64,000 nt of DNA, from the NCBI GenBank assembly GCA_020445745.1, contig JAGRGB010000051.1:7833-71832 (forward strand). The letters run 5' to 3'. The number at the start of each line of letters is the position of its first letter. Position 1 is the stretch's first letter. Both the position numbers and the translations under genes were made by a program. Positions 1 to 64,000 of the stretch are shown here, piece after piece. The notes beneath the pieces were generated by a model. The model was not told where the DNA came from. It saw only the letters and a list, made by a program, of their open reading frames with translations, and searched no databases. This DNA comes from Rhodocyclaceae bacterium. GTDB lineage: Bacteria; Pseudomonadota; Gammaproteobacteria; Burkholderiales; Rhodocyclaceae.

Positions 1-1
1 G

Positions 2-112
2 CTCGAATCGGTCGGTCGCGGCGAGCATGCGCCGATCGCCGACAACGCCACCGCGAAGGGACGGGCGGCCAATCGTCGCATCGAGATCATCGTCACGCCA
101 GCCGCGGACTGA
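2..112 (+). CDS. OmpA/MotB-family peptidoglycan-binding protein, C-terminal fragment (5' end outside window)
   Basis: Frame +2 reads ...GRGEHAPIADNATAKGRAANRRIEIIVTPAAD*, the canonical OmpA_C-like ending (G-R-x2-NRR-[IV]-EI). The TGA stop is at 110-112. It is absent from the ORF track because no start lies in the window. Confidence 0.6.
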   Translation, partial: LESVGRGEHAPIADNATAKGRAANRRIEIIVTPAAD

Positions 113-175
113 GCGCCGACGCGGTCCGGCGAGACCACGGTTTGATAGACTGACGGTTTTCTCGCCGGGCCCTCC

Positions 176-2278
176 ATGTCGCGCCAGATCCTCGTCACCA
201 ACGCCCTTCCGTACGCCAACGGGGACATTCACCTGGGCCATCTGGTCGGCTACATCCAGGCCGACATCTGGGTCCGCTTCCAGCGCATGCGCGGCCACAG
301 TGTCCATTATGTGTGCGCCGACGATACCCACGGCACGCCGGTCATGCTGCGGGCCGAGAAGGAAGGGATCACGCCCGAGGCACTGATCGCTCGGGTGCAC
401 GGCGAGCACCTGCGCGACTTCACCGACTTCGGTGTCGCCTTCGACAATTATCACTCGACCCATAGCGAAGAAAACCGCTACTTCGCCGAGGACATCTACG
501 GCAAGCTCGCGGCGGCCGGCCTGATCGAGTCCCGGTCGATCGAGCAGTTCTACGACCCGGTCAAGAACATGTTCCTGCCGGACCGCTTCATCAAGGGGGA
601 ATGCCCCAAGTGCGGGGCGGCCGACCAGTACGGCGACAACTGCGAAGTGTGCGGCGCTGCCTACGCCCCCACCGACCTGAAGAATCCGTTCTCCGCAGTG
701 TCCGGCGCCAAGCCCGAGATGCGCCAATCCGAACACTTCTTCTTCAAGCTGTCGGATCAACGTGCCGTCGCGTTCCTGCGCGAATGGACCCAGGGCCGCA
801 GCGCGAGCGGGGAACGTCGCCTGCAGCCCGAGGCCGCCAACAAGATGAAGGAGTGGCTCGGCACCGCCGGCGAGAACAAACTTTCCGACTGGGACATCTC
901 GCGCGACGCACCGTATTTCGGCTTCGAGATCCCGGGAGCGCCGGGCAAGTACTTTTACGTCTGGCTGGACGCGCCGATCGGCTACTTCGCCAGCTTCAAG
1001 AACCTCGCCGACAAGGCCGGCATGATCGACGTCGCACGCTTCATCGAGGGGGACCGTGCCGGCGACACCGAACTGGTCCATTTCATCGGCAAGGACATCC
1101 TCTACTTCCACGCCCTGTTCTGGCCGGCGATGCTGCACTTCGCCGCATACCGCACACCGACGCAGCTGGCCGTCAACGGTTTCCTGACCGTCGATGGCGC
1201 CAAGATGAGCAAGAGCCGCGGCACCTTCATCACCGCGCGCTCGTACATCGACCGGAAGCTAGACCCGGAATGGCTGCGCTACTACTTCGCAGCCAAGTCC
1301 AACGGCAGCATGGAAGACGTGGACCTGTCCCTCGACGACATGATCGCCAAGGTCAACTCCGACCTGGTCGGCAAGTTCGTCAACATCGCCAGCCGTTGCG
1401 CCGGCTTCATCGGCAAGCGCTTCGACGGCCGACTCGGCGACTCCGACGAGGAGGCGCTGGCACCCTACCGTACCAGCCTCGCCTCGGGCGAGGTCGCGAA
1501 ATCCTTCGAGAGCCGCGACTACAGCCGCGCGCTGCGCGAAGTCATGAGTCTGGCCGATGTCGCGAATCAGTACGTGAACGACAACAAGCCCTGGGAGCTG
1601 GCCAAGCAGGAAGGTCAGGAGGCGCGCCTGCACACCGTATGCTCGACCGCGCTGAATCAGTTCCGGATCCTTGCCGGCCTGCTCAAGCCGATCCTGCCGG
1701 GTGTCGCCGGCCAGGTCGAAGGCTTTCTCAACATCGCACCGCTGCAGTGGGGCCAACTGGGCGAGGCGCTGCCGGCCGGCCATGCGATCAACAAGTACAG
1801 GCACATGCTGACCCGCATCGAGCGGGCGCAGATCGACGGGCTGATCGAAGCCAACAAGGCGACGCTGGCGCCGGCGGCCGGGAACGCCAGCCCGCAGCGC
1901 CACGCCGAGAGCCAGCAGAAGGAGGCCGAGGCCCAGACCACCGCCAGCGACACCATCGGCATCGCCGATTTCTCGCGGGTCGACCTGCGCATCGCGCGCA
2001 TCGTCGCCGCCGAGCACATCGAGGGCGCCGACAAGTTGCTGCGCCTGCAGCTGGACATCGGCGAAGACCGGCCACGGCAGGTCTTCGCCGGCATCAAGTC
2101 GGCCTACGACCCGGCCTCGCTCACCGGCCGGCTGACCGTGATGGTGGCCAACCTGGCGCCTCGCAAGATGAAGTTCGGCCTCTCCGAAGGCATGGTGCTG
2201 GCGGCCTCGGGCGACGGCCCTGGCCTCTACATCCTGTCGCCGGACACCGGCGCCGAGCCCGGCATGCGTGTGCGCTGA
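176..2278 (+). CDS. metG: methionine--tRNA ligase
   Basis: 700 aa. N-terminus [16 protein letters not shown] carries the class I HIGH motif, and a KMSKS motif (GAKMSKSRG) is present. Zinc knuckle CPKCG...CEVCG. The C-terminal tRNA-binding domain ([14 protein letters not shown]...[14 protein letters not shown]) is also present. Confidence 0.97.
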
Positions 2279-2437
2279 GCACGCCCCGCGCCGTTGGCCG
2301 GACAGCCGCTGACGACCATGCCCCTGACCGCCTCCAAACGCTGGTTCGTGCAGCACCGCACGGGCCCCGGGGAGTCTCCGGAACACCGCTGAGCGCGGCG
2401 GCCGACGCCGCGCGGACCTCGATTCCGGAGACGCCCG

Positions 2438-4120
2438 ATGAAGATTCGCTTCCACCCCAAGATTCTCGACACCTTGCCCGGCTACGGCCATCACCAGCTG
2501 TTGCACGACGCCTCGGCTGGTCTGATCGTGGGCGTGCTGGCGCTGCCGCTGGCGATGGCCTTCGCGATCGCCAGCGGCATGAGCCCGACCGCCGGGATCT
2601 GGACGGCCATCGTCGCCGGCTTCCTGATCTCGCTGCTCGGCGGCTCGCGGGTGCAGATCGGCGGCCCGACCGGCGCCTTCATCCCGATCATCTACGGCAT
2701 CGTCGTCGAGCACGGCGTGCAGGACCTGCTGGTGGCGACCATGCTCGCCGGCGCGATGCTGGTGGCGATGGGTGCATTCCGCCTCGGCAACATGATCCGC
2801 TTCATCCCGGTATCGGTCGTCACCGGCTTCACCAACGGCATCGCCGTGGTGATCTTCCTGTCCCAGATCAAGGATTTCCTGGGGCTGTCGATCGACTCCC
2901 TGCCCGGCGACTTCTTCGGCCGCCTGACGACCCTGCTGCGGCACCTGGATAGCGTGCATTGGCCGACCGTGACCCTGGCGCTGGCGTCGCTGGCCGCGTT
3001 GCTGACCTGGAACCGGCTCGGACGGCGCGCCAGAATCCTGCAGCTCGTGCCCGCCCCACTGGCCGTGCTGCTCGTCGCCACGGTGCTGAGCGTGACGCTG
3101 TCGCTGCCGGTGGAAACCATCGGCTCGCGATTCGGCGGCATTCCCCAGGGCCTGCCGACGATCGGCCTACCAGAGCTGGTGCTGTCCGATCTCGGCAAGC
3201 TGATCCCGCCGGCCCTGACGATAGCGATGCTCGGCGCCATCGAGTCGCTGCTGTCGGCGCGCGTTGCCGACAACCGCATCGACGACCGCCACGACCCGAA
3301 CCAGGAATTGCTGGCCCAGGGTGCCGCCAACCTGCTGGCGCCGTTGTTCGGGGGCTTTGCCGCCACCGGCGCGATCGCCCGCACCGCCACCAACATCCGC
3401 GCCGGCGGGCGTACGCCGCTGGCCGGCATCATGCACGCCCTGGTGTTGTTGGCGATCGTGCTGCTGTTCGCTCCCCTGGCCCGCCACATTCCGCTGGCCA
3501 CGCTGTCGGCGATCGTCGTCCTGGTATCGATCAACATGGGCGAGTGGCATGCCTTCGCCCCCAGCGATCTGCGCCGCTACTCGACAGCCTACCGAACCAT
3601 CCTGCTCGGCGTGTTCCTGATCACCGTGGTGTTCGACCTGACCCTGGCGGTCGAGATCGGCATGGTGCTCGCGAGCCTGTTCTTCATCTACCGGATTTCG
3701 GATCTGACGCGGATCGAGCGGATCCCGCTCGAAGACCACTATGGCGTCGAAGCGCTCAGCCGGCAGGACGGATCCCATCGCATACAGGCTTTCCGGCTCT
3801 ACGGCAGCCTGTTCTTCGGCGCAGCGAACAAGCTCGAGACACTGCTGCTGCAACAGCCGGGCCACGCCGACGTGGTGATTCTCGACATGGACAAGCTGAT
3901 CAACATCGACACCACCGGCCTCGACATACTTCAAACAGCGCACCGAAATCTGCTAAAAAGAGGTGCGGCGCTGATTCTATGCGATCTCAATGCCCAGCCC
4001 GGGTCCCTGCTCCGGCGCTCCGGCTTCATCGACCGTCTCGGCGCCGACAACATCGCGGGCAACCTGACCGACGCGCTGATCCGCGCCCAGGCGATGAGGC
4101 CCGCCACAAGCGCTCCCTGA
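2438..4120 (+). CDS. SulP-family inorganic anion transporter with C-terminal STAS domain
   Basis: 560 aa starting at an ATG. The polytopic N-terminus (GLIVGVLALPLAMAFAIASG...GGPTGAF) is typical of SulP. The C-terminal STAS-like segment reads LYGSLFFGAANKLE...DMDKLINIDTTGLDIL. Confidence 0.92.
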   Translation: MKIRFHPKILDTLPGYGHHQLLHDASAGLIVGVLALPLAMAFAIASGMSPTAGIWTAIVAGFLISLLGGSRVQIGGPTGAFIPIIYGIVVEHGVQDLLVATMLAGAMLVAMGAFRLGNMIRFIPVSVVTGFTNGIAVVIFLSQIKDFLGLSIDSLPGDFFGRLTTLLRHLDSVHWPTVTLALASLAALLTWNRLGRRARILQLVPAPLAVLLVATVLSVTLSLPVETIGSRFGGIPQGLPTIGLPELVLSDLGKLIPPALTIAMLGAIESLLSARVADNRIDDRHDPNQELLAQGAANLLAPLFGGFAATGAIARTATNIRAGGRTPLAGIMHALVLLAIVLLFAPLARHIPLATLSAIVVLVSINMGEWHAFAPSDLRRYSTAYRTILLGVFLITVVFDLTLAVEIGMVLASLFFIYRISDLTRIERIPLEDHYGVEALSRQDGSHRIQAFRLYGSLFFGAANKLETLLLQQPGHADVVILDMDKLINIDTTGLDILQTAHRNLLKRGAALILCDLNAQPGSLLRRSGFIDRLGADNIAGNLTDALIRAQAMRPATSAP

Positions 4121-4155
4121 GCCCCCTGGCGCAGCGGAGTTCGGAGGGGAAGACG

Positions 4156-4437
4156 ATGCAAATGATCTGTCGGCACCTGCTGATCCGGGGCAAGGTCCAG
4201 GGTGTCTATTACCGCGTCACGGCCCAGACCGAGGCCGTCGCCCAGGGTCTGACCGGCTGGGTCCGGAACCGCTCGGACGGGCGCGTCGAAGCCGTCGTGA
4301 ACGGGCCCGAGCTGGCAGTCCGAGCGTTCATCGACTGGGCCTACCACGGCCCTCCCGCCGCCCGGGTCGAAGACATCGAGGTCGCCGAGTCGGACGACAG
4401 CGGCCACAGCGAGTTCTCGCTGCGGGCGACCCTCTGA
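4156..4437 (+). CDS. acyP: acylphosphatase
   Basis: 93 aa, taken from the in-frame tail of ORF 2959..4437 starting at ATG 4156. The sequence LIRGKVQGVYYRVTAQTEAVAQGLTGWVRNRSDGRVEAVV matches the acylphosphatase signature (V-x-G-x-VQGV-x-[FY]R ... G-[WY]-V-x-N). Confidence 0.85.
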   Translation: MQMICRHLLIRGKVQGVYYRVTAQTEAVAQGLTGWVRNRSDGRVEAVVNGPELAVRAFIDWAYHGPPAARVEDIEVAESDDSGHSEFSLRATL

Positions 4438-4479
4438 GCGTTCCGCCGGAGGCCGCCGCGCCGTTCCGCGGCGCCCCGC

Positions 4480-7400
4480 TCAAGCCCCGTAGACCAGCTC
4501 GACGGCGGCCGGCTCGAGCCAGTCGCGCAGGCCCTCGATCAGCGCCTCCTCGGGGCGCACCTTCCAATCGCCGCCGAGCGGCAGTTCGGCCTCGGCGTCC
4601 GAATTGCGGTAGCACACGCTGACCGGACACTCGCCGTCGCGAAACGGCGCCAGCAGCCCCTGCAGGCGCTCGACGTCGGCGGCTGCTCCGGCGTCACCGG
4701 CGGTCTCGCCGTTGAGCCTTATCTGCAGACCACAGGCGAAGCGCGCCCGCGCCTCGCCCAGGCTCATCAGGCGCTCGGCGACGATCCTCAGCCCACCGGA
4801 AAAGTCGTCGTTGCCGACCTTGACGTCGGCCACCAGCAACTCGTCGACGACGATCCGGTCGCGCTCCCGATCGAACAATTCGGAGAACACCGACACCTCC
4901 CGCGGCTGGCTGCCATCGTCGATCAGGACGAAGGCGATCTTGCCGCGGGCGGTCATCTTGGTACGCACCTCCATCACCACGCCGGCCACCGTCACCGGCT
5001 CCTTCGATGGTTCGAGTCGCGCCAGCGGCCGGCGCACGAAACGGCGAACCTCCTTTTCATAGGCGTGGAAGGGATGGCCGGAAAGGAAGAACCCGATCGC
5101 CGTCTTCTCCTCCTTCAGCCGTTCCTTCTCGGTCCACGGGCGCACCTGCGCGTAGTCGGCGGGCGGCCCCGCCGCCTCCGGCAGCATGTCGAACAGCCCG
5201 CCCTGCAGCGCGTTGGCGGCAGCCTGTTCGGCCGCCTCCATCGCCACCGGCACGGTGCCCAGCAGTTGCGCACGGTCGTGGCCCCGCGCCCCCTCGAGCG
5301 CATCGAATGCGCCGGCACGGATCAACGCTTCGACGACCCGGCGATTGACCGCCCGGCGGTCTACGCGGCCGCAGAAGTCGAACAGATCGGCGAACGGACC
5401 ATCGGCATCGCGCGCTGCGATGATCGCCTGCACGGCCGGCTCGCCGACACCCTTGACCGCACCGAGGCCATAGCGGATGGTCTTCGCATCGGTCGGCACG
5501 AACCGGTACCAGGACGCGTTCACATCCGGCGGCAGCACCGCGATGCCATTGGCCAGCGTGTCCTCGAAGAAGATCTTGACGGTGTCGGTGTTGTCCAGGT
5601 CCGACGACATCGTCGCTGCCATGAAGGCCGCGCAGTGGTAGGCCTTGAGCCAGGCGGTATGGTAGGTCACGACCGCGTAGGCGGCGGTGTGCGACTTGTT
5701 GAAGCCGTACTCGGCGAACTTGGTCATCAGCTCGAACAGGTGTTCGGCCAGCGCCGGATCGTAGCCCTGCCCGACGGCGCCCTCGCGAATGATCTCGCGG
5801 TGCTTGGCCATCTCGGCAGGCTTCTTCTTGCCCATCGCCCGGCGCAGCATGTCGGCGCCACCGAGCGTGTATCCCCCGATGATCTGGGAGATCTGCATGA
5901 CCTGTTCCTGGTACACGATGACGCCGTAGGTCGGCTCCAGGCAGGCCTTCAGGTCGGGATGGAAGTAATCGATCTCCTGCTGTCCCTTCTTGCGCAGGAT
6001 GAAGTCGTCCACCATGCCCGAACCCAGCGGCCCCGGCCGGTACAGCGCCAGCACCGCGATGATGTCCTCGAAGCGGTCCGGCTGAAGCTTCTTGAGAAGC
6101 TTCTTCATGCCGTCCGATTCGACCTGGAAGATCGCCGTGGTGTTGGCATCCTTGAGAATCTGGTAGGCCGCGGAATCCTCGAAGCCCAGGCTCATCAGGT
6201 CCGGCCGCTCGCCGGTGAGCTGCTCGACGTAGGTCAGCGCCAGCTCGATGATCGTCAGGTTCCTGAGGCCGAGAAAGTCGAACTTGACCAGGCCGACCGC
6301 CTCGACGTCGTCCTTGTCGTACTGGGACACCGGCGTCGCGTCGTCGCCGTCGGCGATGTAGAGCGGACAGAAGTCGGTGAGCCTGCCCGGCGCGATCAGC
6401 ACGCCGCCGGCGTGCATGCCGACGCCGCGGGTCAGGCCCTCGAGCGGCTGCGCCAGTTCCCACAGTTCGGTGACCGATTCGCCGTCGCCCGGGTCGTTCA
6501 TCATCTCCGAGATCTGCGATTCCTGCTGGCGTGCCTCGGCCAGCGAGAGGGGCTTGTTCTGGACCACCGGGATCAGCTTCGACAGCCGATCGCACAGGCC
6601 ATAGGGCAGATCCAGCACGCGCCCGACGTCGCGCACCACGGCCTTCGACGCCATCGTGCCGAAGGTGGCGATCTGCGACACCGCATCGGCGCCGTAGCGG
6701 CTGCGCACGTATTCGATGACCTTGTAGCGGTTGTCCTGGCAGAAATCGATGTCGAAGTCGGGCATCGACACCCGCTCCGGATTGAGGAAGCGCTCGAACA
6801 GCAGCGCATACTCGAGCGGATCGAGGTCGGTGATGCGCAGGCTGTAGGCCACCAGGGAACCGGCACCCGAGCCCCGGCCCGGTCCCACCGGCACGCCGTT
6901 TTCCTTGGCCCAGTTGATGAAGTCCGCGACGATCAGGAAATAGCCGGGAAAGCCCATCTGCACGATGGTGTCGGTCTCGACCTTCAGGCGCGCGTCGTAG
7001 CGCGGCCGCTGGCGCTCCCGCTCGACCTCGTTGGGGTAGAGCTCCTTCAGCCGCAACTCGAGGCCGGCGCTGGCCTCGGCCACCAGGAAATCATCGAGAC
7101 TCATGCCCTCCGGCGTCGGGAACTGGGGCAGGAAGTTCTTGCCGAGTTCGACCTCGAGCGAGCAGCGGCGAGCGATCTCGACGGCATTCCCGAGGGCCTC
7201 CGGCAGATCGGCGAACAGCTCGCACATCTCGTCCTGGGTCTTGAAGTACTGCTCCTCGGTAAACAGCCGGGGACGGCGCCGGTCGGCGAGGACATAGCCC
7301 TGGGCGATGCATACGCGCGCCTCGTGGGCCTTGAAATCCTCCCGCCGCGCGAACTGGACCGGATGGGTGGCGACCACCGGCAGATCGAGTTCGGCCGCCA

Positions 7401-7974
7401 GCACCACCGCATCATGCACGTAGGCCTCGCTGCCGGCATGGCCCGCCCGCTGCAACTCGATGTAGTAGGCGTCCGGAAAGTCCCGCGCCCACGCGGCCGC
7501 CAGTCGCCGGGCGAGTTCGCCGTTGCCACGCACCAGGGCCTCGCCGACGTCGCCGCCGACCGCGCCGGACAGGCAGATCAGGCCGCTGACGCTGTCCCGG
7601 TCGAGCCATTCCCGGCGGATCTCCGCGCGGCCCCGGCACTTGTTCTCCCGATAGGCGCGGGTAAGCAGCTCGCACAACTGGCCGTAGCCGCTGCGGTCGC
7701 GGCAGATCAGCAACACCCGCCACGGCTTGTCGCGGTCGCCGTCATTGCATAACCAGACGTCACAGCCGACGATCGGCTTGACGCCCTTGCCGCGCGCCCC
7801 CTTGTAGAACTTGACCATGCCGAACAGGTTGCCGAGATCGGCGATGCCGAGGGCCGGCATGCGGTCGGCGACAGCCGCTGCCAGGGCCTGGCCGATCGTT
7901 GCGATGCCGTCGCTCACCGAGTATTCGGTATGCAGGCGCAGATGGACGAAGCGGGGATCGGGGGTCGCACTCAT
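4480..7974 (-). CDS. dnaE: DNA polymerase III subunit alpha
   Basis: 1164 aa starting at an ATG. The N-terminal PHP domain reads FVHLRLHTEYSVSDGI. The polymerase core (GPGRGSGAGSLVAYSLRITDLDP...PDFDIDF) and the OB-fold C-terminus are colinear. The length is canonical. Confidence 0.98.
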   Translation of the reverse strand: MSATPDPRFVHLRLHTEYSVSDGIATIGQALAAAVADRMPALGIADLGNLFGMVKFYKGARGKGVKPIVGCDVWLCNDGDRDKPWRVLLICRDRSGYGQLCELLTRAYRENKCRGRAEIRREWLDRDSVSGLICLSGAVGGDVGEALVRGNGELARRLAAAWARDFPDAYYIELQRAGHAGSEAYVHDAVVLAAELDLPVVATHPVQFARREDFKAHEARVCIAQGYVLADRRRPRLFTEEQYFKTQDEMCELFADLPEALGNAVEIARRCSLEVELGKNFLPQFPTPEGMSLDDFLVAEASAGLELRLKELYPNEVERERQRPRYDARLKVETDTIVQMGFPGYFLIVADFINWAKENGVPVGPGRGSGAGSLVAYSLRITDLDPLEYALLFERFLNPERVSMPDFDIDFCQDNRYKVIEYVRSRYGADAVSQIATFGTMASKAVVRDVGRVLDLPYGLCDRLSKLIPVVQNKPLSLAEARQQESQISEMMNDPGDGESVTELWELAQPLEGLTRGVGMHAGGVLIAPGRLTDFCPLYIADGDDATPVSQYDKDDVEAVGLVKFDFLGLRNLTIIELALTYVEQLTGERPDLMSLGFEDSAAYQILKDANTTAIFQVESDGMKKLLKKLQPDRFEDIIAVLALYRPGPLGSGMVDDFILRKKGQQEIDYFHPDLKACLEPTYGVIVYQEQVMQISQIIGGYTLGGADMLRRAMGKKKPAEMAKHREIIREGAVGQGYDPALAEHLFELMTKFAEYGFNKSHTAAYAVVTYHTAWLKAYHCAAFMAATMSSDLDNTDTVKIFFEDTLANGIAVLPPDVNASWYRFVPTDAKTIRYGLGAVKGVGEPAVQAIIAARDADGPFADLFDFCGRVDRRAVNRRVVEALIRAGAFDALEGARGHDRAQLLGTVPVAMEAAEQAAANALQGGLFDMLPEAAGPPADYAQVRPWTEKERLKEEKTAIGFFLSGHPFHAYEKEVRRFVRRPLARLEPSKEPVTVAGVVMEVRTKMTARGKIAFVLIDDGSQPREVSVFSELFDRERDRIVVDELLVADVKVGNDDFSGGLRIVAERLMSLGEARARFACGLQIRLNGETAGDAGAAADVERLQGLLAPFRDGECPVSVCYRNSDAEAELPLGGDWKVRPEEALIEGLRDWLEPAAVELVYGA

Positions 7975-8031
7975 GGGGCCGGATTCTACCCTCGCCGCCG
8001 CAGACGACGCCGGCGCTGCGACGAATGTCGA

Positions 8032-8982
8032 CTACATCAACGCCAGCCCGCGCAGCATCATCACGCCGATGCTGGTGGTCAGGATCGAACCGACCGTGGT
8101 CAGCGCGACGATGTTGGCCGCCAGCGTCGCGTTGCCCCCCATCGCCCGGACCATCACGTAGCTGGCCGCGGCGGTCGGCGCCGAGGACATCAGCAGCAGC
8201 ACCCCGAGGTCGATGCCGCGAAAGCCCCAGGCGAGTCCGCCCAGCACGAACAGCAAGGGCAGCGCCACCAGCTTGGCCACGCTGGCCAGCACCGTGCTGC
8301 CGACCTCTCGCCGCAGTTGCCGGAAGTTCAGCGCCGCACCGGTGCACAGCAGGGCCAGCGGCAGCGTCAGATTGGCGAAGTACTGGCCGGACTGCAGCAC
8401 CCAGCCCGGCAGGTCGAGGGCGAGCCAGGAAACCGGCAGCGCCAGCACGATGGCGATGATCAGCGGATTGGTGACGATGCTGCGGAGCATCGGCCCGATG
8501 CCCTGGCTGCGGTCGAGCGAGCGGCCGAGGGTGACCACCGCGACCACGTTGAAGACGATGGTGACCGGCGCGAGGTACAGGGACGCGGCGACGAGGCCAG
8601 CGTCGCCGTAGGCATTCACGCAATACGCCAGGCCGACGATGCCCATGTTCGAGCGGAAACCGCCCTGCACGACGACGCCGCGGTCGCGTGGTTCCACCAC
8701 CAGCCGTGACGCGAGCACTTCGAGCACCGGCCAGGCGATCAGGGTGGCGACGACGGCGAAGGCGATCACGTCGAAATCGGCGGCGGCGTCGAAGCGGGTC
8801 TTGCCGATGCTGATGAACAACAGCGCCGGCAGCGCGACGTTGAACACCAGCCGCGAGCCGGTGTTCACGAAGGCATCGTCGATCAGTTGGCGGCGCATCA
8901 GCCAGTAACCGAGCGCCAGCACGACGAAGATCGGCCCGGTGACCGACAAGGAGAAATCGACGACGGCGAGAAAGTCGCTCAC
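8032..8982 (-). CDS. AEC (auxin efflux carrier) family transporter
   Basis: Polytopic protein (SDFLAVVDFSLSVTGPIFVVLALGYWLMRR...), about 316 aa. I place the start at GTG 8980-8982, 4 nt after the RND stop (TGA 8987-8989). The track ORF extends to 9042 but would overlap the RND gene. Confidence 0.8.
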   Translation of the reverse strand: MSDFLAVVDFSLSVTGPIFVVLALGYWLMRRQLIDDAFVNTGSRLVFNVALPALLFISIGKTRFDAAADFDVIAFAVVATLIAWPVLEVLASRLVVEPRDRGVVVQGGFRSNMGIVGLAYCVNAYGDAGLVAASLYLAPVTIVFNVVAVVTLGRSLDRSQGIGPMLRSIVTNPLIIAIVLALPVSWLALDLPGWVLQSGQYFANLTLPLALLCTGAALNFRQLRREVGSTVLASVAKLVALPLLFVLGGLAWGFRGIDLGVLLLMSSAPTAAASYVMVRAMGGNATLAANIVALTTVGSILTTSIGVMMLRGLALM

Positions 8983-8986
8983 GCGA

Positions 8987-11900
8987 TCAATCGGCACCGG
9001 CAGCGTCGCCGGGTGGGCGCCGCACCCTATACCACGCCGCATACAGCGACGGCAGGAAGATCAGCGTGAGCACCGTGGCGATCGCCAGCCCGCCCATGAT
9101 CGCCACCGCCATCGGACTGAAAAGGGCGCGGCGGGTCAGCGGGATCATCGCCAGGATCGCCGCCGCCGCGGTCAGCATGATCGGGCGGAAGCGGCGCACC
9201 GTGGCCTCGACGATGGCCTCCCAGCGAGAACGGCCGGCGTCGAGGTCCTGCTGGATCTGGTCCACCAGGATCACGCTGTTGCGCATGATCATCCCCGACA
9301 GCGCGATCGATCCGATCATCGCGACGAAGCCGAACGGCTTGCCGAACAGCAGCAGCGCAGCGGTGATGCCGATCAGGCCCAGCGGCGCGGTCAACAGCAC
9401 CATCGCCACCAGCGAGAAGCTCTGCAACTGCAGCATCAGCACGGTCAGCACGACGATCAACAGCAGCGGCACGCCGGCCGCCACCGAACCGCCGCCCTTG
9501 GCCGATTCCTCGACCGCGCCGCCGGTCTCGATGCGGTAGCCGAGGGGCAGTCCGGCGCGAATCCGGTCGATCAACGGCGACAGCTGGCCCACCACCGCCG
9601 CCGGCTGGAGATCGCCGTACAGGTTGGCCCTGACGGTGATCGTCGGAATCCGGTTGCGCCGCCACACCACCCCCTCCTCGAACCCGGGCTCGACACTCGC
9701 CACCTGGGCCAACGGCACGATGCGGCCGTCCGGCCCCGGAATCGTCAGGTCGGCCAGATTGGACGGCCGCCCGCGCTCGAACGCGGAGCCGCGCAGCACG
9801 ACGTCGATCGTTTCCGTGGCTTCGCGGAACTGGGTCACGGTGACGCCGTCGAGGGCTGCATCGAGAATGCGCGCGATGTCCTCGCTCGACAACCCCACCA
9901 GTCGCGCGCGGTCCTGGTCGATGCGCACCCGCAGGATCTTCGACGGCGTCGCCCAGTCGGTCTGGACGTTGGACAGCTGGGCATTGCCGCGCATCGCGTC
10001 GGCGACCCGGCCCGCGATCTCGCGCAGCGTGTCGAAGTCGGCGCCGCTGACCCGGTACTGCACCGGGAAACCCACCGGCGGTCCGTTCTCGAGCCGGTTG
10101 ATGGCGGCGGTGACGCCGCCCGCGTGGACCGCATAGAACTCGATCAGGCGACTGCGCAACGCCTCCCGCTGGGCGGAACCTTCGGTGAGGATCACGAACT
10201 GGGCGAAGCTGGTCTGCGCCAACTGCTGGTCGAGGGGAAGATAGAAGCGCGGGCTGCCGGCGGCGACATAGGCGACGAAGTTCTCGATGCCGGGGGCGTC
10301 GGCGAGAACCGCCTCGAGTTCCTCGACCGCGGCCAGGGTTGCCCGGCGCGAGGCATGTTCGGCAAGGCGCAGGTCCACCAGCAGTTCCGGACGGGTCGAA
10401 TCCGGAAAGAACTGCTGCGGCACGAAACGGAAGGCATACAGAGCGCCGAGGAACGCCAGCACGGTGGCGGCGATCACGGTCCAGCGGAAGCGCACGCAGG
10501 CGTGCACGAGCGCCCGAAAGCTGCGGTAGAAGCTTGAGCGGTATTGACCACCGTCGTCGTGCACCGACCGCGCCTGCGTGCTGCCGCCGAGTCCGAGACG
10601 GGCGAGCAGGCGTGCCCGCCAGTCATTGCCGGCATCGCGCCTGGTGAAATCCGGCAGCAGATGGAAGCCCAGGTAGGGCACGAACAGCACGGCGGCGATC
10701 CACGACACCAGCAGCGCGATCACCGTCACCTGGAACAGCGAGCGGGTGTATTCGCCGGTACTCGACGCCGCCGTTGCGATCGGCAGGAAGCCGGCCGCGG
10801 TGACCAGCGTGCCGGAGAGCATCGGCATCGCCGTGGACATGTACGCGAAGCCGGCGGCACTGGCCCGCTCCCAGCCCTGTTCCATCTTCGTCGCCATCAT
10901 CTCTACCGCGATGATCGCGTCGTCGACGAGCAGGCCGAGGGCGAGGATCAGCGCCCCCAGCGATATCTTGTGCAGCCCGATGCCGAACAGCTTCATGAAC
11001 AGGAAGGTGACCGCCAGCACCACCGGGATCGAGATTGCGACGACGACGCCGGTTCGCAACCCGAGCGACAGCAGGCTGACCGCGAGCACGATGACGACGG
11101 CTTCGGCGAGCGACTTGACGAATTCGTTGATCGACCGCTGCACCGCCCGCGGCTGGTCGGCAACCCGGACGAACTCGATGCCGGCCGGCAATTGCGCCTG
11201 GATCCGGACGACGGCTTCGTCGAGGTGACGGCCGAGTGCGATGATGTCCCCACCGTCGCGCATCGACACGCCGATGCCGAGCGCCTGCCGACCTTCGAAT
11301 CGCATGCTGTCGCGGGGCGGATCGGCGAAGCCACGAGCCACTTCGGCGATGTCACCGAGTCGCAGGCTGCGCTCGCCGACCCGCAATACGGTGTCGCGGA
11401 TCGCCTCCAGGTCGCGGTATTCGCCGTCCGGTCGGAGATAGATGCGCTCCGCCGAGGTCTCGAAGAAGCCAGCACCGGCCTTCGCGTTCTGTTCGTTGAT
11501 CGCGGCAATGATGTCGACCGCGCGAATGCCCAGGGTGGCCAGCCTGGCCGCGGACAGCTCGATGAACACCCGCTGGGGCTGTTCGCCGAAGAACGCGACC
11601 TTGGCGACGTCGGGAACCCGCAGCAGTTCATTGCGGATCGCTTCGGCAAACCGTTTCAGCTCTGCGTAGTCGAGGCCATCGCCGAGCAGTGCGAAGACGT
11701 TGCCGAAGGTATCACCGAACTCGTCGTTGAAGCTCGGCCCGACCACCCCCTGCGGCAGGGTGTGGCGGATGTCGCCGATCTTCTTGCGCACCTGGTACCA
11801 GATGCCCGGAATCTCGGACGGCGCCGTCGAATCCTTGACCGTGAAGAACACCATCGCCTCGCCCGGCCGCGAAAATGATCGGATGAAGGCGGTCTGGGCG

Positions 11901-12130
11901 ATTTCCTGCAACTTGCGCTCGATCTTGTCGGTGACCTGGAGTTCGATCTCACGGGCCGACGCGCCGGGCCATTCGGCACGCACCACCATCACCTTGAAGG
12001 TGAACGGAGGATCCTCGGACTGTCCCAGCCTGCCGTAGGAGAGCGCGCCGATAACGGTCAGCACGACCATCAGGTAAAGGACCAGGCTCGGATGCCGCAG
12101 CCCCCACTCCGAGAGGTTGAAGCGGCTCAC
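8987..12130 (-). CDS. RND efflux transporter permease (AcrB/AcrD/AcrF family)
   Basis: 1047 aa with a GTG start. The N-terminus MSRFNLSEWGLRHPSLVLYLMVVLTVIG and the 12-TM plus two-large-periplasmic-loop organisation are typical of RND pumps. Confidence 0.95.
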   Translation of the reverse strand: MSRFNLSEWGLRHPSLVLYLMVVLTVIGALSYGRLGQSEDPPFTFKVMVVRAEWPGASAREIELQVTDKIERKLQEIAQTAFIRSFSRPGEAMVFFTVKDSTAPSEIPGIWYQVRKKIGDIRHTLPQGVVGPSFNDEFGDTFGNVFALLGDGLDYAELKRFAEAIRNELLRVPDVAKVAFFGEQPQRVFIELSAARLATLGIRAVDIIAAINEQNAKAGAGFFETSAERIYLRPDGEYRDLEAIRDTVLRVGERSLRLGDIAEVARGFADPPRDSMRFEGRQALGIGVSMRDGGDIIALGRHLDEAVVRIQAQLPAGIEFVRVADQPRAVQRSINEFVKSLAEAVVIVLAVSLLSLGLRTGVVVAISIPVVLAVTFLFMKLFGIGLHKISLGALILALGLLVDDAIIAVEMMATKMEQGWERASAAGFAYMSTAMPMLSGTLVTAAGFLPIATAASSTGEYTRSLFQVTVIALLVSWIAAVLFVPYLGFHLLPDFTRRDAGNDWRARLLARLGLGGSTQARSVHDDGGQYRSSFYRSFRALVHACVRFRWTVIAATVLAFLGALYAFRFVPQQFFPDSTRPELLVDLRLAEHASRRATLAAVEELEAVLADAPGIENFVAYVAAGSPRFYLPLDQQLAQTSFAQFVILTEGSAQREALRSRLIEFYAVHAGGVTAAINRLENGPPVGFPVQYRVSGADFDTLREIAGRVADAMRGNAQLSNVQTDWATPSKILRVRIDQDRARLVGLSSEDIARILDAALDGVTVTQFREATETIDVVLRGSAFERGRPSNLADLTIPGPDGRIVPLAQVASVEPGFEEGVVWRRNRIPTITVRANLYGDLQPAAVVGQLSPLIDRIRAGLPLGYRIETGGAVEESAKGGGSVAAGVPLLLIVVLTVLMLQLQSFSLVAMVLLTAPLGLIGITAALLLFGKPFGFVAMIGSIALSGMIMRNSVILVDQIQQDLDAGRSRWEAIVEATVRRFRPIMLTAAAAILAMIPLTRRALFSPMAVAIMGGLAIATVLTLIFLPSLYAAWYRVRRPPGDAAGAD

Positions 12131-12230
12131 CGGTCAGCTCTTGTTCCGCCGCGGCGCACGCGTGCCGGCCGCTGCGTTCGACCGATGTCGAGGGCCCAGG
12201 CCGGCGCCTCTGCGCAGCGCACCAGCGCCG

Positions 12231-13331
12231 TCATCGACCGGCGTCCAGCTGGACCGGAGCGTCCTCCGGCACCGCACGCACGATCTGCCCGGGGGTGAGG
12301 CGATGGCTGCCCGCAACGACCACCTGCATGCCCGGCACCAGGCCCTTGCCGACCAGCGCGCCATCTGCGTGCAGGGCCAACAGTTCCACTTCCGTCGGGC
12401 TCACGCGGCCGGCGCCGTCCACCGACCACACCACCGTCCGGCCGTCGCGCTGGACCACCGCGGGCAGCGGCAGCAAGGTGCCGCCAGCCCGCGGGTCGGC
12501 GAAACCGGCCACCGCCGAGGCGCCCAGCGGCAGCATCTCGTCGGCGGACTCGACCGAGAGCCGGACCGCGAACGTGCGGGTCGCCGGGTCGGCCGCGGCA
12601 GCGATCTCCCGGACCACGCCACGATAGGCCCGGGACGGGTCGGCCAACGGCCGGATCTCGGCCGCGAGGTCCTGCGAGATGCTGCCGATGCGCCCCTCCG
12701 GCACATGGATCAGCACCTCGCGCTCGGTCTCGTGGGCGGTTCGCAGTACCGCCTGGCCGGCGCCGACGACCTCGCCGCGGTCGGCCAGCACTGCCAGCAC
12801 CACCGCCGGCTGTTCGGCTCTCAGGGTCGAATAGGCGGCCTGGTTCGACGACAGTTCGGACTGGGCGCGGGCCTGTCGGACACGGGCCTCGGCGGCGTCC
12901 ACGGCGGTCACGCGGCTGTCCAGCACCGCCTCGCTGACGAATTTCTTGGCAAGCAGCTGGCGGGCCCGTTCGAGTTCGGCCCGCGCCAGGCTGCGTTCGG
13001 CCTCGGCCGCCACCAACTGGTCACGGGCGGCCTCGGCCGACAACCTGAGATCCTGCGGATCGAGCCTGGCCAGAAGCTGTCCCGGCCGCACCCTGTCGCC
13101 GACCTCGACCAGGCGCGCGACCAGCTTACCGCCCACCCGGAACGAAAGATCGGTCTCGTGACGCGCCCGCACTTCACCGGTGTAGACGGTCAGCGGTACC
13201 GCGACATCCTGGCCGACTTCGCGGACCAGCACCGACAGCGGCACCGCGACCGGTGGTGGCGGCGAATCGCAGGCGGACAGCAGCAGCGCCGCGGCGATCG
13301 CCAGGCCGGCGCCCGGAAGGTCAAGCCTCAT
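12231..13331 (-). CDS. RND efflux periplasmic adaptor (membrane fusion protein), lipoprotein
   Basis: 366 aa starting at an ATG. The signal peptide has a lipobox (AAALLLSAC). Coiled-coil and beta-barrel MFP motifs follow (YTGEVRARHETDLSFRVGGKL...GDRVRPGQLLARLD). Confidence 0.9.
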   Translation of the reverse strand: MRLDLPGAGLAIAAALLLSACDSPPPPVAVPLSVLVREVGQDVAVPLTVYTGEVRARHETDLSFRVGGKLVARLVEVGDRVRPGQLLARLDPQDLRLSAEAARDQLVAAEAERSLARAELERARQLLAKKFVSEAVLDSRVTAVDAAEARVRQARAQSELSSNQAAYSTLRAEQPAVVLAVLADRGEVVGAGQAVLRTAHETEREVLIHVPEGRIGSISQDLAAEIRPLADPSRAYRGVVREIAAAADPATRTFAVRLSVESADEMLPLGASAVAGFADPRAGGTLLPLPAVVQRDGRTVVWSVDGAGRVSPTEVELLALHADGALVGKGLVPGMQVVVAGSHRLTPGQIVRAVPEDAPVQLDAGR

Positions 13332-13983
13332 CGCGCATCTCCCCCCCCGGCCTCACCAGCAAGCCCTTCAGGAACAGGTCGAAATAGGTCGGCAGATACT
13401 TCTCCGGCCGGCAGGCGTCCACGTCGCACACCGCGAACGACGTCCGCCAGACGCTCAGCATCAGCAACGGCGCCATCAGCACCTGAACCGTCGATGCCAC
13501 GTCAACGGGCCGGATCTGTCCGCGCTCGATGCCCAGTTCGAGGGCGCCGGCGACCAGCTCCCGGCCGCGAGAGATCACCTCTTCGTGGTAGAAGCGGGCG
13601 ACATCGGGGAAATTGTGCGCTTCGGCGATCATCAGCTTGGGAATTCCCGCCAGCTCGGTCGCCCCGATCTGCTCCCACCAGCCGCCGAGCAGCGCGCCGA
13701 GCAGCGCCACCGGATCGTGCCTGAGCTCCTCGAACAAGGCCTCGCCCCGTGCCATCACCGGATCGATGCCCATCGCGATGACCGCCTTGAACAGCGCCTC
13801 CTTGCTTTCGAAGTAGAGGTACAGCGTTCCCTTCGAGACGCCGGCGCGGGCGGCCACCTCGTCGAGCCGGGTGGCGGCGTAGCCCTTCTCGACGAACAGA
13901 CCGAGGGCCGCGGCGGTGAGCTCGGCCGGGCGAGCCGCCTTGCGCCGCCGCGGCCTTGCCGCCGGTTTGTCCCTTTGCTTCAT
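13321..13983 (-). CDS. TetR/AcrR-family transcriptional regulator
   Basis: About 220 aa. The N-terminal HTH reads AALGLFVEKGYAATRLDEVAARAGVSKGTLYLYFESKEALF. The stop overlaps the MFP start by 11 nt. Start taken at ATG 13981-13983, with a GTG one codon upstream. Confidence 0.9.
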   Translation of the reverse strand: MKQRDKPAARPRRRKAARPAELTAAALGLFVEKGYAATRLDEVAARAGVSKGTLYLYFESKEALFKAVIAMGIDPVMARGEALFEELRHDPVALLGALLGGWWEQIGATELAGIPKLMIAEAHNFPDVARFYHEEVISRGRELVAGALELGIERGQIRPVDVASTVQVLMAPLLMLSVWRTSFAVCDVDACRPEKYLPTYFDLFLKGLLVRPGGEMRDEA

Positions 13984-13990
13984 CACATGG

Positions 13991-14020
13991 CTATAATTAC
14001 TGACTGGTCAGTAAGTATAG
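13991..14020. promoter_or_regulatory. 30-bp near-perfect palindrome: putative TetR operator overlapping a minus-strand promoter
   Basis: CTATAATTACTGACTGGTCAGTAAGTATAG pairs at 13 of 15 positions as an inverted repeat. It lies 8 nt upstream of the tetR start. On the minus strand, TTGTGA (14036-14041), a 16-nt spacer and TATACT (14014-19) overlap it. Confidence 0.55.
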
Positions 14021-14139
14021 CAGCCAGCCCATGCATCACAATCCCCGATCGTCGGCGCCCGCAAGGGGCCGGAGGCCCGGCCATCGGCTCTGCCCGGGCG
14101 CCCCGGCCCCTGCCAGAGCACAACCGGAAACGGCCGCTG

Positions 14140-16125
14140 TCACGCTCCGCGGGGCGCCTTCCCTGCGTCTACAGCGACCGCTCCACCTCGCCACCAGCGC
14201 CACCGCCAGCCCGCATCAGCCGGCGCACTCGGGCCAGCGTCCGACAATCCTTCCCGCCGCGCCGCCCGGCGAGACAACCAGGCGAGCGTTCCTACCAGTA
14301 CCGCCAGCCAAGCCAGCGCCTTGAGGGGAGCCAGCCAGGATGCGTAGCGCCGCACGCCGGCAAGCGCCCGAGGTACGCGAACGGCGACCGTGACCTCGCC
14401 GGGCAACTCGGCGTAGGTATCGACGATCTGGACATGCCCGCCGGACTCGACCGCCACGCGTCCGCGTCCCGGCCCGGTGGCCAGGCGGATCCTCAGTGTC
14501 TGCAGCAAGGTGGTGATCGTGGCGTGCAGGGGCCCGGCGCCGGCCGGGGCCTCGAGCAGCGCGCCCTGCCTGGCCCAACCTGGAGCCTCGATGCGGCCCT
14601 CGATCCGCGTGCCGTGCCATTTCGGCAGCGACGCGGTGCGCAGTTCGAGCAGTCTTACCGGCCGCGCATCGAACGGTGTGAGGGTGACCTGGCGCTCCGC
14701 CGTCGGCAGCTTGAACGGCGCCAGGCCGAGGGCCAGCGGCACGGCGACGATCAGCGCAAGCGCCTGTCGACCGACCCTAGGCACGGCTCCGCCGATCCGT
14801 GGCGAGGGCTCCTGGCGGGCGCACCGCAGCTCGAGCAAGGCGACGATCAGCGAAAGACAGGCGGCGAATCCGGTCCAGTAGAAATAGCGGTACTCGGCCG
14901 ACACATTGAACGGAAAATAGCTTGCCATGTAGATCGCGCCCGATGCGCCGACCGCCGCGGAGAACTCGCCGAGGGGTGTATCGAGCCTTCTGCGGGCGAC
15001 CAGCACGGCGAGCGCCGCGAAGATCAGCCCGGCGAACAGCAGCGGGCGGCTGGACAGCCTGACGACATCGGACTCGGCATAGGCCTCGGCCAGCCGGGTG
15101 GCGAGCCGGGCAGGGTCACGCGCGACCTTGAACTCGGCTGGCGTCGCTGCGGGCACCTGGCGGAACATCATCCACGAATTCGGGCTGCGCACACTGAGGC
15201 GGTAGAGCGCTGCCCACGCCGAATAGGTCTCCAGCGGATGTTTCGCGATGGCGCCGAACCACGCCTTCGTCAACCGCCCCGATCCCCACAGCCCTTCGGC
15301 CACCAGGCGGCGGTGAATGAAGCTGCAGTGCCCCCAGATTGCCGAATCCCACTGGATGGGGCTGTAGCAGGAGCTCACGATCGCTTCCGCTTCGGGCTCG
15401 CTCCAGTCGCCGGGGAGGAGGTTGCTGCCGGTCAGATAGGACAGCGCGACCAGATGATAGACCTTGATGCTTTCGCTCGGGCGGCGCTCCTGCACTTCGA
15501 GCAGCCTCGCCTGCAGCGAGTAGAGCAGCGGCATCGCGGCCAGCACCAGCGCGATCAGCCACGCCCGGCGACGCGCCGGGATGCCTGCCGAGGCCAGCAT
15601 CAGCAGCGGGAACAGGGCGAACACCACGTTCGGCCGGGTCAGGCAGGCGGCCACCGCGGCCAGCATCGCGATCGCCCGCAGCCGGCTTGCCCGCCCCGGA
15701 TCCGCAGCAGCACCGCGGACCGCCAGCGCGGCCGCGAACGCCAGCAGCATCCACGCCACCAGCAGCAGGTCCTTGTGCACGTGGCCGACGAAATTGAACA
15801 AGCCGGGCAACCACGGCAGCGCCAGCAGCAACAGCGCCGGCGCCCCTGCCCGGCCCTCGAGGCGCACCGCCATCCACGCCAGGCTGCCCCACATCAGCCC
15901 GTTGGCGAGGACGACCAGGCCGATCGGGCCCGGCACCACCGCGTGCAGCGCCGACCACAGCAGCAGAATGAACGGCGAGTGCCAGTCGTCGAATCGCCGG
16001 GCCAGGATCTGCAGCAACATGTTGAAGGAGTCGGCGTTCAGATAGCCCGGATGGCTGGCGACGAGGACGGTGCCCGCGCCCACCAGCGCCAGCAGCCAGG
16101 GCAGCAGGCGGAAGACGCGCCCCAT
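14140..16125 (-). CDS. large polytopic membrane protein, putative GT-C-type (ArnT/PMT/Gtr-like) glycosyltransferase
   Basis: About 661 aa from ATG 16125, 9 nt after the upstream stop. It has at least 10 hydrophobic helices. The first loop after TM1 has an acidic motif (YLNADSF...FDDWHSPF). A roughly 200-aa non-membrane segment and a final TM helix follow. The function is inferred from context only. Confidence 0.6.
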   Translation of the reverse strand: MGRVFRLLPWLLALVGAGTVLVASHPGYLNADSFNMLLQILARRFDDWHSPFILLLWSALHAVVPGPIGLVVLANGLMWGSLAWMAVRLEGRAGAPALLLLALPWLPGLFNFVGHVHKDLLLVAWMLLAFAAALAVRGAAADPGRASRLRAIAMLAAVAACLTRPNVVFALFPLLMLASAGIPARRRAWLIALVLAAMPLLYSLQARLLEVQERRPSESIKVYHLVALSYLTGSNLLPGDWSEPEAEAIVSSCYSPIQWDSAIWGHCSFIHRRLVAEGLWGSGRLTKAWFGAIAKHPLETYSAWAALYRLSVRSPNSWMMFRQVPAATPAEFKVARDPARLATRLAEAYAESDVVRLSSRPLLFAGLIFAALAVLVARRRLDTPLGEFSAAVGASGAIYMASYFPFNVSAEYRYFYWTGFAACLSLIVALLELRCARQEPSPRIGGAVPRVGRQALALIVAVPLALGLAPFKLPTAERQVTLTPFDARPVRLLELRTASLPKWHGTRIEGRIEAPGWARQGALLEAPAGAGPLHATITTLLQTLRIRLATGPGRGRVAVESGGHVQIVDTYAELPGEVTVAVRVPRALAGVRRYASWLAPLKALAWLAVLVGTLAWLSRRAARREGLSDAGPSAPADAGWRWRWWRGGAVAVDAGKAPRGA

Positions 16126-16133
16126 CGGTGCGA

Positions 16134-16838
16134 TCAGGACGCGGGCCGTGGGCGGCGCGCCCGCAGCCACACGTTCTTGCCGACGAAGCGGCTGCACACC
16201 CTGTCCAGCACGCGGCTGAGCGGAAAAGCCAGGCGGTCGTAGAGGCGGACGCTGCCACCGTCGAGCTTGCCGTCGGCCGCACCGAAATACTTCAGCGCCA
16301 GGCTGGCCGCATAACCGAGGCTATCGGCATAGGCACCGGCCTCGACGACGAACCCGGCCCGCCGGCATTTCGCCGACAGTTCCCCGAGCCGGTAGCGGCG
16401 CACGTGGCCGACCCGGCGATCCATCGCCGAATAGAGCAGTTGGAAGGCGGGCACATAGAGGTACAGCGCACCGCCGGGCACGAGGATGTCGAACAGGCGG
16501 GCCAGCACCGCTTCGTCGTCATCGATGTGCTCGAGGACGTTGAGAGAATAGACGCCGTCAGCCGACATCGGCGCGACCGCATCGAGGCTCGACAGGCACG
16601 GTATGCCCGATGCGTTGATTGCTGCATTGAGTGCGGGCTCGGGCTCCACGGCGCGGACGTCGAAGCCCCGCTCGCGGACCCGGCCGGCGAAGAGCCCGTT
16701 GCCGGCGCCGAAATCGACGACGCGGCGGCAGCCGTCGAGTTGACGACAGATCTGCTCGACGAGAAAGGCATTGTAGTTCTCGGCCTCGCGCATCGCCTCG
16801 AGGTTTTCGGAACCGCCCACCACCGTCTGCGACGTCAT
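16134..16838 (-). CDS. class I SAM-dependent methyltransferase
   Basis: 234 aa from ATG 16836-16838, forming an ATGA overlap with the GtrA stop. Motif I is VVDFGAGNG, and post-I/II motifs include LNVLEHIDDDEAVLARLFDILVPGGALYLYVP. Confidence 0.85.
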   Translation of the reverse strand: MTSQTVVGGSENLEAMREAENYNAFLVEQICRQLDGCRRVVDFGAGNGLFAGRVRERGFDVRAVEPEPALNAAINASGIPCLSSLDAVAPMSADGVYSLNVLEHIDDDEAVLARLFDILVPGGALYLYVPAFQLLYSAMDRRVGHVRRYRLGELSAKCRRAGFVVEAGAYADSLGYAASLALKYFGAADGKLDGGSVRLYDRLAFPLSRVLDRVCSRFVGKNVWLRARRPRPAS

Positions 16839-17242
16839 GACCGCAAGTCCTCGCCGGGGAACACGAAGCGCCGGCTGAGCGTGTAATTGACGACCAGGCC
16901 AGCCACTGCGCCGGCACACAGCGGGACCACAGGCACCGCCCCCAGAGCCGGCATCCACGCTATCAGCGCCGCATAGATCGCGAGGTTGGCCAGCGCCCCG
17001 GTGGTCTGCACGAGCAGATAGCGGCGATATTCGACCCCGGCCCGATGAATCGCCAGGCCGCGGAAGGCGAGGCGCCGGTTCAGCAGCCAGGTCACCGTCA
17101 CCGCGGCGAGGAACGACGGGCCTCTGGCGACGATCGGACCCCACTGGGCGACCTGGACGAGCAGCGTCAATACCCCCGCGTCGACGACGAAGCCGATGCC
17201 GCCGGCCAGCAGGAAGTGCATCCGCCGACTCCACGCACCCAT
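16835..17242 (-). CDS. GtrA-family small membrane protein (putative polyprenyl-phosphate-sugar flippase component)
   Basis: The sequence HFLLAGGIGFVVDAGVLTLL...VNYTLSRRFVF shows the typical GtrA 4-TM pattern. The start is ambiguous: ATG 17242, ATG 17221, or GTG 17308 overlapping the GT2 stop. Confidence 0.82.
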   Translation of the reverse strand: MGAWSRRMHFLLAGGIGFVVDAGVLTLLVQVAQWGPIVARGPSFLAAVTVTWLLNRRLAFRGLAIHRAGVEYRRYLLVQTTGALANLAIYAALIAWMPALGAVPVVPLCAGAVAGLVVNYTLSRRFVFPGEDLRS

Positions 17243-17297
17243 CGGCGCCGCCTGCGACGGCAGGCCCCGGCACTCGGCAGCGCCATCGCAGCGACCG

Positions 17298-18236
17298 TCA
17301 ATCGTCACTGCGTCGCCGCCGCGAAAAGGTGCCCACGGCCAGGTAGCTGAGATGCCGCACTTCCCGGCGCCCGACGGTCACCGTCTGCAGGATCAGACCG
17401 GCACAGAAGCTCAAGCCCGCCATCAGCGCGATGCCGGTCGCGAGCACGGCCGTCGGCAGGCGCGGCACCTGCCCGGTCTCGACATAGGTGACCAGCAACG
17501 GTGCGGCGAGCAGCAGCGCCAGCAGCGCAAGGGCGAGCGCCATGTACGAATAGAAGCGGAACGGCCGCTCGATCGCGAACAGGCGGACGATCGTCGACAG
17601 GATGCGCCAGCCATCCGAGTAGGTGCGCAGCTTGCTTTCGGAACCCTCCGGCCGCACGCCGTAAGGTGTCTCGACCTCGGCGCAGGGCATTCTCAGTTCC
17701 TGCGCATGGATGGTCAGCTCGGTCTCGATCTCGAAGCCGTGCGAGGTGGCCGGAAAGGACTTGACGAAGCGACGCGACAACACGCGGTAGCCCGACAACA
17801 TGTCGCTGAAGCTGCCACCGAATATCCGCCGCATGGCGCCGGTGAGCATGCGATTGCCCCACTGGTGGCCTGGACGGTAGGCCTCGTGGCGCTCATGGAC
17901 ACGGATACCGATCACCATGTCGAGATCCGAGCCGACCAGGGTGGCGATCATTCGCGATGCGCTGGCCGCATGGTAGGTCGCATCGCCATCCGCCAGCACG
18001 TAGATGTCGGCGTCGACGTCGGCGAACATGCGGCGCACGACGTTGCCCTTGCCGGGGCGACTGACATGATGCACCACAGCACCCGCCGCCTCCGCCAGCA
18101 CCGCGGTGTCGTCGGAGGAATTGTTGTCGAAGACATGGACCTCCGCCATCGGCAACGCCTGACGGAAATCCTCGACCACACGCGCAACCGCCGCCGCCTC
18201 GTTGTAACACGGCAGAACGACGGCAATGCGCATCAT
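17298..18236 (-). CDS. family 2 glycosyltransferase with C-terminal TM helices (GtrB/ArnC/DPM-like polyprenyl-phosphate glycosyltransferase)
   Basis: 312 aa from ATG 18236. Motifs are VVLPCYNEAAAV, FDNNSSDDT and a DxD (LADGDATY). Two C-terminal hydrophobic helices follow (FYSYMALALALLALLLAAPLL..., LATGIALMAGLSFCAGLIL). Confidence 0.9.
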   Translation of the reverse strand: MMRIAVVLPCYNEAAAVARVVEDFRQALPMAEVHVFDNNSSDDTAVLAEAAGAVVHHVSRPGKGNVVRRMFADVDADIYVLADGDATYHAASASRMIATLVGSDLDMVIGIRVHERHEAYRPGHQWGNRMLTGAMRRIFGGSFSDMLSGYRVLSRRFVKSFPATSHGFEIETELTIHAQELRMPCAEVETPYGVRPEGSESKLRTYSDGWRILSTIVRLFAIERPFRFYSYMALALALLALLLAAPLLVTYVETGQVPRLPTAVLATGIALMAGLSFCAGLILQTVTVGRREVRHLSYLAVGTFSRRRRSDD

Positions 18237-18397
18237 CTGCCAGTTCAATCCGCGCGCTGACTGGCCGAACTCATGGACATCGGCGTCGCCGGCATCGCCC
18301 TGATCCGCGTAGGCCCGGACCGATTCGCCCACCGCCACTCCTCGTATGTGCACCGCACAAACATTGACGAGGCGCGAGCTTACCACAGGTGCATTCC

Positions 18398-18421
18398 GCG
18401 ATCGCATCGCGATGCGATCGC
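18398..18421. repeat. 24-bp perfect palindrome GCGATCGCATCG/CGATGCGATCGC
   Basis: Checked base by base. 18398-18409 is the exact reverse complement of 18410-18421. It sits 19 nt downstream of the PAS-GGDEF-EAL stop and about 160 nt upstream of the GT2 gene. No U-tract follows on either strand. Confidence 0.85.
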
Positions 18422-18439
18422 CGTCGCAACAGGGTGCCT

Positions 18440-20107
18440 TCAGCGCTGCCCGAAATACTGGGCGAACTCGTCGCCGGACACCGCGCGCCCGAGCAGGTAA
18501 CCCTGGAACTCGTCGCAGCCCTCGTCCCGCAGGAAGCCAGCCTGGCGCTCGGTCTCGACACCTTCCGCGACGACCGTCAGACCGAGGGTCTTGGCGACCC
18601 GGACGATCGTGCGGATCAGGGTTTCATTCTCCTGATCGTCGCCGATCATGCGCACGAAGCTGCGGTCGATGTTGAGCTTCGAGACCGGCAGCGACTGCAG
18701 ATTGGACAGCGGCGAGAAGCCGGTTCCAAAGCCGTCGATCGACAGCTTGATGCCGAGGGCACTGAGCGCTTCGAGGGAGGATACGACGTAGGCGACGTCC
18801 ACCAGCACCGACTCGCGGAACTCGAATTCCAGCCGTGACGGGTCCATCGCGGTCTCGTTCAGCAGGGTTTCGACGCTGGCCACGAAATCCGCCCGCTCGA
18901 GCTGTCGTGCAGAGACGTTCAGCGACAGTATCGGCGGCGCCACGTTTCGCTTCTGCCATTGCACGTAAGTGGTGAACGCGCCCCGCATGACCCACTCGCC
19001 GAGGGCATGGATCAGCCCGGCATCCTCCGCCAGCGGTATGAAACGCTCCGGTGCGACGACCCCTAGTTCGGCGTCTTCCCAGCGGACCAGCGCCTCTGCC
19101 GCCATCAGGCGTTCGCCGCTGGCATCGAACAGCGGCTGGAACACCAGCCCCAGTGCATTGTTGGCCAGCGCGACCCGCAGGCGTCTTTCGAGGATGTTGC
19201 GCTCGTTGGCATAGGCGGTCATTTCCGCCGAATAGAAACTGTAGGCATGGCGGCCGCGGCTGCGCGCCTGCAGCATCGCCGCATCGGCGGCCGTCAGCAG
19301 CGAGCTCATGTTGTGGCCATCCATCGGATAGAGGCCGATCCCGATGCAGGCCGCCGGATAGAAATCGGTCTCGCCGACCCGGATCGGCCGCTCCATCGAC
19401 TTCAGCAGATGGTTGGCCGTCACGCTGGCGCTGCGCGGACCGTCGATGCCCTCGATCAGCATCACGAACTCGTACTCGCCGACGCGCGCCAGCGTGTCGG
19501 TTTCCCGCAGCTCGGATTGCAGGCGCTCGGCCACCGCGCGAATGAAGGCATCACGCGAATCCGGCTCGGTGTGGCCGGAGACGCCGATCATCAGCAGCCC
19601 CATCTGCTTCATTTCCCGAAGCACCCGCCGGGCCACCTGTTCGAAGCGGTCGCGAAACAGGGTCCGGTTGGGCAGGCCGGTGAGCGGATCGAAGTAGGCC
19701 AGGTCGCGAAGCTGGGCCCGCTCCTCCATGATCCGGCCGATGTCGGTGAACACGCCGACGTAGTGCAGCACCTTGCCGGCCTGGTCGCGCACGGCGCTGA
19801 TCGACAGCCATTCCGGATATATCGCGCCGCCCTTGTGGCGATTCCAGATCTCTCCCTGCCAGCGGCCGGAACTGGCAAGCGACTGCCACATCTTCTGATA
19901 GAACTCGGGCGGATGCCTACCGGAACGCAAGCGGGCCAGCGTCTGCCCCACGATCTCGTCCATCGCATAGCCGGTCAGGCGCGAAAAGGCCTCGTTGACC
20001 GCCAGCACCCGGGCCTCGGTATCGGTGATGCAGATGCCCTCGGCCGCATTCTTGAATACGATGTGGGCCAGTTCCAGCTCGTTGATACTCACGGGCTCGC
20101 CTCGCAA
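18440..20107 (-). CDS. PAS-GGDEF(degenerate)-EAL c-di-GMP signalling protein, probable phosphodiesterase
   Basis: 555 aa. PAS domain: AAEGICITDTEARVLAVNEAFSRLTGY. The GGDEF domain has GEYEF in place of GGDEF. The EAL domain has EALVRW, IDGFGTG, AEGVETERQ and QGYLL. Start is TTG 20107 or GTG 20092. Confidence 0.92.
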   Translation of the reverse strand: MRGEPVSINELELAHIVFKNAAEGICITDTEARVLAVNEAFSRLTGYAMDEIVGQTLARLRSGRHPPEFYQKMWQSLASSGRWQGEIWNRHKGGAIYPEWLSISAVRDQAGKVLHYVGVFTDIGRIMEERAQLRDLAYFDPLTGLPNRTLFRDRFEQVARRVLREMKQMGLLMIGVSGHTEPDSRDAFIRAVAERLQSELRETDTLARVGEYEFVMLIEGIDGPRSASVTANHLLKSMERPIRVGETDFYPAACIGIGLYPMDGHNMSSLLTAADAAMLQARSRGRHAYSFYSAEMTAYANERNILERRLRVALANNALGLVFQPLFDASGERLMAAEALVRWEDAELGVVAPERFIPLAEDAGLIHALGEWVMRGAFTTYVQWQKRNVAPPILSLNVSARQLERADFVASVETLLNETAMDPSRLEFEFRESVLVDVAYVVSSLEALSALGIKLSIDGFGTGFSPLSNLQSLPVSKLNIDRSFVRMIGDDQENETLIRTIVRVAKTLGLTVVAEGVETERQAGFLRDEGCDEFQGYLLGRAVSGDEFAQYFGQR

Positions 20108-20224
20108 TGAAGAAGGGCCATATTATGCCCATGACCAGGCGCCCGCCCGATGACGGCGCGATGACGCGCCGTACGGAGGATTCGGGGCGACCGGATGCGG
20201 GAGGCGGAGTGCCCGTTGGCGAAG

Positions 20225-20704
20225 TCAACCGCGAGGCGGGTCGCGCACGACCTCCGGGGCGAGGGCGCCGGCGAGCGCTTCGGCGGGATCGCCGGCAGCC
20301 AGACGGTAGCGGACACCGGCGACGATGACCGCGCCATCGGCGGAAAGGGCGATCCCACCGGCAGCGGTGCCGGAGGCCAGCGCCCGCCCGGCGATCGGCT
20401 TCAGGTCCGGCAGCGACAGGGCCTGCAGTGACGTGCCATCCCTCAGCCAGACCAGCCGCCGGTCGATGTCGAGCAGCAGATCGTCGGCACCGATCCGCTG
20501 CGTCGTGCGATGCCGGGCGATCAGCGACAGCCCGTTGCGTACCCACAGGGCCTCGACGACGCGGCCGCCGTCGCTGGCGTGCACCAGGACGTGCCGTGCC
20601 TGCCAGACATGGGCCTCGGTCGCGTCGGCGACACATCCCGGCAGCAGCAGCGAGGCGGCCACCAATGCCAGGCCGCTGGCGGCGGATTTCGTGAATGGGC
20701 GCAT
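20225..20704 (-). CDS. hypothetical lipoprotein
   Basis: 159 aa. The signal peptide has a lipobox (ASLLLPGC). I recognise no family. The coding call rests on ORF length, the signal sequence and GC3 bias. Confidence 0.55.
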   Translation of the reverse strand: MRPFTKSAASGLALVAASLLLPGCVADATEAHVWQARHVLVHASDGGRVVEALWVRNGLSLIARHRTTQRIGADDLLLDIDRRLVWLRDGTSLQALSLPDLKPIAGRALASGTAAGGIALSADGAVIVAGVRYRLAAGDPAEALAGALAPEVVRDPPRG

Positions 20705-20837
20705 GTCCGATTCTCCGGGGTCACGATGCCCAGGACAATACCTGTCAATTCACAACTTGCTCAGATACAATTTGGTGAAGTATTTTTATACTGTACCGGC
20801 CCAATCACCAGGCCACTGAAGGCGGAGGAGGCCAGAC

Positions 20838-22250
20838 ATGCTCCACCAGCTGTTGATCGACAGCGGCCGCCCCCAAGCCCTCGTCGAACAGATCGTGACG
20901 GCGATCCGCAACCAGATCGACGACCGGGTGCTGCGCCCCGGCATGCGCCTGCCGCCCATCAGGCGCTTCGCCGAGACCCAGGGCGTGAGCCGCTTTACCG
21001 TCGTCGAGGCCTACGACCGCCTGGTCGCCCAGGGCTACCTCGATTCCCGCCGCGGCTCCGGCTTCTACGTTTCGATCAGACCTTCGGCCGAGCCGGAGGC
21101 GGAGGATCTCGAGCGGATCGAGCGCGCGATCGACGCCGCCTGGCTGATGCGCGAGATCAGCAACGACGGCAAGGATCGAGTGATCGCGGCATCCGGCAGC
21201 CTGCCGGCGAACTGGATGGAGGAAGACGCGATCTTGCGCAAGTTGCGCCAGCTCGCCCGCGCCCCGGCAGCCCGGGTCACCAGCTACGGCACGCCCCAGG
21301 GCTTCGCGCCGCTGCGCGAGCAGCTGCAACTGCGGCTGGCGGAATGCGGCATCCGCGTGCAGCCGTCGCAGATCGTGCTGACCTATGGTGCGACCCAGGC
21401 CCTCGATCTGGTGGCGCGCCTTTTCCTGAAGGCCGGTGATTCGGTGCTGGTGGACGACCCCGGCTACTGGAATCTGTTTTCCAGCTTCCGCCTCCAGGGC
21501 TTTCGCCTGCTGGGCGTGCCGCGCGTCGCCGACGGCCCGGACGTCGACACGCTGGAAGAGATCCTCAGCCGCGAGAAACCGCGCATCTACTTCACCCAGT
21601 CGGTGCTGCACAACCCGACCTCGAGCTGCCTCAGTCCGGCGGTGGCGTTCCGCCTGCTGCAACTGGCCGACAGGCACGACTTCCTGCTGGTCGACGACGA
21701 CATCTACGGCGACATGTTCGCCGGCACCGCGACCCGGCTGGCGAGCCTCGACCAACTCCAGCGCGTGATCCATGTCGGCAGCTACTCGAAAACCCTGTCG
21801 GGCAATCTGCGCGTGGGCTTCCTCGCGGCGCGCCCCGACCTGGCCCACCAACTCACCGACATCAAGATCACGACCACGCTGACCAGTCCGGAGTTCGGCG
21901 AGCGCATGGTGCACGCGATGCTCACCGAAGGGCACTATCGGAAATACGTCGGGCGCCTGCAATCCCGGCTGCTGCGCGCCGCCGAGCGCTGCTGCCGGAT
22001 GCTCGAGCGTGTCGGCTTGCGGACCGACTTCGACCCCCTCGGCGGGCAGTTCGTGTGGGCGCGATGGCCTGGGTTGCGTGACACCACTGCCCTCGCACGT
22101 CGGGCTCTGGAGCACGACATCGTACTGGCGCCCGGGTCGGTCTTCCGCGCCAACGGCCAGCCTTCTGACTACCTGCGCTTCAACGTCGCGACCTCCTGTC
22201 AGCCGCGACTCGAACGCTTCCTGGCGGAAGCGCTGGCGAGGCCGGACTGA
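20838..22250 (+). CDS. MocR/PdxR-type regulator (GntR HTH fused to a class I aminotransferase-like domain)
   Basis: 470 aa. The N-terminal winged HTH reads LPPIRRFAETQGVSRFTVVEAYDRLVAQGY. The C-terminal fold-type I PLP domain retains the lysine (GSYSKTLSGNLRVGF). Confidence 0.92.
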   Translation: MLHQLLIDSGRPQALVEQIVTAIRNQIDDRVLRPGMRLPPIRRFAETQGVSRFTVVEAYDRLVAQGYLDSRRGSGFYVSIRPSAEPEAEDLERIERAIDAAWLMREISNDGKDRVIAASGSLPANWMEEDAILRKLRQLARAPAARVTSYGTPQGFAPLREQLQLRLAECGIRVQPSQIVLTYGATQALDLVARLFLKAGDSVLVDDPGYWNLFSSFRLQGFRLLGVPRVADGPDVDTLEEILSREKPRIYFTQSVLHNPTSSCLSPAVAFRLLQLADRHDFLLVDDDIYGDMFAGTATRLASLDQLQRVIHVGSYSKTLSGNLRVGFLAARPDLAHQLTDIKITTTLTSPEFGERMVHAMLTEGHYRKYVGRLQSRLLRAAERCCRMLERVGLRTDFDPLGGQFVWARWPGLRDTTALARRALEHDIVLAPGSVFRANGQPSDYLRFNVATSCQPRLERFLAEALARPD

Positions 22251-22259
22251 CGGCCGCGG

Positions 22260-23117
22260 TCAGAAGCTTTCGCCAGCCCGCATCACCCGCCATTGCCCCG
22301 GCGGCAGGTCGCCGAGCGGCACGCGCCCGATGCGCACACGCTTGAGGCCCGTCACCGTCAGCCCGACCAGTTCGCACATCCGCCGGATCTGGCGCTTGCG
22401 CCCCTCGCGCAGCACGAAGCGGAGCTGATCGCGGTTCTGCCATTCGACCAGGGCCGGCCGCAGGGCGTGTCCGTCCAGCGACAGGCCGTGGCGCAGCAGC
22501 GCCAGCCCGTCGGCCTGGAGGCGACCTTCGACACGCACCAGATATTCCTTGTCGACGTCGCTGTCATTGCCGACCAGACGGCGCGCGACCCGGCCATCCT
22601 GGGTCAGCACCAGCAGCCCGGTGGAGTCGACGTCGAGCCGACCGGCTGGTGCCAGGCCCTGCAGCATCGTCGGCCGGAAGCGTGGGCCGCCGGCCGCGCC
22701 GGCCAGTTGGGATTCAGGACCGATCAGCGCAACGGCGGGCGTGCAGCCGGGCTCGGGCTGTCCCGAAACGTAGCCGACCGGCTTGTTCAGCAGAATCGTC
22801 ACCCGCCGGTCACGCTGGCGCTCGGCACGCGGATCGAGTTCGATCGACACCCCGGCGCCGACGCGCGTGCCCAGTTCGCTGACCACCCGACCGTCGACCC
22901 GCACCCAGCCGCGCGCGATCAACTCGTCCGCCTCGCGACGCGAACACAATCCTCGCGCCGCCATGACCTTCGACAGCCGGTCATCGACCGGCACCCCGGT
23001 CACGGCATCATGCCCGGGCGCAGCAGTCGCTCGGCGCAGCCGCGGACGATCGGCCGCACCAGGCGGTGCATCGACCTTGCCCGTTGGCCGCGCTGGTGGG
23101 CGCCTTGCATCGCTCAT
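22260..23117 (-). CDS. RsuA/RluB/RluF-family rRNA pseudouridine synthase
   Basis: 285 aa. S4 domain: [29 protein letters not shown]. Catalytic motif: [17 protein letters not shown]. It has an Arg/Pro-rich N-terminal extension of about 55 aa. Confidence 0.9.
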
Positions 23118-23129
23118 ATCCTGGTCTCG

Positions 23130-23645
23130 CTATGGCAGGGAATGAAGTTTAGCGCCGCTCCGGCCGGACTTGCCGGCGGCCCAATTCACCAGCCGCGCCC
23201 GCATCCGGCGGTGGTGCGACCCGGCCCAGTAGATCCGGCCGCAATCCGGACATTCGCGTACCGTGCGCGATCGCAAGTCCGGCGGCAGTCGCTCGAGGGC
23301 GGCATTCCCGGCATGTTCGAGCCGGGCGTTGTCCACCAGGCAACGGGTGAATGGCTGCCACAGCCAATCGACACCCAGCCGGTCGCGCAACACCGCCGCC
23401 TGCTGGTCGAGCCCGCCCTGGCGCAGCCACAGCACCCGGCCACGGGCGTCCTTGTGGCGCAGGACCTGGCGATCGCAGGTCAGCAGGGTGCGGGCCTCGC
23501 GCTTCGCCACTTCCACCCACAGGCGGTCCGGTGCGCCACCCGACGCCAACGCGGTGTCGTAGCCGGCCGCCCGCAGGTAGCGCGCCAGACGGCCCAGCAT
23601 CTCGTCGCAGACGAATTTGCGGCATCCCGCGCTCCGCGGGTGCAC
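23130..23645 (-). CDS. Mut7-C RNase domain protein (PIN-like fold with C-terminal zinc ribbon)
   Basis: FVCDEMLGRLARYLRAAGYDT is the Mut7-C N-terminal signature. The C-terminal ribbon reads ECPDCGRIYWAGSHHRRM. The start is uncertain: GTG 23645 is chosen, and the track ORF extends to 23750. Confidence 0.7.
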   Translation of the reverse strand: MHPRSAGCRKFVCDEMLGRLARYLRAAGYDTALASGGAPDRLWVEVAKREARTLLTCDRQVLRHKDARGRVLWLRQGGLDQQAAVLRDRLGVDWLWQPFTRCLVDNARLEHAGNAALERLPPDLRSRTVRECPDCGRIYWAGSHHRRMRARLVNWAAGKSGRSGAKLHSLP

Positions 23646-24156
23646 GTCCGTGCTTCGCGAGGCAGTGTCAAACGACTGAACCACGATGTTCCTACATCCC
23701 CGACTCTCTGTGGAAAACCTGTCGAGCTTCCCGCCAAGATACCGTCGCACCGGAATCCTTGGCGGCTGCCAGCCGCCACCCGGCGAGACCCGCCCACCGC
23801 CGCCGTGCGCGTGATTCCCGTCTCGCGGTGCTTCGGCGACGGCCCGACGGCAATCGGCATCTCAATGGTAGGCCTTGAAATCTGGCGGGAAGTTCTGCAC
23901 GGCGCCATCTTCACGGCGATCCCGGATCGCCACTCGGCGCGAAATCGAAGCAGCCGGCGGCGAGCCGGTCGCAGCGGCGATCGGTCGCTCGATCCAGGCC
24001 GCGGCTGGGCACCGGCATGGCCGCTGTCCGGGCGGCAGGCGCGCGCAGGCGTCCGGTCCACTGGCCAGGTCGTGCTCGCACCAAGCGCCGCCCGACCGCT
24101 CCCGGAGCGCTCGCCGGGTGCCGTCCGGGAGACCCCGTCGGGCCGGTGCACGCGAC

Positions 24157-25851
24157 TCAATCGGGGAGGTAGAACAGCACCAGATACATCAGCAGCAGGA
24201 TGGCGACCCACAGCACCATGTGCCCCGACAGCCAGGTCCGCGCCAGCACTCCGCTCGGCCCGTAGTGCCGGTAGATCGCGGTACGGATACTGGAGAACAG
24301 ACCGGCCGCACCGCGCCCCGATGCGGCCAGCGCGTTGGCGAGGCCCTCGGCCAGGCCCAGCGCGAGGCCGGGGCCGAGCACACGATAGAACCAGTCGAGG
24401 TCGAGGGTGATGGTCAGCGTTCGCTGCAGCGAGTTCAGCAGCAGGAAGAAGGCGAGGCCGGAGAACAGTAGCAACTGCAGCTGGGAGACGACGTGGGCAC
24501 CGGTGTACGGCTGATAGTCCACCGGGTAGGGCAGGATCGCGTACAGCGGGTCGGGGTAGCAGCCCAGACCGATGCACAGCGCCGAGAACGCGATCATCCC
24601 CCATCCCATGCTGGCAGGCGGATCCTTTGGCCGCATGCCGGAATCCTTCTGGAAGAACACGAACCACGGGAACTTGATGCCGGCGTGCAGGAAGACGCCC
24701 GCCGAAGCGGCCGCCAGCAGCAGCCAGATGAACATCATGTGCTCGTTCGCCGCCGACTGGGAGATCATCGACTTGGTCGTGAAGCCGGACGTCAGCGGGA
24801 AGGCGGAGATCGCCAGCGCGCCGATCGTGCCGCAGATGGTGGTCAGCGGCATGCTCTGGAAAAGGCCGCCGAGGTCGGTACATTTGCGCTTTCCGGTGCG
24901 GTACAGCACCGCGCCGGCCGACATCAGCAGCAGCGCCTTGTAGATGATGTGGGCGAAGGCGTGGGCGGCTGAACCGTTCAATGCCATCTCGGTACCGATG
25001 CCGATACCGGTCACCATGAAGCCGACCTGGTTGATGATCGAATAGGCCAGGATGCGGCGCATGTCGTTCTCGAGGATCGCATAGACGATCCCGTAGAAGA
25101 CCATGTACAGGCCGATCGGAATCAGGATCTCGGTACCCGGGAAACCGCGCAGCAAGACGTAGACGGCGGTCTTGGTCGTGAACGCCGACAGGAACACCAT
25201 GCCGCTCCACGAGGCCTCCGGGTAGGCGTCGGGCAGCCAGGCCGAAAACGGCGGCGCACCGGCATTGATCAGGAAGCCGACCAGGATCAGACAGTGGGCG
25301 AGGGAATCCGCCTGCATCGCCTCGAACGTCAGGCTGCCGCCGCTGGCCACGTGACCGGTGATGCCGGCCATCAGCACCACGCCGCCGAACAGGTGCACCA
25401 TCAGGTAGCGCATCGACGCCGCTCGCGCCGAGGCGCCGGCGGCCCAGATGACCAGGGTCGAACCGACCGCCATCAGCTCCCAGAACAGGAACAGCGTGAC
25501 GAGGTCGCCGGCGAACACTGCGCCGACCGCCGAGCCGGCATAGACGAAGGCCGCCGGCACCTCGATGCGGCTCTCCTGCTTCAGCGCGAACACGCCACCG
25601 ACCAGCGCCATCAGCGTGAAGATCGTCGCGAACACCCGGGCCAACCGGTCGCCACGAACGAACTCGAGCTGGTAGTCGAGGAAGGCGACGCGACCGAAGA
25701 TGCCGTCGCCGACCTGCCACACCAGGAACAGGGCCAGCGCCGGCAGCAGCACGGCCAGCGCCGAGCGCGCCGAGCCGCGGACGAAGGTCATCGCGATGCC
25801 GCCGGCGATCAGCAGCAGGCCGGGGTGCAGCATCATGTCACTGCTCGTCAT
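24157..25851 (-). CDS. mrpD: Mrp-type antiporter large subunit, MrpD/NuoN-like (paralogue 3, 564 aa)
   Basis: Proton-conducting membrane transporter motifs: LFWELMAVGS, PFSAWLPDAYPEAS, RILAYSIINQVGFM. It is the last gene of the minus-strand mrp operon. Confidence 0.88.
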   Translation of the reverse strand: MTSSDMMLHPGLLLIAGGIAMTFVRGSARSALAVLLPALALFLVWQVGDGIFGRVAFLDYQLEFVRGDRLARVFATIFTLMALVGGVFALKQESRIEVPAAFVYAGSAVGAVFAGDLVTLFLFWELMAVGSTLVIWAAGASARAASMRYLMVHLFGGVVLMAGITGHVASGGSLTFEAMQADSLAHCLILVGFLINAGAPPFSAWLPDAYPEASWSGMVFLSAFTTKTAVYVLLRGFPGTEILIPIGLYMVFYGIVYAILENDMRRILAYSIINQVGFMVTGIGIGTEMALNGSAAHAFAHIIYKALLLMSAGAVLYRTGKRKCTDLGGLFQSMPLTTICGTIGALAISAFPLTSGFTTKSMISQSAANEHMMFIWLLLAAASAGVFLHAGIKFPWFVFFQKDSGMRPKDPPASMGWGMIAFSALCIGLGCYPDPLYAILPYPVDYQPYTGAHVVSQLQLLLFSGLAFFLLLNSLQRTLTITLDLDWFYRVLGPGLALGLAEGLANALAASGRGAAGLFSSIRTAIYRHYGPSGVLARTWLSGHMVLWVAILLLMYLVLFYLPD

Positions 25852-26080
25852 AGTAGTCGTCCCGCCGCTTCAGCCACATGCCGAGCAGCTTGGAGCCGAA
25901 CACCAGGATCACGCAGGCGATGAAACCGAACCAGGCATTGAAGGCCGGCAGCGCGTCGACACCGAAGTGCGGATGCGCTTCGACGAAGAACTCGGCGATG
26001 ACGGTCAGCGCGAGGATCGCGATGAAGGCGATCCACAGTTTGCGGATGCTGTCGGGGCGTACCAGCCAATGCATGATCAT
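25838..26080 (-). CDS. small 2-TM membrane protein embedded in the mrp operon
   Basis: 80 aa with two hydrophobic helices (LWIAFIAILALTVIAEFF, FGFIACVILVFGSKLLGMW). Its ATG forms an ATGA overlap with the preceding stop (26077-26080). Its 3' end overlaps the next start by 14 nt. Confidence 0.6.
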   Translation of the reverse strand: MIMHWLVRPDSIRKLWIAFIAILALTVIAEFFVEAHPHFGVDALPAFNAWFGFIACVILVFGSKLLGMWLKRRDDYYDEQ

Positions 26081-27573
26081 TCTCCTCCGGCCACGGCACG
26101 CGCGAGCTTCAGCACCGGCTCGTGATAGATGAACAGGATGATCGTCAGCGAAGCGGTCACGGTCTGCGCCAGCACCATCGGCCAGGGCGCCTCACCGTGC
26201 TCGTGATGGTGATCGTCGTGCCCGTGCCCGCCGTCATGGTGCTCGGCCGGGGCTGGTTCGCGGAAGAACGCGCGCCAGACGACGGGCAGGAAATAGCCGG
26301 CGTTGAGCAGGGTGCTGACCACCAGCACCGCAACCGCGATCCAATGCCCGGTGTCCATCGCCGCCGAAAGGATGTACCACTTCGAGATGAAACCGACCGC
26401 CGGCGGCAGCCCGATCATCGACAGGGCGCCGATCGCGAAGGCGACCATCGTCCACGGCATCCGCCGGCCGATGCCGTCGAGCTGGCTGACCTCGGTCTTG
26501 TGGGCCGCGGTGTAGATCGACCCGGCCGCGAAGAACAGCGTGATCTTGCCGACCGCGTGAGCGGCGATGTGCATCGCCGCGCCGACGATCGAGATCGGCG
26601 CCAGCAGCGTCGCGGCCAGCGTCACGTAGGACAGCTGGCTGACCGTCGAATAGGCCAGCCTGCGCTTCAGGTTGTCGGCCCGCAGCGCGACGATCGAGGC
26701 CGCGACGATCGTGAAGCCGGCGATCAGGGGTACCCAGTCGGCGCTGCCCAGCGACATCAGGTTGTCGGCACCGAACACATACACCACGACCTTGACGACG
26801 CTGAACACGCCGGCCTTGACCACCGCCACCGCGTGCAGCAGCGCCGACACCGGGGTCGGCGCCACCATCGCCGCCGGCAGCCAGCGGTGGAAGGGCATCA
26901 GCGCCGCCTTGCCGATGCCGAACATGTAGAGCGCCATCAGCACCGCGGTGCCGGTCGCCCCGACCCGGCCGGCGAGGATGCCGCCTTCCCGGAAGTCGAG
27001 CGTGCCGGCGAGCACCCAGGTGGCCAGCATGCCGGTCAGCAGCAACACGATCGAGGTCCCCATCAGCACGCCGAGGTAGATCCGGGCCGACTTCTTCGCG
27101 TGATCGGTGCCGTGGTGCGTGACCAGCGGATAGGTGATCAGCGTCATCGTTTCGTAGAACAGGAACAGCGTCAGCATGTTGCCGGCGAAGGCGATGCCCT
27201 GGGCCGCGAAGATCGCGCCGGCGAAACAGACGAAGAAACGGGTCTGATGGCCTTCGTCGTTGCCTCGCATGTAGCCGATCGAATAGATCGAGCTGATGAT
27301 CCACAGCCCCGATGCGATCAGGCCGAACAGCATACCGAGCGGCTCGGCGGTGAGCTGCAGCGAAACTTCCGGCAGCATCGGCAGCAGTTGCAGCTCCGGG
27401 CGGGCGCCATCGGCGACCGCAGCGTAGAGGCCGAGAACCTGGCCGAACAGGGCGACCGCCGTGGCCAGCGTGACGCCCTCGCGCAGATTGGGCCGACGTC
27501 CGCTCAGCGAGACCAGCACCATGCCGAGCAGCGGCGTGACGATGATGCCGGCCAGTGCCATCGAGCCGCTCAT
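26077..27573 (-). CDS. mrpD: Mrp-type antiporter large subunit, MrpD/NuoN-like (paralogue 2, 498 aa)
   Basis: Starts at ATG 27571-27573 (MSGSMALAGIIV...), overlapping the previous stop as ATGA. Motifs: LFLFYETMTLITYPL, MPFHRWLPAAMVAPTPVSALLHA, RRLAYSTVSQLSYV. Confidence 0.9.
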   Translation of the reverse strand: MSGSMALAGIIVTPLLGMVLVSLSGRRPNLREGVTLATAVALFGQVLGLYAAVADGARPELQLLPMLPEVSLQLTAEPLGMLFGLIASGLWIISSIYSIGYMRGNDEGHQTRFFVCFAGAIFAAQGIAFAGNMLTLFLFYETMTLITYPLVTHHGTDHAKKSARIYLGVLMGTSIVLLLTGMLATWVLAGTLDFREGGILAGRVGATGTAVLMALYMFGIGKAALMPFHRWLPAAMVAPTPVSALLHAVAVVKAGVFSVVKVVVYVFGADNLMSLGSADWVPLIAGFTIVAASIVALRADNLKRRLAYSTVSQLSYVTLAATLLAPISIVGAAMHIAAHAVGKITLFFAAGSIYTAAHKTEVSQLDGIGRRMPWTMVAFAIGALSMIGLPPAVGFISKWYILSAAMDTGHWIAVAVLVVSTLLNAGYFLPVVWRAFFREPAPAEHHDGGHGHDDHHHEHGEAPWPMVLAQTVTASLTIILFIYHEPVLKLARAVAGGE

Positions 27574-29051
27574 TTCCACCCCCCGGCGAGGGCCTCGGCG
27601 GCCAGCCGTGCCATGCCGCCGCTCCACGATGCGTCGAGTCCGAACCACACGCACGCGGCAATCATCAGCAGCGCCGGAAGCAGCAGCGACAGCGGTGCCT
27701 CACCCGGCGGTGGATGGCCTTCCGGCGGGTCCCGGAAATAGGCCATCTCGACGAAGCGCCAGACGTAGATCACCGCCAGCATCGAACTCAGCATCACCGC
27801 GCCGGCGAGCCACCACTGGCCTTCCTCCATCGCGGCGGTGACCAGATACCACTTGCTGACGAAGCCGGCAGTGCCGGGGATGCCGATCAGCGACAGCCCG
27901 CCGATGACGAAGGCGAACGCCGCGATCGGCATCGTGCGGCCGAGCCCGGCCATGCGATCGAGCGCGGAACCGCCGAGCCGCAGCACGACCCCGCCGAGCA
28001 CCAGGAACATGCCGCCCTTGGTCAGCGCGTGATTGAACAGGTGCGCCAGCGCGGCGGTCAGGCCGCCGACCGAATGCAGGCTTATCCCGAGGGTGATGTA
28101 GCCGATCTGGGAAACGCTGGAATAGGCCAGCAGGCGCTTGACGTCGGTCTGGAAGATCGCCACCACGGCAGGAATGAACATCGCCGCCAGCGACAAGGCC
28201 AGCAGGATCACGCCGGTGTGGCGTGCATCGAACACCACGGTCTCGCCGAAGATCGTGAAGAAGTAGCGCATCAACACATAGATCGACACCTTGGTCGCGG
28301 TCGCCGCGAGGAAGGCCGACACCGCCGACGGCGAATAGGCATAGGCATTGGGCAGCCACAGGTGCAGCGGGAACAGCGCGATCTTCAGCGAGATGCCGAC
28401 GGTGATGAAGGCCAGCGCCGCCAGCGTCGCCCGCGGATCGCCCATCGTCGGCAGCCGCAGCGCCATGTCGGCGAGGTTCAGCGTACCGGTCTGCAGGTAC
28501 AGCAGACCAATGCCGATCACGTACAGGGTGGCGCCGACGGTGCCCATCAGCAGGTACTGGTAGGAGGCCACCAGCGCGCGACGATCGCGCCCCATCGCGA
28601 TCAGCACATAGGTGGCGAGCGACGAGATCTCGAGGAACACGAACAGGTTGAAGGCGTCTCCGGTCAGCAGGATGCCGAGCAATCCCGACAGGCACAGCAT
28701 CAACATCGCGTAGAACAGGTAGTGCTCCTCGGCGCGTACCTCGGGGGCGACGCCGCGGCGGCAGTAGGGCATCACGAAGACGCCGATCAGCGCCACGATG
28801 ACGGCGACGAAGGCGTTGGCGGCGTCGACCCGGTATTCAATGCCGAGCGGTGGCGGCCAGTTGCCGATGGCATAGGAGATGACACCCTCCGACACCACCT
28901 GCTGATGCAGTTGCAGCGCGATCGCCAGTGTCGCGATGCTCGCCACGGTCGCCATCAGCCAGCTCGGCAGGGAGTGTCGCAGCAACACGATGACCGGCGC
29001 CGCAAGCAGCGGCACCACCACCAGCAGGATGGGAAGATGTTGATTCAGCAA
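27570..29051 (-). CDS. mrpD: Mrp-type antiporter large subunit, MrpD/NuoN-like (paralogue 1, 493 aa)
   Basis: TTG start 4 nt after the mrpC stop. Motifs: FNLFVFLEISSLATYVL, FPLHLWLPNAYAYSPSAVSAFLA, RLLAYSSVSQIGYI. Confidence 0.9.
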   Translation of the reverse strand: MLNQHLPILLVVVPLLAAPVIVLLRHSLPSWLMATVASIATLAIALQLHQQVVSEGVISYAIGNWPPPLGIEYRVDAANAFVAVIVALIGVFVMPYCRRGVAPEVRAEEHYLFYAMLMLCLSGLLGILLTGDAFNLFVFLEISSLATYVLIAMGRDRRALVASYQYLLMGTVGATLYVIGIGLLYLQTGTLNLADMALRLPTMGDPRATLAALAFITVGISLKIALFPLHLWLPNAYAYSPSAVSAFLAATATKVSIYVLMRYFFTIFGETVVFDARHTGVILLALSLAAMFIPAVVAIFQTDVKRLLAYSSVSQIGYITLGISLHSVGGLTAALAHLFNHALTKGGMFLVLGGVVLRLGGSALDRMAGLGRTMPIAAFAFVIGGLSLIGIPGTAGFVSKWYLVTAAMEEGQWWLAGAVMLSSMLAVIYVWRFVEMAYFRDPPEGHPPPGEAPLSLLLPALLMIAACVWFGLDASWSGGMARLAAEALAGGWK

Positions 29052-29055
29052 GGTG

Positions 29056-29433
29056 TCAGCTGCGGTTTCTGGTTCTTAGTTCGTCGTCGGCATCGAGCGC
29101 GAGAATTTCCTCCTCCTCGATGCTGCCGTAGGCTTCCTTGATCCGCACTACCAGCGCGAGGCCGAGCGCGAGCGTGGCCACGCCGACGACGATCGCCGTC
29201 AGGATCAGCACGTGGGGCAACGGATTCGAATAGACCTCGAATGCGTCGCCGATGATCGGCGCCACCCCGCCGATCAATTTCCCAGGTGCGATGTAGAGCA
29301 GATATACGGCAGTCTGGAACAGGCCCAGCCCGACCAGCTTCTTGATGAGACTGCTGCGCGCGATGACGATGAACAGGCCCACCATCAGCAGCAGGATCGT
29401 GACGAAGTAGCTGTAGTGACCGGCGAAGCTCAC
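29056..29433 (-). CDS. mrpC: Mrp antiporter subunit C (NuoK-like)
   Basis: 125 aa and 3 TM. The sequence LLLMVGLFIVIARSSLIKKLVGLGLFQTAVYLLYI is typical of MnhC/NuoK. The GTG start overlaps the mrpB stop as GTGA. Confidence 0.88.
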   Translation of the reverse strand: MSFAGHYSYFVTILLLMVGLFIVIARSSLIKKLVGLGLFQTAVYLLYIAPGKLIGGVAPIIGDAFEVYSNPLPHVLILTAIVVGVATLALGLALVVRIKEAYGSIEEEEILALDADDELRTRNRS

Positions 29434-29867
29434 GACGCCTCCTCGCCCGCATCACGGCGGCGGCCGGCGAACACGTAGAAGATCTTCAGCATTACCGCCG
29501 ACACCGTGATCGCGACGCCGACCTCGACCCAGAAGATGCCCCGATGCTGGCCGTGCACCGGGTCGTGGGCCAGCACGAAGTAGTCCAGGTAGTTGCCGCC
29601 GAGCAACAGCCCGGCAACGCCGACGCCGGCATAGAGCAACACACCGATCGCGATCATCGCCTCGACCAGCGCGTCGGGCACCACCTGGCGGGCACTCGGC
29701 AAGCCGTAGATCAGGGCGTAGAAGATCACTGCGGCAGCGATGATGACGCCGGCCTGGAAGCCACCGCCCGGGCCGAAGTCGCCGTGGAACTGGACGTAGA
29801 GGGCAAACATCACCGCGAACGGAATCAGCAGCTTGGCAAGCACCCGGAGAATGACGTCGAGCCTCAT
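29430..29867 (-). CDS. mrpB: Mrp antiporter subunit B (MnhB domain)
   Basis: 145 aa. The sequence LIPFAVMFALYVQFHGDFGPGGGFQAGVIIAA is the MnhB signature. The start forms an ATGA overlap with the upstream gene. Confidence 0.88.
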   Translation of the reverse strand: MRLDVILRVLAKLLIPFAVMFALYVQFHGDFGPGGGFQAGVIIAAAVIFYALIYGLPSARQVVPDALVEAMIAIGVLLYAGVGVAGLLLGGNYLDYFVLAHDPVHGQHRGIFWVEVGVAITVSAVMLKIFYVFAGRRRDAGEEAS

Positions 29868-30403
29868 TTGGCGCCCTCCCCGCCGTCTCCGTCAGCGCGC
29901 GCCGGGTACTTGTGCCGCGGCTTGCGCCGGCGTAGCAGCGCGATCACGCCGATACCGGCGGTGAACACCACCGTCGTCTCGCCCAGGGTGTCGAATCCGC
30001 GGTAGCTCGCGAGCACTGCCGTCACCACGTTGGGCACGCCGGTCCTGACCGGCCCCTCCTTCAGGTAGCTGGGCGCGACGTGTTGATGAATCGGCGCCTG
30101 CGGATCGGAAAACGCCGGCAACCCGAGGGTGCCATAGACCAGCATGCCACCGGTGACCACCACCACGAACAGCGGCAGCCACGGCTTGTGGATGGGCCTG
30201 GATTCGGTTCCGCCGGCGAGATGGATCGCGCCCAGCAACAGTACCGTGGAGATGCCGGCGCCGACCGCGGCCTCGGTCATCGCCACGTCGACGGCGTCGA
30301 GCACGACCAGCACGGTCGCCATCAGGAAACTGTAGATGCCGGACAGCAGCACCACGCCGAACAGGTTGCGCTGCCGCGCGATGCCGATCGCCGCAGCCCC
30401 CAT
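29864..30403 (-). CDS. DUF4040 (MbhD-like) plus MnhB-like membrane subunit
   Basis: DAVDVAMTEAAVGAGISTVLLLG is the DUF4040/MbhD motif, and the C-terminal part (VTAVLASYRGFDTLGETTVVFTAGIG) is MnhB-like. The first in-frame ATG is 30403. However, the first TM helix extends upstream to about 30448 (see findings). Confidence 0.75.
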   Translation of the reverse strand: MGAAAIGIARQRNLFGVVLLSGIYSFLMATVLVVLDAVDVAMTEAAVGAGISTVLLLGAIHLAGGTESRPIHKPWLPLFVVVVTGGMLVYGTLGLPAFSDPQAPIHQHVAPSYLKEGPVRTGVPNVVTAVLASYRGFDTLGETTVVFTAGIGVIALLRRRKPRHKYPARADGDGGEGAK

Positions 30404-30426
30404 CAGCGTCAACAGCACGACGGCGG

Positions 30427-30759
30427 TCAGGGTGGTGAGGATGGCGACTCTCCTTCTTGGTCGGCAAGCACCGGCTTGGCACCGCGCTCCAGCGCTGCAT
30501 TGGCAAGCGCGTGCGACGCGGTCGGCGAGGTGAAAAAGATCAACAGGCCCAGAATGACCAGCTTCAGGGACGCCAGCGTGAATCCGGACTGCAGGATCAG
30601 GCCGACGATGATCAGCCCGGCGCCCAGCGTATCGATCACGCTGGCGGCATGCATCCGGGTAAAGAAATCGGGCATCCGCAACATGCCGAGCGCGCCGATC
30701 ACGCAGAACACGCCACCGGCGCTGACCAGAACCCAGGTCAGGACATCGACCACGATCAT
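30427..30759 (-). CDS. mrpG: Mrp antiporter subunit G
   Basis: 110 aa. The sequence SAGGVFCVIGALGMLRMPDFFTRMHAASVIDTLGAG is the MnhG/PhaG signature. Confidence 0.88.
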   Translation of the reverse strand: MIVVDVLTWVLVSAGGVFCVIGALGMLRMPDFFTRMHAASVIDTLGAGLIIVGLILQSGFTLASLKLVILGLLIFFTSPTASHALANAALERGAKPVLADQEGESPSSPP

Positions 30760-31043
30760 CGGCCTTCGCCCTCCGTGCCCCCCGGCTCGCCGAGATCGCC
30801 ATAGCGGAAGAACTTCTGCAGTGCGATCGTGCCGATGACATTCAGGAAACCATAGACGAGGGCCAGGTCGACGAACTCGGGACGGCCCGCAATGAACTGG
30901 AAGATCGCCAGCAGCATCATCGTCGCGGTGCCCACCGCATTGCCGGCCAGCGCGCGGTCGAACACGGTCGGGCCGCGAAACGCCCTCACCAGAGCGAGGG
31001 CCAGGGTCACCAGCAGCGCCGTCACGACCACGACGTAGATCAT
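30756..31043 (-). CDS. mrpF: Mrp antiporter subunit F
   Basis: 95 aa. The sequence LALALVRAFRGPTVFDRALAGNAVGT...LALVYGFLNVIGTIAL is MnhF/PhaF-like. ATGA overlaps occur at both ends. Confidence 0.86.
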   Translation of the reverse strand: MIYVVVVTALLVTLALALVRAFRGPTVFDRALAGNAVGTATMMLLAIFQFIAGRPEFVDLALVYGFLNVIGTIALQKFFRYGDLGEPGGTEGEGR

Positions 31044-31522
31044 GACAGGCCCTCGAAGGCGGTCACCCGGCGATCCATGTCGCCGTCGGCGACGCCCATT
31101 GCACCCTCCCGCGTCAGGGCATGGACGAGGATCTCGTCACCGGCGATGGCCACCGAAATGGTACCCGGCGTCAGCGTGATCGAATTGGCGTAGGTGACCT
31201 GCCCGATCGGCGTCTTCTGCGACGTCTTGACGCGCAGCATCGTCGGGCTGATCGGCAGCGCCGGGTCGACGATGATGCGACTGACGTCCCACGCCGACTT
31301 GACGATCTCCTTGAGCAGCCAGGGCCAGTACTCGAAGGCGCTCCTGCCGAGATGGATCGGATGCCCTTCGTGATCGATCACGTCCATGCGGTGGGCGAAC
31401 CACAGGATCGCCAGCGCGGAAAGCAGGCCCATCGACAACAGGAACGGCGTGAAGTAGCCGGACATCACGACCCAGAAAACGAACAGGGTCGCGACCACGC
31501 TGATTGTCCGGGGGGGGCTCAT
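31040..31522 (-). CDS. mrpE: Mrp antiporter subunit E
   Basis: 160 aa from ATG 31522 (MSPPRTISVVATLFVFWVVMSG...). ANSITLTPGTISV is the conserved MnhE motif. It is the first gene of the operon. Confidence 0.85.
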   Translation of the reverse strand: MSPPRTISVVATLFVFWVVMSGYFTPFLLSMGLLSALAILWFAHRMDVIDHEGHPIHLGRSAFEYWPWLLKEIVKSAWDVSRIIVDPALPISPTMLRVKTSQKTPIGQVTYANSITLTPGTISVAIAGDEILVHALTREGAMGVADGDMDRRVTAFEGLS

Positions 31523-31788
31523 GTCTGTTCTTCGTCGTTGTGATGGCAGGCTGGATGCTGGCACGAGCCGCGGCAAGGCGACGAGCCGCTGCCGTGAACA
31601 CGATCGGGAGCCTCACTATAGCGGCGCCACGCCCATCGAACAACGCCGAGTCGCGCCGGAGCCACGGCGAGCCGCCGGCGACGGCCGCTACAAGCGGCGA
31701 CCGCAGTCGAGCAACCGCCAGGCGACAGGGAATTTCACTGTGCGAAATGCCCGGGCTCGGGTACCATGCGGTCGGACAGATCTCGACC

Positions 31789-32565
31789 ATGAATGCTCCC
31801 GAACAGAAGAACTCGATCCAGGTCATCGAGCGCATGATGCGCCTGCTCGACGTGCTCTCCGAGCATGCCGACCCGGTACCGCTGAAGAATCTCGCCCTCG
31901 AGACCGGCCTGCACCCGTCCACCGCCCACCGGATCCTGGCGGCGATGTGCGCCAGCGGCTTCGTCGAGCGCTCGGACAACGGCACCTATCGTCTCGGCAT
32001 CCGCCTGCTCGAACTCGGCGCCCTGGTCAAGTCGCGGATCTCGCTGCGGGAGACCGCGATCCAGGCGATGCTGCAACTGCACCAGAAGACCGGCGAAAGC
32101 GTCAATCTCGGCATCCGCGACGGCGACGAGATCGTCTATGTGGAGCGCACCTCGAGCGGGCGCTCGGCGGTCCGGGTGGTACATATCGTCGGCGCGCGGG
32201 CACCGCTGCATGTCACTGCCACCGGCAAGCTGTTCCTCGCCGACGACGGTCCGCAACGGGTCCGGGAGTACGCCCGCCGCACCGGCCTGCCACGGCTGAC
32301 GCCGACATCGATCGTCACGGTCGAGGCGCTCGAGAAGGAACTGGACAAGGTGCGCCGCCATGCGGTCGCGTACGACCTCGACGAGGTCGAGAGCGGTGTG
32401 CGTTGCATCGCTGCCGGCATCCGCGACGACAGCGGCGCCCTGGTCGCCGGCCTTTCATTGTCGACGCCGTCGGAGCGCTTCAACCCGGATCTCGCCGAGG
32501 TCATCCGCGAGACCGCCGGTGAGATCTCGCGCTCCCTTGGCTTCGTGCCCGCGATCCATCCCTGA
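31789..32565 (+). CDS. IclR-family transcriptional regulator
   Basis: 258 aa from ATG 31789. HTH: SIQVIERMMRLLDVLSEHADPVPLKNLALETGLHPSTAHRIL. The C-terminal effector domain reads APLHVTATGKLFLA...VRCIAAGIRD. It is divergent from the mrp operon. Confidence 0.92.
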   Translation: MNAPEQKNSIQVIERMMRLLDVLSEHADPVPLKNLALETGLHPSTAHRILAAMCASGFVERSDNGTYRLGIRLLELGALVKSRISLRETAIQAMLQLHQKTGESVNLGIRDGDEIVYVERTSSGRSAVRVVHIVGARAPLHVTATGKLFLADDGPQRVREYARRTGLPRLTPTSIVTVEALEKELDKVRRHAVAYDLDEVESGVRCIAAGIRDDSGALVAGLSLSTPSERFNPDLAEVIRETAGEISRSLGFVPAIHP

Positions 32566-32603
32566 CGGCGCGAGCGCGGGCCCTCAGCGCCCGCAGGCCA
32601 CGG

Positions 32604-33521
32604 TCAGCCGGAGGATTCCTGGCCGAGGTCGGCACGCTGCTGGACGGCGCCCGATTCGAGCCACTGCTTGATCCGGCGCGCGTCCGCGGTGCGGGTATAG
32701 CGGCCGAAGGAATCGAGCAGCACGAAGATCATCGGACGACCCTGCATCCACGCCTGCATCACCAGGCAGCGTCCGGCTTCGCGGATGTAGCCGGTCTTCG
32801 ACAGGCTGATCCGCCAGTCCGGGTTGCCGACCAGGCCATTGGTATTGCCGAAGCGGCGGAAGCGACGGCCCACCTTGACCTGGTAGGCGTCGGTGGTGGA
32901 GAACTCGCGGATCAACGGATAGCGGGCCGCCTTGCCGACCAGCCGGACGAGGTCGCGGGCGCTCGATACGTTGCCCGCGTGCAACCCGGTGCTGTCCACG
33001 AAGCGGGTGTCCTCGAGACCCATCTGACGGGCCTTGGCGTTCATTGCCCTGACGAAGGCGGGCATGCCGCCAGGATAATGCCGGGCGAGTGCCGAGGCTG
33101 CGCGGTTCTCCGACGACATCAGCGCGAGCCGCAGCATTTCTTCGCGGCTGAGCCGGGTACCGACCGGCAGTCGTGAGCGGCTGCCGCGCAGCCGGTCGAT
33201 GTCGGCACCGCTGATCGTGATTTCCTCGAACAGGCTCTGACTGCCGTCCAGCACCACCATCGCCGTCATCAGCTTGGTGATCGACGCGATCGGCACAACT
33301 TCGTCGGCATTGCGCTCGAGCAGCAACTGGCCGGAGGCCTCGTCGGCGAGCACGAAGGCCGACGACTTGAGTTCGGGCGGATGTCCCGTGTCAACCGACC
33401 AGAGATCTTCATCCTGGCGCTGATCGGCATCGGACGGTTGTCCGGCATCAGCCGCCACCGCAGGCAGGGTCGCCAGACCCGCAGCCAGCACCAGGACCTT
33501 GATCCATTGGATAAATCGCAT
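32604..33521 (-). CDS. pbpG: D-alanyl-D-alanine endopeptidase/carboxypeptidase (S11 family, PBP7-like)
   Basis: 305 aa from ATG 33521 with a signal peptide. SxxK (ASITKLMT), SxN (SSEN) and KTG (LSKTGYI) motifs are present. Confidence 0.85.
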   Translation of the reverse strand: MRFIQWIKVLVLAAGLATLPAVAADAGQPSDADQRQDEDLWSVDTGHPPELKSSAFVLADEASGQLLLERNADEVVPIASITKLMTAMVVLDGSQSLFEEITISGADIDRLRGSRSRLPVGTRLSREEMLRLALMSSENRAASALARHYPGGMPAFVRAMNAKARQMGLEDTRFVDSTGLHAGNVSSARDLVRLVGKAARYPLIREFSTTDAYQVKVGRRFRRFGNTNGLVGNPDWRISLSKTGYIREAGRCLVMQAWMQGRPMIFVLLDSFGRYTRTADARRIKQWLESGAVQQRADLGQESSG

Positions 33522-33669
33522 TGACGCCCCCTGTGCGCAGATGTCTTCGGCATGCAGCCCGCCAGGGCCACCATGCCATTGACGGCACATTGTGGCTAAA
33601 AATTAGGCCATTACAAAAAACAGTTAATGTCAGACCTGCGAACGGCTGCGAATCTGTGGCTTCGACGCG

Positions 33670-34806
33670 TCAGTCCTGGACGCGCAGGAAGCGGGCCACT
33701 TCCTTGCGGCGCTCCATCGCATCGCGGTAGCCGAGTTCCATCAAGGCACGCGTGTAGCCCGATTCGAACAGCAGGTAGGACAGGATCATCGATCCGTTGC
33801 GGCGTGTGGCGCCGACCCCGCGAAGTACGGCGCGCAGGACCCGTGGCAGCGTTTCGCGATAGCGGGCGGCGATCGACTCGAGCTTGCGCGACGGCGCGAT
33901 CACCAGCGTCTCGATCGGCTTCAGCGAGATTCCCAGTGCCTGGCGTTGATCTGCGGTGATCCCGCCGACGGTGTCGTTGATGCGCTGCAGGCGCTCGAGA
34001 TCGACCTCGAGGCTGTCCAGAAAGATGCTCGACAGCGCGTGCCCGGCGATCTGCGCGGGCGACGGGTAACGATCGGTTCGCTGGCGCGGTTCGAGACCGA
34101 TGCGCCCGGCGCCGACCACCAGGATCCGGTCCGCACCGAGGTGGATCGCCGGGCTGACCGGTGCCAGTTGACGCATCGAACCGTCACCGAAGAACTCGCG
34201 ATGGATCTTGATCGCCGGAAACACGAACGGGATGGCACTCGACGCCAGCAGATGTTCGACGGTGATCGGCGAACGCACGCCGACGCGCTGGGTCCGGCGC
34301 CATCCGCCGACCCCGTCGGCGGCCTGGAAGAAGCTCAGGCTCTCGCCGGTGGCATAGCCGGACGCGGTGACGCTGAGGGCATGGATATGACCACGATCGA
34401 TGTTGCGCTGGATCGCGTCGAAATCCAGCGCGTTGATCAGCAACTGGCGGAGCGGATCGTTGTCGAGCAACGAGGCCGGACTCTGCCGCACGAGCCATCC
34501 CAGCAGCAGCGCGGAACCCCAGCGCGCACCGGAGGCGAGGATGGACAGGCCGTCGGAACGATAGACCCGACCGACCGTGAAGTTCCGCCAGATCCACGCC
34601 AGGCGCCGCACCGCGGCATCGAAATTGTCGCTGAATACCGCCAGCGCGGCAGCGTTCACCGCGCCGGCCGAAGTGCCGCACAGGATCGGAAACGGATTGC
34701 CGCTGCCGCGTCCGCGAATCTCGCGGATCGCGGTCAGAACGCCGACCTGGTAGGCCGCTCGCGCGCCGCCACCGGTCAGAACCAAGGCCGCTTTTCCGTC
34801 CGTCAA
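33670..34806 (-). CDS. patatin-like phospholipase
   Basis: 378 aa. Oxyanion GGGARAAY, nucleophile elbow GTSAG and catalytic Asp (FGDGS) are present. The TTG start at 34804-34806 is preceded by GGGAGAGG 4 nt upstream. Confidence 0.9.
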   Translation of the reverse strand: MTDGKAALVLTGGGARAAYQVGVLTAIREIRGRGSGNPFPILCGTSAGAVNAAALAVFSDNFDAAVRRLAWIWRNFTVGRVYRSDGLSILASGARWGSALLLGWLVRQSPASLLDNDPLRQLLINALDFDAIQRNIDRGHIHALSVTASGYATGESLSFFQAADGVGGWRRTQRVGVRSPITVEHLLASSAIPFVFPAIKIHREFFGDGSMRQLAPVSPAIHLGADRILVVGAGRIGLEPRQRTDRYPSPAQIAGHALSSIFLDSLEVDLERLQRINDTVGGITADQRQALGISLKPIETLVIAPSRKLESIAARYRETLPRVLRAVLRGVGATRRNGSMILSYLLFESGYTRALMELGYRDAMERRKEVARFLRVQD

Positions 34807-34893
34807 TGACCTCTCCCGACGAGCAGCGGCAAGCTTACCGGTGGACGGACGATCTTGCAGCAGATTGCATGCCGCCGTCCCCGCTTCCGGACT

Positions 34894-37170
34894 TCAGGAA
34901 TCCTCCTGGCCGGCCTCGACCACGGTCAGCGCGGTCATGTTGACGATGCGCCTGACGGTCGTGCTGGCGGTCAGGATATGCACCGGCTTGGCCGCACCGA
35001 GCAGGATCGGCCCCACCGTCATGCCCTCGCCCGACGCGGTCTTGAGCAGGTTGAACGCGATGTTGGCGGCGTCCAGGGTCGGGAAGATCAGCAGGTTGGC
35101 ATCCTCGCGCATCCGCGCGTTGGGGAAGACCTGCTTGCGCAGCGCGGAATCGAGCGCGGCGTCGCCGTGCATCTCGCCTTCGACGTCCAGTTCGGGATGG
35201 TCGGTGTGGAGCATGACCAGCGCCCGGCGCATCTTTTCGGCGGTCGGCGAATCTTCCGAGCCGAACGACGAATGCGACAGCAGCGCCACCTTCGGCGTGA
35301 CTCCGAAGCCACGCATCTCGGCCGCCGCCAGCACCGTCATCTCGACGATCTGCTCCGGCGTCGGGTCGTAATTGACGTAGGTGTCGCACAGGAACAGCGT
35401 GCGGCCCGGCAGGATCAGGATGTTCATCGTGTAGAAATTGCGCACCCCGCGCTGCCGCCCGAGCACGGTCTCGATGAACTTCAGGTGCAGCTGGTGCATG
35501 CCGAAGGTGCCGCAGATCAGGCCATCGCCATAGCCGAAGTGCAGCAGCAGCGCCCCGATCAGGGTCGAGCGCCGGCGCGTTTCACGCTTCGCGTACTCGA
35601 CCGAGACGCCCTTGCGCTCGGTCAGCCTGTGGTAATGGGTCCACAATTCACGGTAGCGCGGATCGGAATCCGGGTTGACCAGATCGAAATCCTGCTCGGG
35701 CTTCATGCGCAGGCCGAAGCGCTCGATGTTGTTGGCGACCACCGCCGGACGGCCGATCAGGACCGGCCGCGCAATGCCCTCGTCGAGCACCGTCTGCACC
35801 GCCCGCAGCACCCGTTCGGCCTCGCCCTCGGCAAAGATGATGCGCTTCGGCGCCTTCTTCGCGGCCGCGAACACCGGCTTCATGATCATCCCGGAGTGCC
35901 AGATGAAGTTGTTGAGCTGGCTGCAATAGGCCTCCATGTCGTCGATCGGGCGGGTCGCCACGCCGGAGTCCATGCCGGCCTGCGCAACTGCCGGCGCGAT
36001 CTTGACGATCAGGCGCGGATCGAACGGCCGCGGGATGATGTACTCGGGCCCGAAGCCGGACACCTTCTCGCCGTAGGCCATCGCGACGATGTCGCTCTGT
36101 TCGGCCCGGGCCAGCTCGGCGATCGCCTTGACCGCCGCCAGCTTCATCTCGTCGGTGATCGTCGTCGCGCCGACATCGAGCGCCCCACGGAAGATGAACG
36201 GAAAGCACAGCACGTTGTTCACCTGGTTCGGGTAGTCGGAACGGCCGGTGGCGATGATTGCATCGTCGCGCACCGCCTGGACGTCCTCCGGCATGATTTC
36301 CGGATTGGGGTTGGCCAGCGCCAGGATCAGCGGCCTGTCCGCCATCTTCGCGACCATCTCCTTCTTCAGCACGCCGCCCGCCGACAGGCCCAGGAACACG
36401 TCCGCGCCATCGATGATCTCGCCCAGGCTGCGCGCCGCGGTCTGCTTCGCATAACGCGCCTTGATCGGGTCCATCAGGGTCGTCCGGCCCTCGTACACCA
36501 CGCCCTCGATGTCCGACACCCAGATGTTGTCGACCGGAATGCCGAGCATCACCAGCAGATCCAGGCAGGCCAGTGCCGCGGCGCCGGCGCCCGAGGTGAC
36601 GACCTTGACCTGCGTGAGATCCTTGCCGACCAGGTGCAGGCCGTTGAGCACCGCCGCGCCGACGACGATCGCGGTGCCGTGCTGGTCATCGTGGAACACC
36701 GGGATGTTCATCCGCTCGCGGAGTCGCGACTCGATGTAGAAGCACTCGGGCGCCTTGATGTCCTCGAGGTTGATGCCACCGAAGGTCGGCTCCAGCGAGG
36801 CGATCGTCTCGATCAGCTTGTCCGGGTCCGGCTGGTCGATTTCGAGGTCGAACACATCGATGCCGGCGAACTTCTTGAACAGCACCCCCTTGCCTTCCAT
36901 CACCGGCTTGGACGCGAGCGCGCCGATGTTGCCCAGTCCGAGCACCGCGGTGCCGTTGGTGACGACCGCGATCAGGTTCGAGCGCGCGGTCAGTTCCGAT
37001 GCCTGGGCCGGATCCTCGACGATCGCGTCGCAGGCCGCCGCGACGCCCGGCGAATACGCCAGCGACAGGTCCTGCTGGTTGGTCAGCGCCTTGGTCGGCG
37101 AAATCGCGATCTTGCCGGGGCGGGGGTGGCGGTGATATTCGAGGGCGGCGTCGCGGATTCGATCGTCCAT
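34894..37170 (-). CDS. maeB: NADP-dependent malic enzyme (malic enzyme domain plus PTA-like domain)
   Basis: 758 aa from ATG 37168-37170 ([21 protein letters not shown]...). Motifs: [26 protein letters not shown] and a C-terminal phosphotransacetylase-like domain. The track ORF runs on to 39882 only because the pckG antisense frame is open. Confidence 0.96.
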
Positions 37171-37340
37171 GAGCTTTCGGTCTCCAGTGCGGTTCTTCGG
37201 TGGCCGGCGCCGTCGCCCGGCCTGTCGGGGTTTCACCCGGTCGCCGGGTGCCGCCGCGGGCCACCGCGACAAGCTTCCTCCGGCCAATATATCCAGTCGC
37301 GCCAGCGGCTTTCGGAGAATTGGTGTTGCAGATGCACGTT

Positions 37341-37368
37341 TTCGCAAGTCGCCCCGGCGTGGCATAAT
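37341..37368 (+). promoter_or_regulatory. candidate sigma-70 promoter for pckG
   Basis: TTCGCA (37341-46), a 16-nt spacer and CATAAT (37363-68). This would give a 5' leader of about 170 nt before ATG 37543. It is a sequence match only. Confidence 0.35.
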
Positions 37369-37542
37369 CTTATGCTTTCGCAGAACCGGAAGCACTTCGT
37401 AGTTTCCGCAAAATGGGGACTCTGCGCGGCGTCGAGCGACCTTCCGGAGCCGACTTGCGCAGCGAGGCTCGGTGGGCCGCCGCGAGGGGGCGGAGCGCCG
37501 GGCCGGGTCCACCAGCCTGCTTTTCCTGGAGACACAGCAAAC

Positions 37543-39387
37543 ATGAATCAGCGCATCGCCGAGGCCGCCATCGCAGCCGCACCGGAGTACGTCCGCCACG
37601 AGGGGCTCAAGCAATGGGTCGCCGCAATCGCCACCCTGACTGAGCCCGGCCGGGTCGTCTGGTGCGACGGATCGCAGGAGGAATACGACCGACTGTGCGC
37701 CGAGATGGTCGAGGCCGGCATGTTGATCAAGCTCAATCCGGAAAAACGCAGGAATTCTTATCTGGCCTGGTCCGATCCGTCCGATGTCGCCCGGGTCGAG
37801 GACCGCACCTTCATCTGCTCCGAGAGCCCCGACGACGCCGGCCCCACCAACAACTGGGAAGACCCGGCGAAGATGAGAAAGACCCTGAGCGAGTTGTTCA
37901 AGGGTTGCATGCGCGGTCGCACGATGTACGTGGTGCCGTTTTCGATGGGGCCGCTCGGATCGCCGATCGCCCACGTCGGCGTCGAGATCACCGACAGTCC
38001 CTACGTCGTCACCAACATGCGCACGATGACCCGCATGGGCAGGGGCGTGTTCGACGTGCTGGGCGCCGACGGTGCGTTCGTGCCCTGCGTCCACAGCGTC
38101 GGCGCACCGCTCGCCCACGGCGAGAAGGACAGCCGCTGGCCGTGCAACCCGGACACCAAGTACATCGTGCACTATCCCGAGACCCGCGAGATCTGGTCCT
38201 ACGGATCCGGTTACGGCGGCAACGCGCTGCTCGGCAAGAAGTGCTTCGCGCTGCGCATCGCCTCGACGATGGCCCGCGACGAGGGCTGGCTCGCCGAGCA
38301 CATGCTGATCCTCGGCGTCGAAAGTCCGCAAGGCGAGAAGACCTACGTCGCCGCCGCATTCCCGTCGGCCTGCGGCAAGACCAATTTCGCGATGCTGATC
38401 CCGCCGAAGTCGTTCGACGGCTGGAAGATCAGCACCGTCGGCGACGACATCGCGTGGATCAAGCCGGGGCAGGACGGCCGCTTCTATGCGATCAACCCGG
38501 AAGCCGGCTACTTCGGCGTGGCCCCGGGCACGTCCGAGAAGACCAACTTCAACGCGATGGCGACACTGAAGGAAAACATCATCTTCACCAACGTTGCGCT
38601 GACCGACGACGGCGACATTTGGTGGGAAGGAATGACCAAGGAAGCGCCGCCCCACCTGATCGACTGGCAGGGCAAGGACTGGACGCCGGAGATCGCCAAG
38701 GAGACCGGCCGCAAGGCGGCCCACCCGAATGCCCGTTTCACGGCGCCCGCCAGCCAGTGCCCGTCGATCGACCCGGCCTGGGAGGATCCCAAGGGCGTGC
38801 CGATCTCGGCGTTCATCTTCGGCGGCCGACGCGCAACCACCGTTCCGCTGGTGTACCAGGCCTTCAATTGGAACTACGGCGTCTATATGGCGGCAACCCT
38901 CGGCTCGGAGACCACGGCCGCGGCCTTCGGGGCTCAGGGCGTGGTCCGTCGCGACCCGTTTGCGATGCTGCCGTTCTGCGGCTACCACATGGGCGACTAC
39001 TTCAATCACTGGTTGAAGATGGGTCACGTCATCGAACAGACACCTAAGATCTTCTGCGTGAACTGGTTCCGGATGAACGAAAAGGGCCAATTCATGTGGC
39101 CCGGCTTCGGCGAGAACATGCGCGTGCTGAAATGGATCGTGGACCGCGTCAAGGGCCGGGTCGGTGCCAAGGAGACCGCCCTCGGCTGGATGCCCAAGTT
39201 CGACGACATCGACTGGAACGGTGCCGAGGTTACCCGGGAGGAATTCGAGGCCTTGACCCGCGTCGATGCCGAAGCCTGGAAGACCGAACTCGAAGGCCAC
39301 AAGGAGTGGTTCGACAAGTTGCAGGATCGCCTGCCGCGACAGATGATCCTGAAGCGCGAACTGTTCGAGCTGGCCCTGTCGGACTGA
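37543..39387 (+). CDS. pckG: phosphoenolpyruvate carboxykinase (GTP)
   Basis: 614 aa from ATG 37543. Motifs: FPSACGKTN (kinase-1a P-loop), [19 protein letters not shown] and NWF. It is colinear with GTP-type PEPCK. Confidence 0.97.
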
Positions 39388-39412
39388 GGAGCACCCTGCC
39401 GCAGCCACGAAC

Positions 39413-39444
39413 AGGCCGGGCACAGCCCGGCCTTGTCGTATCTT
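39413..39444 (+). terminator. intrinsic terminator downstream of pckG
   Basis: AGGCCGGGC-ACA-GCCCGGCCT forms a perfect 9-bp stem (39413-39433). A T-rich tail TGTCGTATCTT follows. Confidence 0.6.
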
Positions 39445-39489
39445 GCCTGCTGGCGCACGATGTGCGCGATCGACACCATCCCGCGCCCG

Positions 39490-40650
39490 ATGTTTCCAAC
39501 TGCCGCCCTGCGCTGCCGACAGATCCAGCCGTTCCACGTGATGGAACTGCTGCGCCGTGCCCGCGAACTCGAGGCCGAGGGCCACGACATCGTCCATATG
39601 GAGGTCGGCGAGCCCGATTTCCCGACCCCGCGGCCGATCGTCGATGCCGCCACCCGCTTCCTCGCCGCCGGCCAGGTGCAGTACACCGGCTCGCTCGGAC
39701 TGCCGGCGCTGCGGGAAGCGATCGCCGGCCACTATCGGGAGCGCTTCGGCGTGGATGTCGATCCGCGGCGGATCGCGGTCACCCCGGGGGCCTCGGGCGC
39801 GCTGATGCTGGCCATCGCGGCACTGACCGATCCCGGCGACGTATGGCTGGTCCCGGATCCAGGCTATCCGTCCAACCGCCACTTCGTACGTGCATTCGAG
39901 GGGGTTGCGCAGGCGCTGGCGGTGTTCGCGGAAACCGCCTTCCAGCCGACCCCGGAGCAGGTCTCCGCGGCGTGGTGCGAGCGCTGTCGCGGCCTGATGG
40001 TGGCGAGCCCCGCCAACCCGACCGGCACCCTGCTGGATGCCACCGCCTTGGCGCCACTCGCCGAGGCGGTACGCGCGCGCGGCGGCGCGCTACTGGTGGA
40101 CGAGATCTATCAGGGGCTCAGCTACGGCGTGGAACCATCGACCGCGCTCGCCCTCGGTCAGGATCTGTTCGTCGTGAACAGCTTCTCGAAATATTTCGGC
40201 ATGACCGGCTGGCGGCTCGGCTGGCTGGTGGTGCCGGAGGGGTTCGAGCGGCAAATCGAAAAGCTCGCCCAGCACTTCTTCATCTGCCCATCTACGGTGG
40301 CCCAGCACGGCGCTCTGGCCGCGTTCGCACCAGGTACCCGCGACATCCTCGAGGCGCGGCGCGCCGAGTTCGCCGAGCGGCGGGATCTGCTGCTGCCGGC
40401 ACTCGAAGACCTCGGCTTCAAGATACCGGCGCGGCCGAACGGTGCCTTCTATGTCTATGCGGACGTCAGTGACCTCGACGACGACAGCGAGGCCCTCGCG
40501 CGGCGCCTGATCGAACACGCGGGGGTTGCAACCACGCCGGGCCTCGACTTCGGCAACCGCCAGCCACGTCGCTACCTGCGCTTCGCCTACACCACGTCTG
40601 CAGCAAGGCTCGAGGATGGGCTCGAGCGCATCGCGCGCCTTGTGCGCTGA
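39490..40650 (+). CDS. PLP-dependent aminotransferase, class I (AspC/AlaC-like)
   Basis: IQPFHVMELLRRARELEAEGHDIVHMEVGEPDF is typical of the family, and the PLP lysine is in NSFSKYFGMTGWRLGW. ATG 39490 is preferred, with ATG 39460 possible. TTG 39433 lies inside the terminator hairpin. Confidence 0.88.
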   Translation: MFPTAALRCRQIQPFHVMELLRRARELEAEGHDIVHMEVGEPDFPTPRPIVDAATRFLAAGQVQYTGSLGLPALREAIAGHYRERFGVDVDPRRIAVTPGASGALMLAIAALTDPGDVWLVPDPGYPSNRHFVRAFEGVAQALAVFAETAFQPTPEQVSAAWCERCRGLMVASPANPTGTLLDATALAPLAEAVRARGGALLVDEIYQGLSYGVEPSTALALGQDLFVVNSFSKYFGMTGWRLGWLVVPEGFERQIEKLAQHFFICPSTVAQHGALAAFAPGTRDILEARRAEFAERRDLLLPALEDLGFKIPARPNGAFYVYADVSDLDDDSEALARRLIEHAGVATTPGLDFGNRQPRRYLRFAYTTSAARLEDGLERIARLVR

Positions 40651-40677
40651 CCGCACACGCCGCCGCGCGATGCCGCG

Positions 40678-41403
40678 TCAGGCGGTACGGTTGCCGTTCG
40701 ACGCGCCTGCCGCGCTCTTCAGCCGGGCCTTCATCGCCAGCACCTTGCGGGCATAGCCTGCCTTCGGATCCTGCAGCGCGCCACCATAGTATTGCAGCGC
40801 CGACTGCATCGAGCCGTAGCGCCGCAGGCCTTCCTTCAATACCAGCGCACCGACGCGAATGTTCAAGCGGGGGTCGAACAATGCGCTCTCGTCCGCGTCG
40901 TCGCCGATCTTGTCCATATGGAAACGCGGGATCACCTGCATCAGGCCCTGGGCGCCGACGGTACTCTCGGCAAACGGGTTGAAGCTCGACTCGATCGCGA
41001 TCATCGCGACCAGCAGAAACGGATCGAGCCCGAGCTGGCCACCGACCGCCTCGGCCTCTGCCAGCAACGGTTCGAGTGCCACCTGCGAAACCCGATAGCG
41101 TCGCGCGACGTAGGCCTTGACCTTGGTCATCTCGCGGGACAGCGCCGGAGCCGCCTGGTCGATGCGGTCGACCGGAGCATCCGCCATCGGCTGGTCGGCA
41201 AACTCGCCGTCGGCCGCCACCTGGGCGGCAGCCTCGGACATTGCCAGCGGCAGCAACGGCGAGCCTTGCCGGCCACCCTCGAGATGGCCGGCGACGACTA
41301 TCGCCAGCGACAACAGGCCTGCCGTCAGCAGACCACCGTGGGCGACGTGTCCGGCGAATCGCCAGAATTCGATGAAGCGCCGGCGTGCGGGTATTGCGTT
41401 CAT
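40678..41403 (-). CDS. lytic transglycosylase (SLT domain) with N-terminal membrane anchor
   Basis: 241 aa from ATG 41403, preceded by AAGGAGG. The catalytic motif is IAIESSFNP, followed by GLMQV and ALQYYGG. Confidence 0.85.
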   Translation of the reverse strand: MNAIPARRRFIEFWRFAGHVAHGGLLTAGLLSLAIVVAGHLEGGRQGSPLLPLAMSEAAAQVAADGEFADQPMADAPVDRIDQAAPALSREMTKVKAYVARRYRVSQVALEPLLAEAEAVGGQLGLDPFLLVAMIAIESSFNPFAESTVGAQGLMQVIPRFHMDKIGDDADESALFDPRLNIRVGALVLKEGLRRYGSMQSALQYYGGALQDPKAGYARKVLAMKARLKSAAGASNGNRTA

Positions 41404-41660
41404 GTCTGACCTCCTTGCCGTGACCCCGCCGCGACCGACCGCGGTGGCCGGACCCAGGGCATACCCTGGACAGCTTGGAGTCTCCAGTAGTCGAGTGAGC
41501 GCAGCCTCGAGCCATCCGCTCCACCAGGCGGGCGCCCTTCGCGACCGGGCCCGGTGGCCGGTTGGCGGCGGTGGAGGCTGCCGGCGAAGCATGGCAGCAG
41601 AGTCGGATTTCTCGGGCCGTTGGCTGCGGCCGTCGTTTGCTGCAGCGCAGCATTGAACGA

Positions 41661-41689
41661 ATCATATCCGCCGCACCGCCTCGTGTCAA
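41661..41689 (-). promoter_or_regulatory. strong sigma-70-type promoter (TTGACA-N17-TATGAT) about 250 nt upstream of the SLT gene
   Basis: On the minus strand the -35 is TTGACA (41684-41689) and the -10 is TATGAT (41661-41666). The spacer is exactly 17 nt. An AT-rich stretch lies upstream (41690-41720). Confidence 0.5.
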
Positions 41690-41841
41690 TCATAAATTTG
41701 AATACAAATCAACACTCAACGGGCATACCCTGCCAATTTGCGGCGCACAAACCGTTCACCTATGGCGACTGCAGATGGGCAGGGGCGCGCCACGCGGCGG
41801 CGGACCACGTCGATTATCGGTTCGCGGCGGGAGCGGCTCGG

Positions 41842-42411
41842 CTAGGGGCGTGCCAGCGGCGAGTCGAGTCCAGCCATCAGGCGCGCCCAGTCGAAATGGG
41901 GGCCGGGGTCGGTCTTGCGGCCGGGAGCGATCTCGGAGTGGCCGGCAATCCCTGCGATCGGAAGGCTGCGGCACAAGGCGTTGACCAGTGCGCCAAGGCG
42001 CCCGTACTGGACCGGCTCGAAGGCGGCCTCGTCGCACCCCTCCAGTTCGATGCCGATCGAAAAATCGTTGCAGCGGGGCCGGCCGCGCCAGCTCGACTCG
42101 CCGGCATGCCACGCCCGCCGGGTCGTGGGCACGAACTGCACCAATTCGCCGTCACGGCGGATCAGGAAATGGGCGGACACCCGCAGTTCGGCAATCGACG
42201 GATAGAACGGATCGGCAGAGGCATCGAGGCGATTGGTGAACAGCGCTTCGATGTCGCTGCCTCCGAAACGGCCTGGCGGCAGGCTGATCGCGTGTATCAC
42301 CAGCAGGTCGACTGCGACGCCGGCGGGACGCTCGTCGCAATTGGGCGAGACGACGTGGCGGCAGCCCTCGACCCAGCCGTCCCGATCAGGTCCGCATACC
42401 GCCAGCGCCAT
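41842..42411 (-). CDS. ampD: 1,6-anhydro-N-acetylmuramyl-L-alanine amidase
   Basis: 189 aa. Motifs: SPNCDERP, LLVIHAISLPPG, VSAHFLIRRDGELVQFV, AWHAGES and NDFSIGIELEG. Confidence 0.92.
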   Translation of the reverse strand: MALAVCGPDRDGWVEGCRHVVSPNCDERPAGVAVDLLVIHAISLPPGRFGGSDIEALFTNRLDASADPFYPSIAELRVSAHFLIRRDGELVQFVPTTRRAWHAGESSWRGRPRCNDFSIGIELEGCDEAAFEPVQYGRLGALVNALCRSLPIAGIAGHSEIAPGRKTDPGPHFDWARLMAGLDSPLARP

Positions 42412-42460
42412 CTGTTCTCCCGGTCACCGCCGCGCGTGGCCCGCGCAATGCCGAAGCCGA

Positions 42461-42538
42461 TTGTCACACGCCCTGACAATTCGATGTCAATACCTGCCGA
42501 AGCCGTCCGGCCGAGATGTCAGCAATTGACATTGTCAA
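42461..42538. promoter_or_regulatory. cluster of TGTCA/TGACA inverted repeats: putative PilR enhancer (UAS) for pilA
   Basis: TTGTCA-N7-TGACAA at 42461-42479. A single TGTCA at 42485-89. TGTCA-N5-TGACA at 42517-42531. A perfect 13-bp palindrome TTGACATTGTCAA at 42526-42538. These lie 60-135 bp upstream of the -24/-12 element. Confidence 0.45.
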
Positions 42539-42575
42539 CCCTGCACGCGGCCAGAATTTTCCGCCATTTCGCTTT

Positions 42576-42589
42576 ATTTCAATAGCTTA
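42576..42589 (+). promoter_or_regulatory. IHF-like site / AT-rich bend between UAS and sigma-54 promoter
   Basis: ATTTCAATAGCTTA compared with the IHF consensus WATCAANNNNTTR gives one mismatch. It sits in the only AT-rich tract of the region. Confidence 0.3.
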
Positions 42590-42595
42590 TAAAAC

Positions 42596-42611
42596 TGGCA
42601 CGGTAGTTGAT
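42596..42611 (+). promoter_or_regulatory. sigma-54 (-24/-12) promoter of pilA
   Basis: TGGCACG-GTAG-TTGAT compared with the consensus TGGCACG-N4-TTGCW. The GG is at 42597-98 and the spacing is correct. The -12 element reads GA instead of GC. It lies about 50 nt upstream of the pilA ATG, and pilR/pilS are encoded nearby. Confidence 0.6.
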
Positions 42612-42662
42612 ACTGCTCAGTCGTAGCGGACAGCACCGCGAACATTGAAAAGGAGAATCACC

Positions 42663-43163
42663 ATGAAACGCGTCCAGCAAGGCTTCACCCTCATCGAACT
42701 CATGATCGTGGTTGCGATCATCGGCATCCTGGCAGCCGTCGCGCTGCCGGCCTACCAGGACTACACGGTCCGTGCCCGCGTGGCAGAAGGTATGTCCGCC
42801 GCGTCCGCCGCCAAGATCCAGGTCGCCGACGTCCTCGCCTCCGGCAACCCGCAGGGCGCCGCCACCGGCTACGCCACCGGCTGGACCGCACCGGCCGCGA
42901 CGACCAACATCACCAGCGTCGGCATCGACGCCACCACCGGCGTGATCACCATCACCACCACCGCTGCTGCGGGTGGCGGCACCCTGACCTTCACCCCGAA
43001 CGCGCCGATCAGCGCCGCCCTGCCGGCTGGCAATGCCGCCTTCACGCCGCCCAGCGACGCCGTTGCCTGGCGCTGTGCCGCCGCTGGCGCCGGCGCCAAC
43101 GGTTTCGCCGGTGTCAATGCGGGTTCGCTGCTGGCCAAGTACGCGCCGTCCGAGTGCCGCTGA
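42663..43163 (+). CDS. pilA: type IV major pilin
   Basis: 166 aa from ATG 42663, with AAGGAG 8 nt upstream. The class III leader is MKRVQQG|[29 protein letters not shown]-terminal Cys pair (WRCAAAG...APSEC) forms the disulfide loop. Confidence 0.94.
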
Positions 43164-43191
43164 TCTGAAAGACTGGCTTCGCCAGACCCCG

Positions 43192-43221
43192 AAAGGCCGC
43201 GCGAGCGGCCTTTTTCGCTTT
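43192..43221 (+). terminator. intrinsic terminator after pilA
   Basis: AAAGGCCGC-GCGA-GCGGCCTTT forms a perfect 9-bp stem, followed by TTCGCTTT. A run of five T spans the end of the stem. Confidence 0.7.
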
Positions 43222-43308
43222 GGGGTGTCGCGCCGGGGGCGCTGAAGAACGGGCAGCATCGTGCCGTAATCGTTGCAGACATCCGCATCGCCCGAGCCGA
43301 CATCTGCC

Positions 43309-44106
43309 ATGACCGCGACCCGATCACGACGCATCCGCGCCTTCCTGCTGCACCTCTCGTCCAGCCTGCTGCTCGCCGGCGGCTTCGCCGCCGCGACCTA
43401 CTTCCTGTGGTATCCGTCGCCACTGCTGGCGATCCAGGGCGGGCTGTCGATCATCGCCCTGCTGCTCGCGGTCGACACGATCCTCGGGCCGCTGCTGACC
43501 CTGCTGGTGTTCAAGCCCGAAAAGGCCCGCCGCGAACTCGCCACCGATATCTCCGTGATCCTGGCGCTGCAGCTCGGTGCCTTCGCGTACGGTGCCCACG
43601 CCGTGCTCAGCGAGCGCCCGGCCTTCCTCGCCTTCGCCTACAGCCAGTTCTACGTGGTGCGTTCCGGCGACGTCAGCGGCAAGGCCGCGGCCGAGGTCGG
43701 CGACGCGCCGCGTTTCGGCGCGCTCGGCCCGCGCGTGGTGTTCGCCAGCATTCCCGACACAGCGCTGAAGAACGGCACGGCCCTGCTCGCCGCTGCAATG
43801 GGCGACCCGTCCTTCGCGCTCGATGCCAGCCGCTACCGCAGCAAGCCGGACGACCGGGCGCGACTCACGCGCGAGTCCCTGCTGGCGGCAGATGTCCCGT
43901 TGGCGGTCCGCAGCCGTGTCGCGGAACTGGCGGTCGCCAGCGGCACCGCGGCCGACGACGTCGCCCTCTACCAGGTGCTGGGACGCATCGCACCCGCACT
44001 CGCGGTACTTCGTCTGTCGGACGCCAAGCTGCTGGGAATCCTGGCCATCGATCGGCGCGGCAGCGCCGCGACGCTTACGGCAAAATCGGCGTCTGCCCGC
44101 CGCTGA
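43309..44106 (+). CDS. membrane protein downstream of pilA, putative TfpX/TfpZ-like pilin accessory protein
   Basis: About 265 aa from ATG 43309. It has three N-terminal TM helices (FLLHLSSSLLLAGGFAAATYFLWYP, IIALLLAVDTILGPLLTLLVF, ISVILALQLGAFAYGAHAV) and a soluble domain of about 165 aa. The family assignment rests on position and topology as I recall them. Confidence 0.5.
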   Translation: MTATRSRRIRAFLLHLSSSLLLAGGFAAATYFLWYPSPLLAIQGGLSIIALLLAVDTILGPLLTLLVFKPEKARRELATDISVILALQLGAFAYGAHAVLSERPAFLAFAYSQFYVVRSGDVSGKAAAEVGDAPRFGALGPRVVFASIPDTALKNGTALLAAAMGDPSFALDASRYRSKPDDRARLTRESLLAADVPLAVRSRVAELAVASGTAADDVALYQVLGRIAPALAVLRLSDAKLLGILAIDRRGSAATLTAKSASARR

Positions 44107-44121
44107 CTGCCACCGCCGGGG

Positions 44122-45512
<1,391 letters not shown>

Positions 45513-45516
<4 letters not shown>

Positions 45517-47087
45517 GGCTGACGCTTCCCAGTGAGACAGAAATGCCCGCCCGGCGCGTTGTCGCCGACTTCGAGGCTGGCCTGATTAGCATCGGCAAGT
45601 TCACGGGCAATATAAAGGCCCAGCCCGGTCCCCTTCGAATGGGTGGTGAAGAAGGGCTCGAAGATCTGGCGGCGGACCTCGGGACTTATGCCGCCGCCAT
45701 CGTCGACGATATGGAGCGCGATGCGGTCGGAGCCGACGGCTTCGGTGTAGAGTCGGATCGAACCCGGCGCGCCCGAACAATAGCGCCGCGCATTGCCGAG
45801 CAGGTTCCACATGATCTGGTTGAGGTGGGCGCGATCGAAGGCGAGAGTGTCGCCAGGGGCGAACTCGAGCGCAAACAACACCGCCTCGTGGTGCTCGTGG
45901 ACCGTGAACTCCTCGATGAATCCCGTCAGGAATACCTGCAGATCGAGGGCTTCGACGAGTACCTGCTCACGACGGCCGAGGGCCAGCACGTCGCGCACCA
46001 GTCGCTCGATGCGATGGGAGTTGTCGTTGATGATGCGGATCAGCCGGGCCCGCATGTCCGCGCGCTTTTCCTCTGCCAGCAGATCGGCCGCGTGGGTCAC
46101 GGCGGACAGGGGGTTGCGAACTTCGTGGGCGATGCTGGCGGTCAGGCGCCCGAGCGCCGCCAGCTTCAATTGCTGGGCCTGGGCCTGAATCTGTGCGAAA
46201 TCCTGCATGTAGATCAACCGGTCGCCGGTCTCGCCGACGCCACCGATGGCACGACACAGCAGCGCCCTGGGGCCGACCGCGATGACCATCGGTTCGGCGC
46301 CGGCGGCCAGCTCTGCCACCTCCGCCGACCATTGCACGAGATCGTCACCGGCGACGACGCCGCCACCGAGCCATTCGGCCGCCCGCGGGTTGAGCTGCCG
46401 CACCCGGCGGTCGTCGCCGACCACCAGCACGCCGTCCGGCAGATCCCGGATGATGTGCGCGTTGAGGGCTTGCTGGCGCCGCAGGGCGGCGCCCCGCTGG
46501 CGCGCCAGTTCCTCGTTGTCGCGTGCCCGCAGCGCCAGCATGCGCGATACCACCGCCACCGAGAAGAAGCCGACGCACAGCAGCCCGACCGCGAAGAAGT
46601 CGCCGGCGCCACTGCTGTAGACGTAGCGCCAGGCGTTCTCGCCGAGCACCGCGACCGAGGTCAGGGCGGCAAAGAACAGCACCAGCCGGCCGGCGGCGAT
46701 CAGGCCGGCGGCCGCCAGCACCACCAGCATCAGGATCGGAATGCCGCTGCGGTAGCCGCCGCTCGACCACAGGAACATCGCCAGCACGACGATGTCGATC
46801 AGCGTCTGGATCGCCACCAGCCGGTTCAGCCCCAGCCGGCGCGCGGCGTCGGGAAAGCCCAGCAACAGCGTCGCGGCGAGGTAGACGCCGGCGGCAATGC
46901 GAAAGACGGCGGGGGAGAAGGCACCGAGTTCGAGCGCCCGACCGGCGACCAGGAAGCCGCCGGCGATCACCAGCCGGAACAGGTTGAAATAGCGCAGCGA
47001 CTTCCAGCGCGTGTGGTCGAACTCGAATTCGTCGGCGGTGCTCACGCGTGCCCGTCGCGATGCAGGCGCTGGTGCTCGGGCGAACAA
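45513..47087 (-). CDS. pilS: sensor histidine kinase PilS
   Basis: The N-terminus is polytopic with six helices. A PAS-like region is followed by the H-box (ASIAHEVRNPLSAV) and HATPase motifs (DDGGGI, GTGLGLYIAREL). The stop overlaps the pilR start (ATGA-type). Start is TTG 47087 or GTG 47045. Confidence 0.88.
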
Positions 47088-47278
47088 TAACCGATCCCGT
47101 CCACGATCAGGGCCTCGCTCTCCGGCACGTGCACGCCGCAGTGGGCACAGGCCACCATGCGCTCGCCGCCAGCCGGTCGCGACTGGCGCTTGCGCAGGCG
47201 ATCGGAGGTCCGGACGAAGACGCGGCGGACGAAATAGATGCCGGCCAACAACAGGAGGAACAGGATCAGGGTTCGCAC
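47042..47278 (-). CDS. small membrane-anchored Cys/His protein (PP0621-family-like) upstream of pilS
   Basis: One TM helix (LILFLLLLAGIYFV) and a basic linker. The C-terminal motif is CAHCGVHVPESEAL...GYCSPEH. The TGA stop at 47042-44 overlaps GTG 47043-45 of pilS. Start is GTG 47278 or TTG 47308. Confidence 0.6.
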   Translation of the reverse strand: MRTLILFLLLLAGIYFVRRVFVRTSDRLRKRQSRPAGGERMVACAHCGVHVPESEALIVDGIGYCSPEHQRLHRDGHA

Positions 47279-47330
47279 GGCTGACGGGCAGGCTGCAGGT
47301 GGCGCCAAGTCTAGCAGAAGGGCGTTGGCA

Positions 47331-48488
47331 TCAAAGCGCCCGTAGTCTCGCGCAGGCCTCGTCGAGGGTGGCTTCCGACTTGGCGAAGCAGAAGCGGATG
47401 ACCCGCTCGTCCCGCCCGCCCTCGAAGAAGGCCGACACCGGAATCGCCGCGACGCCTACCTCGCGGGTCAACCGGTCGACGAATTCCCGGTCGGGCAGAT
47501 CACCGATCTCCCGATAGCGGGCCAACTGAAAGTAGGTGCCGCGGCTCGGCAGCAATTCGAAACGCGAGCCGGCGAGCGCGGCACGAAAACGGTCGCGCTT
47601 GGCCTGGTAGAAGGCCGACAGGCCGAGGTGGCGGCTCGCGTCACCCATGTAGTCGGCGAGCGCCAGCTGGACCGGCGTATTGACCGTGAACACGTTGAAC
47701 TGATGAACCTTGCGGAACTCCTCCATCAACTGCCGCGGCCCGGCGACGTAGCCGACCTTCCAGCCGGTCACGTGGTAGGTCTTGCCGAAGCTCGAAACCA
47801 CCAGGCTGCGTCGTGCCAGCGCCGGCCGCCGTGCCACCGATTCGTGGCGCACGCCGTCGAACACGATGTGCTCATAGACCTCGTCGGCAAGCACGACGAT
47901 GGCGCTGCCATCGGTCAGCCGCGCCAGGGCATCCATGTCCTCGCCGGACCAGATCGTCGCGGTCGGATTGTGGGGCGTATTGACGATGATCATCCGCGTG
48001 CGCGGGCCGATCAGTCCGGCCACTTCGGCCCAGTCCGGACGGTAGTCGGGTGCCCGCAGCCGCGCCCGGCGCACGACCCCGCCCTGCAGCGCGATCGCCG
48101 GCACGTAGGAGTCATAGACCGGCTCGAACACCACCACCTCGTCGCCCGGCCGCACCAGCGCCGTGATCGCGGTGAACAGCGCCTGGGTCGCACCGGCGGT
48201 GACGGTGATCTCGTGCTCGACGTCGTAACAGGCTGCGTACAGGGCCTCGATCTTCGCTGCGATGGCGCGGCGCAGGGGCGGCACCCCGGCCATCGGCGCA
48301 TATTGGTTGGCGCCCGCGCGCATCCAGTGCGCGACCCGTTCGAACAACTCGTCGTCGGCGTTGAAGTCTGGGTAGCCCTGGGACAGGTTGATCGCGCCGC
48401 ACTCGTGGGCCAGCGCCGACATCACCGTGAAGATGGTGGTGCCGACCGCGGGCAGCCGCGATTCGACGGTGGCGGGAAAGTTCGGCAT
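47331..48488 (-). CDS. PLP-dependent aminotransferase, YbdL/MalY-like (candidate methionine-forming transaminase)
   Basis: 385 aa. The sequence INLSQGYPDF...NQYAPMAGVPPLR is typical of the family, and the PLP lysine is in SSFGKTYHVTGWKVGY. Confidence 0.88.
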   Translation of the reverse strand: MPNFPATVESRLPAVGTTIFTVMSALAHECGAINLSQGYPDFNADDELFERVAHWMRAGANQYAPMAGVPPLRRAIAAKIEALYAACYDVEHEITVTAGATQALFTAITALVRPGDEVVVFEPVYDSYVPAIALQGGVVRRARLRAPDYRPDWAEVAGLIGPRTRMIIVNTPHNPTATIWSGEDMDALARLTDGSAIVVLADEVYEHIVFDGVRHESVARRPALARRSLVVSSFGKTYHVTGWKVGYVAGPRQLMEEFRKVHQFNVFTVNTPVQLALADYMGDASRHLGLSAFYQAKRDRFRAALAGSRFELLPSRGTYFQLARYREIGDLPDREFVDRLTREVGVAAIPVSAFFEGGRDERVIRFCFAKSEATLDEACARLRAL

Positions 48489-48593
48489 CGGCGGCTCCGG
48501 CGCGGTGGCGATTGCGGCATTCTGTCAGACCACGGCCGACGCGGTCATCCCGGCGCGACGAGCTACAATCCAGGAGCTCGATGCGGAGCCGAC

Positions 48594-49652
48594 ATGCCTC
48601 ACAAGACCCTCTACCGTGACCGCGACGGCGCGGTGATCCTCGACCAGACCCAGTTGCCCTACCGCGTCGCCCATCGCCGCCTGGAGCGACTCGAAGATGC
48701 GGCCGATGCGATCCGCCGCATGCAGGTGCGGGGCGCACCGCTGATCGGCGCGACCGCAGCCTGCGGCGTCGCGCTGGCGATGCAGGCGGACGCCGGCGAT
48801 GCCGCGCTCGCGCAGGCGCTGGCCGTGCTCGGCGAGACGCGGCCGACCGCGGTCAACCTGCATTGGGCGCTGGCGCGCATGCGCGCCGCGCTGGCCGCGC
48901 TGCCGGCCGCCGACAGGGTGGGCCGGGCATGGTCCGAATTCGATGCGATCTGCGCCGAGGACATCGCGACCAATGCCGCGATCGGCCGTCACGGCCTCGA
49001 ACTGATCGGGCGCGCGGCAGCGCGGCGCGGCGACCGGCCGGTGCGTGTGATGACCCACTGCAACGCCGGCTGGCTGGCGACCCTCGGCCACGGCACCGCG
49101 CTGGCGCCGATCTACGCCGCCCGCCGTGCCGGCATGCCGCTCGAGGTCTGGGTCAGCGAGACGCGGCCGCGCAACCAGGGCCTGCTGACTTCCTGGGAAT
49201 TGCGCGAGGACGGCGTAGCGCATCGCCTGATCGCCGACAACGCCGCCGGCCTGCTACTCGCCCGCGGCGAGGTGGACCTGGTGATCACGGGGGCCGACCG
49301 GGTCGCAGCCAACGGCGATACCGCGAACAAGGTCGGCACCTACCTGAAGGCGCTGGCCGCCCGTGACAACGGGGTTCCGTTCTACGTCGCAGCGCCCCGC
49401 TCGACGATCGACCTCGCCTGTCCGAGTGGCGCCGACATCCCGATCGAGGAACGCGACGGCGACGAGGTGCGGCATCTGCACGGCATGCGGGGCGGCGTAC
49501 CGGACGCGATCGCCATCGCGTCGCCGGAGGTGGCGGTCGCCAACCCGGCCTTCGACGTGACCCCGGCGCGGCTGATCAGCGCGATCGTCACCGAGACCGG
49601 CATCACTCCGCCCGACCGGCTGGCGGAAGCGGCCGAGGGCAAGGCACGATGA
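48594..49652 (+). CDS. mtnA: S-methyl-5-thioribose-1-phosphate isomerase
   Basis: 352 aa from ATG 48594. Motifs: ILDQTQLPY, MQVRGAPLIGATAA, TRPTAVNL, THCNAG, GADRVAANGDTANKVGTY and NPAFDVTP. Confidence 0.92.
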   Translation: MPHKTLYRDRDGAVILDQTQLPYRVAHRRLERLEDAADAIRRMQVRGAPLIGATAACGVALAMQADAGDAALAQALAVLGETRPTAVNLHWALARMRAALAALPAADRVGRAWSEFDAICAEDIATNAAIGRHGLELIGRAAARRGDRPVRVMTHCNAGWLATLGHGTALAPIYAARRAGMPLEVWVSETRPRNQGLLTSWELREDGVAHRLIADNAAGLLLARGEVDLVITGADRVAANGDTANKVGTYLKALAARDNGVPFYVAAPRSTIDLACPSGADIPIEERDGDEVRHLHGMRGGVPDAIAIASPEVAVANPAFDVTPARLISAIVTETGITPPDRLAEAAEGKAR

Positions 49653-49731
49653 CAGCCCTCGCCAGGCCGGCCGCAGGGGACGCTCGTCGCGCCCGGCGAA
49701 AGGTGTCGCCAGGCGACGGAGGGCTCGCCCC

Positions 49732-50376
49732 GTGAGCGGCAGCGGACGCGCCGAGCGGCTGCTCGAGACCGCGCGCGAAATGAACCTGCAGGGGCTCAAC
49801 CGCGGCACCGCCGGCAATGCCAGCGTGCGCCTCGCAGACGGCGCGATGCTGATCACCCCCAGCGGGCTGCGCTTCGATCGCTGCGAACCCGGCGACATGG
49901 TGGTGATCGATGCCGACGGGCACGCCGAGGGCGCTCGCAAGGCCTCGAGCGAATGGCGTATCCATTTCGACATCTACCGGGCGCGGCCGGATGCCGGTGC
50001 GATCCTCCATGCCCATCCCCCCTACGCCACCGCGCTGGCCTGTCACCGCCGGCCGATTCCGCCGTTTCATTACATGATCGCGCGCTTCGGCGGCGCGGAC
50101 GTGCGCTGCGCCGCCTATCACACCTTCGGCACCCAGGCCCTTTCGGATGCGACCCTCGACGCGCTGCGCGATCGCAGCGCCTGCCTGCTGGCCAACCATG
50201 GCATGGTGGTCGTCGGGCGCGATCTCGACCATGGCCTGGCACTGGCGATCGAGTTGGAGGCCCTGTGCCAGCACTACCTGTTGAGCCGTCAGATCGGCCG
50301 GCCGGTGCTGCTCGACGGCACCGAAATGAACGAAGTGGTCGCGCGATTCGGCAGCTACGGCCAGGCGCGGGACTGA
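49732..50376 (+). CDS. class II aldolase/adducin-family protein (MtnB dehydratase or MTRu-1-P aldolase-like)
   Basis: 214 aa with a GTG start. Motifs: NRGTAGNASVRL, LITPSG, EWRIHFDIYRARPDAGAILHAHPPYATAL and LLANHGMVVVG (class II aldolase metal and His motifs). Confidence 0.85.
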   Translation: MSGSGRAERLLETAREMNLQGLNRGTAGNASVRLADGAMLITPSGLRFDRCEPGDMVVIDADGHAEGARKASSEWRIHFDIYRARPDAGAILHAHPPYATALACHRRPIPPFHYMIARFGGADVRCAAYHTFGTQALSDATLDALRDRSACLLANHGMVVVGRDLDHGLALAIELEALCQHYLLSRQIGRPVLLDGTEMNEVVARFGSYGQARD

Positions 50377-50401
50377 GGCCGGGGCTCGCTGCGCGGTCCG
50401 T

Positions 50402-50878
50402 TCAGAAGCTGCCTCGCTCGACCGGGGCGGCGGGACCGTCGAGGCCGACCCGACCCTCGCTGGCAAACGGCAGGGAACCGAAGCCGCCCAGCGCGACATG
50501 GCCCTCGACCCGATAGCCGAGGCCGCGGGCACCGCCCGGAGAGGCGAGTTGGTCGAGCATGCGGGGCAGCGTGGTGGTGGTCGGCACGGTCACGACACGC
50601 TCGCCGAGGGCAGCGACGACGAAGGCCTGGTCGGACACGCCGCGCGCGAAGCGCCGGCCATTCAGTTCGACCGTGAAGCTCACGCCTTCGACATCGAGTT
50701 CGCGTCGGTTCGGGTTGATGACTCTGAGGTCGAGTTCGAAGCGTTGTTCGAACAGGGTGCCGCCGGCATAGCGGACATCCACCAGGTTGACATCGGGCGC
50801 TTCGAGCCCGATCGGCACCGTGCCGCACGCCGCCAGCATCGCTGCCAGGCCTGCCAGGCACGCCGCCGGCCGCCCCAT
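50402..50878 (-). CDS. LEA type 2 (WHy-domain) lipoprotein
   Basis: 158 aa with a lipobox (AAMLAAC). The sequence VNLVDVRYAGGTLFEQRFELDLRVINPNRRELDVEGVSFTVELNGRRFARG is the LEA_2 pattern. The ATG directly abuts the upstream TAG stop. Confidence 0.7.
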   Translation of the reverse strand: MGRPAACLAGLAAMLAACGTVPIGLEAPDVNLVDVRYAGGTLFEQRFELDLRVINPNRRELDVEGVSFTVELNGRRFARGVSDQAFVVAALGERVVTVPTTTTLPRMLDQLASPGGARGLGYRVEGHVALGGFGSLPFASEGRVGLDGPAAPVERGSF

Positions 50879-51751
50879 CTACCTGCCCCGCCCCTGTTCG
50901 AGCACCCGCAACAGGCTGGAGGTGTCTTCCTGGCCGAATCCGCTCGCCATCAGCGCGTTGAGCTGTTGCCAGACCTGGGCGGCTATCGGCAGCGGCACAC
51001 CGGTACCCATCGCCTCGTTCATCAGGATGCCGAAGTCCTTGTGGTGCAGGCGCGCCTCGACACCCGCTCCGAAATCCCGCGACACCATCCGCTGGCCCCA
51101 GCCATCGAGCGCCTTCGACCACGCCGAGCCGCCGAGCAAGGCCTCGCGCACGCGGCCCACGTCCACGCCGCTGGCGGCGGCCAGATGCAGCGCCTCGGCG
51201 CAGGCCTGCAGCGCGGAGACGAACACCATCTGGTTGCAGGCCTTGGCGACCTGTCCGGCACCGCTCGGCCCGATGCGGCGAATCCTGCCCCCCATCGCCT
51301 CGAGCAAGGGTCGCACCTTGTCGATCGCGTGCTCGTCGCCGCCGATCATGATCGCCAGACTGCCCGCCTCGGCGCCGACCGTGCCGCCGGAGACCGGGGC
51401 ATCCAGGAACTCCACCCCGCGGCTGGTGTACTCGGCCGCCAGTTCGCGAGCCTCGCCCGGCGCGATCGTGCTCATGTCCACGTGCACGGCCCCTTCCGCG
51501 AGGCCGGCCAGCACGCCGTCCGCGCCGAGCGACACGGCCTTGACGTCGTCGCCGGTGGTCACCATCGTGACCACCGCCTCGCAACCGGCGGCCATCTCGC
51601 GCGGACTGTCGCAATGCTCGGCACCGGCAGCCACCAGGGTGGCGGCCGATTCGCGATTGCGGCTCCACAGCCGCAGATCGTGCCCGGCGGCGATCAGGTT
51701 GCGTGCCATCGGCCGCCCCATCGCGCCGAGGCCGATGAATCCGACCTTCAT
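50879..51751 (-). CDS. NAD(P)-dependent oxidoreductase, 3-hydroxyisobutyrate / tartronate-semialdehyde reductase family (paralogue 2)
   Basis: 290 aa. Motifs: MKVGFIGLGAMGRPMARNL (Rossmann), DAPVSGG and GAGQVAKACNQ (catalytic Lys). The start forms an ATGA overlap with paralogue 1. Confidence 0.9.
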   Translation of the reverse strand: MKVGFIGLGAMGRPMARNLIAAGHDLRLWSRNRESAATLVAAGAEHCDSPREMAAGCEAVVTMVTTGDDVKAVSLGADGVLAGLAEGAVHVDMSTIAPGEARELAAEYTSRGVEFLDAPVSGGTVGAEAGSLAIMIGGDEHAIDKVRPLLEAMGGRIRRIGPSGAGQVAKACNQMVFVSALQACAEALHLAAASGVDVGRVREALLGGSAWSKALDGWGQRMVSRDFGAGVEARLHHKDFGILMNEAMGTGVPLPIAAQVWQQLNALMASGFGQEDTSSLLRVLEQGRGR

Positions 51752-52638
51752 TTGATCACCTCCGGATTGCCGCCGAGACGTTCGAGCAGCTTCAGCACCG
51801 CCACCGAATCCTCTTCGCCCAGGCCACTTCCGAGCATGCCGGCGAACAGCTGGGCCGCCGCCGCCGCGGTCGGCAGCGCGACGCCCGCACGATGGGCCTC
51901 GTCGAGGACGATGCGCATGTCCTTGAGGTGCATCCACGACTTGAAGCCCGGCTGGAAATTGCGATCGAGCATGCGCGCGCCGTGGTTCTCGAGGATCCGG
52001 CTGTTGGCCAGGCCGGCGGTCAGCACCTCGCGCACCGCCGCCGCGTCGACGCCACTGTGGCGCGCGAAGTTCAGGGCCTCGGCGACCGAGACCACGCCGA
52101 CGCCGGTGATCACCTGGTTGCAGGCCTTCGTCACCTGGCCCGCACCGTTGGCCTCGCCGATGTGGGTGATCGATCCCCCGATCGCCTGGAACAACGGCAG
52201 CACGGTATCGAACGCCGACTTCGGACCACCGACCATGATCGTCAGCGTACCGGCGATCGCCCCGGCCTCGCCGCCGGACACCGGCGCGTCGAGCATCCGG
52301 ATGCCCTGCTCGCCGAGCCGCCTCGCAATTCCCTTGGCCGCGCTCGGCGCGATCGTGCTCATGTCTACCACGATCGCACCTTCCCGGGCTCCCTCCGCGA
52401 TGCCGGCCGGGCCGAGGGCGACCTCCTCGACGTCCGGCGCATCGGCGACCATCGTGATCACGATCGGCGCCTCGCGCGCCACGGCGCAGGCGTCGCCACA
52501 GGGCCGCGCACCGGCATCCGCGAGCGGCTGCGCCGATTCCGCGCGCCGGCTCCACACGTACACTTCGTGCCCGGCCTTCAGCAGATTCAGGGCCATCGGC
52601 CGCCCCATCAGGCCCAGCCCCACGAAACCGACCTTCAT
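51748..52638 (-). CDS. NAD(P)-dependent oxidoreductase, 3-hydroxyisobutyrate / tartronate-semialdehyde reductase family (paralogue 1)
   Basis: 296 aa. Motifs: MKVGFVGLGLMGRPMALNL, DAPVSGG and GAGQVTKACNQ. Confidence 0.9.
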   Translation of the reverse strand: MKVGFVGLGLMGRPMALNLLKAGHEVYVWSRRAESAQPLADAGARPCGDACAVAREAPIVITMVADAPDVEEVALGPAGIAEGAREGAIVVDMSTIAPSAAKGIARRLGEQGIRMLDAPVSGGEAGAIAGTLTIMVGGPKSAFDTVLPLFQAIGGSITHIGEANGAGQVTKACNQVITGVGVVSVAEALNFARHSGVDAAAVREVLTAGLANSRILENHGARMLDRNFQPGFKSWMHLKDMRIVLDEAHRAGVALPTAAAAAQLFAGMLGSGLGEEDSVAVLKLLERLGGNPEVIK

Positions 52639-52774
52639 CCGCGCGTTTTCCGTCGATAGACCATACGTGGATTGTAGCGGCTCGCTCCGATAAAGTAGCC
52701 GCGAGCGACACCCCGGCCAAGCCGCGATACCCTCTTGCGTTTCCCGTGCCGGGCCGCGACCAGGAAACCGAACC

Positions 52775-53695
52775 ATGCCGTTTGCATCTTTCATCAAGGA
52801 AATCGGACGCGGCGCCAAGGGCGCGCGCTCCCTCGACCGCAACCGCGCCGGCGAACTCTTCGCGGCGATGCTCGCCGGCGAGGTGGGCGAACTCGAACTC
52901 GGCGCGGCCCTGATCGCCCTGCGCATCAAGAGCGAGTCGCTCGACGAATTGCTCGGCTTCGCCGACGCGATGGCAGCCCGGGTCGCGACGATAGCCGTTC
53001 CCGACGGGCCACGCTGCGTCGTGCTGCCCACCTACAACGGCGCGCGCCGCCAACCCAACCTGATGCCGTTGCTCGCCCTGCTGCTGCAGCGGGTCGGCGT
53101 GCCGGTCCTGATCCAGGGGCGCCACGACTTCGATGCCCGAATCGATCCGTTCACGCTGCTCGACGCCCTCGGCATCCGGCGCGCCGACGACGCCGGCGAG
53201 GCGTCGCGCCGGCTTGCCGACGCCGGCGTCGCAGCGATCGGCGTGGAGGCCCTATTGCCGGGCCTCGCCGACCTGCTGGCGACCCGCCCGCGGCTCGGCG
53301 TGCGCAGCGCCGGCCACACCATGGCCAAGCTCCTCGACCCGTGCCCCGGCCGAACCGTCCGTGTGGTCGCCGTCACCCATCCCGAATACCTGACGCGAAT
53401 GGAAGAGTTCCTCCGCGCCGACGGCGGGCATGCGCAATTGCTCAGGGGGACCGAGGGCGAAGCCTACGCCAATCCCCGGCGCCTGCCGCGCCTGCTCGGT
53501 TTTGCCGATGGCCGGCAATTCGTCCAGGCCGAAGGCGAGGCCGGCGGCGCGCCCCCGCTTGCGGAACTGCCCGAGCATATCGATGCCGAACGCAACGCGG
53601 ACACCATCCGGCGGATGCTCGCGGGCGAGCTGCCGGTGCCCGAGCCGATCTCGGTCCAGGCCGCCGCGCTGGCCGCTCTGGCACGCGAGTCGTGA
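52775..53695 (+). CDS. ybiB: YbiB/TrpD2-family protein (anthranilate phosphoribosyltransferase-like, nucleic-acid binding)
   Basis: 306 aa. FIKEIGRGAKGARSLDRNRAGELFAAMLAGEVGELELGAALIALRIKSES closely parallels the YbiB N-terminus as I recall it. Confidence 0.8.
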   Translation: MPFASFIKEIGRGAKGARSLDRNRAGELFAAMLAGEVGELELGAALIALRIKSESLDELLGFADAMAARVATIAVPDGPRCVVLPTYNGARRQPNLMPLLALLLQRVGVPVLIQGRHDFDARIDPFTLLDALGIRRADDAGEASRRLADAGVAAIGVEALLPGLADLLATRPRLGVRSAGHTMAKLLDPCPGRTVRVVAVTHPEYLTRMEEFLRADGGHAQLLRGTEGEAYANPRRLPRLLGFADGRQFVQAEGEAGGAPPLAELPEHIDAERNADTIRRMLAGELPVPEPISVQAAALAALARES

Positions 53696-53775
53696 CGCAC
53701 GGTCCGGCGGCGGGCGGGGTCGCGGATGGCCCGCCGCTACAATCCACCCCCGTCCGCATCCAGCCGAGTGCCCAC

Positions 53776-54285
53776 GTGCCAGCCATCCTTCGCATCCTCG
53801 AACACCGACGCCAGCCGTTCCTGCTGCTGTTCGCCACCTGCGCGTCCCTGCTCGCCTTCGGGCTCTATCTCCAGTACGCGAAGGGCCAGGAGCCCTGCCC
53901 GATGTGCATCATGCAACGCTACGCGTTCGTCGGCGTGGCGATCATCGCCCTGCTTGCCGGCATCCACGGTCCCGGCGCCGCCGGACGCCGCGTCTACGGG
54001 CTGCTGCTGGCGCTGGCGGCGCTCGGCGGGGGCGGTGTCGCCGCGCGCCAGAGCTGGATCCAGATCTACCCACCGGAGGTCTCGGAGTGCGGGCCGGGTC
54101 TCGAGTACATGCTCGACAGCTTTCCGCTGGCCGACGCGTTGCCGATGATCTTTCACGGTGCCGGCGACTGCACCGAGCGCGCCTGGACCCTGCTCGGACT
54201 GTCGATCGCCAACTGGTCGCTGCTCAGCTTCGCGGCGGTCGCGGTGTTTGCCGCATGGCTGATGTTCGCCCGCAGGCCGCGCTGA
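53776..54285 (+). CDS. dsbB: disulfide bond formation protein B
   Basis: 169 aa from GTG 53776. It has four TM helices. The first Cys pair is CPMC (EPCPMCIMQRY). The second-loop cysteines are VSECGPG...AGDC. Confidence 0.88.
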   Translation: MPAILRILEHRRQPFLLLFATCASLLAFGLYLQYAKGQEPCPMCIMQRYAFVGVAIIALLAGIHGPGAAGRRVYGLLLALAALGGGGVAARQSWIQIYPPEVSECGPGLEYMLDSFPLADALPMIFHGAGDCTERAWTLLGLSIANWSLLSFAAVAVFAAWLMFARRPR

Positions 54286-54297
54286 GCGCCGGCCACG

Positions 54298-54612
54298 TCA
54301 GGTGATCACCTCGACGATCTCGACGCCCATTTCGTATTCGCCGCCCGGCGTCGGGTGACAGCGACGCACGCACACGCGTACGTGCAGAGGCGCGATCGCC
54401 TTGGCACCACCGGGCGAGGCCACCTCGACACGCAGCCGTTCGCCATCGCGCGGCACGTAGGCGCTGATCAGGGTCATGCCGCCGACCGCAAGATCGGTGC
54501 ATCGGGCCGTCACCGGCCGCAGTTGCCCGGGCACATGGACCGCGGCTTCGATGCCCCCGACCGGAATCCTGCGGCCGCTTCTGCGCTCGCTTTCGGCCTT
54601 GCGTCGATCCAT
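54298..54612 (-). CDS. PilZ-domain protein
   Basis: 104 aa from ATG 54612, with a perfect GGAGG 4-5 nt upstream. The RxxxR motif is in ERRSGRRIPV, and DLAVGGM corresponds to D-x-S-x-x-G with Ser replaced by Ala. Confidence 0.7.
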   Translation of the reverse strand: MDRRKAESERRSGRRIPVGGIEAAVHVPGQLRPVTARCTDLAVGGMTLISAYVPRDGERLRVEVASPGGAKAIAPLHVRVCVRRCHPTPGGEYEMGVEIVEVIT

Positions 54613-54765
54613 CTTTCCTCCTGATACGCTCTGTTTCACGGTCGCTGCCCGGACACCGCCGGCCAGCCACCGACGACCAAGGAATGCACTGACCGGCGAT
54701 CGGCCCCGGCCACCACGCCGGGCGCCGGCGCCCAGCGCACCGATTTCGGCGCGTGCGCGCCGCGG

Positions 54766-56367
54766 CTAGGCTTCGAGGGCGGGTTCGCTGGCTTTCGACC
54801 CGGGTACGCACGTCAGCAACAGCATCGACACGTCGTCGTGATGGGCCTCGCCCTCGAGATGCGTCTCGAGGGCTTGCCGAACGGCTTCCACCCTTCTTTC
54901 CGGCGCCGACACCGCCAGCGTCTGTTCCAGGCATTCCTGGCCGAACTCCTCGCCATCGGAGCGGTGGGCCTCGATCAGACCATCCGAATAGGCGAGGATC
55001 TGCTGGCCCGGTTCGACCGCGAAGCGTTCGGTGCGCCCGGTGTCCTCGTCGTTGTCGGTGATCCCCAGCGGCACGTGATCCGAGGCGAAGCGCCGCGCGA
55101 TGCCGCCACCGCGGTCCAGCAGCAGCACTTCCGGGACACCCCCCACCCACAGCTCCACCTCGCGGGCATCGGCCGACAGGCAGAATATCGCCGCGCCGAC
55201 GAAGCGGCCGACCGGCAGCCCGCCGCGCAGTTGCGCGTTGATCGCGGATACCAGGTAGGAGAGGCTGACCTCGCGGGCGACTTCGGTATAGAACAGCGAC
55301 AGCACCGGCAACACGCTGATCGCCGCCGCGAGGCCGTGGCCGGTGGCATCGGCCAGCATCGCGAACGTCCTCCCGCCCGGCGAGCGCGCCAGCATGATCA
55401 GGTCGCCCGAGAAGCGCGTCGTTGCCGACACCGAATACTGCACCCGGGGATCCTTCAGCCAGTCGCCATGGATCTGGCGTTCCATGATGGTACGCGCCAG
55501 TTCCTGCTCGCGCTCCTGCTCGGCGTACAGCCGCTCGAGACGGGCGCGGGTCTCGGCCCGTTCACGCGCCTGCCGCTCCCGCTCGGTGACATCGCGCACG
55601 ACGCCGACGAACAGGTGGCGGTCGGGCAGGTCGATATCGGTGATGCCGAGTTCGAGGGGAAACAGCGCGCCGTTCTTGCGCCGGCCGGTCACCTGCCGGA
55701 TCTTTCCGACCCCGCCCCCGGAGCCGGTCTCGAGGTAGCGCCGGATATAACCGTCATGGGCCGAATGGTGTGGTTCCGGCATCAGCATGGAGACGTTCTT
55801 ACCGATCAGTTCCGCCGGACCATAACCGAACTGGGCGCAGGCGGCGCGGTTGCACGAGTGCATGATGCCGTGCTCGTTGATCGTTATCAGACCGTCGATC
55901 ACCGCATCCGAGATCGCGCGGATCTGCTCCAGCGACTCGACCACCGCGCGCTGCATCATCAACTGGCGCGACACCGAGCGCATCTTGGCCGCAAAGACCG
56001 CAAAGGAGATCGGCTTGACCAGGTAGTCGTCCGCCCCGGCGTCCAGGCCGGCCGCGATGTCGGAATCGTCGGCCAGCGCCGACAGCATCACCACCGGCAC
56101 CCAGTTGCCCTCCTGCAGCCGGCGGATGCTGCGCGTCGCCTCGAAGCCGTCCATGACCGGCATCATCACGTCCATCAGCACCAGATCCGGCCTGTCCGAC
56201 TGGAAGCGGGCCACCGCCTCCTTGCCGTCCGCGGCCATGATCGCCGTGAACCCCAGCTTTCGCAGGAACACGTCGAGCATGCTGCGGTTCGACGCCGTGT
56301 CGTCCGCGACCAGCACCTGCAGGTTCGTGGCCTGCGGCAGCTTGCCTTTGTCGAGGGTCATTTCCAT
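54766..56367 (-). CDS. response regulator receiver - PAS - PP2C/SpoIIE serine phosphatase
   Basis: 533 aa. REC: VLVADD...LVLMDVMMPVMDG...YLVKP. PAS: AVIDGLITINEHGIMHSCNRAACAQFGY. PP2C: FSGDLIMLARSPGG...LADATGHGLAAA...AYSDGLIE...HHDDVSMLLL. Confidence 0.9.
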   Translation of the reverse strand: MEMTLDKGKLPQATNLQVLVADDTASNRSMLDVFLRKLGFTAIMAADGKEAVARFQSDRPDLVLMDVMMPVMDGFEATRSIRRLQEGNWVPVVMLSALADDSDIAAGLDAGADDYLVKPISFAVFAAKMRSVSRQLMMQRAVVESLEQIRAISDAVIDGLITINEHGIMHSCNRAACAQFGYGPAELIGKNVSMLMPEPHHSAHDGYIRRYLETGSGGGVGKIRQVTGRRKNGALFPLELGITDIDLPDRHLFVGVVRDVTERERQARERAETRARLERLYAEQEREQELARTIMERQIHGDWLKDPRVQYSVSATTRFSGDLIMLARSPGGRTFAMLADATGHGLAAAISVLPVLSLFYTEVAREVSLSYLVSAINAQLRGGLPVGRFVGAAIFCLSADAREVELWVGGVPEVLLLDRGGGIARRFASDHVPLGITDNDEDTGRTERFAVEPGQQILAYSDGLIEAHRSDGEEFGQECLEQTLAVSAPERRVEAVRQALETHLEGEAHHDDVSMLLLTCVPGSKASEPALEA

Positions 56368-56418
56368 CGATCGATCACACCCATCCAGGGAGGTTGCGAG
56401 GCACCGGCGGGAACACGG

Positions 56419-57318
56419 TCATGCCCGACTCCCGCCCGCGATCGCGCGTACGCGGTTGCCGCATCCCTCGTAATCGAGGCTGGCGAACGCCAACTGTCTG
56501 GCCAGCGCGATCCCCCGGCCGTTGGGGGCGAAGGCCCGCTCGGGATCGAATTCCAGGTACTGGTGCCAGTCGAAGCCCTGGCCCTGGTCCTCGATCAGGA
56601 ATTCCCAATCATCGTCCTTGCGCTCGACCGAAACCGTGACGCTGCGGCCGCGGTACTCGGGCAGGGCGAGGCGGCGCTCCACCTCCTCATGCCATCGGTC
56701 CACTTCCTTGAGCCGTGATTTCTCCGCGAAGCTGATCTCGAGATTGCCGTGCTCGATCGCATTGATCATCAACTCCGACAAGCCCATCGCACCAACCTGC
56801 GGCTCCGGGAACAGGTTGCCGAGCAGCGAGGCCAGGCGCTGGGCATCGTCCAGCGTGCGGATCCTGAAGGAGGCGGACTCGGCCAGTGCGATCACCGTGT
56901 TCTGGACGTCCACGTCCTGTGCCGTGGCGTGTCGCAGGGCGGAGTCTTCGAGGGCAGCACGGACGATCGTCTGCAACGCCTCCAGGTCGAAGGGCTTCGT
57001 CAGATAGTAGTGGGCGCCTGCCTGAAGACCTTCCCGCACCTGATCCGGCGACGCCGCCGCGGTCTGCATGATGACCGGGATGTCGGTCAGGCGCGCGTCG
57101 GCCTTGATGCGACGCAATACCTCGATGCCGTCGATGCCACGCATCATCCGATCGAGGACCACCAGGTCGAAGTGATTGCCGGGCCTGCGCAGCAAGTCCC
57201 AGGCATGCTCGCCACTGTCGGCCGTCACCAGCCGATAGCTCGGATCGTCCAGTGTCTCGGCGATGATGTCGAGATTGAACGGTTCGTCATCCACCACCAG
57301 TATTTGCATCTCGCTCAC
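56419..57318 (-). CDS. response regulator receiver fused to an RsbW/SpoIIAB-type GHKL ATP-binding (Ser kinase-like) domain
   Basis: 299 aa. REC: ILVVDDEP...LVVLDRMMRGIDG...YLTKP. GHKL N-box ELMINAIEHGN, G1 EDQGQGFD and G2 GRGIALAR. Confidence 0.85.
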   Translation of the reverse strand: MSEMQILVVDDEPFNLDIIAETLDDPSYRLVTADSGEHAWDLLRRPGNHFDLVVLDRMMRGIDGIEVLRRIKADARLTDIPVIMQTAAASPDQVREGLQAGAHYYLTKPFDLEALQTIVRAALEDSALRHATAQDVDVQNTVIALAESASFRIRTLDDAQRLASLLGNLFPEPQVGAMGLSELMINAIEHGNLEISFAEKSRLKEVDRWHEEVERRLALPEYRGRSVTVSVERKDDDWEFLIEDQGQGFDWHQYLEFDPERAFAPNGRGIALARQLAFASLDYEGCGNRVRAIAGGSRA

Positions 57319-57328
57319 GTCAGATCTC

Positions 57329-60300
57329 TCACACGATTTCTATGACGGCATGTTCGAGCGGCAGCAATATCTCGAACCGTGCGCCACCCTGGTCCTCGTT
57401 GCTCGCCGATATGGTGCCTGCCTGGGCCTCCACGATCCTGCGCGAAATAGCAAGTCCCGATCCGGTACCGCCGGCGCCGCGCTTGGTCTCCGAGCTCTGC
57501 ACGAATTTCTCGAAGATCGACTCGAGCTCCCCGTCGGGAATGCCGATCCCATCGTCCACTACGACCAGACGAGCGAAATGTGTAGTCCCGGTCGCCGGGT
57601 CGGAACCCGCGCACGGGAGTTCGACCTGGTCGAGGACGATCCGGATGCGCCCGCCGGCCGGGGTAAACCGGGCTGCATTCGACAACAGGTTGCCGACCAC
57701 CTGCCCGGTGCGCTCCGGGTCGCAGCGAACGCTCAGCGAGCAGGTCCGATCGAAATCGGATTCGACCCGGTGCGAGGCCATCGACACGCCGTGCTCTTCC
57801 AGCGCATCGGTGACGATCTCGACCAGATCGTGGCTGCCCATCCGCAGGCACAGGTGGCCCGACTCCAGTTTCGCCAGATCGAGCAGATCATTGAGCATGT
57901 CGAGCAGTCGCTCGCCGCTCTGGCGCACCCGGCGAAAATACTCGTGCAGCCGCTCCGGCGGCAGACGCTCGCCGCGACTTTCGCCGAGTCTGGCGTAGCT
58001 CAGGATCGCATGCAGCGGCGTACGCAACTCGTGGGACATGTTGGCGAGGAAGGACGACTTGGCGACGTTGGCAGCCTCGGCGGCCTCCTTGGCCGCCCGC
58101 AGGTCTCGGGTCTGCTCCCTCACCATTTCGGACAACTTGTCGCGATGGCGCCGAAGTTCGTCCTCCGCCCGCTTCAGGTCGGACACGTCGGTCGCGCTGC
58201 CGATGAAGCCGAGCAGCGAACCGTCCGCCTCGACAATCGGATCGGCGGTGGCCATCATCCAGCGGTAGCCGCCTTCGCGATGCCGCAGGCGGAACTCGAT
58301 GCCGAACGCCCGCCGAGATTCGATTCCGGCGTACTCGGCTGCCGCGCAGCGAACCCGATCCTCGGGATGGACGGCGTCGAGCCAGCCGCCCCCCAGACCA
58401 TCGATCAATTCGGTGCCGGTGAATTCGAGCCAGGTGCGATTGAGGTAGGTGACCCTGGCGTCCGGCGCCAGCATCCGGATCAGCACCGGCGCCGAGTCGG
58501 CGAGGCGCCGGAAGCGCTCCTCGGACTCGCGCAGCGCGGCCGCCGCGCGGCGCTGCTCGGTGATGTCGGCATGGCTGCCGATGACCCGCAGCGGACGACC
58601 GTCGGCATCGCGTTCGACGACCCGCCCGCGATCAAGCACCCAGATGTAGCCGCCCTCCCGCTGGAGCATGCGATATTCGTTGCGATAGAAGCCGGTATGC
58701 CCCTCTAGATGGTCCTGCACGCCATGGGCGACCTGGGCCAGGTCGTCCGGGTGGATGCGCGACCGCCATTCGTCGAGGGATGGGCCGATCTCGTCGCGGT
58801 GGTAACCGAGCATCTCGCACCAACGCGGCGAGTAATAGACTTCGTCGCGCGCCACGTGCCAGTCCCACACGCCCTCGCCCGAGCCCTCGAGGGCGAACTG
58901 CCAGCGTGCCTCGCAGTTGCGCAGAGCCTCTTCGTCGCGCCGTCGGGGCGACACGTCGCGCGCCACGCCGAGCACGCCGCAGGCCATGCCGGCGCGGTCC
59001 CGCACAGCCACCGTGCGCATTTCGGCGTACCATTCGCCGCCGTCCGGAAAGCGCAGCGCCTCTTCATGCACGCACGGCACCGGCGACGCTTCCGCCGAGC
59101 GGTCGGCGCCGCGCAGCCAGGCAGCCACGATCGGCGGCAAGCACTGTTCGTCGGTGCGGCCCAGCAGCGCGCCCGCGTCACTGCCGGCGAGGCGTTCGAA
59201 GGCCGCATTGCAATAGCGGTAACGACCGTGCCGGTCCTTGAACCACACCATGTCCGGCATTGCCGCCACCAGCGCGTTCAGGACGGCCTCTTGCTCTTCG
59301 AGTTCGCGCTCCGCCCGCCGCTGCCCGCTAATCGTGCGGATCGCCATCAGCACACCGCCGTCGCCGCCGGGAACGACACGTGCCCGATAGGCATGCAGAC
59401 CGCGACCCGTGTCTTCGTCCGAGAATTCGAGCGACTGCCAACGCCCCGCGGACAAGGTCGTGCACGCCGCCTCCCGCAGGCGCGCAGCCGTCGCCGCAGG
59501 CAGCGTCTGTTCGAGCGTTCCGCCCACCGAGCGTTCGCCGTCGAAGGGGCCGCCGCTCGTCCCCGGCTCCGGCCTGCACCAGCGGATGCGCAGGTCGGCA
59601 CCGAGTTCGAGCAAGGTGTCCGGGCTGGCCTGCAGCAACGCCGCGCGGGCCAGTTGGGCGGCACCCAGCGCCTCCTGTGCCTCGCGTGCCTGGCTCACGT
59701 CGTCGAGGCAAGCCCACCACCACGTGCCCGCCTCACCCCGTGGCAGCCGAGCCAGGCGGAGGCGTATCCGCCGGCGGGTTCCGTCCGCGGCCGGCATGTC
59801 GAATTCACTACCGCCACGATCGCTGTCGTCGCGGCACAAGGACGCCGCCAGTCGCGACGTTTCCGCCAGGATCGCTGTCGCGCCACGGCCCGCGGCTTCG
59901 GTGACGGACTCATTGTCGCCATCGATCAGCGCGCGAAAGGTCGGGTTGCCGAACACCACGCGCCAGTCCGCATCGAGCAGGGCGATGCCCAGCGGCAGCA
60001 CCTCCAGCAGGGTATCCAGTTGTTGCCGCAATGCGCGGCACTCGTCGATCTGCCGACTGACCGCGGAGACGTCCCGAACCACGCTCAACACCGCCGGCTC
60101 GCCATCCGCATCGGTGATCGGCAGATGCTCGAGCAGCCAGCATTGGCGGCGGTCGCCGGCATCGGCGAAACGCACTTCGGCAATGTCTGCCCGTCCCTTG
60201 GCGATCACCCCGGCGACACCGGACGACATCGCCTTCGCCAGTTCGTCGTCCCCCCGGCGCACGCCGCCCGGCTGCGCCCGCTGCGCCGAGCCGGGCAAGG

Positions 60301-61774
60301 CCTTCGCGGCCTGGTTGCTGATCCGGCAGCGCTGGTCCGCGGCGCGCACCGTCACCGCGAACGGCAAGGCGTCGACCACGCGGGCCAGGAAGCGCTGCGA
60401 TTGCAGGATCAGCGCCGTGCGCCGACTCTCGGCGCTGACATCCGAGATCGCTCCGACGATCCTGCCGATGTCGCCGGAATCGGAGCGCTCGACCCTGGCG
60501 CGAATGCGCAGCCGCTGCGCCAACGGGGCGGCCGGGCGGGCGCCCACTTCGACATCGAGGGCGATGTCGGATTCGAGCAAGCCGCGCAGCGACGCGAGCA
60601 GCGAACGCCTTTCGTGTCTGTCCACCAGGCGTAGGATCGGGCGCACAGTGGTCGCGCCGTCCCAGCCGGCACCCTCGAGGAGCTTGCGGGTACGGCAGTT
60701 CAGGTAGATCTCGCGGCATTGCGGCGACCATTCCCACACCCCCTCACCGGCCGCGTCGAGCGCCAACGCAAGCCGCGTCTCGCGCTCGCGCAGGCTGCCA
60801 TCGATGCGGGCCGCCGCCTGCAGCGCATGGCGACGACTGGTACCGCCGACATGGACCAGCCATGCGAGCAGCCCGCTCAAGGCCATGCCGACGATCGACG
60901 TCAGCAACGACGACACGCCGGCCGCCGCGGAAATCTGCCCATGCATCAGCAGGCGATAGCTTCTGGCTCCAACCGTCAGCGACCGTTCCCCGCCGTCGAT
61001 GCGTGGGATGTCGCCGGCGTCGTCGAACACGACGACCGGCTCCGGCTGGGTCGTGTCGAGCAGCCGCAGGCCGCCCGCGGCATGCTCTCCGGCCAACAGC
61101 CGGCCGAAGCTCACCACGACGAACGCCACGGCCCTTCCGCCACTGCGCGAAGCATCGCGCTGCTGCGCACGATCGACCGGCATCAGCATCAATGCTTCGA
61201 GCACGTTGCGCGGCGCCGCCGCAAACAGGCGGACCGGCGCGCTCAATGTCGGCATGCCGAGCTGGGCCGCGCGGTTCGCTGCGGTCACGACCTGCGGCAT
61301 CGAGCCCAGTCCTCTGGCTGCCGCGGGATGGTCCGCCAGCGGCCCGGCCGAAAGCTGTCGCAATCTCAGGGTGCCGTCGTCGTCCTGCTGCAGCAGGCCG
61401 GTCGCGAGCACCCCGTCGCGGGGTGACAACTCGCGGCCGGCGCGCTCGACATAGCGCTGCCAGAGTGCCTCGTCGGCCTCCGGGCTGGCGGTCAGGAATG
61501 CAGCGGCGGAGACCAGGAACTGCCGGTAGGTGGCGAATCGCGAAACCAGTCCGGTGGCGATCCGGCCACTGCTCTCGGTCGCCTGCCGCCGGGCCTCGGC
61601 ATCTTCGCTGCCCGCCTGACGCAGCGTGACGCCCAGCACCAGAAATGCACACAGCACGAAGATCGCGAGCGCCGGCGGATGGGGACGCCCGACGATGGCG
61701 ACACCGTCGCCCGGCGGGCGGAGCGACGGGGACGCGACCGCCCGGCTACAGGGCTCGTGGAGGAAGAAATGCAT
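57329..61774 (-). CDS. giant sensor histidine kinase: CHASE-like periplasmic domain, about 7 PAS/PAC repeats, HisKA and HATPase (no receiver)
   Basis: 1481 aa. Two TM helices flank a loop of about 250 aa. Seven PAC-type endings are visible (SDVSAES, RDVSAVS, DDVSQAR, RTISGQR, RDVSPRR, ADITEQR, TDVSDLK). The H-box is FLANMSHELRTPLHAI and the G-box is GGTGSGLAISRRIV. Confidence 0.9.
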   Translation of the reverse strand: MHFFLHEPCSRAVASPSLRPPGDGVAIVGRPHPPALAIFVLCAFLVLGVTLRQAGSEDAEARRQATESSGRIATGLVSRFATYRQFLVSAAAFLTASPEADEALWQRYVERAGRELSPRDGVLATGLLQQDDDGTLRLRQLSAGPLADHPAAARGLGSMPQVVTAANRAAQLGMPTLSAPVRLFAAAPRNVLEALMLMPVDRAQQRDASRSGGRAVAFVVVSFGRLLAGEHAAGGLRLLDTTQPEPVVVFDDAGDIPRIDGGERSLTVGARSYRLLMHGQISAAAGVSSLLTSIVGMALSGLLAWLVHVGGTSRRHALQAAARIDGSLRERETRLALALDAAGEGVWEWSPQCREIYLNCRTRKLLEGAGWDGATTVRPILRLVDRHERRSLLASLRGLLESDIALDVEVGARPAAPLAQRLRIRARVERSDSGDIGRIVGAISDVSAESRRTALILQSQRFLARVVDALPFAVTVRAADQRCRISNQAAKALPGSAQRAQPGGVRRGDDELAKAMSSGVAGVIAKGRADIAEVRFADAGDRRQCWLLEHLPITDADGEPAVLSVVRDVSAVSRQIDECRALRQQLDTLLEVLPLGIALLDADWRVVFGNPTFRALIDGDNESVTEAAGRGATAILAETSRLAASLCRDDSDRGGSEFDMPAADGTRRRIRLRLARLPRGEAGTWWWACLDDVSQAREAQEALGAAQLARAALLQASPDTLLELGADLRIRWCRPEPGTSGGPFDGERSVGGTLEQTLPAATAARLREAACTTLSAGRWQSLEFSDEDTGRGLHAYRARVVPGGDGGVLMAIRTISGQRRAERELEEQEAVLNALVAAMPDMVWFKDRHGRYRYCNAAFERLAGSDAGALLGRTDEQCLPPIVAAWLRGADRSAEASPVPCVHEEALRFPDGGEWYAEMRTVAVRDRAGMACGVLGVARDVSPRRRDEEALRNCEARWQFALEGSGEGVWDWHVARDEVYYSPRWCEMLGYHRDEIGPSLDEWRSRIHPDDLAQVAHGVQDHLEGHTGFYRNEYRMLQREGGYIWVLDRGRVVERDADGRPLRVIGSHADITEQRRAAAALRESEERFRRLADSAPVLIRMLAPDARVTYLNRTWLEFTGTELIDGLGGGWLDAVHPEDRVRCAAAEYAGIESRRAFGIEFRLRHREGGYRWMMATADPIVEADGSLLGFIGSATDVSDLKRAEDELRRHRDKLSEMVREQTRDLRAAKEAAEAANVAKSSFLANMSHELRTPLHAILSYARLGESRGERLPPERLHEYFRRVRQSGERLLDMLNDLLDLAKLESGHLCLRMGSHDLVEIVTDALEEHGVSMASHRVESDFDRTCSLSVRCDPERTGQVVGNLLSNAARFTPAGGRIRIVLDQVELPCAGSDPATGTTHFARLVVVDDGIGIPDGELESIFEKFVQSSETKRGAGGTGSGLAISRRIVEAQAGTISASNEDQGGARFEILLPLEHAVIEIV

Positions 61775-61868
61775 TCACGCCTTAACGGCGTGACCGCAAG
61801 CAAGTTGAGCCGCGCACGGCAGCGGTCGCGACGCCGCTGGCCCGCCCCGTGCGAAGGCTCCTGGCGCG

Positions 61869-62093
61869 TCACCCGCAAGGGAGCGAATCCTTGACGCCGA
61901 GCTTGCGCAGGAATATCTCGAGGGGACAGAAGCGGGTGAAACCACTCTGGAACAGGTTGGCACCGACGAAGGCGGTGAACCACAGGAAGTTGGCATTGAC
62001 GAACAGCGGCGAACCCTCGACGCCGAGGGCCAGCGAGATCAGCACGAAGGCTCCGGCGAAGATCCGGACGAACTGGTTGACTGTGAGATTCAT
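61869..62093 (-). CDS. DUF2892 (YgaP-like) small membrane protein
   Basis: 74 aa from ATG 62091-62093, forming an ATGA overlap with the RND stop. The sequence NQFVRIFAGAFVLISLALG...FVGANLFQSGFTRFCPLEIFLRKLG is the DUF2892 pattern. Confidence 0.7.
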   Translation of the reverse strand: MNLTVNQFVRIFAGAFVLISLALGVEGSPLFVNANFLWFTAFVGANLFQSGFTRFCPLEIFLRKLGVKDSLPCG

Positions 62094-64000
62094 GGTCTTG
62101 CTCCTTCTGGGTCGGCCTGCGCCTCGTGCCTGTGGCGGGCGGCGTAATAGAGAACCGGGATCACCACCAGCGTCAGCACGGTGGATACGAAGATGCCGAA
62201 GATCAGGCTGATCGCAAGGCCGTTGAAGATCGGGTCGTCGAGAATGAACAGGGCACCGATCATCGCCGCCAGCGCGGTCAGGCCGATCGGCTTGGCGCGT
62301 ACGCTGGCCGCCCGGATCACGGCTTCGGCAAACTCGATCCCCTGACTGCGCTGGTGGTTGATGAAATCCACCAGCAGGATGGAGTTGCGCACGATGATGC
62401 CGGCCAGCGCGATCATGCCGATCATCGACGTCGCGGTGAAATGGGCGCCCAGCAGCGCGTGGCCGGGCATCACGCCGATCACCGTGAGGGGGATCGGCGC
62501 CATGATGATCAGCGGTACCAGGTAGCTCTTGAACTGGGCCACCACCAGCAGGTAGATCAGCACGAGGCCGACCGCATAGGCGATGCCCATGTCGCGGAAG
62601 GTCTCGTAGGTGACCTGCCACTCGCCGTCCCATTTGATGCTGTAGCCGGCGTACGGATCGGCCGGTTGCGAGATGAAGTACTCGTCGACGCTGCCGGCCA
62701 GGCGGGGACCGTCGAGCTTGATGCCGGTGATCGCGCTGCGCATGTCGAACATGCCGTACAGCGGCGAATCCAGCGCACCGCCCATGTCGCCGGTGACATA
62801 GACGACCGGCAGCAGGTCCTTGTGGTAGATGACCTGCTCGCGCCGGCTCGGCCGTTCCTGCACGACCTCGGAGATCGGCACCAGGTGTCCGTCACGCGCC
62901 CGTACCCGCATCGCCAGCAACTCCTCCAGGCGCGCCTGGCGGCTCGCCGGCAGCTGCACCCGGACGGGAATCTCGTATTTGTTGTCGCTGCCATGCACCG
63001 GCGTCACCGACTCGCCCGCCAGGCCCATGCGCAGCACTTCGACGACATCGGCCTGGGCGACACCGATCAGCGCCGCCCGCGCCTGGTCCACCCGCAGCAC
63101 GATCTTCGGCGCGACCTCGTCGATCGAGTCGTCGATCGCGATGATGTCCGCGGTGGTTTCGAAGACATCGCGGATCTCTTGCGCCACCGCGATCTGGCCC
63201 TGGTAGTCGGGGCCATAGACCTCGGCGACGATCGGCGCCAGCACCGGCGGCCCGGGGGGCACCTCGACGACCCGCGCGTTGCCGCCGTAGCCGCGGGCGA
63301 TCTCGGCGACGCGGTCGCGCACCGCGATCGCGATCTCGTGGCTGGAGCGCGCCCGGTGATGCTTGTCGGCCAGATTGACCTGGATGTCGCCGAGTTCCGG
63401 CGCGGCGCGCAGATAATACTGGCGCACCAGGCCGTTGAAGTTGATCGGGCTCGCGGTGCCGGCGTAGGTCTGGTAGTCGGTGACTTCCGGCACCTGGGCG
63501 AGATGGGCACCGATCTCCTGCAGCACGCGCTGGGTCTGCTCGACCGGCGTGCCGACCGGCATGTCGAGCACCACCTGGAACTCGCTCTTATTGTCCAGCG
63601 GCAGCATCTTCAGCGCCACCAGCTTGACCACCGCCAGCGATACCGAGGCCGCGATCAGGCCGAGGATCAGCAACCACAGCAGGCCGCGATTACGCCCGCC
63701 GCGGCGCCGGTCGAGCAGCGGCCCCATGATGCGACGGAAGACGCGGTCGAGGGTCGCCGTCATGCGGTCCTCGCCGTGCCCGTGCGCCGGCGTCTTGTTC
63801 AGCATCAGCTGCGCCAGCCACGGCGTCACGACGAAGGCCACCGCCAGCGAGATGAACATCCCCATCGACGAATTGATCGGGATCGGGCTCATGTAGGGTC
63901 CCATCAGGCCACTGACGAAGGCCATCGGCAGCAAGGCCGCGATCACCGTGAAGGTGGCCAGGATGGTCGGCCCGCCGACCTCGTCGACGGCACCCGGAAT
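62090..64000 (-). CDS. RND efflux transporter permease (AcrB family), C-terminal two thirds; 5' end beyond window
   Basis: The frame is open to the window edge. RND TM7-12 and porter-domain features are present (GIAYAVGLVLIYLLVVAQFKS, IGMIALAGIIVRNSILLVDF). Confidence 0.93.
   Translation of the reverse strand: MPGAVDEVGGPTILATFTVIAALLPMAFVSGLMGPYMSPIPINSSMGMFISLAVAFVVTPWLAQLMLNKTPAHGHGEDRMTATLDRVFRRIMGPLLDRRRGGRNRGLLWLLILGLIAASVSLAVVKLVALKMLPLDNKSEFQVVLDMPVGTPVEQTQRVLQEIGAHLAQVPEVTDYQTYAGTASPINFNGLVRQYYLRAAPELGDIQVNLADKHHRARSSHEIAIAVRDRVAEIARGYGGNARVVEVPPGPPVLAPIVAEVYGPDYQGQIAVAQEIRDVFETTADIIAIDDSIDEVAPKIVLRVDQARAALIGVAQADVVEVLRMGLAGESVTPVHGSDNKYEIPVRVQLPASRQARLEELLAMRVRARDGHLVPISEVVQERPSRREQVIYHKDLLPVVYVTGDMGGALDSPLYGMFDMRSAITGIKLDGPRLAGSVDEYFISQPADPYAGYSIKWDGEWQVTYETFRDMGIAYAVGLVLIYLLVVAQFKSYLVPLIIMAPIPLTVIGVMPGHALLGAHFTATSMIGMIALAGIIVRNSILLVDFINHQRSQGIEFAEAVIRAASVRAKPIGLTALAAMIGALFILDDPIFNGLAISLIFGIFVSTVLTLVVIPVLYYAARHRHEAQADPEGARP

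Follow-up and report, generated by a model that had tools for sequence, protein, structure and literature searches.

A four-gene Rhodocyclaceae operon joining a CHASE/PAS sensor kinase to a receiver-RsbW-like protein, a receiver-PAS-PP2C phosphatase and a PilZ-type protein

A 64,000-nucleotide stretch of a Rhodocyclaceae bacterium genome (hereafter the window) was analysed and found to carry a bacterial signalling operon of four genes, encoding a large sensor kinase (HK), a receiver-controlled RsbW-like kinase (RW), a receiver-controlled phosphatase (RP) and a PilZ protein. All four open reading frames are co-directional on the minus strand, as the initial annotation had reported, and all features of these genes given below lie on that strand. 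The intergenic gaps are 10 nt (HK-RW), 51 nt (RW-RP) and 153 nt (RP-PilZ). Because these gaps are short and neither promoter-like nor terminator-like sites were found inside the four-gene stretch, the genes were regarded as a single operon.

HK (57329..61774, 1481 aa) was delimited from its open reading frame, Pfam matches and hydrophobicity. Its order is TM1, a CHASE-containing periplasmic loop, TM2, a PAS array, HisKA and HATPase_c, with hydrophobic segments at approximately aa 33-53 (TM1) and 289-309 (TM2) on either side of the loop; this is the layout of CHASE-domain sensor kinases, in which a CHASE loop between two TM helices is followed by the kinase core. The CHASE domain (PF03924, 28.3-30.4 bits, cut-off 25) covers aa 145-246 (61037..61342), and the H-box SHELRTPL with the phospho-accepting His was located at aa 1247-1254 (58013..58036), within HisKA (aa 1238-1306). 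HK is non-hybrid, since it combines HisKA and HATPase_c with no receiver domain. The kinase type, the CHASE-like loop between TM helices and the H-box were thereby all confirmed from the first description. Its count of about seven PAS modules stood only in part and was generous: three PAS domains passed the Pfam cut-off (approximately aa 838-946, 979-1067 and 1086-1197; together aa 838-1197, 58184..59263), and just three more PAS-like stretches were found below threshold (approximately aa 467-573, 585-625 and 715-820). No Pfam domain was detected at aa 310-470.

RW (56419..57318) consists of a receiver and an RsbW/SpoIIAB-like Bergerat ATPase/kinase domain, assigned by Pfam, homologues and a match to PDB 9QIH. 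Its GTG start, 10 nt past the HK stop, gives a protein of 299 aa; the public gene call uses an ATG at 57309, 9 nt later, and gives 296 aa. The receiver (aa 6-119, 56962..57303; Response_reg, 95 bits) contains a DD pair at aa 10-11, the presumed acceptor Asp D56 (VVLDRMM), T86 and K108 (299-aa numbering), all of which are invariant among 15 homologues. The ORF map and these residues agree with the earlier placement of RW directly after HK and with its description as having an intact receiver (acceptor Asp, Thr and Lys).

The C-terminal HATPase_c_2 domain of RW (aa 178-292, 56443..56787), identified with PF13581 and by its motifs, comprises the N-box ELMINAIEHGN, a helical insertion of approximately 30 aa, the G1 box DQGQGFD and the G2 box GRGIALAR. 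Pfam preferred HATPase_c_2 (PF13581, 40 bits, cut-off 27.4) over HATPase_c (PF02518, 17.5 bits, below cut-off). When this domain was searched alone with Foldseek, the matches were, in order, LvrC (E 2e-8, TM 0.67), SpoIIAB (E 3e-4), RsbW and UsfX, and histidine-kinase catalytic domains appeared below these, only at E>=0.047. As first read from its N-box, G1 and G2, the GHKL module belongs to the RsbW/SpoIIAB type and is not a degenerate remnant of a histidine kinase. The N-box Glu and Asn, G1 and G2 are invariant in the 15 homologues, which suggests that the ATP chemistry of RW is under selection.

RP (54766..56367, 533 aa) was characterised from its open reading frame, Pfam and phmmer as a receiver followed by a FixL-type haem PAS, a coiled-coil linker and a PP2C (SpoIIE) domain. 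The receiver-PAS-PP2C order 51 nt after RW was already known from the initial annotation, which overlooked that the PAS is of the FixL haem type. In the receiver (Response_reg, aa 18-125, 55993..56316) the strings LVADD, LMDVMM, MLSAL and LVKPI are present. The PP2C domain (aa 330-519, 54811..55380) matches PF07228 at 114.8 bits over profile positions 1-190 of 192, and its DATGHG, YSDGL and HHDDVS are taken to be the metal-binding motifs.

The PAS domain (aa 147-268, 55564..55929) was aligned by phmmer to seven FixL haem-domain sequences in the PDB over the whole haem domain (E=1.3e-24 to 1e-22), and the NCBIfam FixL model scored 115.7 bits over aa 133-280. RP SAHDGYIRRY aligns with FixL SRHDSYISRY, and KIRQVTG with IGRIVTG. 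The putative proximal His lies within HDGYIRRY (aa 204-211, 55735-55758) and the distal Arg equivalent within GKIRQV (aa 221-226). The proximal His is kept in all 13 RP-family sequences aligned, and the equivalents of BjFixL H200, R206 and R220 are conserved, as in the FixL proteins of Bradyrhizobium and Sinorhizobium. RP is therefore probably a haem-binding protein phosphatase, and retention of the haem-ligating His suggests an oxygen or gas input. Whereas the output of FixL is a histidine kinase, that of RP is a PP2C phosphatase. Among the Bacillus phosphatases, RP unites the layouts of RsbP (PAS-coiled coil-PP2C) and RsbY (receiver-PP2C); the PAS of RsbP is not known to be a haem domain. 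RsbP and RsbY act on the STAS protein RsbV, encoded with sigma-B, whereas the RP locus lacks such linked genes. No published description of a haem-PAS PP2C was found in a literature search, and if haem binding is confirmed RP would be a new output class among haem-PAS gas sensors.

The PilZ-type protein (54298..54612, 104 aa; RRSGRR at aa 10-15, DLAVGG at aa 40-45) starts with an ATG at 54612, 153 nt past RP, and is preceded by a GGAGG ribosome-binding site (54617..54621) 4 nt 5' of the ATG, so that its length, position and GGAGG are as originally noted. The window copy did not match Pfam PilZ even at E<=1; PF07238 matched seven of ten orthologues (44-83% identical, best E 5e-7), which NCBI names PilZ. 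RRxxxR is invariant across the orthologues, and at the DLAVGG site the D/E and GG are kept. DLAVGG had been called slightly degenerate, but it fits (D/N)x(S/A)xxG, which we take to be the accepted motif, and can hardly be called degenerate.

Stand-alone STAS genes were absent from the operon, from the 3.3 kb past the window end and from the rest of the window, in which the sole STAS domain detected forms the C-terminal end of a SulP transporter (2438-4120). The precomputed Pfam annotation contained no sigma factor within 10 kb of the window locus, and a crude phmmer search seeded with RpoE and SigB returned none in the window or in 82 related loci. On the source scaffold, the genes past the end of the window encode a YgaP-like protein, an RND pump, an MFP, a hypothetical protein and CbiX, and the 10 kb downstream of the locus hold housekeeping genes. 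The reported lack of a linked STAS or sigma gene therefore holds for operon, flanks and window. Compared with a classical RsbW/SpoIIAB module, the locus has the kinase and the PP2C, but not the linked STAS antagonist or the cognate sigma factor. Nor is a STAS gene conserved in the operon of the relatives: a stand-alone STAS gene lies within 10 kb in only two of the 82 related loci. In L071 (Asticcacaulis) a true STAS gene directly follows RW and heads a cheY-cheA-cheW cluster; in L036 STAS and PP2C genes lie 8 kb off, the STAS gene beyond a cheY-containing gene group. Both STAS genes may belong to the adjoining che gene groups instead.

The receiver-RsbW family is large, with 1,094 clusters at 50% identity matching the RW C-domain at E<=1e-30, and NCBI labels this architecture 'ATP-binding response regulator'. 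A histidine kinase gene lies directly 5' of RW in 49 of 78 relatives, and in 42 of the 78 a co-directional SpoIIE phosphatase gene comes directly 3', so the HK-RW-RP order is common and the arrangement is not rare. L090 has an in-frame HK-RW fusion, which supports the pairing of HK with RW. RW and RP are fused in P0276 (REC-HATPase_c_2-REC-PAS-SpoIIE) and in P0147, P0157, P0161, P0181 and P0197; together with the adjacency these natural fusions support the earlier view of kinase and phosphatase as one functional pair. Some RW-type domains are also fused to GGDEF-EAL or EAL (P0171, P0262), which ties the family to c-di-GMP. RW lacks an adjoining phosphatase in approximately 40% of relatives, as well as in tciKR and in the LvrC-like locus L091, and so can work without RP. 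Only eight homologues of PilZ were found in a collection of 5.8 billion proteins. The closest clade alone has PilZ as the fourth operon gene, where the gaps are 32-59 nt; outside it, PilZ was found near RW in L005 and L009, two of the 82 related loci, with an nrtABC operon between PilZ and RP in both. PilZ is an accessory limited to one lineage.

The closest structural counterpart of RW is LvrC (LIC11110) of Leptospira interrogans, a protein of approximately 300 aa which has the same two-domain receiver and RsbW-like Bergerat architecture and the same helical insertion between N-box and G1. An RW profile matched LvrC (9QIH) at E=3.6e-22 (residues 3-293 against 3-291), and LvrC was the top whole-protein Foldseek match (E=3e-16), with an identity of only approximately 23-26%. 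LvrC was crystallised with ADP:Mg, its receiver is phosphorylated by a histidine kinase, and it acts downstream of the Lvr virulence relay (PMC13269768). Its input is a phosphorelay from the receiver-controlled kinase LvrB, whereas RW adjoins the gene of a CHASE/PAS kinase, and, in contrast to the RW locus, that of a close LvrC relative is flanked by neither PP2C nor HK nor PilZ genes.

A betaproteobacterial counterpart is TciK/TciR of Vogesella indigofera, where an HK gene is directly followed by a receiver-RsbW-like regulator, as with HK and RW; RW was likened to TciR by architecture, gene order and taxonomic range. The kinase residues of TciR are conserved, V. indigofera is without any RsbV homologue according to its authors, genetics place TciK and TciR in one pathway with pigment production as output, and homologues occur widely among beta-, gamma- and alphaproteobacteria and in Nitrospira and Leptospira (J Bacteriol 2025, PMC12826045). 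The taxonomic range of the RW relatives found here agrees with that published range. As described, tciKR is a two-gene operon without the receiver-PP2C or PilZ genes present at the RW locus. RW appears to belong to the TciR/LvrC-type response regulators.

In HsbR (P. aeruginosa), SypE (V. fischeri) and CrsR (Shewanella) a receiver governs an opposing RsbW-type kinase and PP2C within a single chain, whereas RW and RP are separate reading frames, each with its own receiver, and RP has an additional haem-type PAS. The substrates of these proteins are the STAS proteins HsbA, SypA and CrsA, whereas the RW-RP operon has no adjacent STAS gene. The relatives in which RW is fused to RP resemble the HsbR/SypE/CrsR layout. 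The HsbR pathway also touches c-di-GMP.

The order of the genes, the identities of the domains, the conservation, the fusions and the lack of a linked STAS gene are established, whereas we infer phosphotransfer from HK to both receivers, kinase activity of RW, haem binding by RP and a substrate shared by the two. The whole would make up a branched two-component pathway whose output goes to a partner-switch-type kinase/phosphatase pair in split form, a proposal in which we place slightly more belief than doubt. HK, with its periplasmic CHASE loop and cytoplasmic PAS array, would autophosphorylate on the H-box His and pass the phosphoryl group to the RW receiver and probably also to the RP receiver. 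The RsbW/SpoIIAB-like domain of RW would then bind ATP and phosphorylate (or sequester) a partner protein, and the PP2C of RP, gated by its receiver and by the FixL-type haem PAS as an oxygen or gas input, would undo this phosphorylation. The common target would be encoded outside the operon, as an unlinked STAS-type or a non-STAS protein. RW and RP would represent an unfused form of the HsbR/SypE/CrsR-type regulators, and the RW-RP fusions of relatives make an opposing pair the most likely relationship between them. PilZ would be an addition specific to this lineage that may link the output to c-di-GMP.

Counted in favour of this proposal were the intactness of all domains and the full-length PP2C with its metal-binding motifs. 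Counted against it were the 80 of 82 relatives without a linked stand-alone STAS gene and the lack of RsbV in V. indigofera (PMC12826045), by which the classical third component may not exist, and also the missing phosphatase neighbour in approximately 40% of relatives, the 31% identity between the RW and RP receivers, which gives no sign of a common kinase specificity, and the preference of the LvrC authors for an anti-sigma role (PMC13269768). Kinase activity in the family is so far predicted.

The LvrC authors' view (Nat Commun 2026) was based on structural likeness to RsbW/SpoIIAB (PMC13269768). Applied to this locus, it would make RW not half of a kinase/phosphatase pair but purely a receiver-regulated anti-sigma factor that frees an unlinked sigma factor on Asp phosphorylation, with RP as an independent oxygen-sensing phosphatase sharing the operon. 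The many RW genes without an adjoining phosphatase and the lack of a linked STAS gene are consistent with this reading; it is nevertheless unlikely, as phosphatase adjacency in 42 of 78 relatives and repeated RW-RP fusions are hard to explain for unrelated proteins, the invariant N-box Glu/Asn, G1 and G2 suggest selected ATP chemistry, and no sigma gene was found near the window locus or, by the crude search, in the 82 relatives. About equally doubtful is a closed two-protein switch in which RW would bind RP in the manner of RsbT on RsbU, activating, inhibiting or phosphorylating it, with the PP2C acting on a distant target or on RW itself and no STAS protein needed. RP has the PAS, coiled-coil linker and PP2C layout, which we take to resemble RsbP/RsbU, and RW-RP fusions and the lack of a linked STAS gene would also suit such a switch. 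According to PMC12143880, binding of RsbT, an RsbW paralogue, activates the PP2C RsbU. RW is, however, often found without RP, and in the fused HsbR and SypE the two activities are opposed on a STAS protein and do not act on one another.

A further reading makes PilZ the substrate or output, its phosphorylation or binding set by RW and RP and coupled to c-di-GMP. The position of PilZ as the closely spaced fourth gene in the closest clade, its invariant RRxxxR and the GGDEF-EAL or EAL fusions are compatible with this, but we consider it quite improbable: with eight homologues, found near RW only in that clade and, across an intervening nrtABC, in L005 and L009, PilZ cannot serve as the target throughout a family of more than 1,000 clusters. 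For the output role first proposed for it, only co-location in one narrow clade speaks. We know of no PilZ protein that is a substrate of an RsbW-type kinase. An ordinary Rsb-type module, with STAS and sigma genes immediately beyond the window or in the relatives' operon, is very improbable and, for linked genes, largely refuted by the flanking genes and by 80 of the 82 relatives, the STAS genes of L071 and L036 notwithstanding. Were a STAS gene encoded at another place in the genome, that would fit the branched-pathway proposal and not this module.

The novelty of the locus is smaller than first thought, as the receiver-RsbW family is widespread and two members that the first description did not include, TciR and LvrC, were recently published. 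In a more far-reaching and rather improbable version, the family would be a STAS-independent phospho-switch, in which a receiver-gated RsbW-like kinase and a receiver/haem-gated PP2C act on a non-STAS target, here maybe PilZ, or on each other. If so, one operon would combine inputs from a periplasmic CHASE ligand, from oxygen or another gas, and from c-di-GMP, and LvrC and TciR would be kinases, not simple anti-sigma factors. Receiver-RsbW-like regulators have just entered the experimental literature, through pigment production in Vogesella (PMC12826045) and the Lvr relay in Leptospira (PMC13269768). Roughly half of the family is accompanied by a receiver-PP2C phosphatase, sometimes fused to it, which argues for the RsbW-like domain as a functioning kinase within a switch based on reversible phosphorylation, and this kinase/phosphatase pairing offers a concrete handle on the substrate.

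The four co-directional minus-strand open reading frames described in the initial annotation were found as stated: HK, a 1481-aa CHASE/PAS histidine kinase (57329-61774); RW, a receiver joined to an RsbW-like ATPase/kinase-type domain (the C-domain; 56419-57318); RP, a 533-aa receiver-PAS-PP2C (SpoIIE) phosphatase (54766-56367); and a 104-aa PilZ protein (54298-54612). In HK, the loop between two hydrophobic segments (approximately aa 33-53 and 289-309) matched the Pfam CHASE model with 28-30 bits against a cut-off of 25, just over threshold, in agreement with the CHASE-like loop between two transmembrane helices proposed previously. A PAS array, HisKA and HATPase_c were detected, with the H-box SHELRTPL at aa 1247-1254 within HisKA and with no receiver domain, as expected of a non-hybrid kinase. 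When fragments were scanned one by one using Pfam, three PAS domains passed the threshold, three were sub-threshold and aa 310-470 gave no match, so that the earlier count of about seven modules is an upper estimate.

The reading frame of RW opens with a GTG 10 nt past the HK stop, and public gene calls begin at an ATG 9 nt downstream of it. Pfam assigned it a receiver (95 bits) and HATPase_c_2 (40 bits, cut-off 27.4), with just 17.5 bits for the histidine-kinase model HATPase_c, and its closest named relatives were Rhodocyclaceae/Zoogloeaceae (Nitrogeniibacter, Zoogloea and Denitromonas). The C-domain was modelled on its own with AlphaFold (pLDDT 81) and compared using Foldseek. The top match was LvrC (9QIH; E 2e-8, TM 0.67), followed by SpoIIAB (1TH8, 1TIL, 1TID and 1L0O; E 3e-4 to 8e-4), RsbW (6M36 and 6M37) and UsfX of M. 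tuberculosis, and histidine-kinase catalytic domains were reached only from E 0.047. Across 15 homologues, neither the N-box Glu and Asn nor the G1 and G2 motifs varied. The GHKL module of RW is RsbW-like, of the RsbW/SpoIIAB type first assigned to it, and the reading as a degenerate histidine-kinase remnant, raised in the initial annotation as the competing possibility, fails because of the order of the structural matches and the invariant motifs. 9QIH was also the top Foldseek match of the full-length RW model, and was matched over its full length by a profile of RW homologues (E 3.6e-22).

The RW family is large, and the locus is not rare or strange. More than 582 loci were counted in species-representative genomes, full-length RW had 6,043 matches in the 90% collection, some of them possibly via the receiver alone, and the C-domain profile reached 6,354, 2,920 and 1,094 clusters (50% identity) at E<=1e-3, 1e-10 and 1e-30, respectively. 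Two members have been described. LvrC of Leptospira interrogans has the same receiver and RsbW-like layout as RW, its Bergerat domain being "highly similar to RsbW and SpoIIAB"; the crystal contains ADP:Mg, LvrC is phosphorylated by the kinase LvrB, and its authors proposed that it acts as an anti-sigma factor under receiver control, without naming the sigma factor (PMC13269768). In Vogesella indigofera, as in the window, a kinase gene (TciK) is followed by a gene for a receiver-RsbW-like regulator (TciR), and indigoidine production needs both; the authors described the architecture as widespread with conserved kinase residues, found no RsbV homologue in V. indigofera and gave the TciR substrate as unknown (PMC12826045). 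When a 111-aa stretch of LvrC, reconstructed from an alignment, was used to search for homologues, the single match was 100 aa long; it belongs to a frameshifted LvrC-like gene of a relative other than L. interrogans itself (L091), which had no PP2C or STAS neighbours.

STAS proteins were searched for with an HMM built from SpoIIAA, RsbV and TM1442 seeds, a crude model that divergent STAS domains could escape; it recovered two true STAS proteins (confirmed by Pfam) and the STAS domain of a SulP transporter. The latter, at the C-terminus of the transporter (2438-4120), was the only STAS domain found in the window, and was rejected as a substrate, being 50 kb away, fused to a transporter and unlinked in relatives. 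The window comes from an 80.8-kb metagenome scaffold, which was read beyond the window end as well. No STAS and no sigma factor was found on either side of the operon. Upstream of HK and past the window end, the scaffold carries genes for a YgaP-like membrane protein, for an RND pump and the MFP that goes with it, for a hypothetical protein and for CbiX; downstream of the PilZ gene it carries those for DsbB, a Glycos_trans_3N protein, two dehydrogenases and LEA_2 along with further housekeeping genes. Among 82 related loci, a stand-alone STAS gene lay within 10 kb in only two, L071 and L036, so that having no STAS gene linked to RW characterises the family and not this window in particular. 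In Asticcacaulis (L071:11175-11507) it is a true STAS gene immediately after RW, heading a cheY-cheA-cheW cluster, and in L036 (L036:18867-19172) a true STAS gene 8 kb from RW, beside a PP2C gene and past a cheY-containing gene group. A SpoIIAA-like gene (PF11964/DUF3478) beside RP on the opposite strand was present only in L029 and L032, too rarely to matter. The reported lack of STAS and sigma factor at the locus was thus upheld, and a conventional STAS/sigma module linked to it can be all but ruled out. A purely anti-sigma role of RW, of the kind proposed for LvrC, is a rival explanation; the sigma factor search, with RpoE and SigB seeds, found nothing in the window or the related loci, a weak negative.

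Several other features of the surroundings were recorded. RW adjoins chemotaxis-like gene groups in three distant relatives (L071; L072, with CheY and CheA; and L036, CheY-like). Directly upstream of HK lie the RND efflux pump, MFP and 74-aa YgaP-like membrane protein (62090-64000 and beyond; L001:915-5441), an arrangement syntenic upstream of the kinase in many Rhodocyclales relatives (L005, L006, L088 and others). Elsewhere in the window, a multi-subunit Mrp/Pha-type cation/proton antiporter cluster (24157-31576) was recognised by eye from translations, and a stop-free frame of 1662 codons (34894-39882) matched malic enzyme and phosphate acetyltransferase only in its C-terminal ~740 aa, with no gene assignment found for the part at approximately 37200-39880.

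Neighbourhood conservation was surveyed at the same 82 loci. Upstream sequence sufficed at 78 loci, and at 49 of these the gene directly before RW encodes a histidine-kinase core. Downstream sequence likewise sufficed at 78, and at 42 of them RW is directly followed by a same-strand gene with a SpoIIE domain. Both occurred together at 32/75 loci with enough sequence on both sides. At Azonexus/Dechloromonas-type loci RW stands alone amid ubiquinone and cell-shape genes (assigned by eye from sequence), and three of them carry a receiver-SpoIIE gene ~2.6 kb upstream of RW, beside phaC. In one MAG (GCA_020445805.1; L090:715-6132), kinase and RW are in frame as one 1805-aa ORF, which is either a real fusion or an assembly error.

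Ten unusually long proteins bearing the RW C-domain were surveyed for fusions, and six of them carried a PP2C domain: P0276 (REC-HATPase_c_2-REC-PAS-SpoIIE, exactly the gene order of the window), P0147 (the same layout, PAS not detected), P0157, P0161 and P0181 (REC-HATPase_c_2-SpoIIE) and P0197 (SpoIIE-REC-HATPase_c_2). These fusions are Rosetta-stone evidence for joint action of RW and RP, and mark the operon as the split counterpart of HsbR/SypE/CrsR-type proteins. A direct RsbT/RsbU-like interaction between RW and RP is the second rival. Two further proteins, P0171 (REC-HATPase_c_2-GGDEF-EAL) and P0262 (EAL-REC-HATPase_c_2), hint that the family has been repeatedly wired to c-di-GMP turnover, and sensor domains replaced the receiver in the other two (MHYT-PAS; dCache-PAS).

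RP starts 51 nt past RW, and the receiver, PAS and SpoIIE domains were recovered by Pfam in the order originally described, the SpoIIE domain at full length (114.8 bits) and with the phosphatase motifs DATGHG, YSDGL and DDVS. Its PAS (aa 147-268; 55564-55929) is a FixL-type domain with predicted haem binding, a property absent from the initial annotation. It matched seven PDB FixL haem-domain sequences across their whole length (E ~1e-24 to 1e-22) and the NCBIfam FixL model with 115.7 bits. The proximal haem H200 of BjFixL (SRHDSYISRY) aligned with H204 of RP (SAHDGYIRRY; within 55735-55758), the pocket residues R206 and R220 have equivalents, and the proximal His was kept in all 13 PAS-containing RP-family sequences aligned. 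A full-text literature search of open-access papers returned no paper on a haem-PAS PP2C. In many relatives (L007, L010-L013, L018-L020, L027, L051 and L086) the phosphatase gene is directly followed by genes that are absent from the window; they encode a NasT-like regulator of REC-ANTAR layout and, as an operon, an NrtABC-like nitrate/ABC transporter. In L005 and L009 they sit between RP and PilZ.

The PilZ gene starts 153 nt past RP, with the perfect GGAGG reported for it 4 nt before its ATG. The window protein gave no match in a Pfam PilZ search, and 7/10 orthologues did match, with PilZ as their NCBI name. RRxxxR is invariant across the orthologues, and the motif DLAVGG of the window protein, previously called slightly degenerate, fits the usual (D/N)x(S/A)xxG consensus. 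Only eight homologues were found in a collection of 5.8 billion proteins. PilZ is the fourth gene in the closest clade, 32-59 nt after RP; it is separated from RP by the nrtABC-like operon in Nitrogeniibacter (L005) and L009, and was not detected in the remaining related loci. PilZ is a lineage-specific accessory, and the third rival, PilZ as the target, cannot hold for the RW family in general. The window also encodes a PAS-GGDEF-EAL protein (18440-20107, by eye from translation), another c-di-GMP component. At a distance of 7-12 kb from the PilZ gene, the segment 42645-47308 is a type IV pilus regulatory cluster: a pilin (FTLIELM signal) and a 277-aa ORF without Pfam match that is possibly a pilin accessory protein are followed by PilR, which is a sigma-54 activator, by the kinase PilS and by a small Cys-rich protein.

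In the best-supported scheme, HK would phosphorylate RW, as gene adjacency and the one fusion suggest; the analogous step was shown biochemically for LvrB and LvrC (PMC13269768) and is backed by genetics for TciK-TciR (PMC12826045). HK would probably phosphorylate RP too, as the shared operon suggests; the RW and RP receivers share 31% identity, a value uninformative on shared kinase specificity. The RsbW-like domain of RW and the PP2C domain of RP would exert opposing actions on an unlinked substrate, and the haem PAS domain may add a further gate on RP. The initial observation of a receiver-controlled kinase/phosphatase pair was confirmed, and its interpretation is supported only in part. 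The locus belongs to a large family that has been recognised only recently. Within the limits of our search, a kinase/phosphatase pair with separate receivers, whose phosphatase carries a haem PAS, is an undescribed variant. It is a useful lead on the actual function of TciR/LvrC-type regulators.
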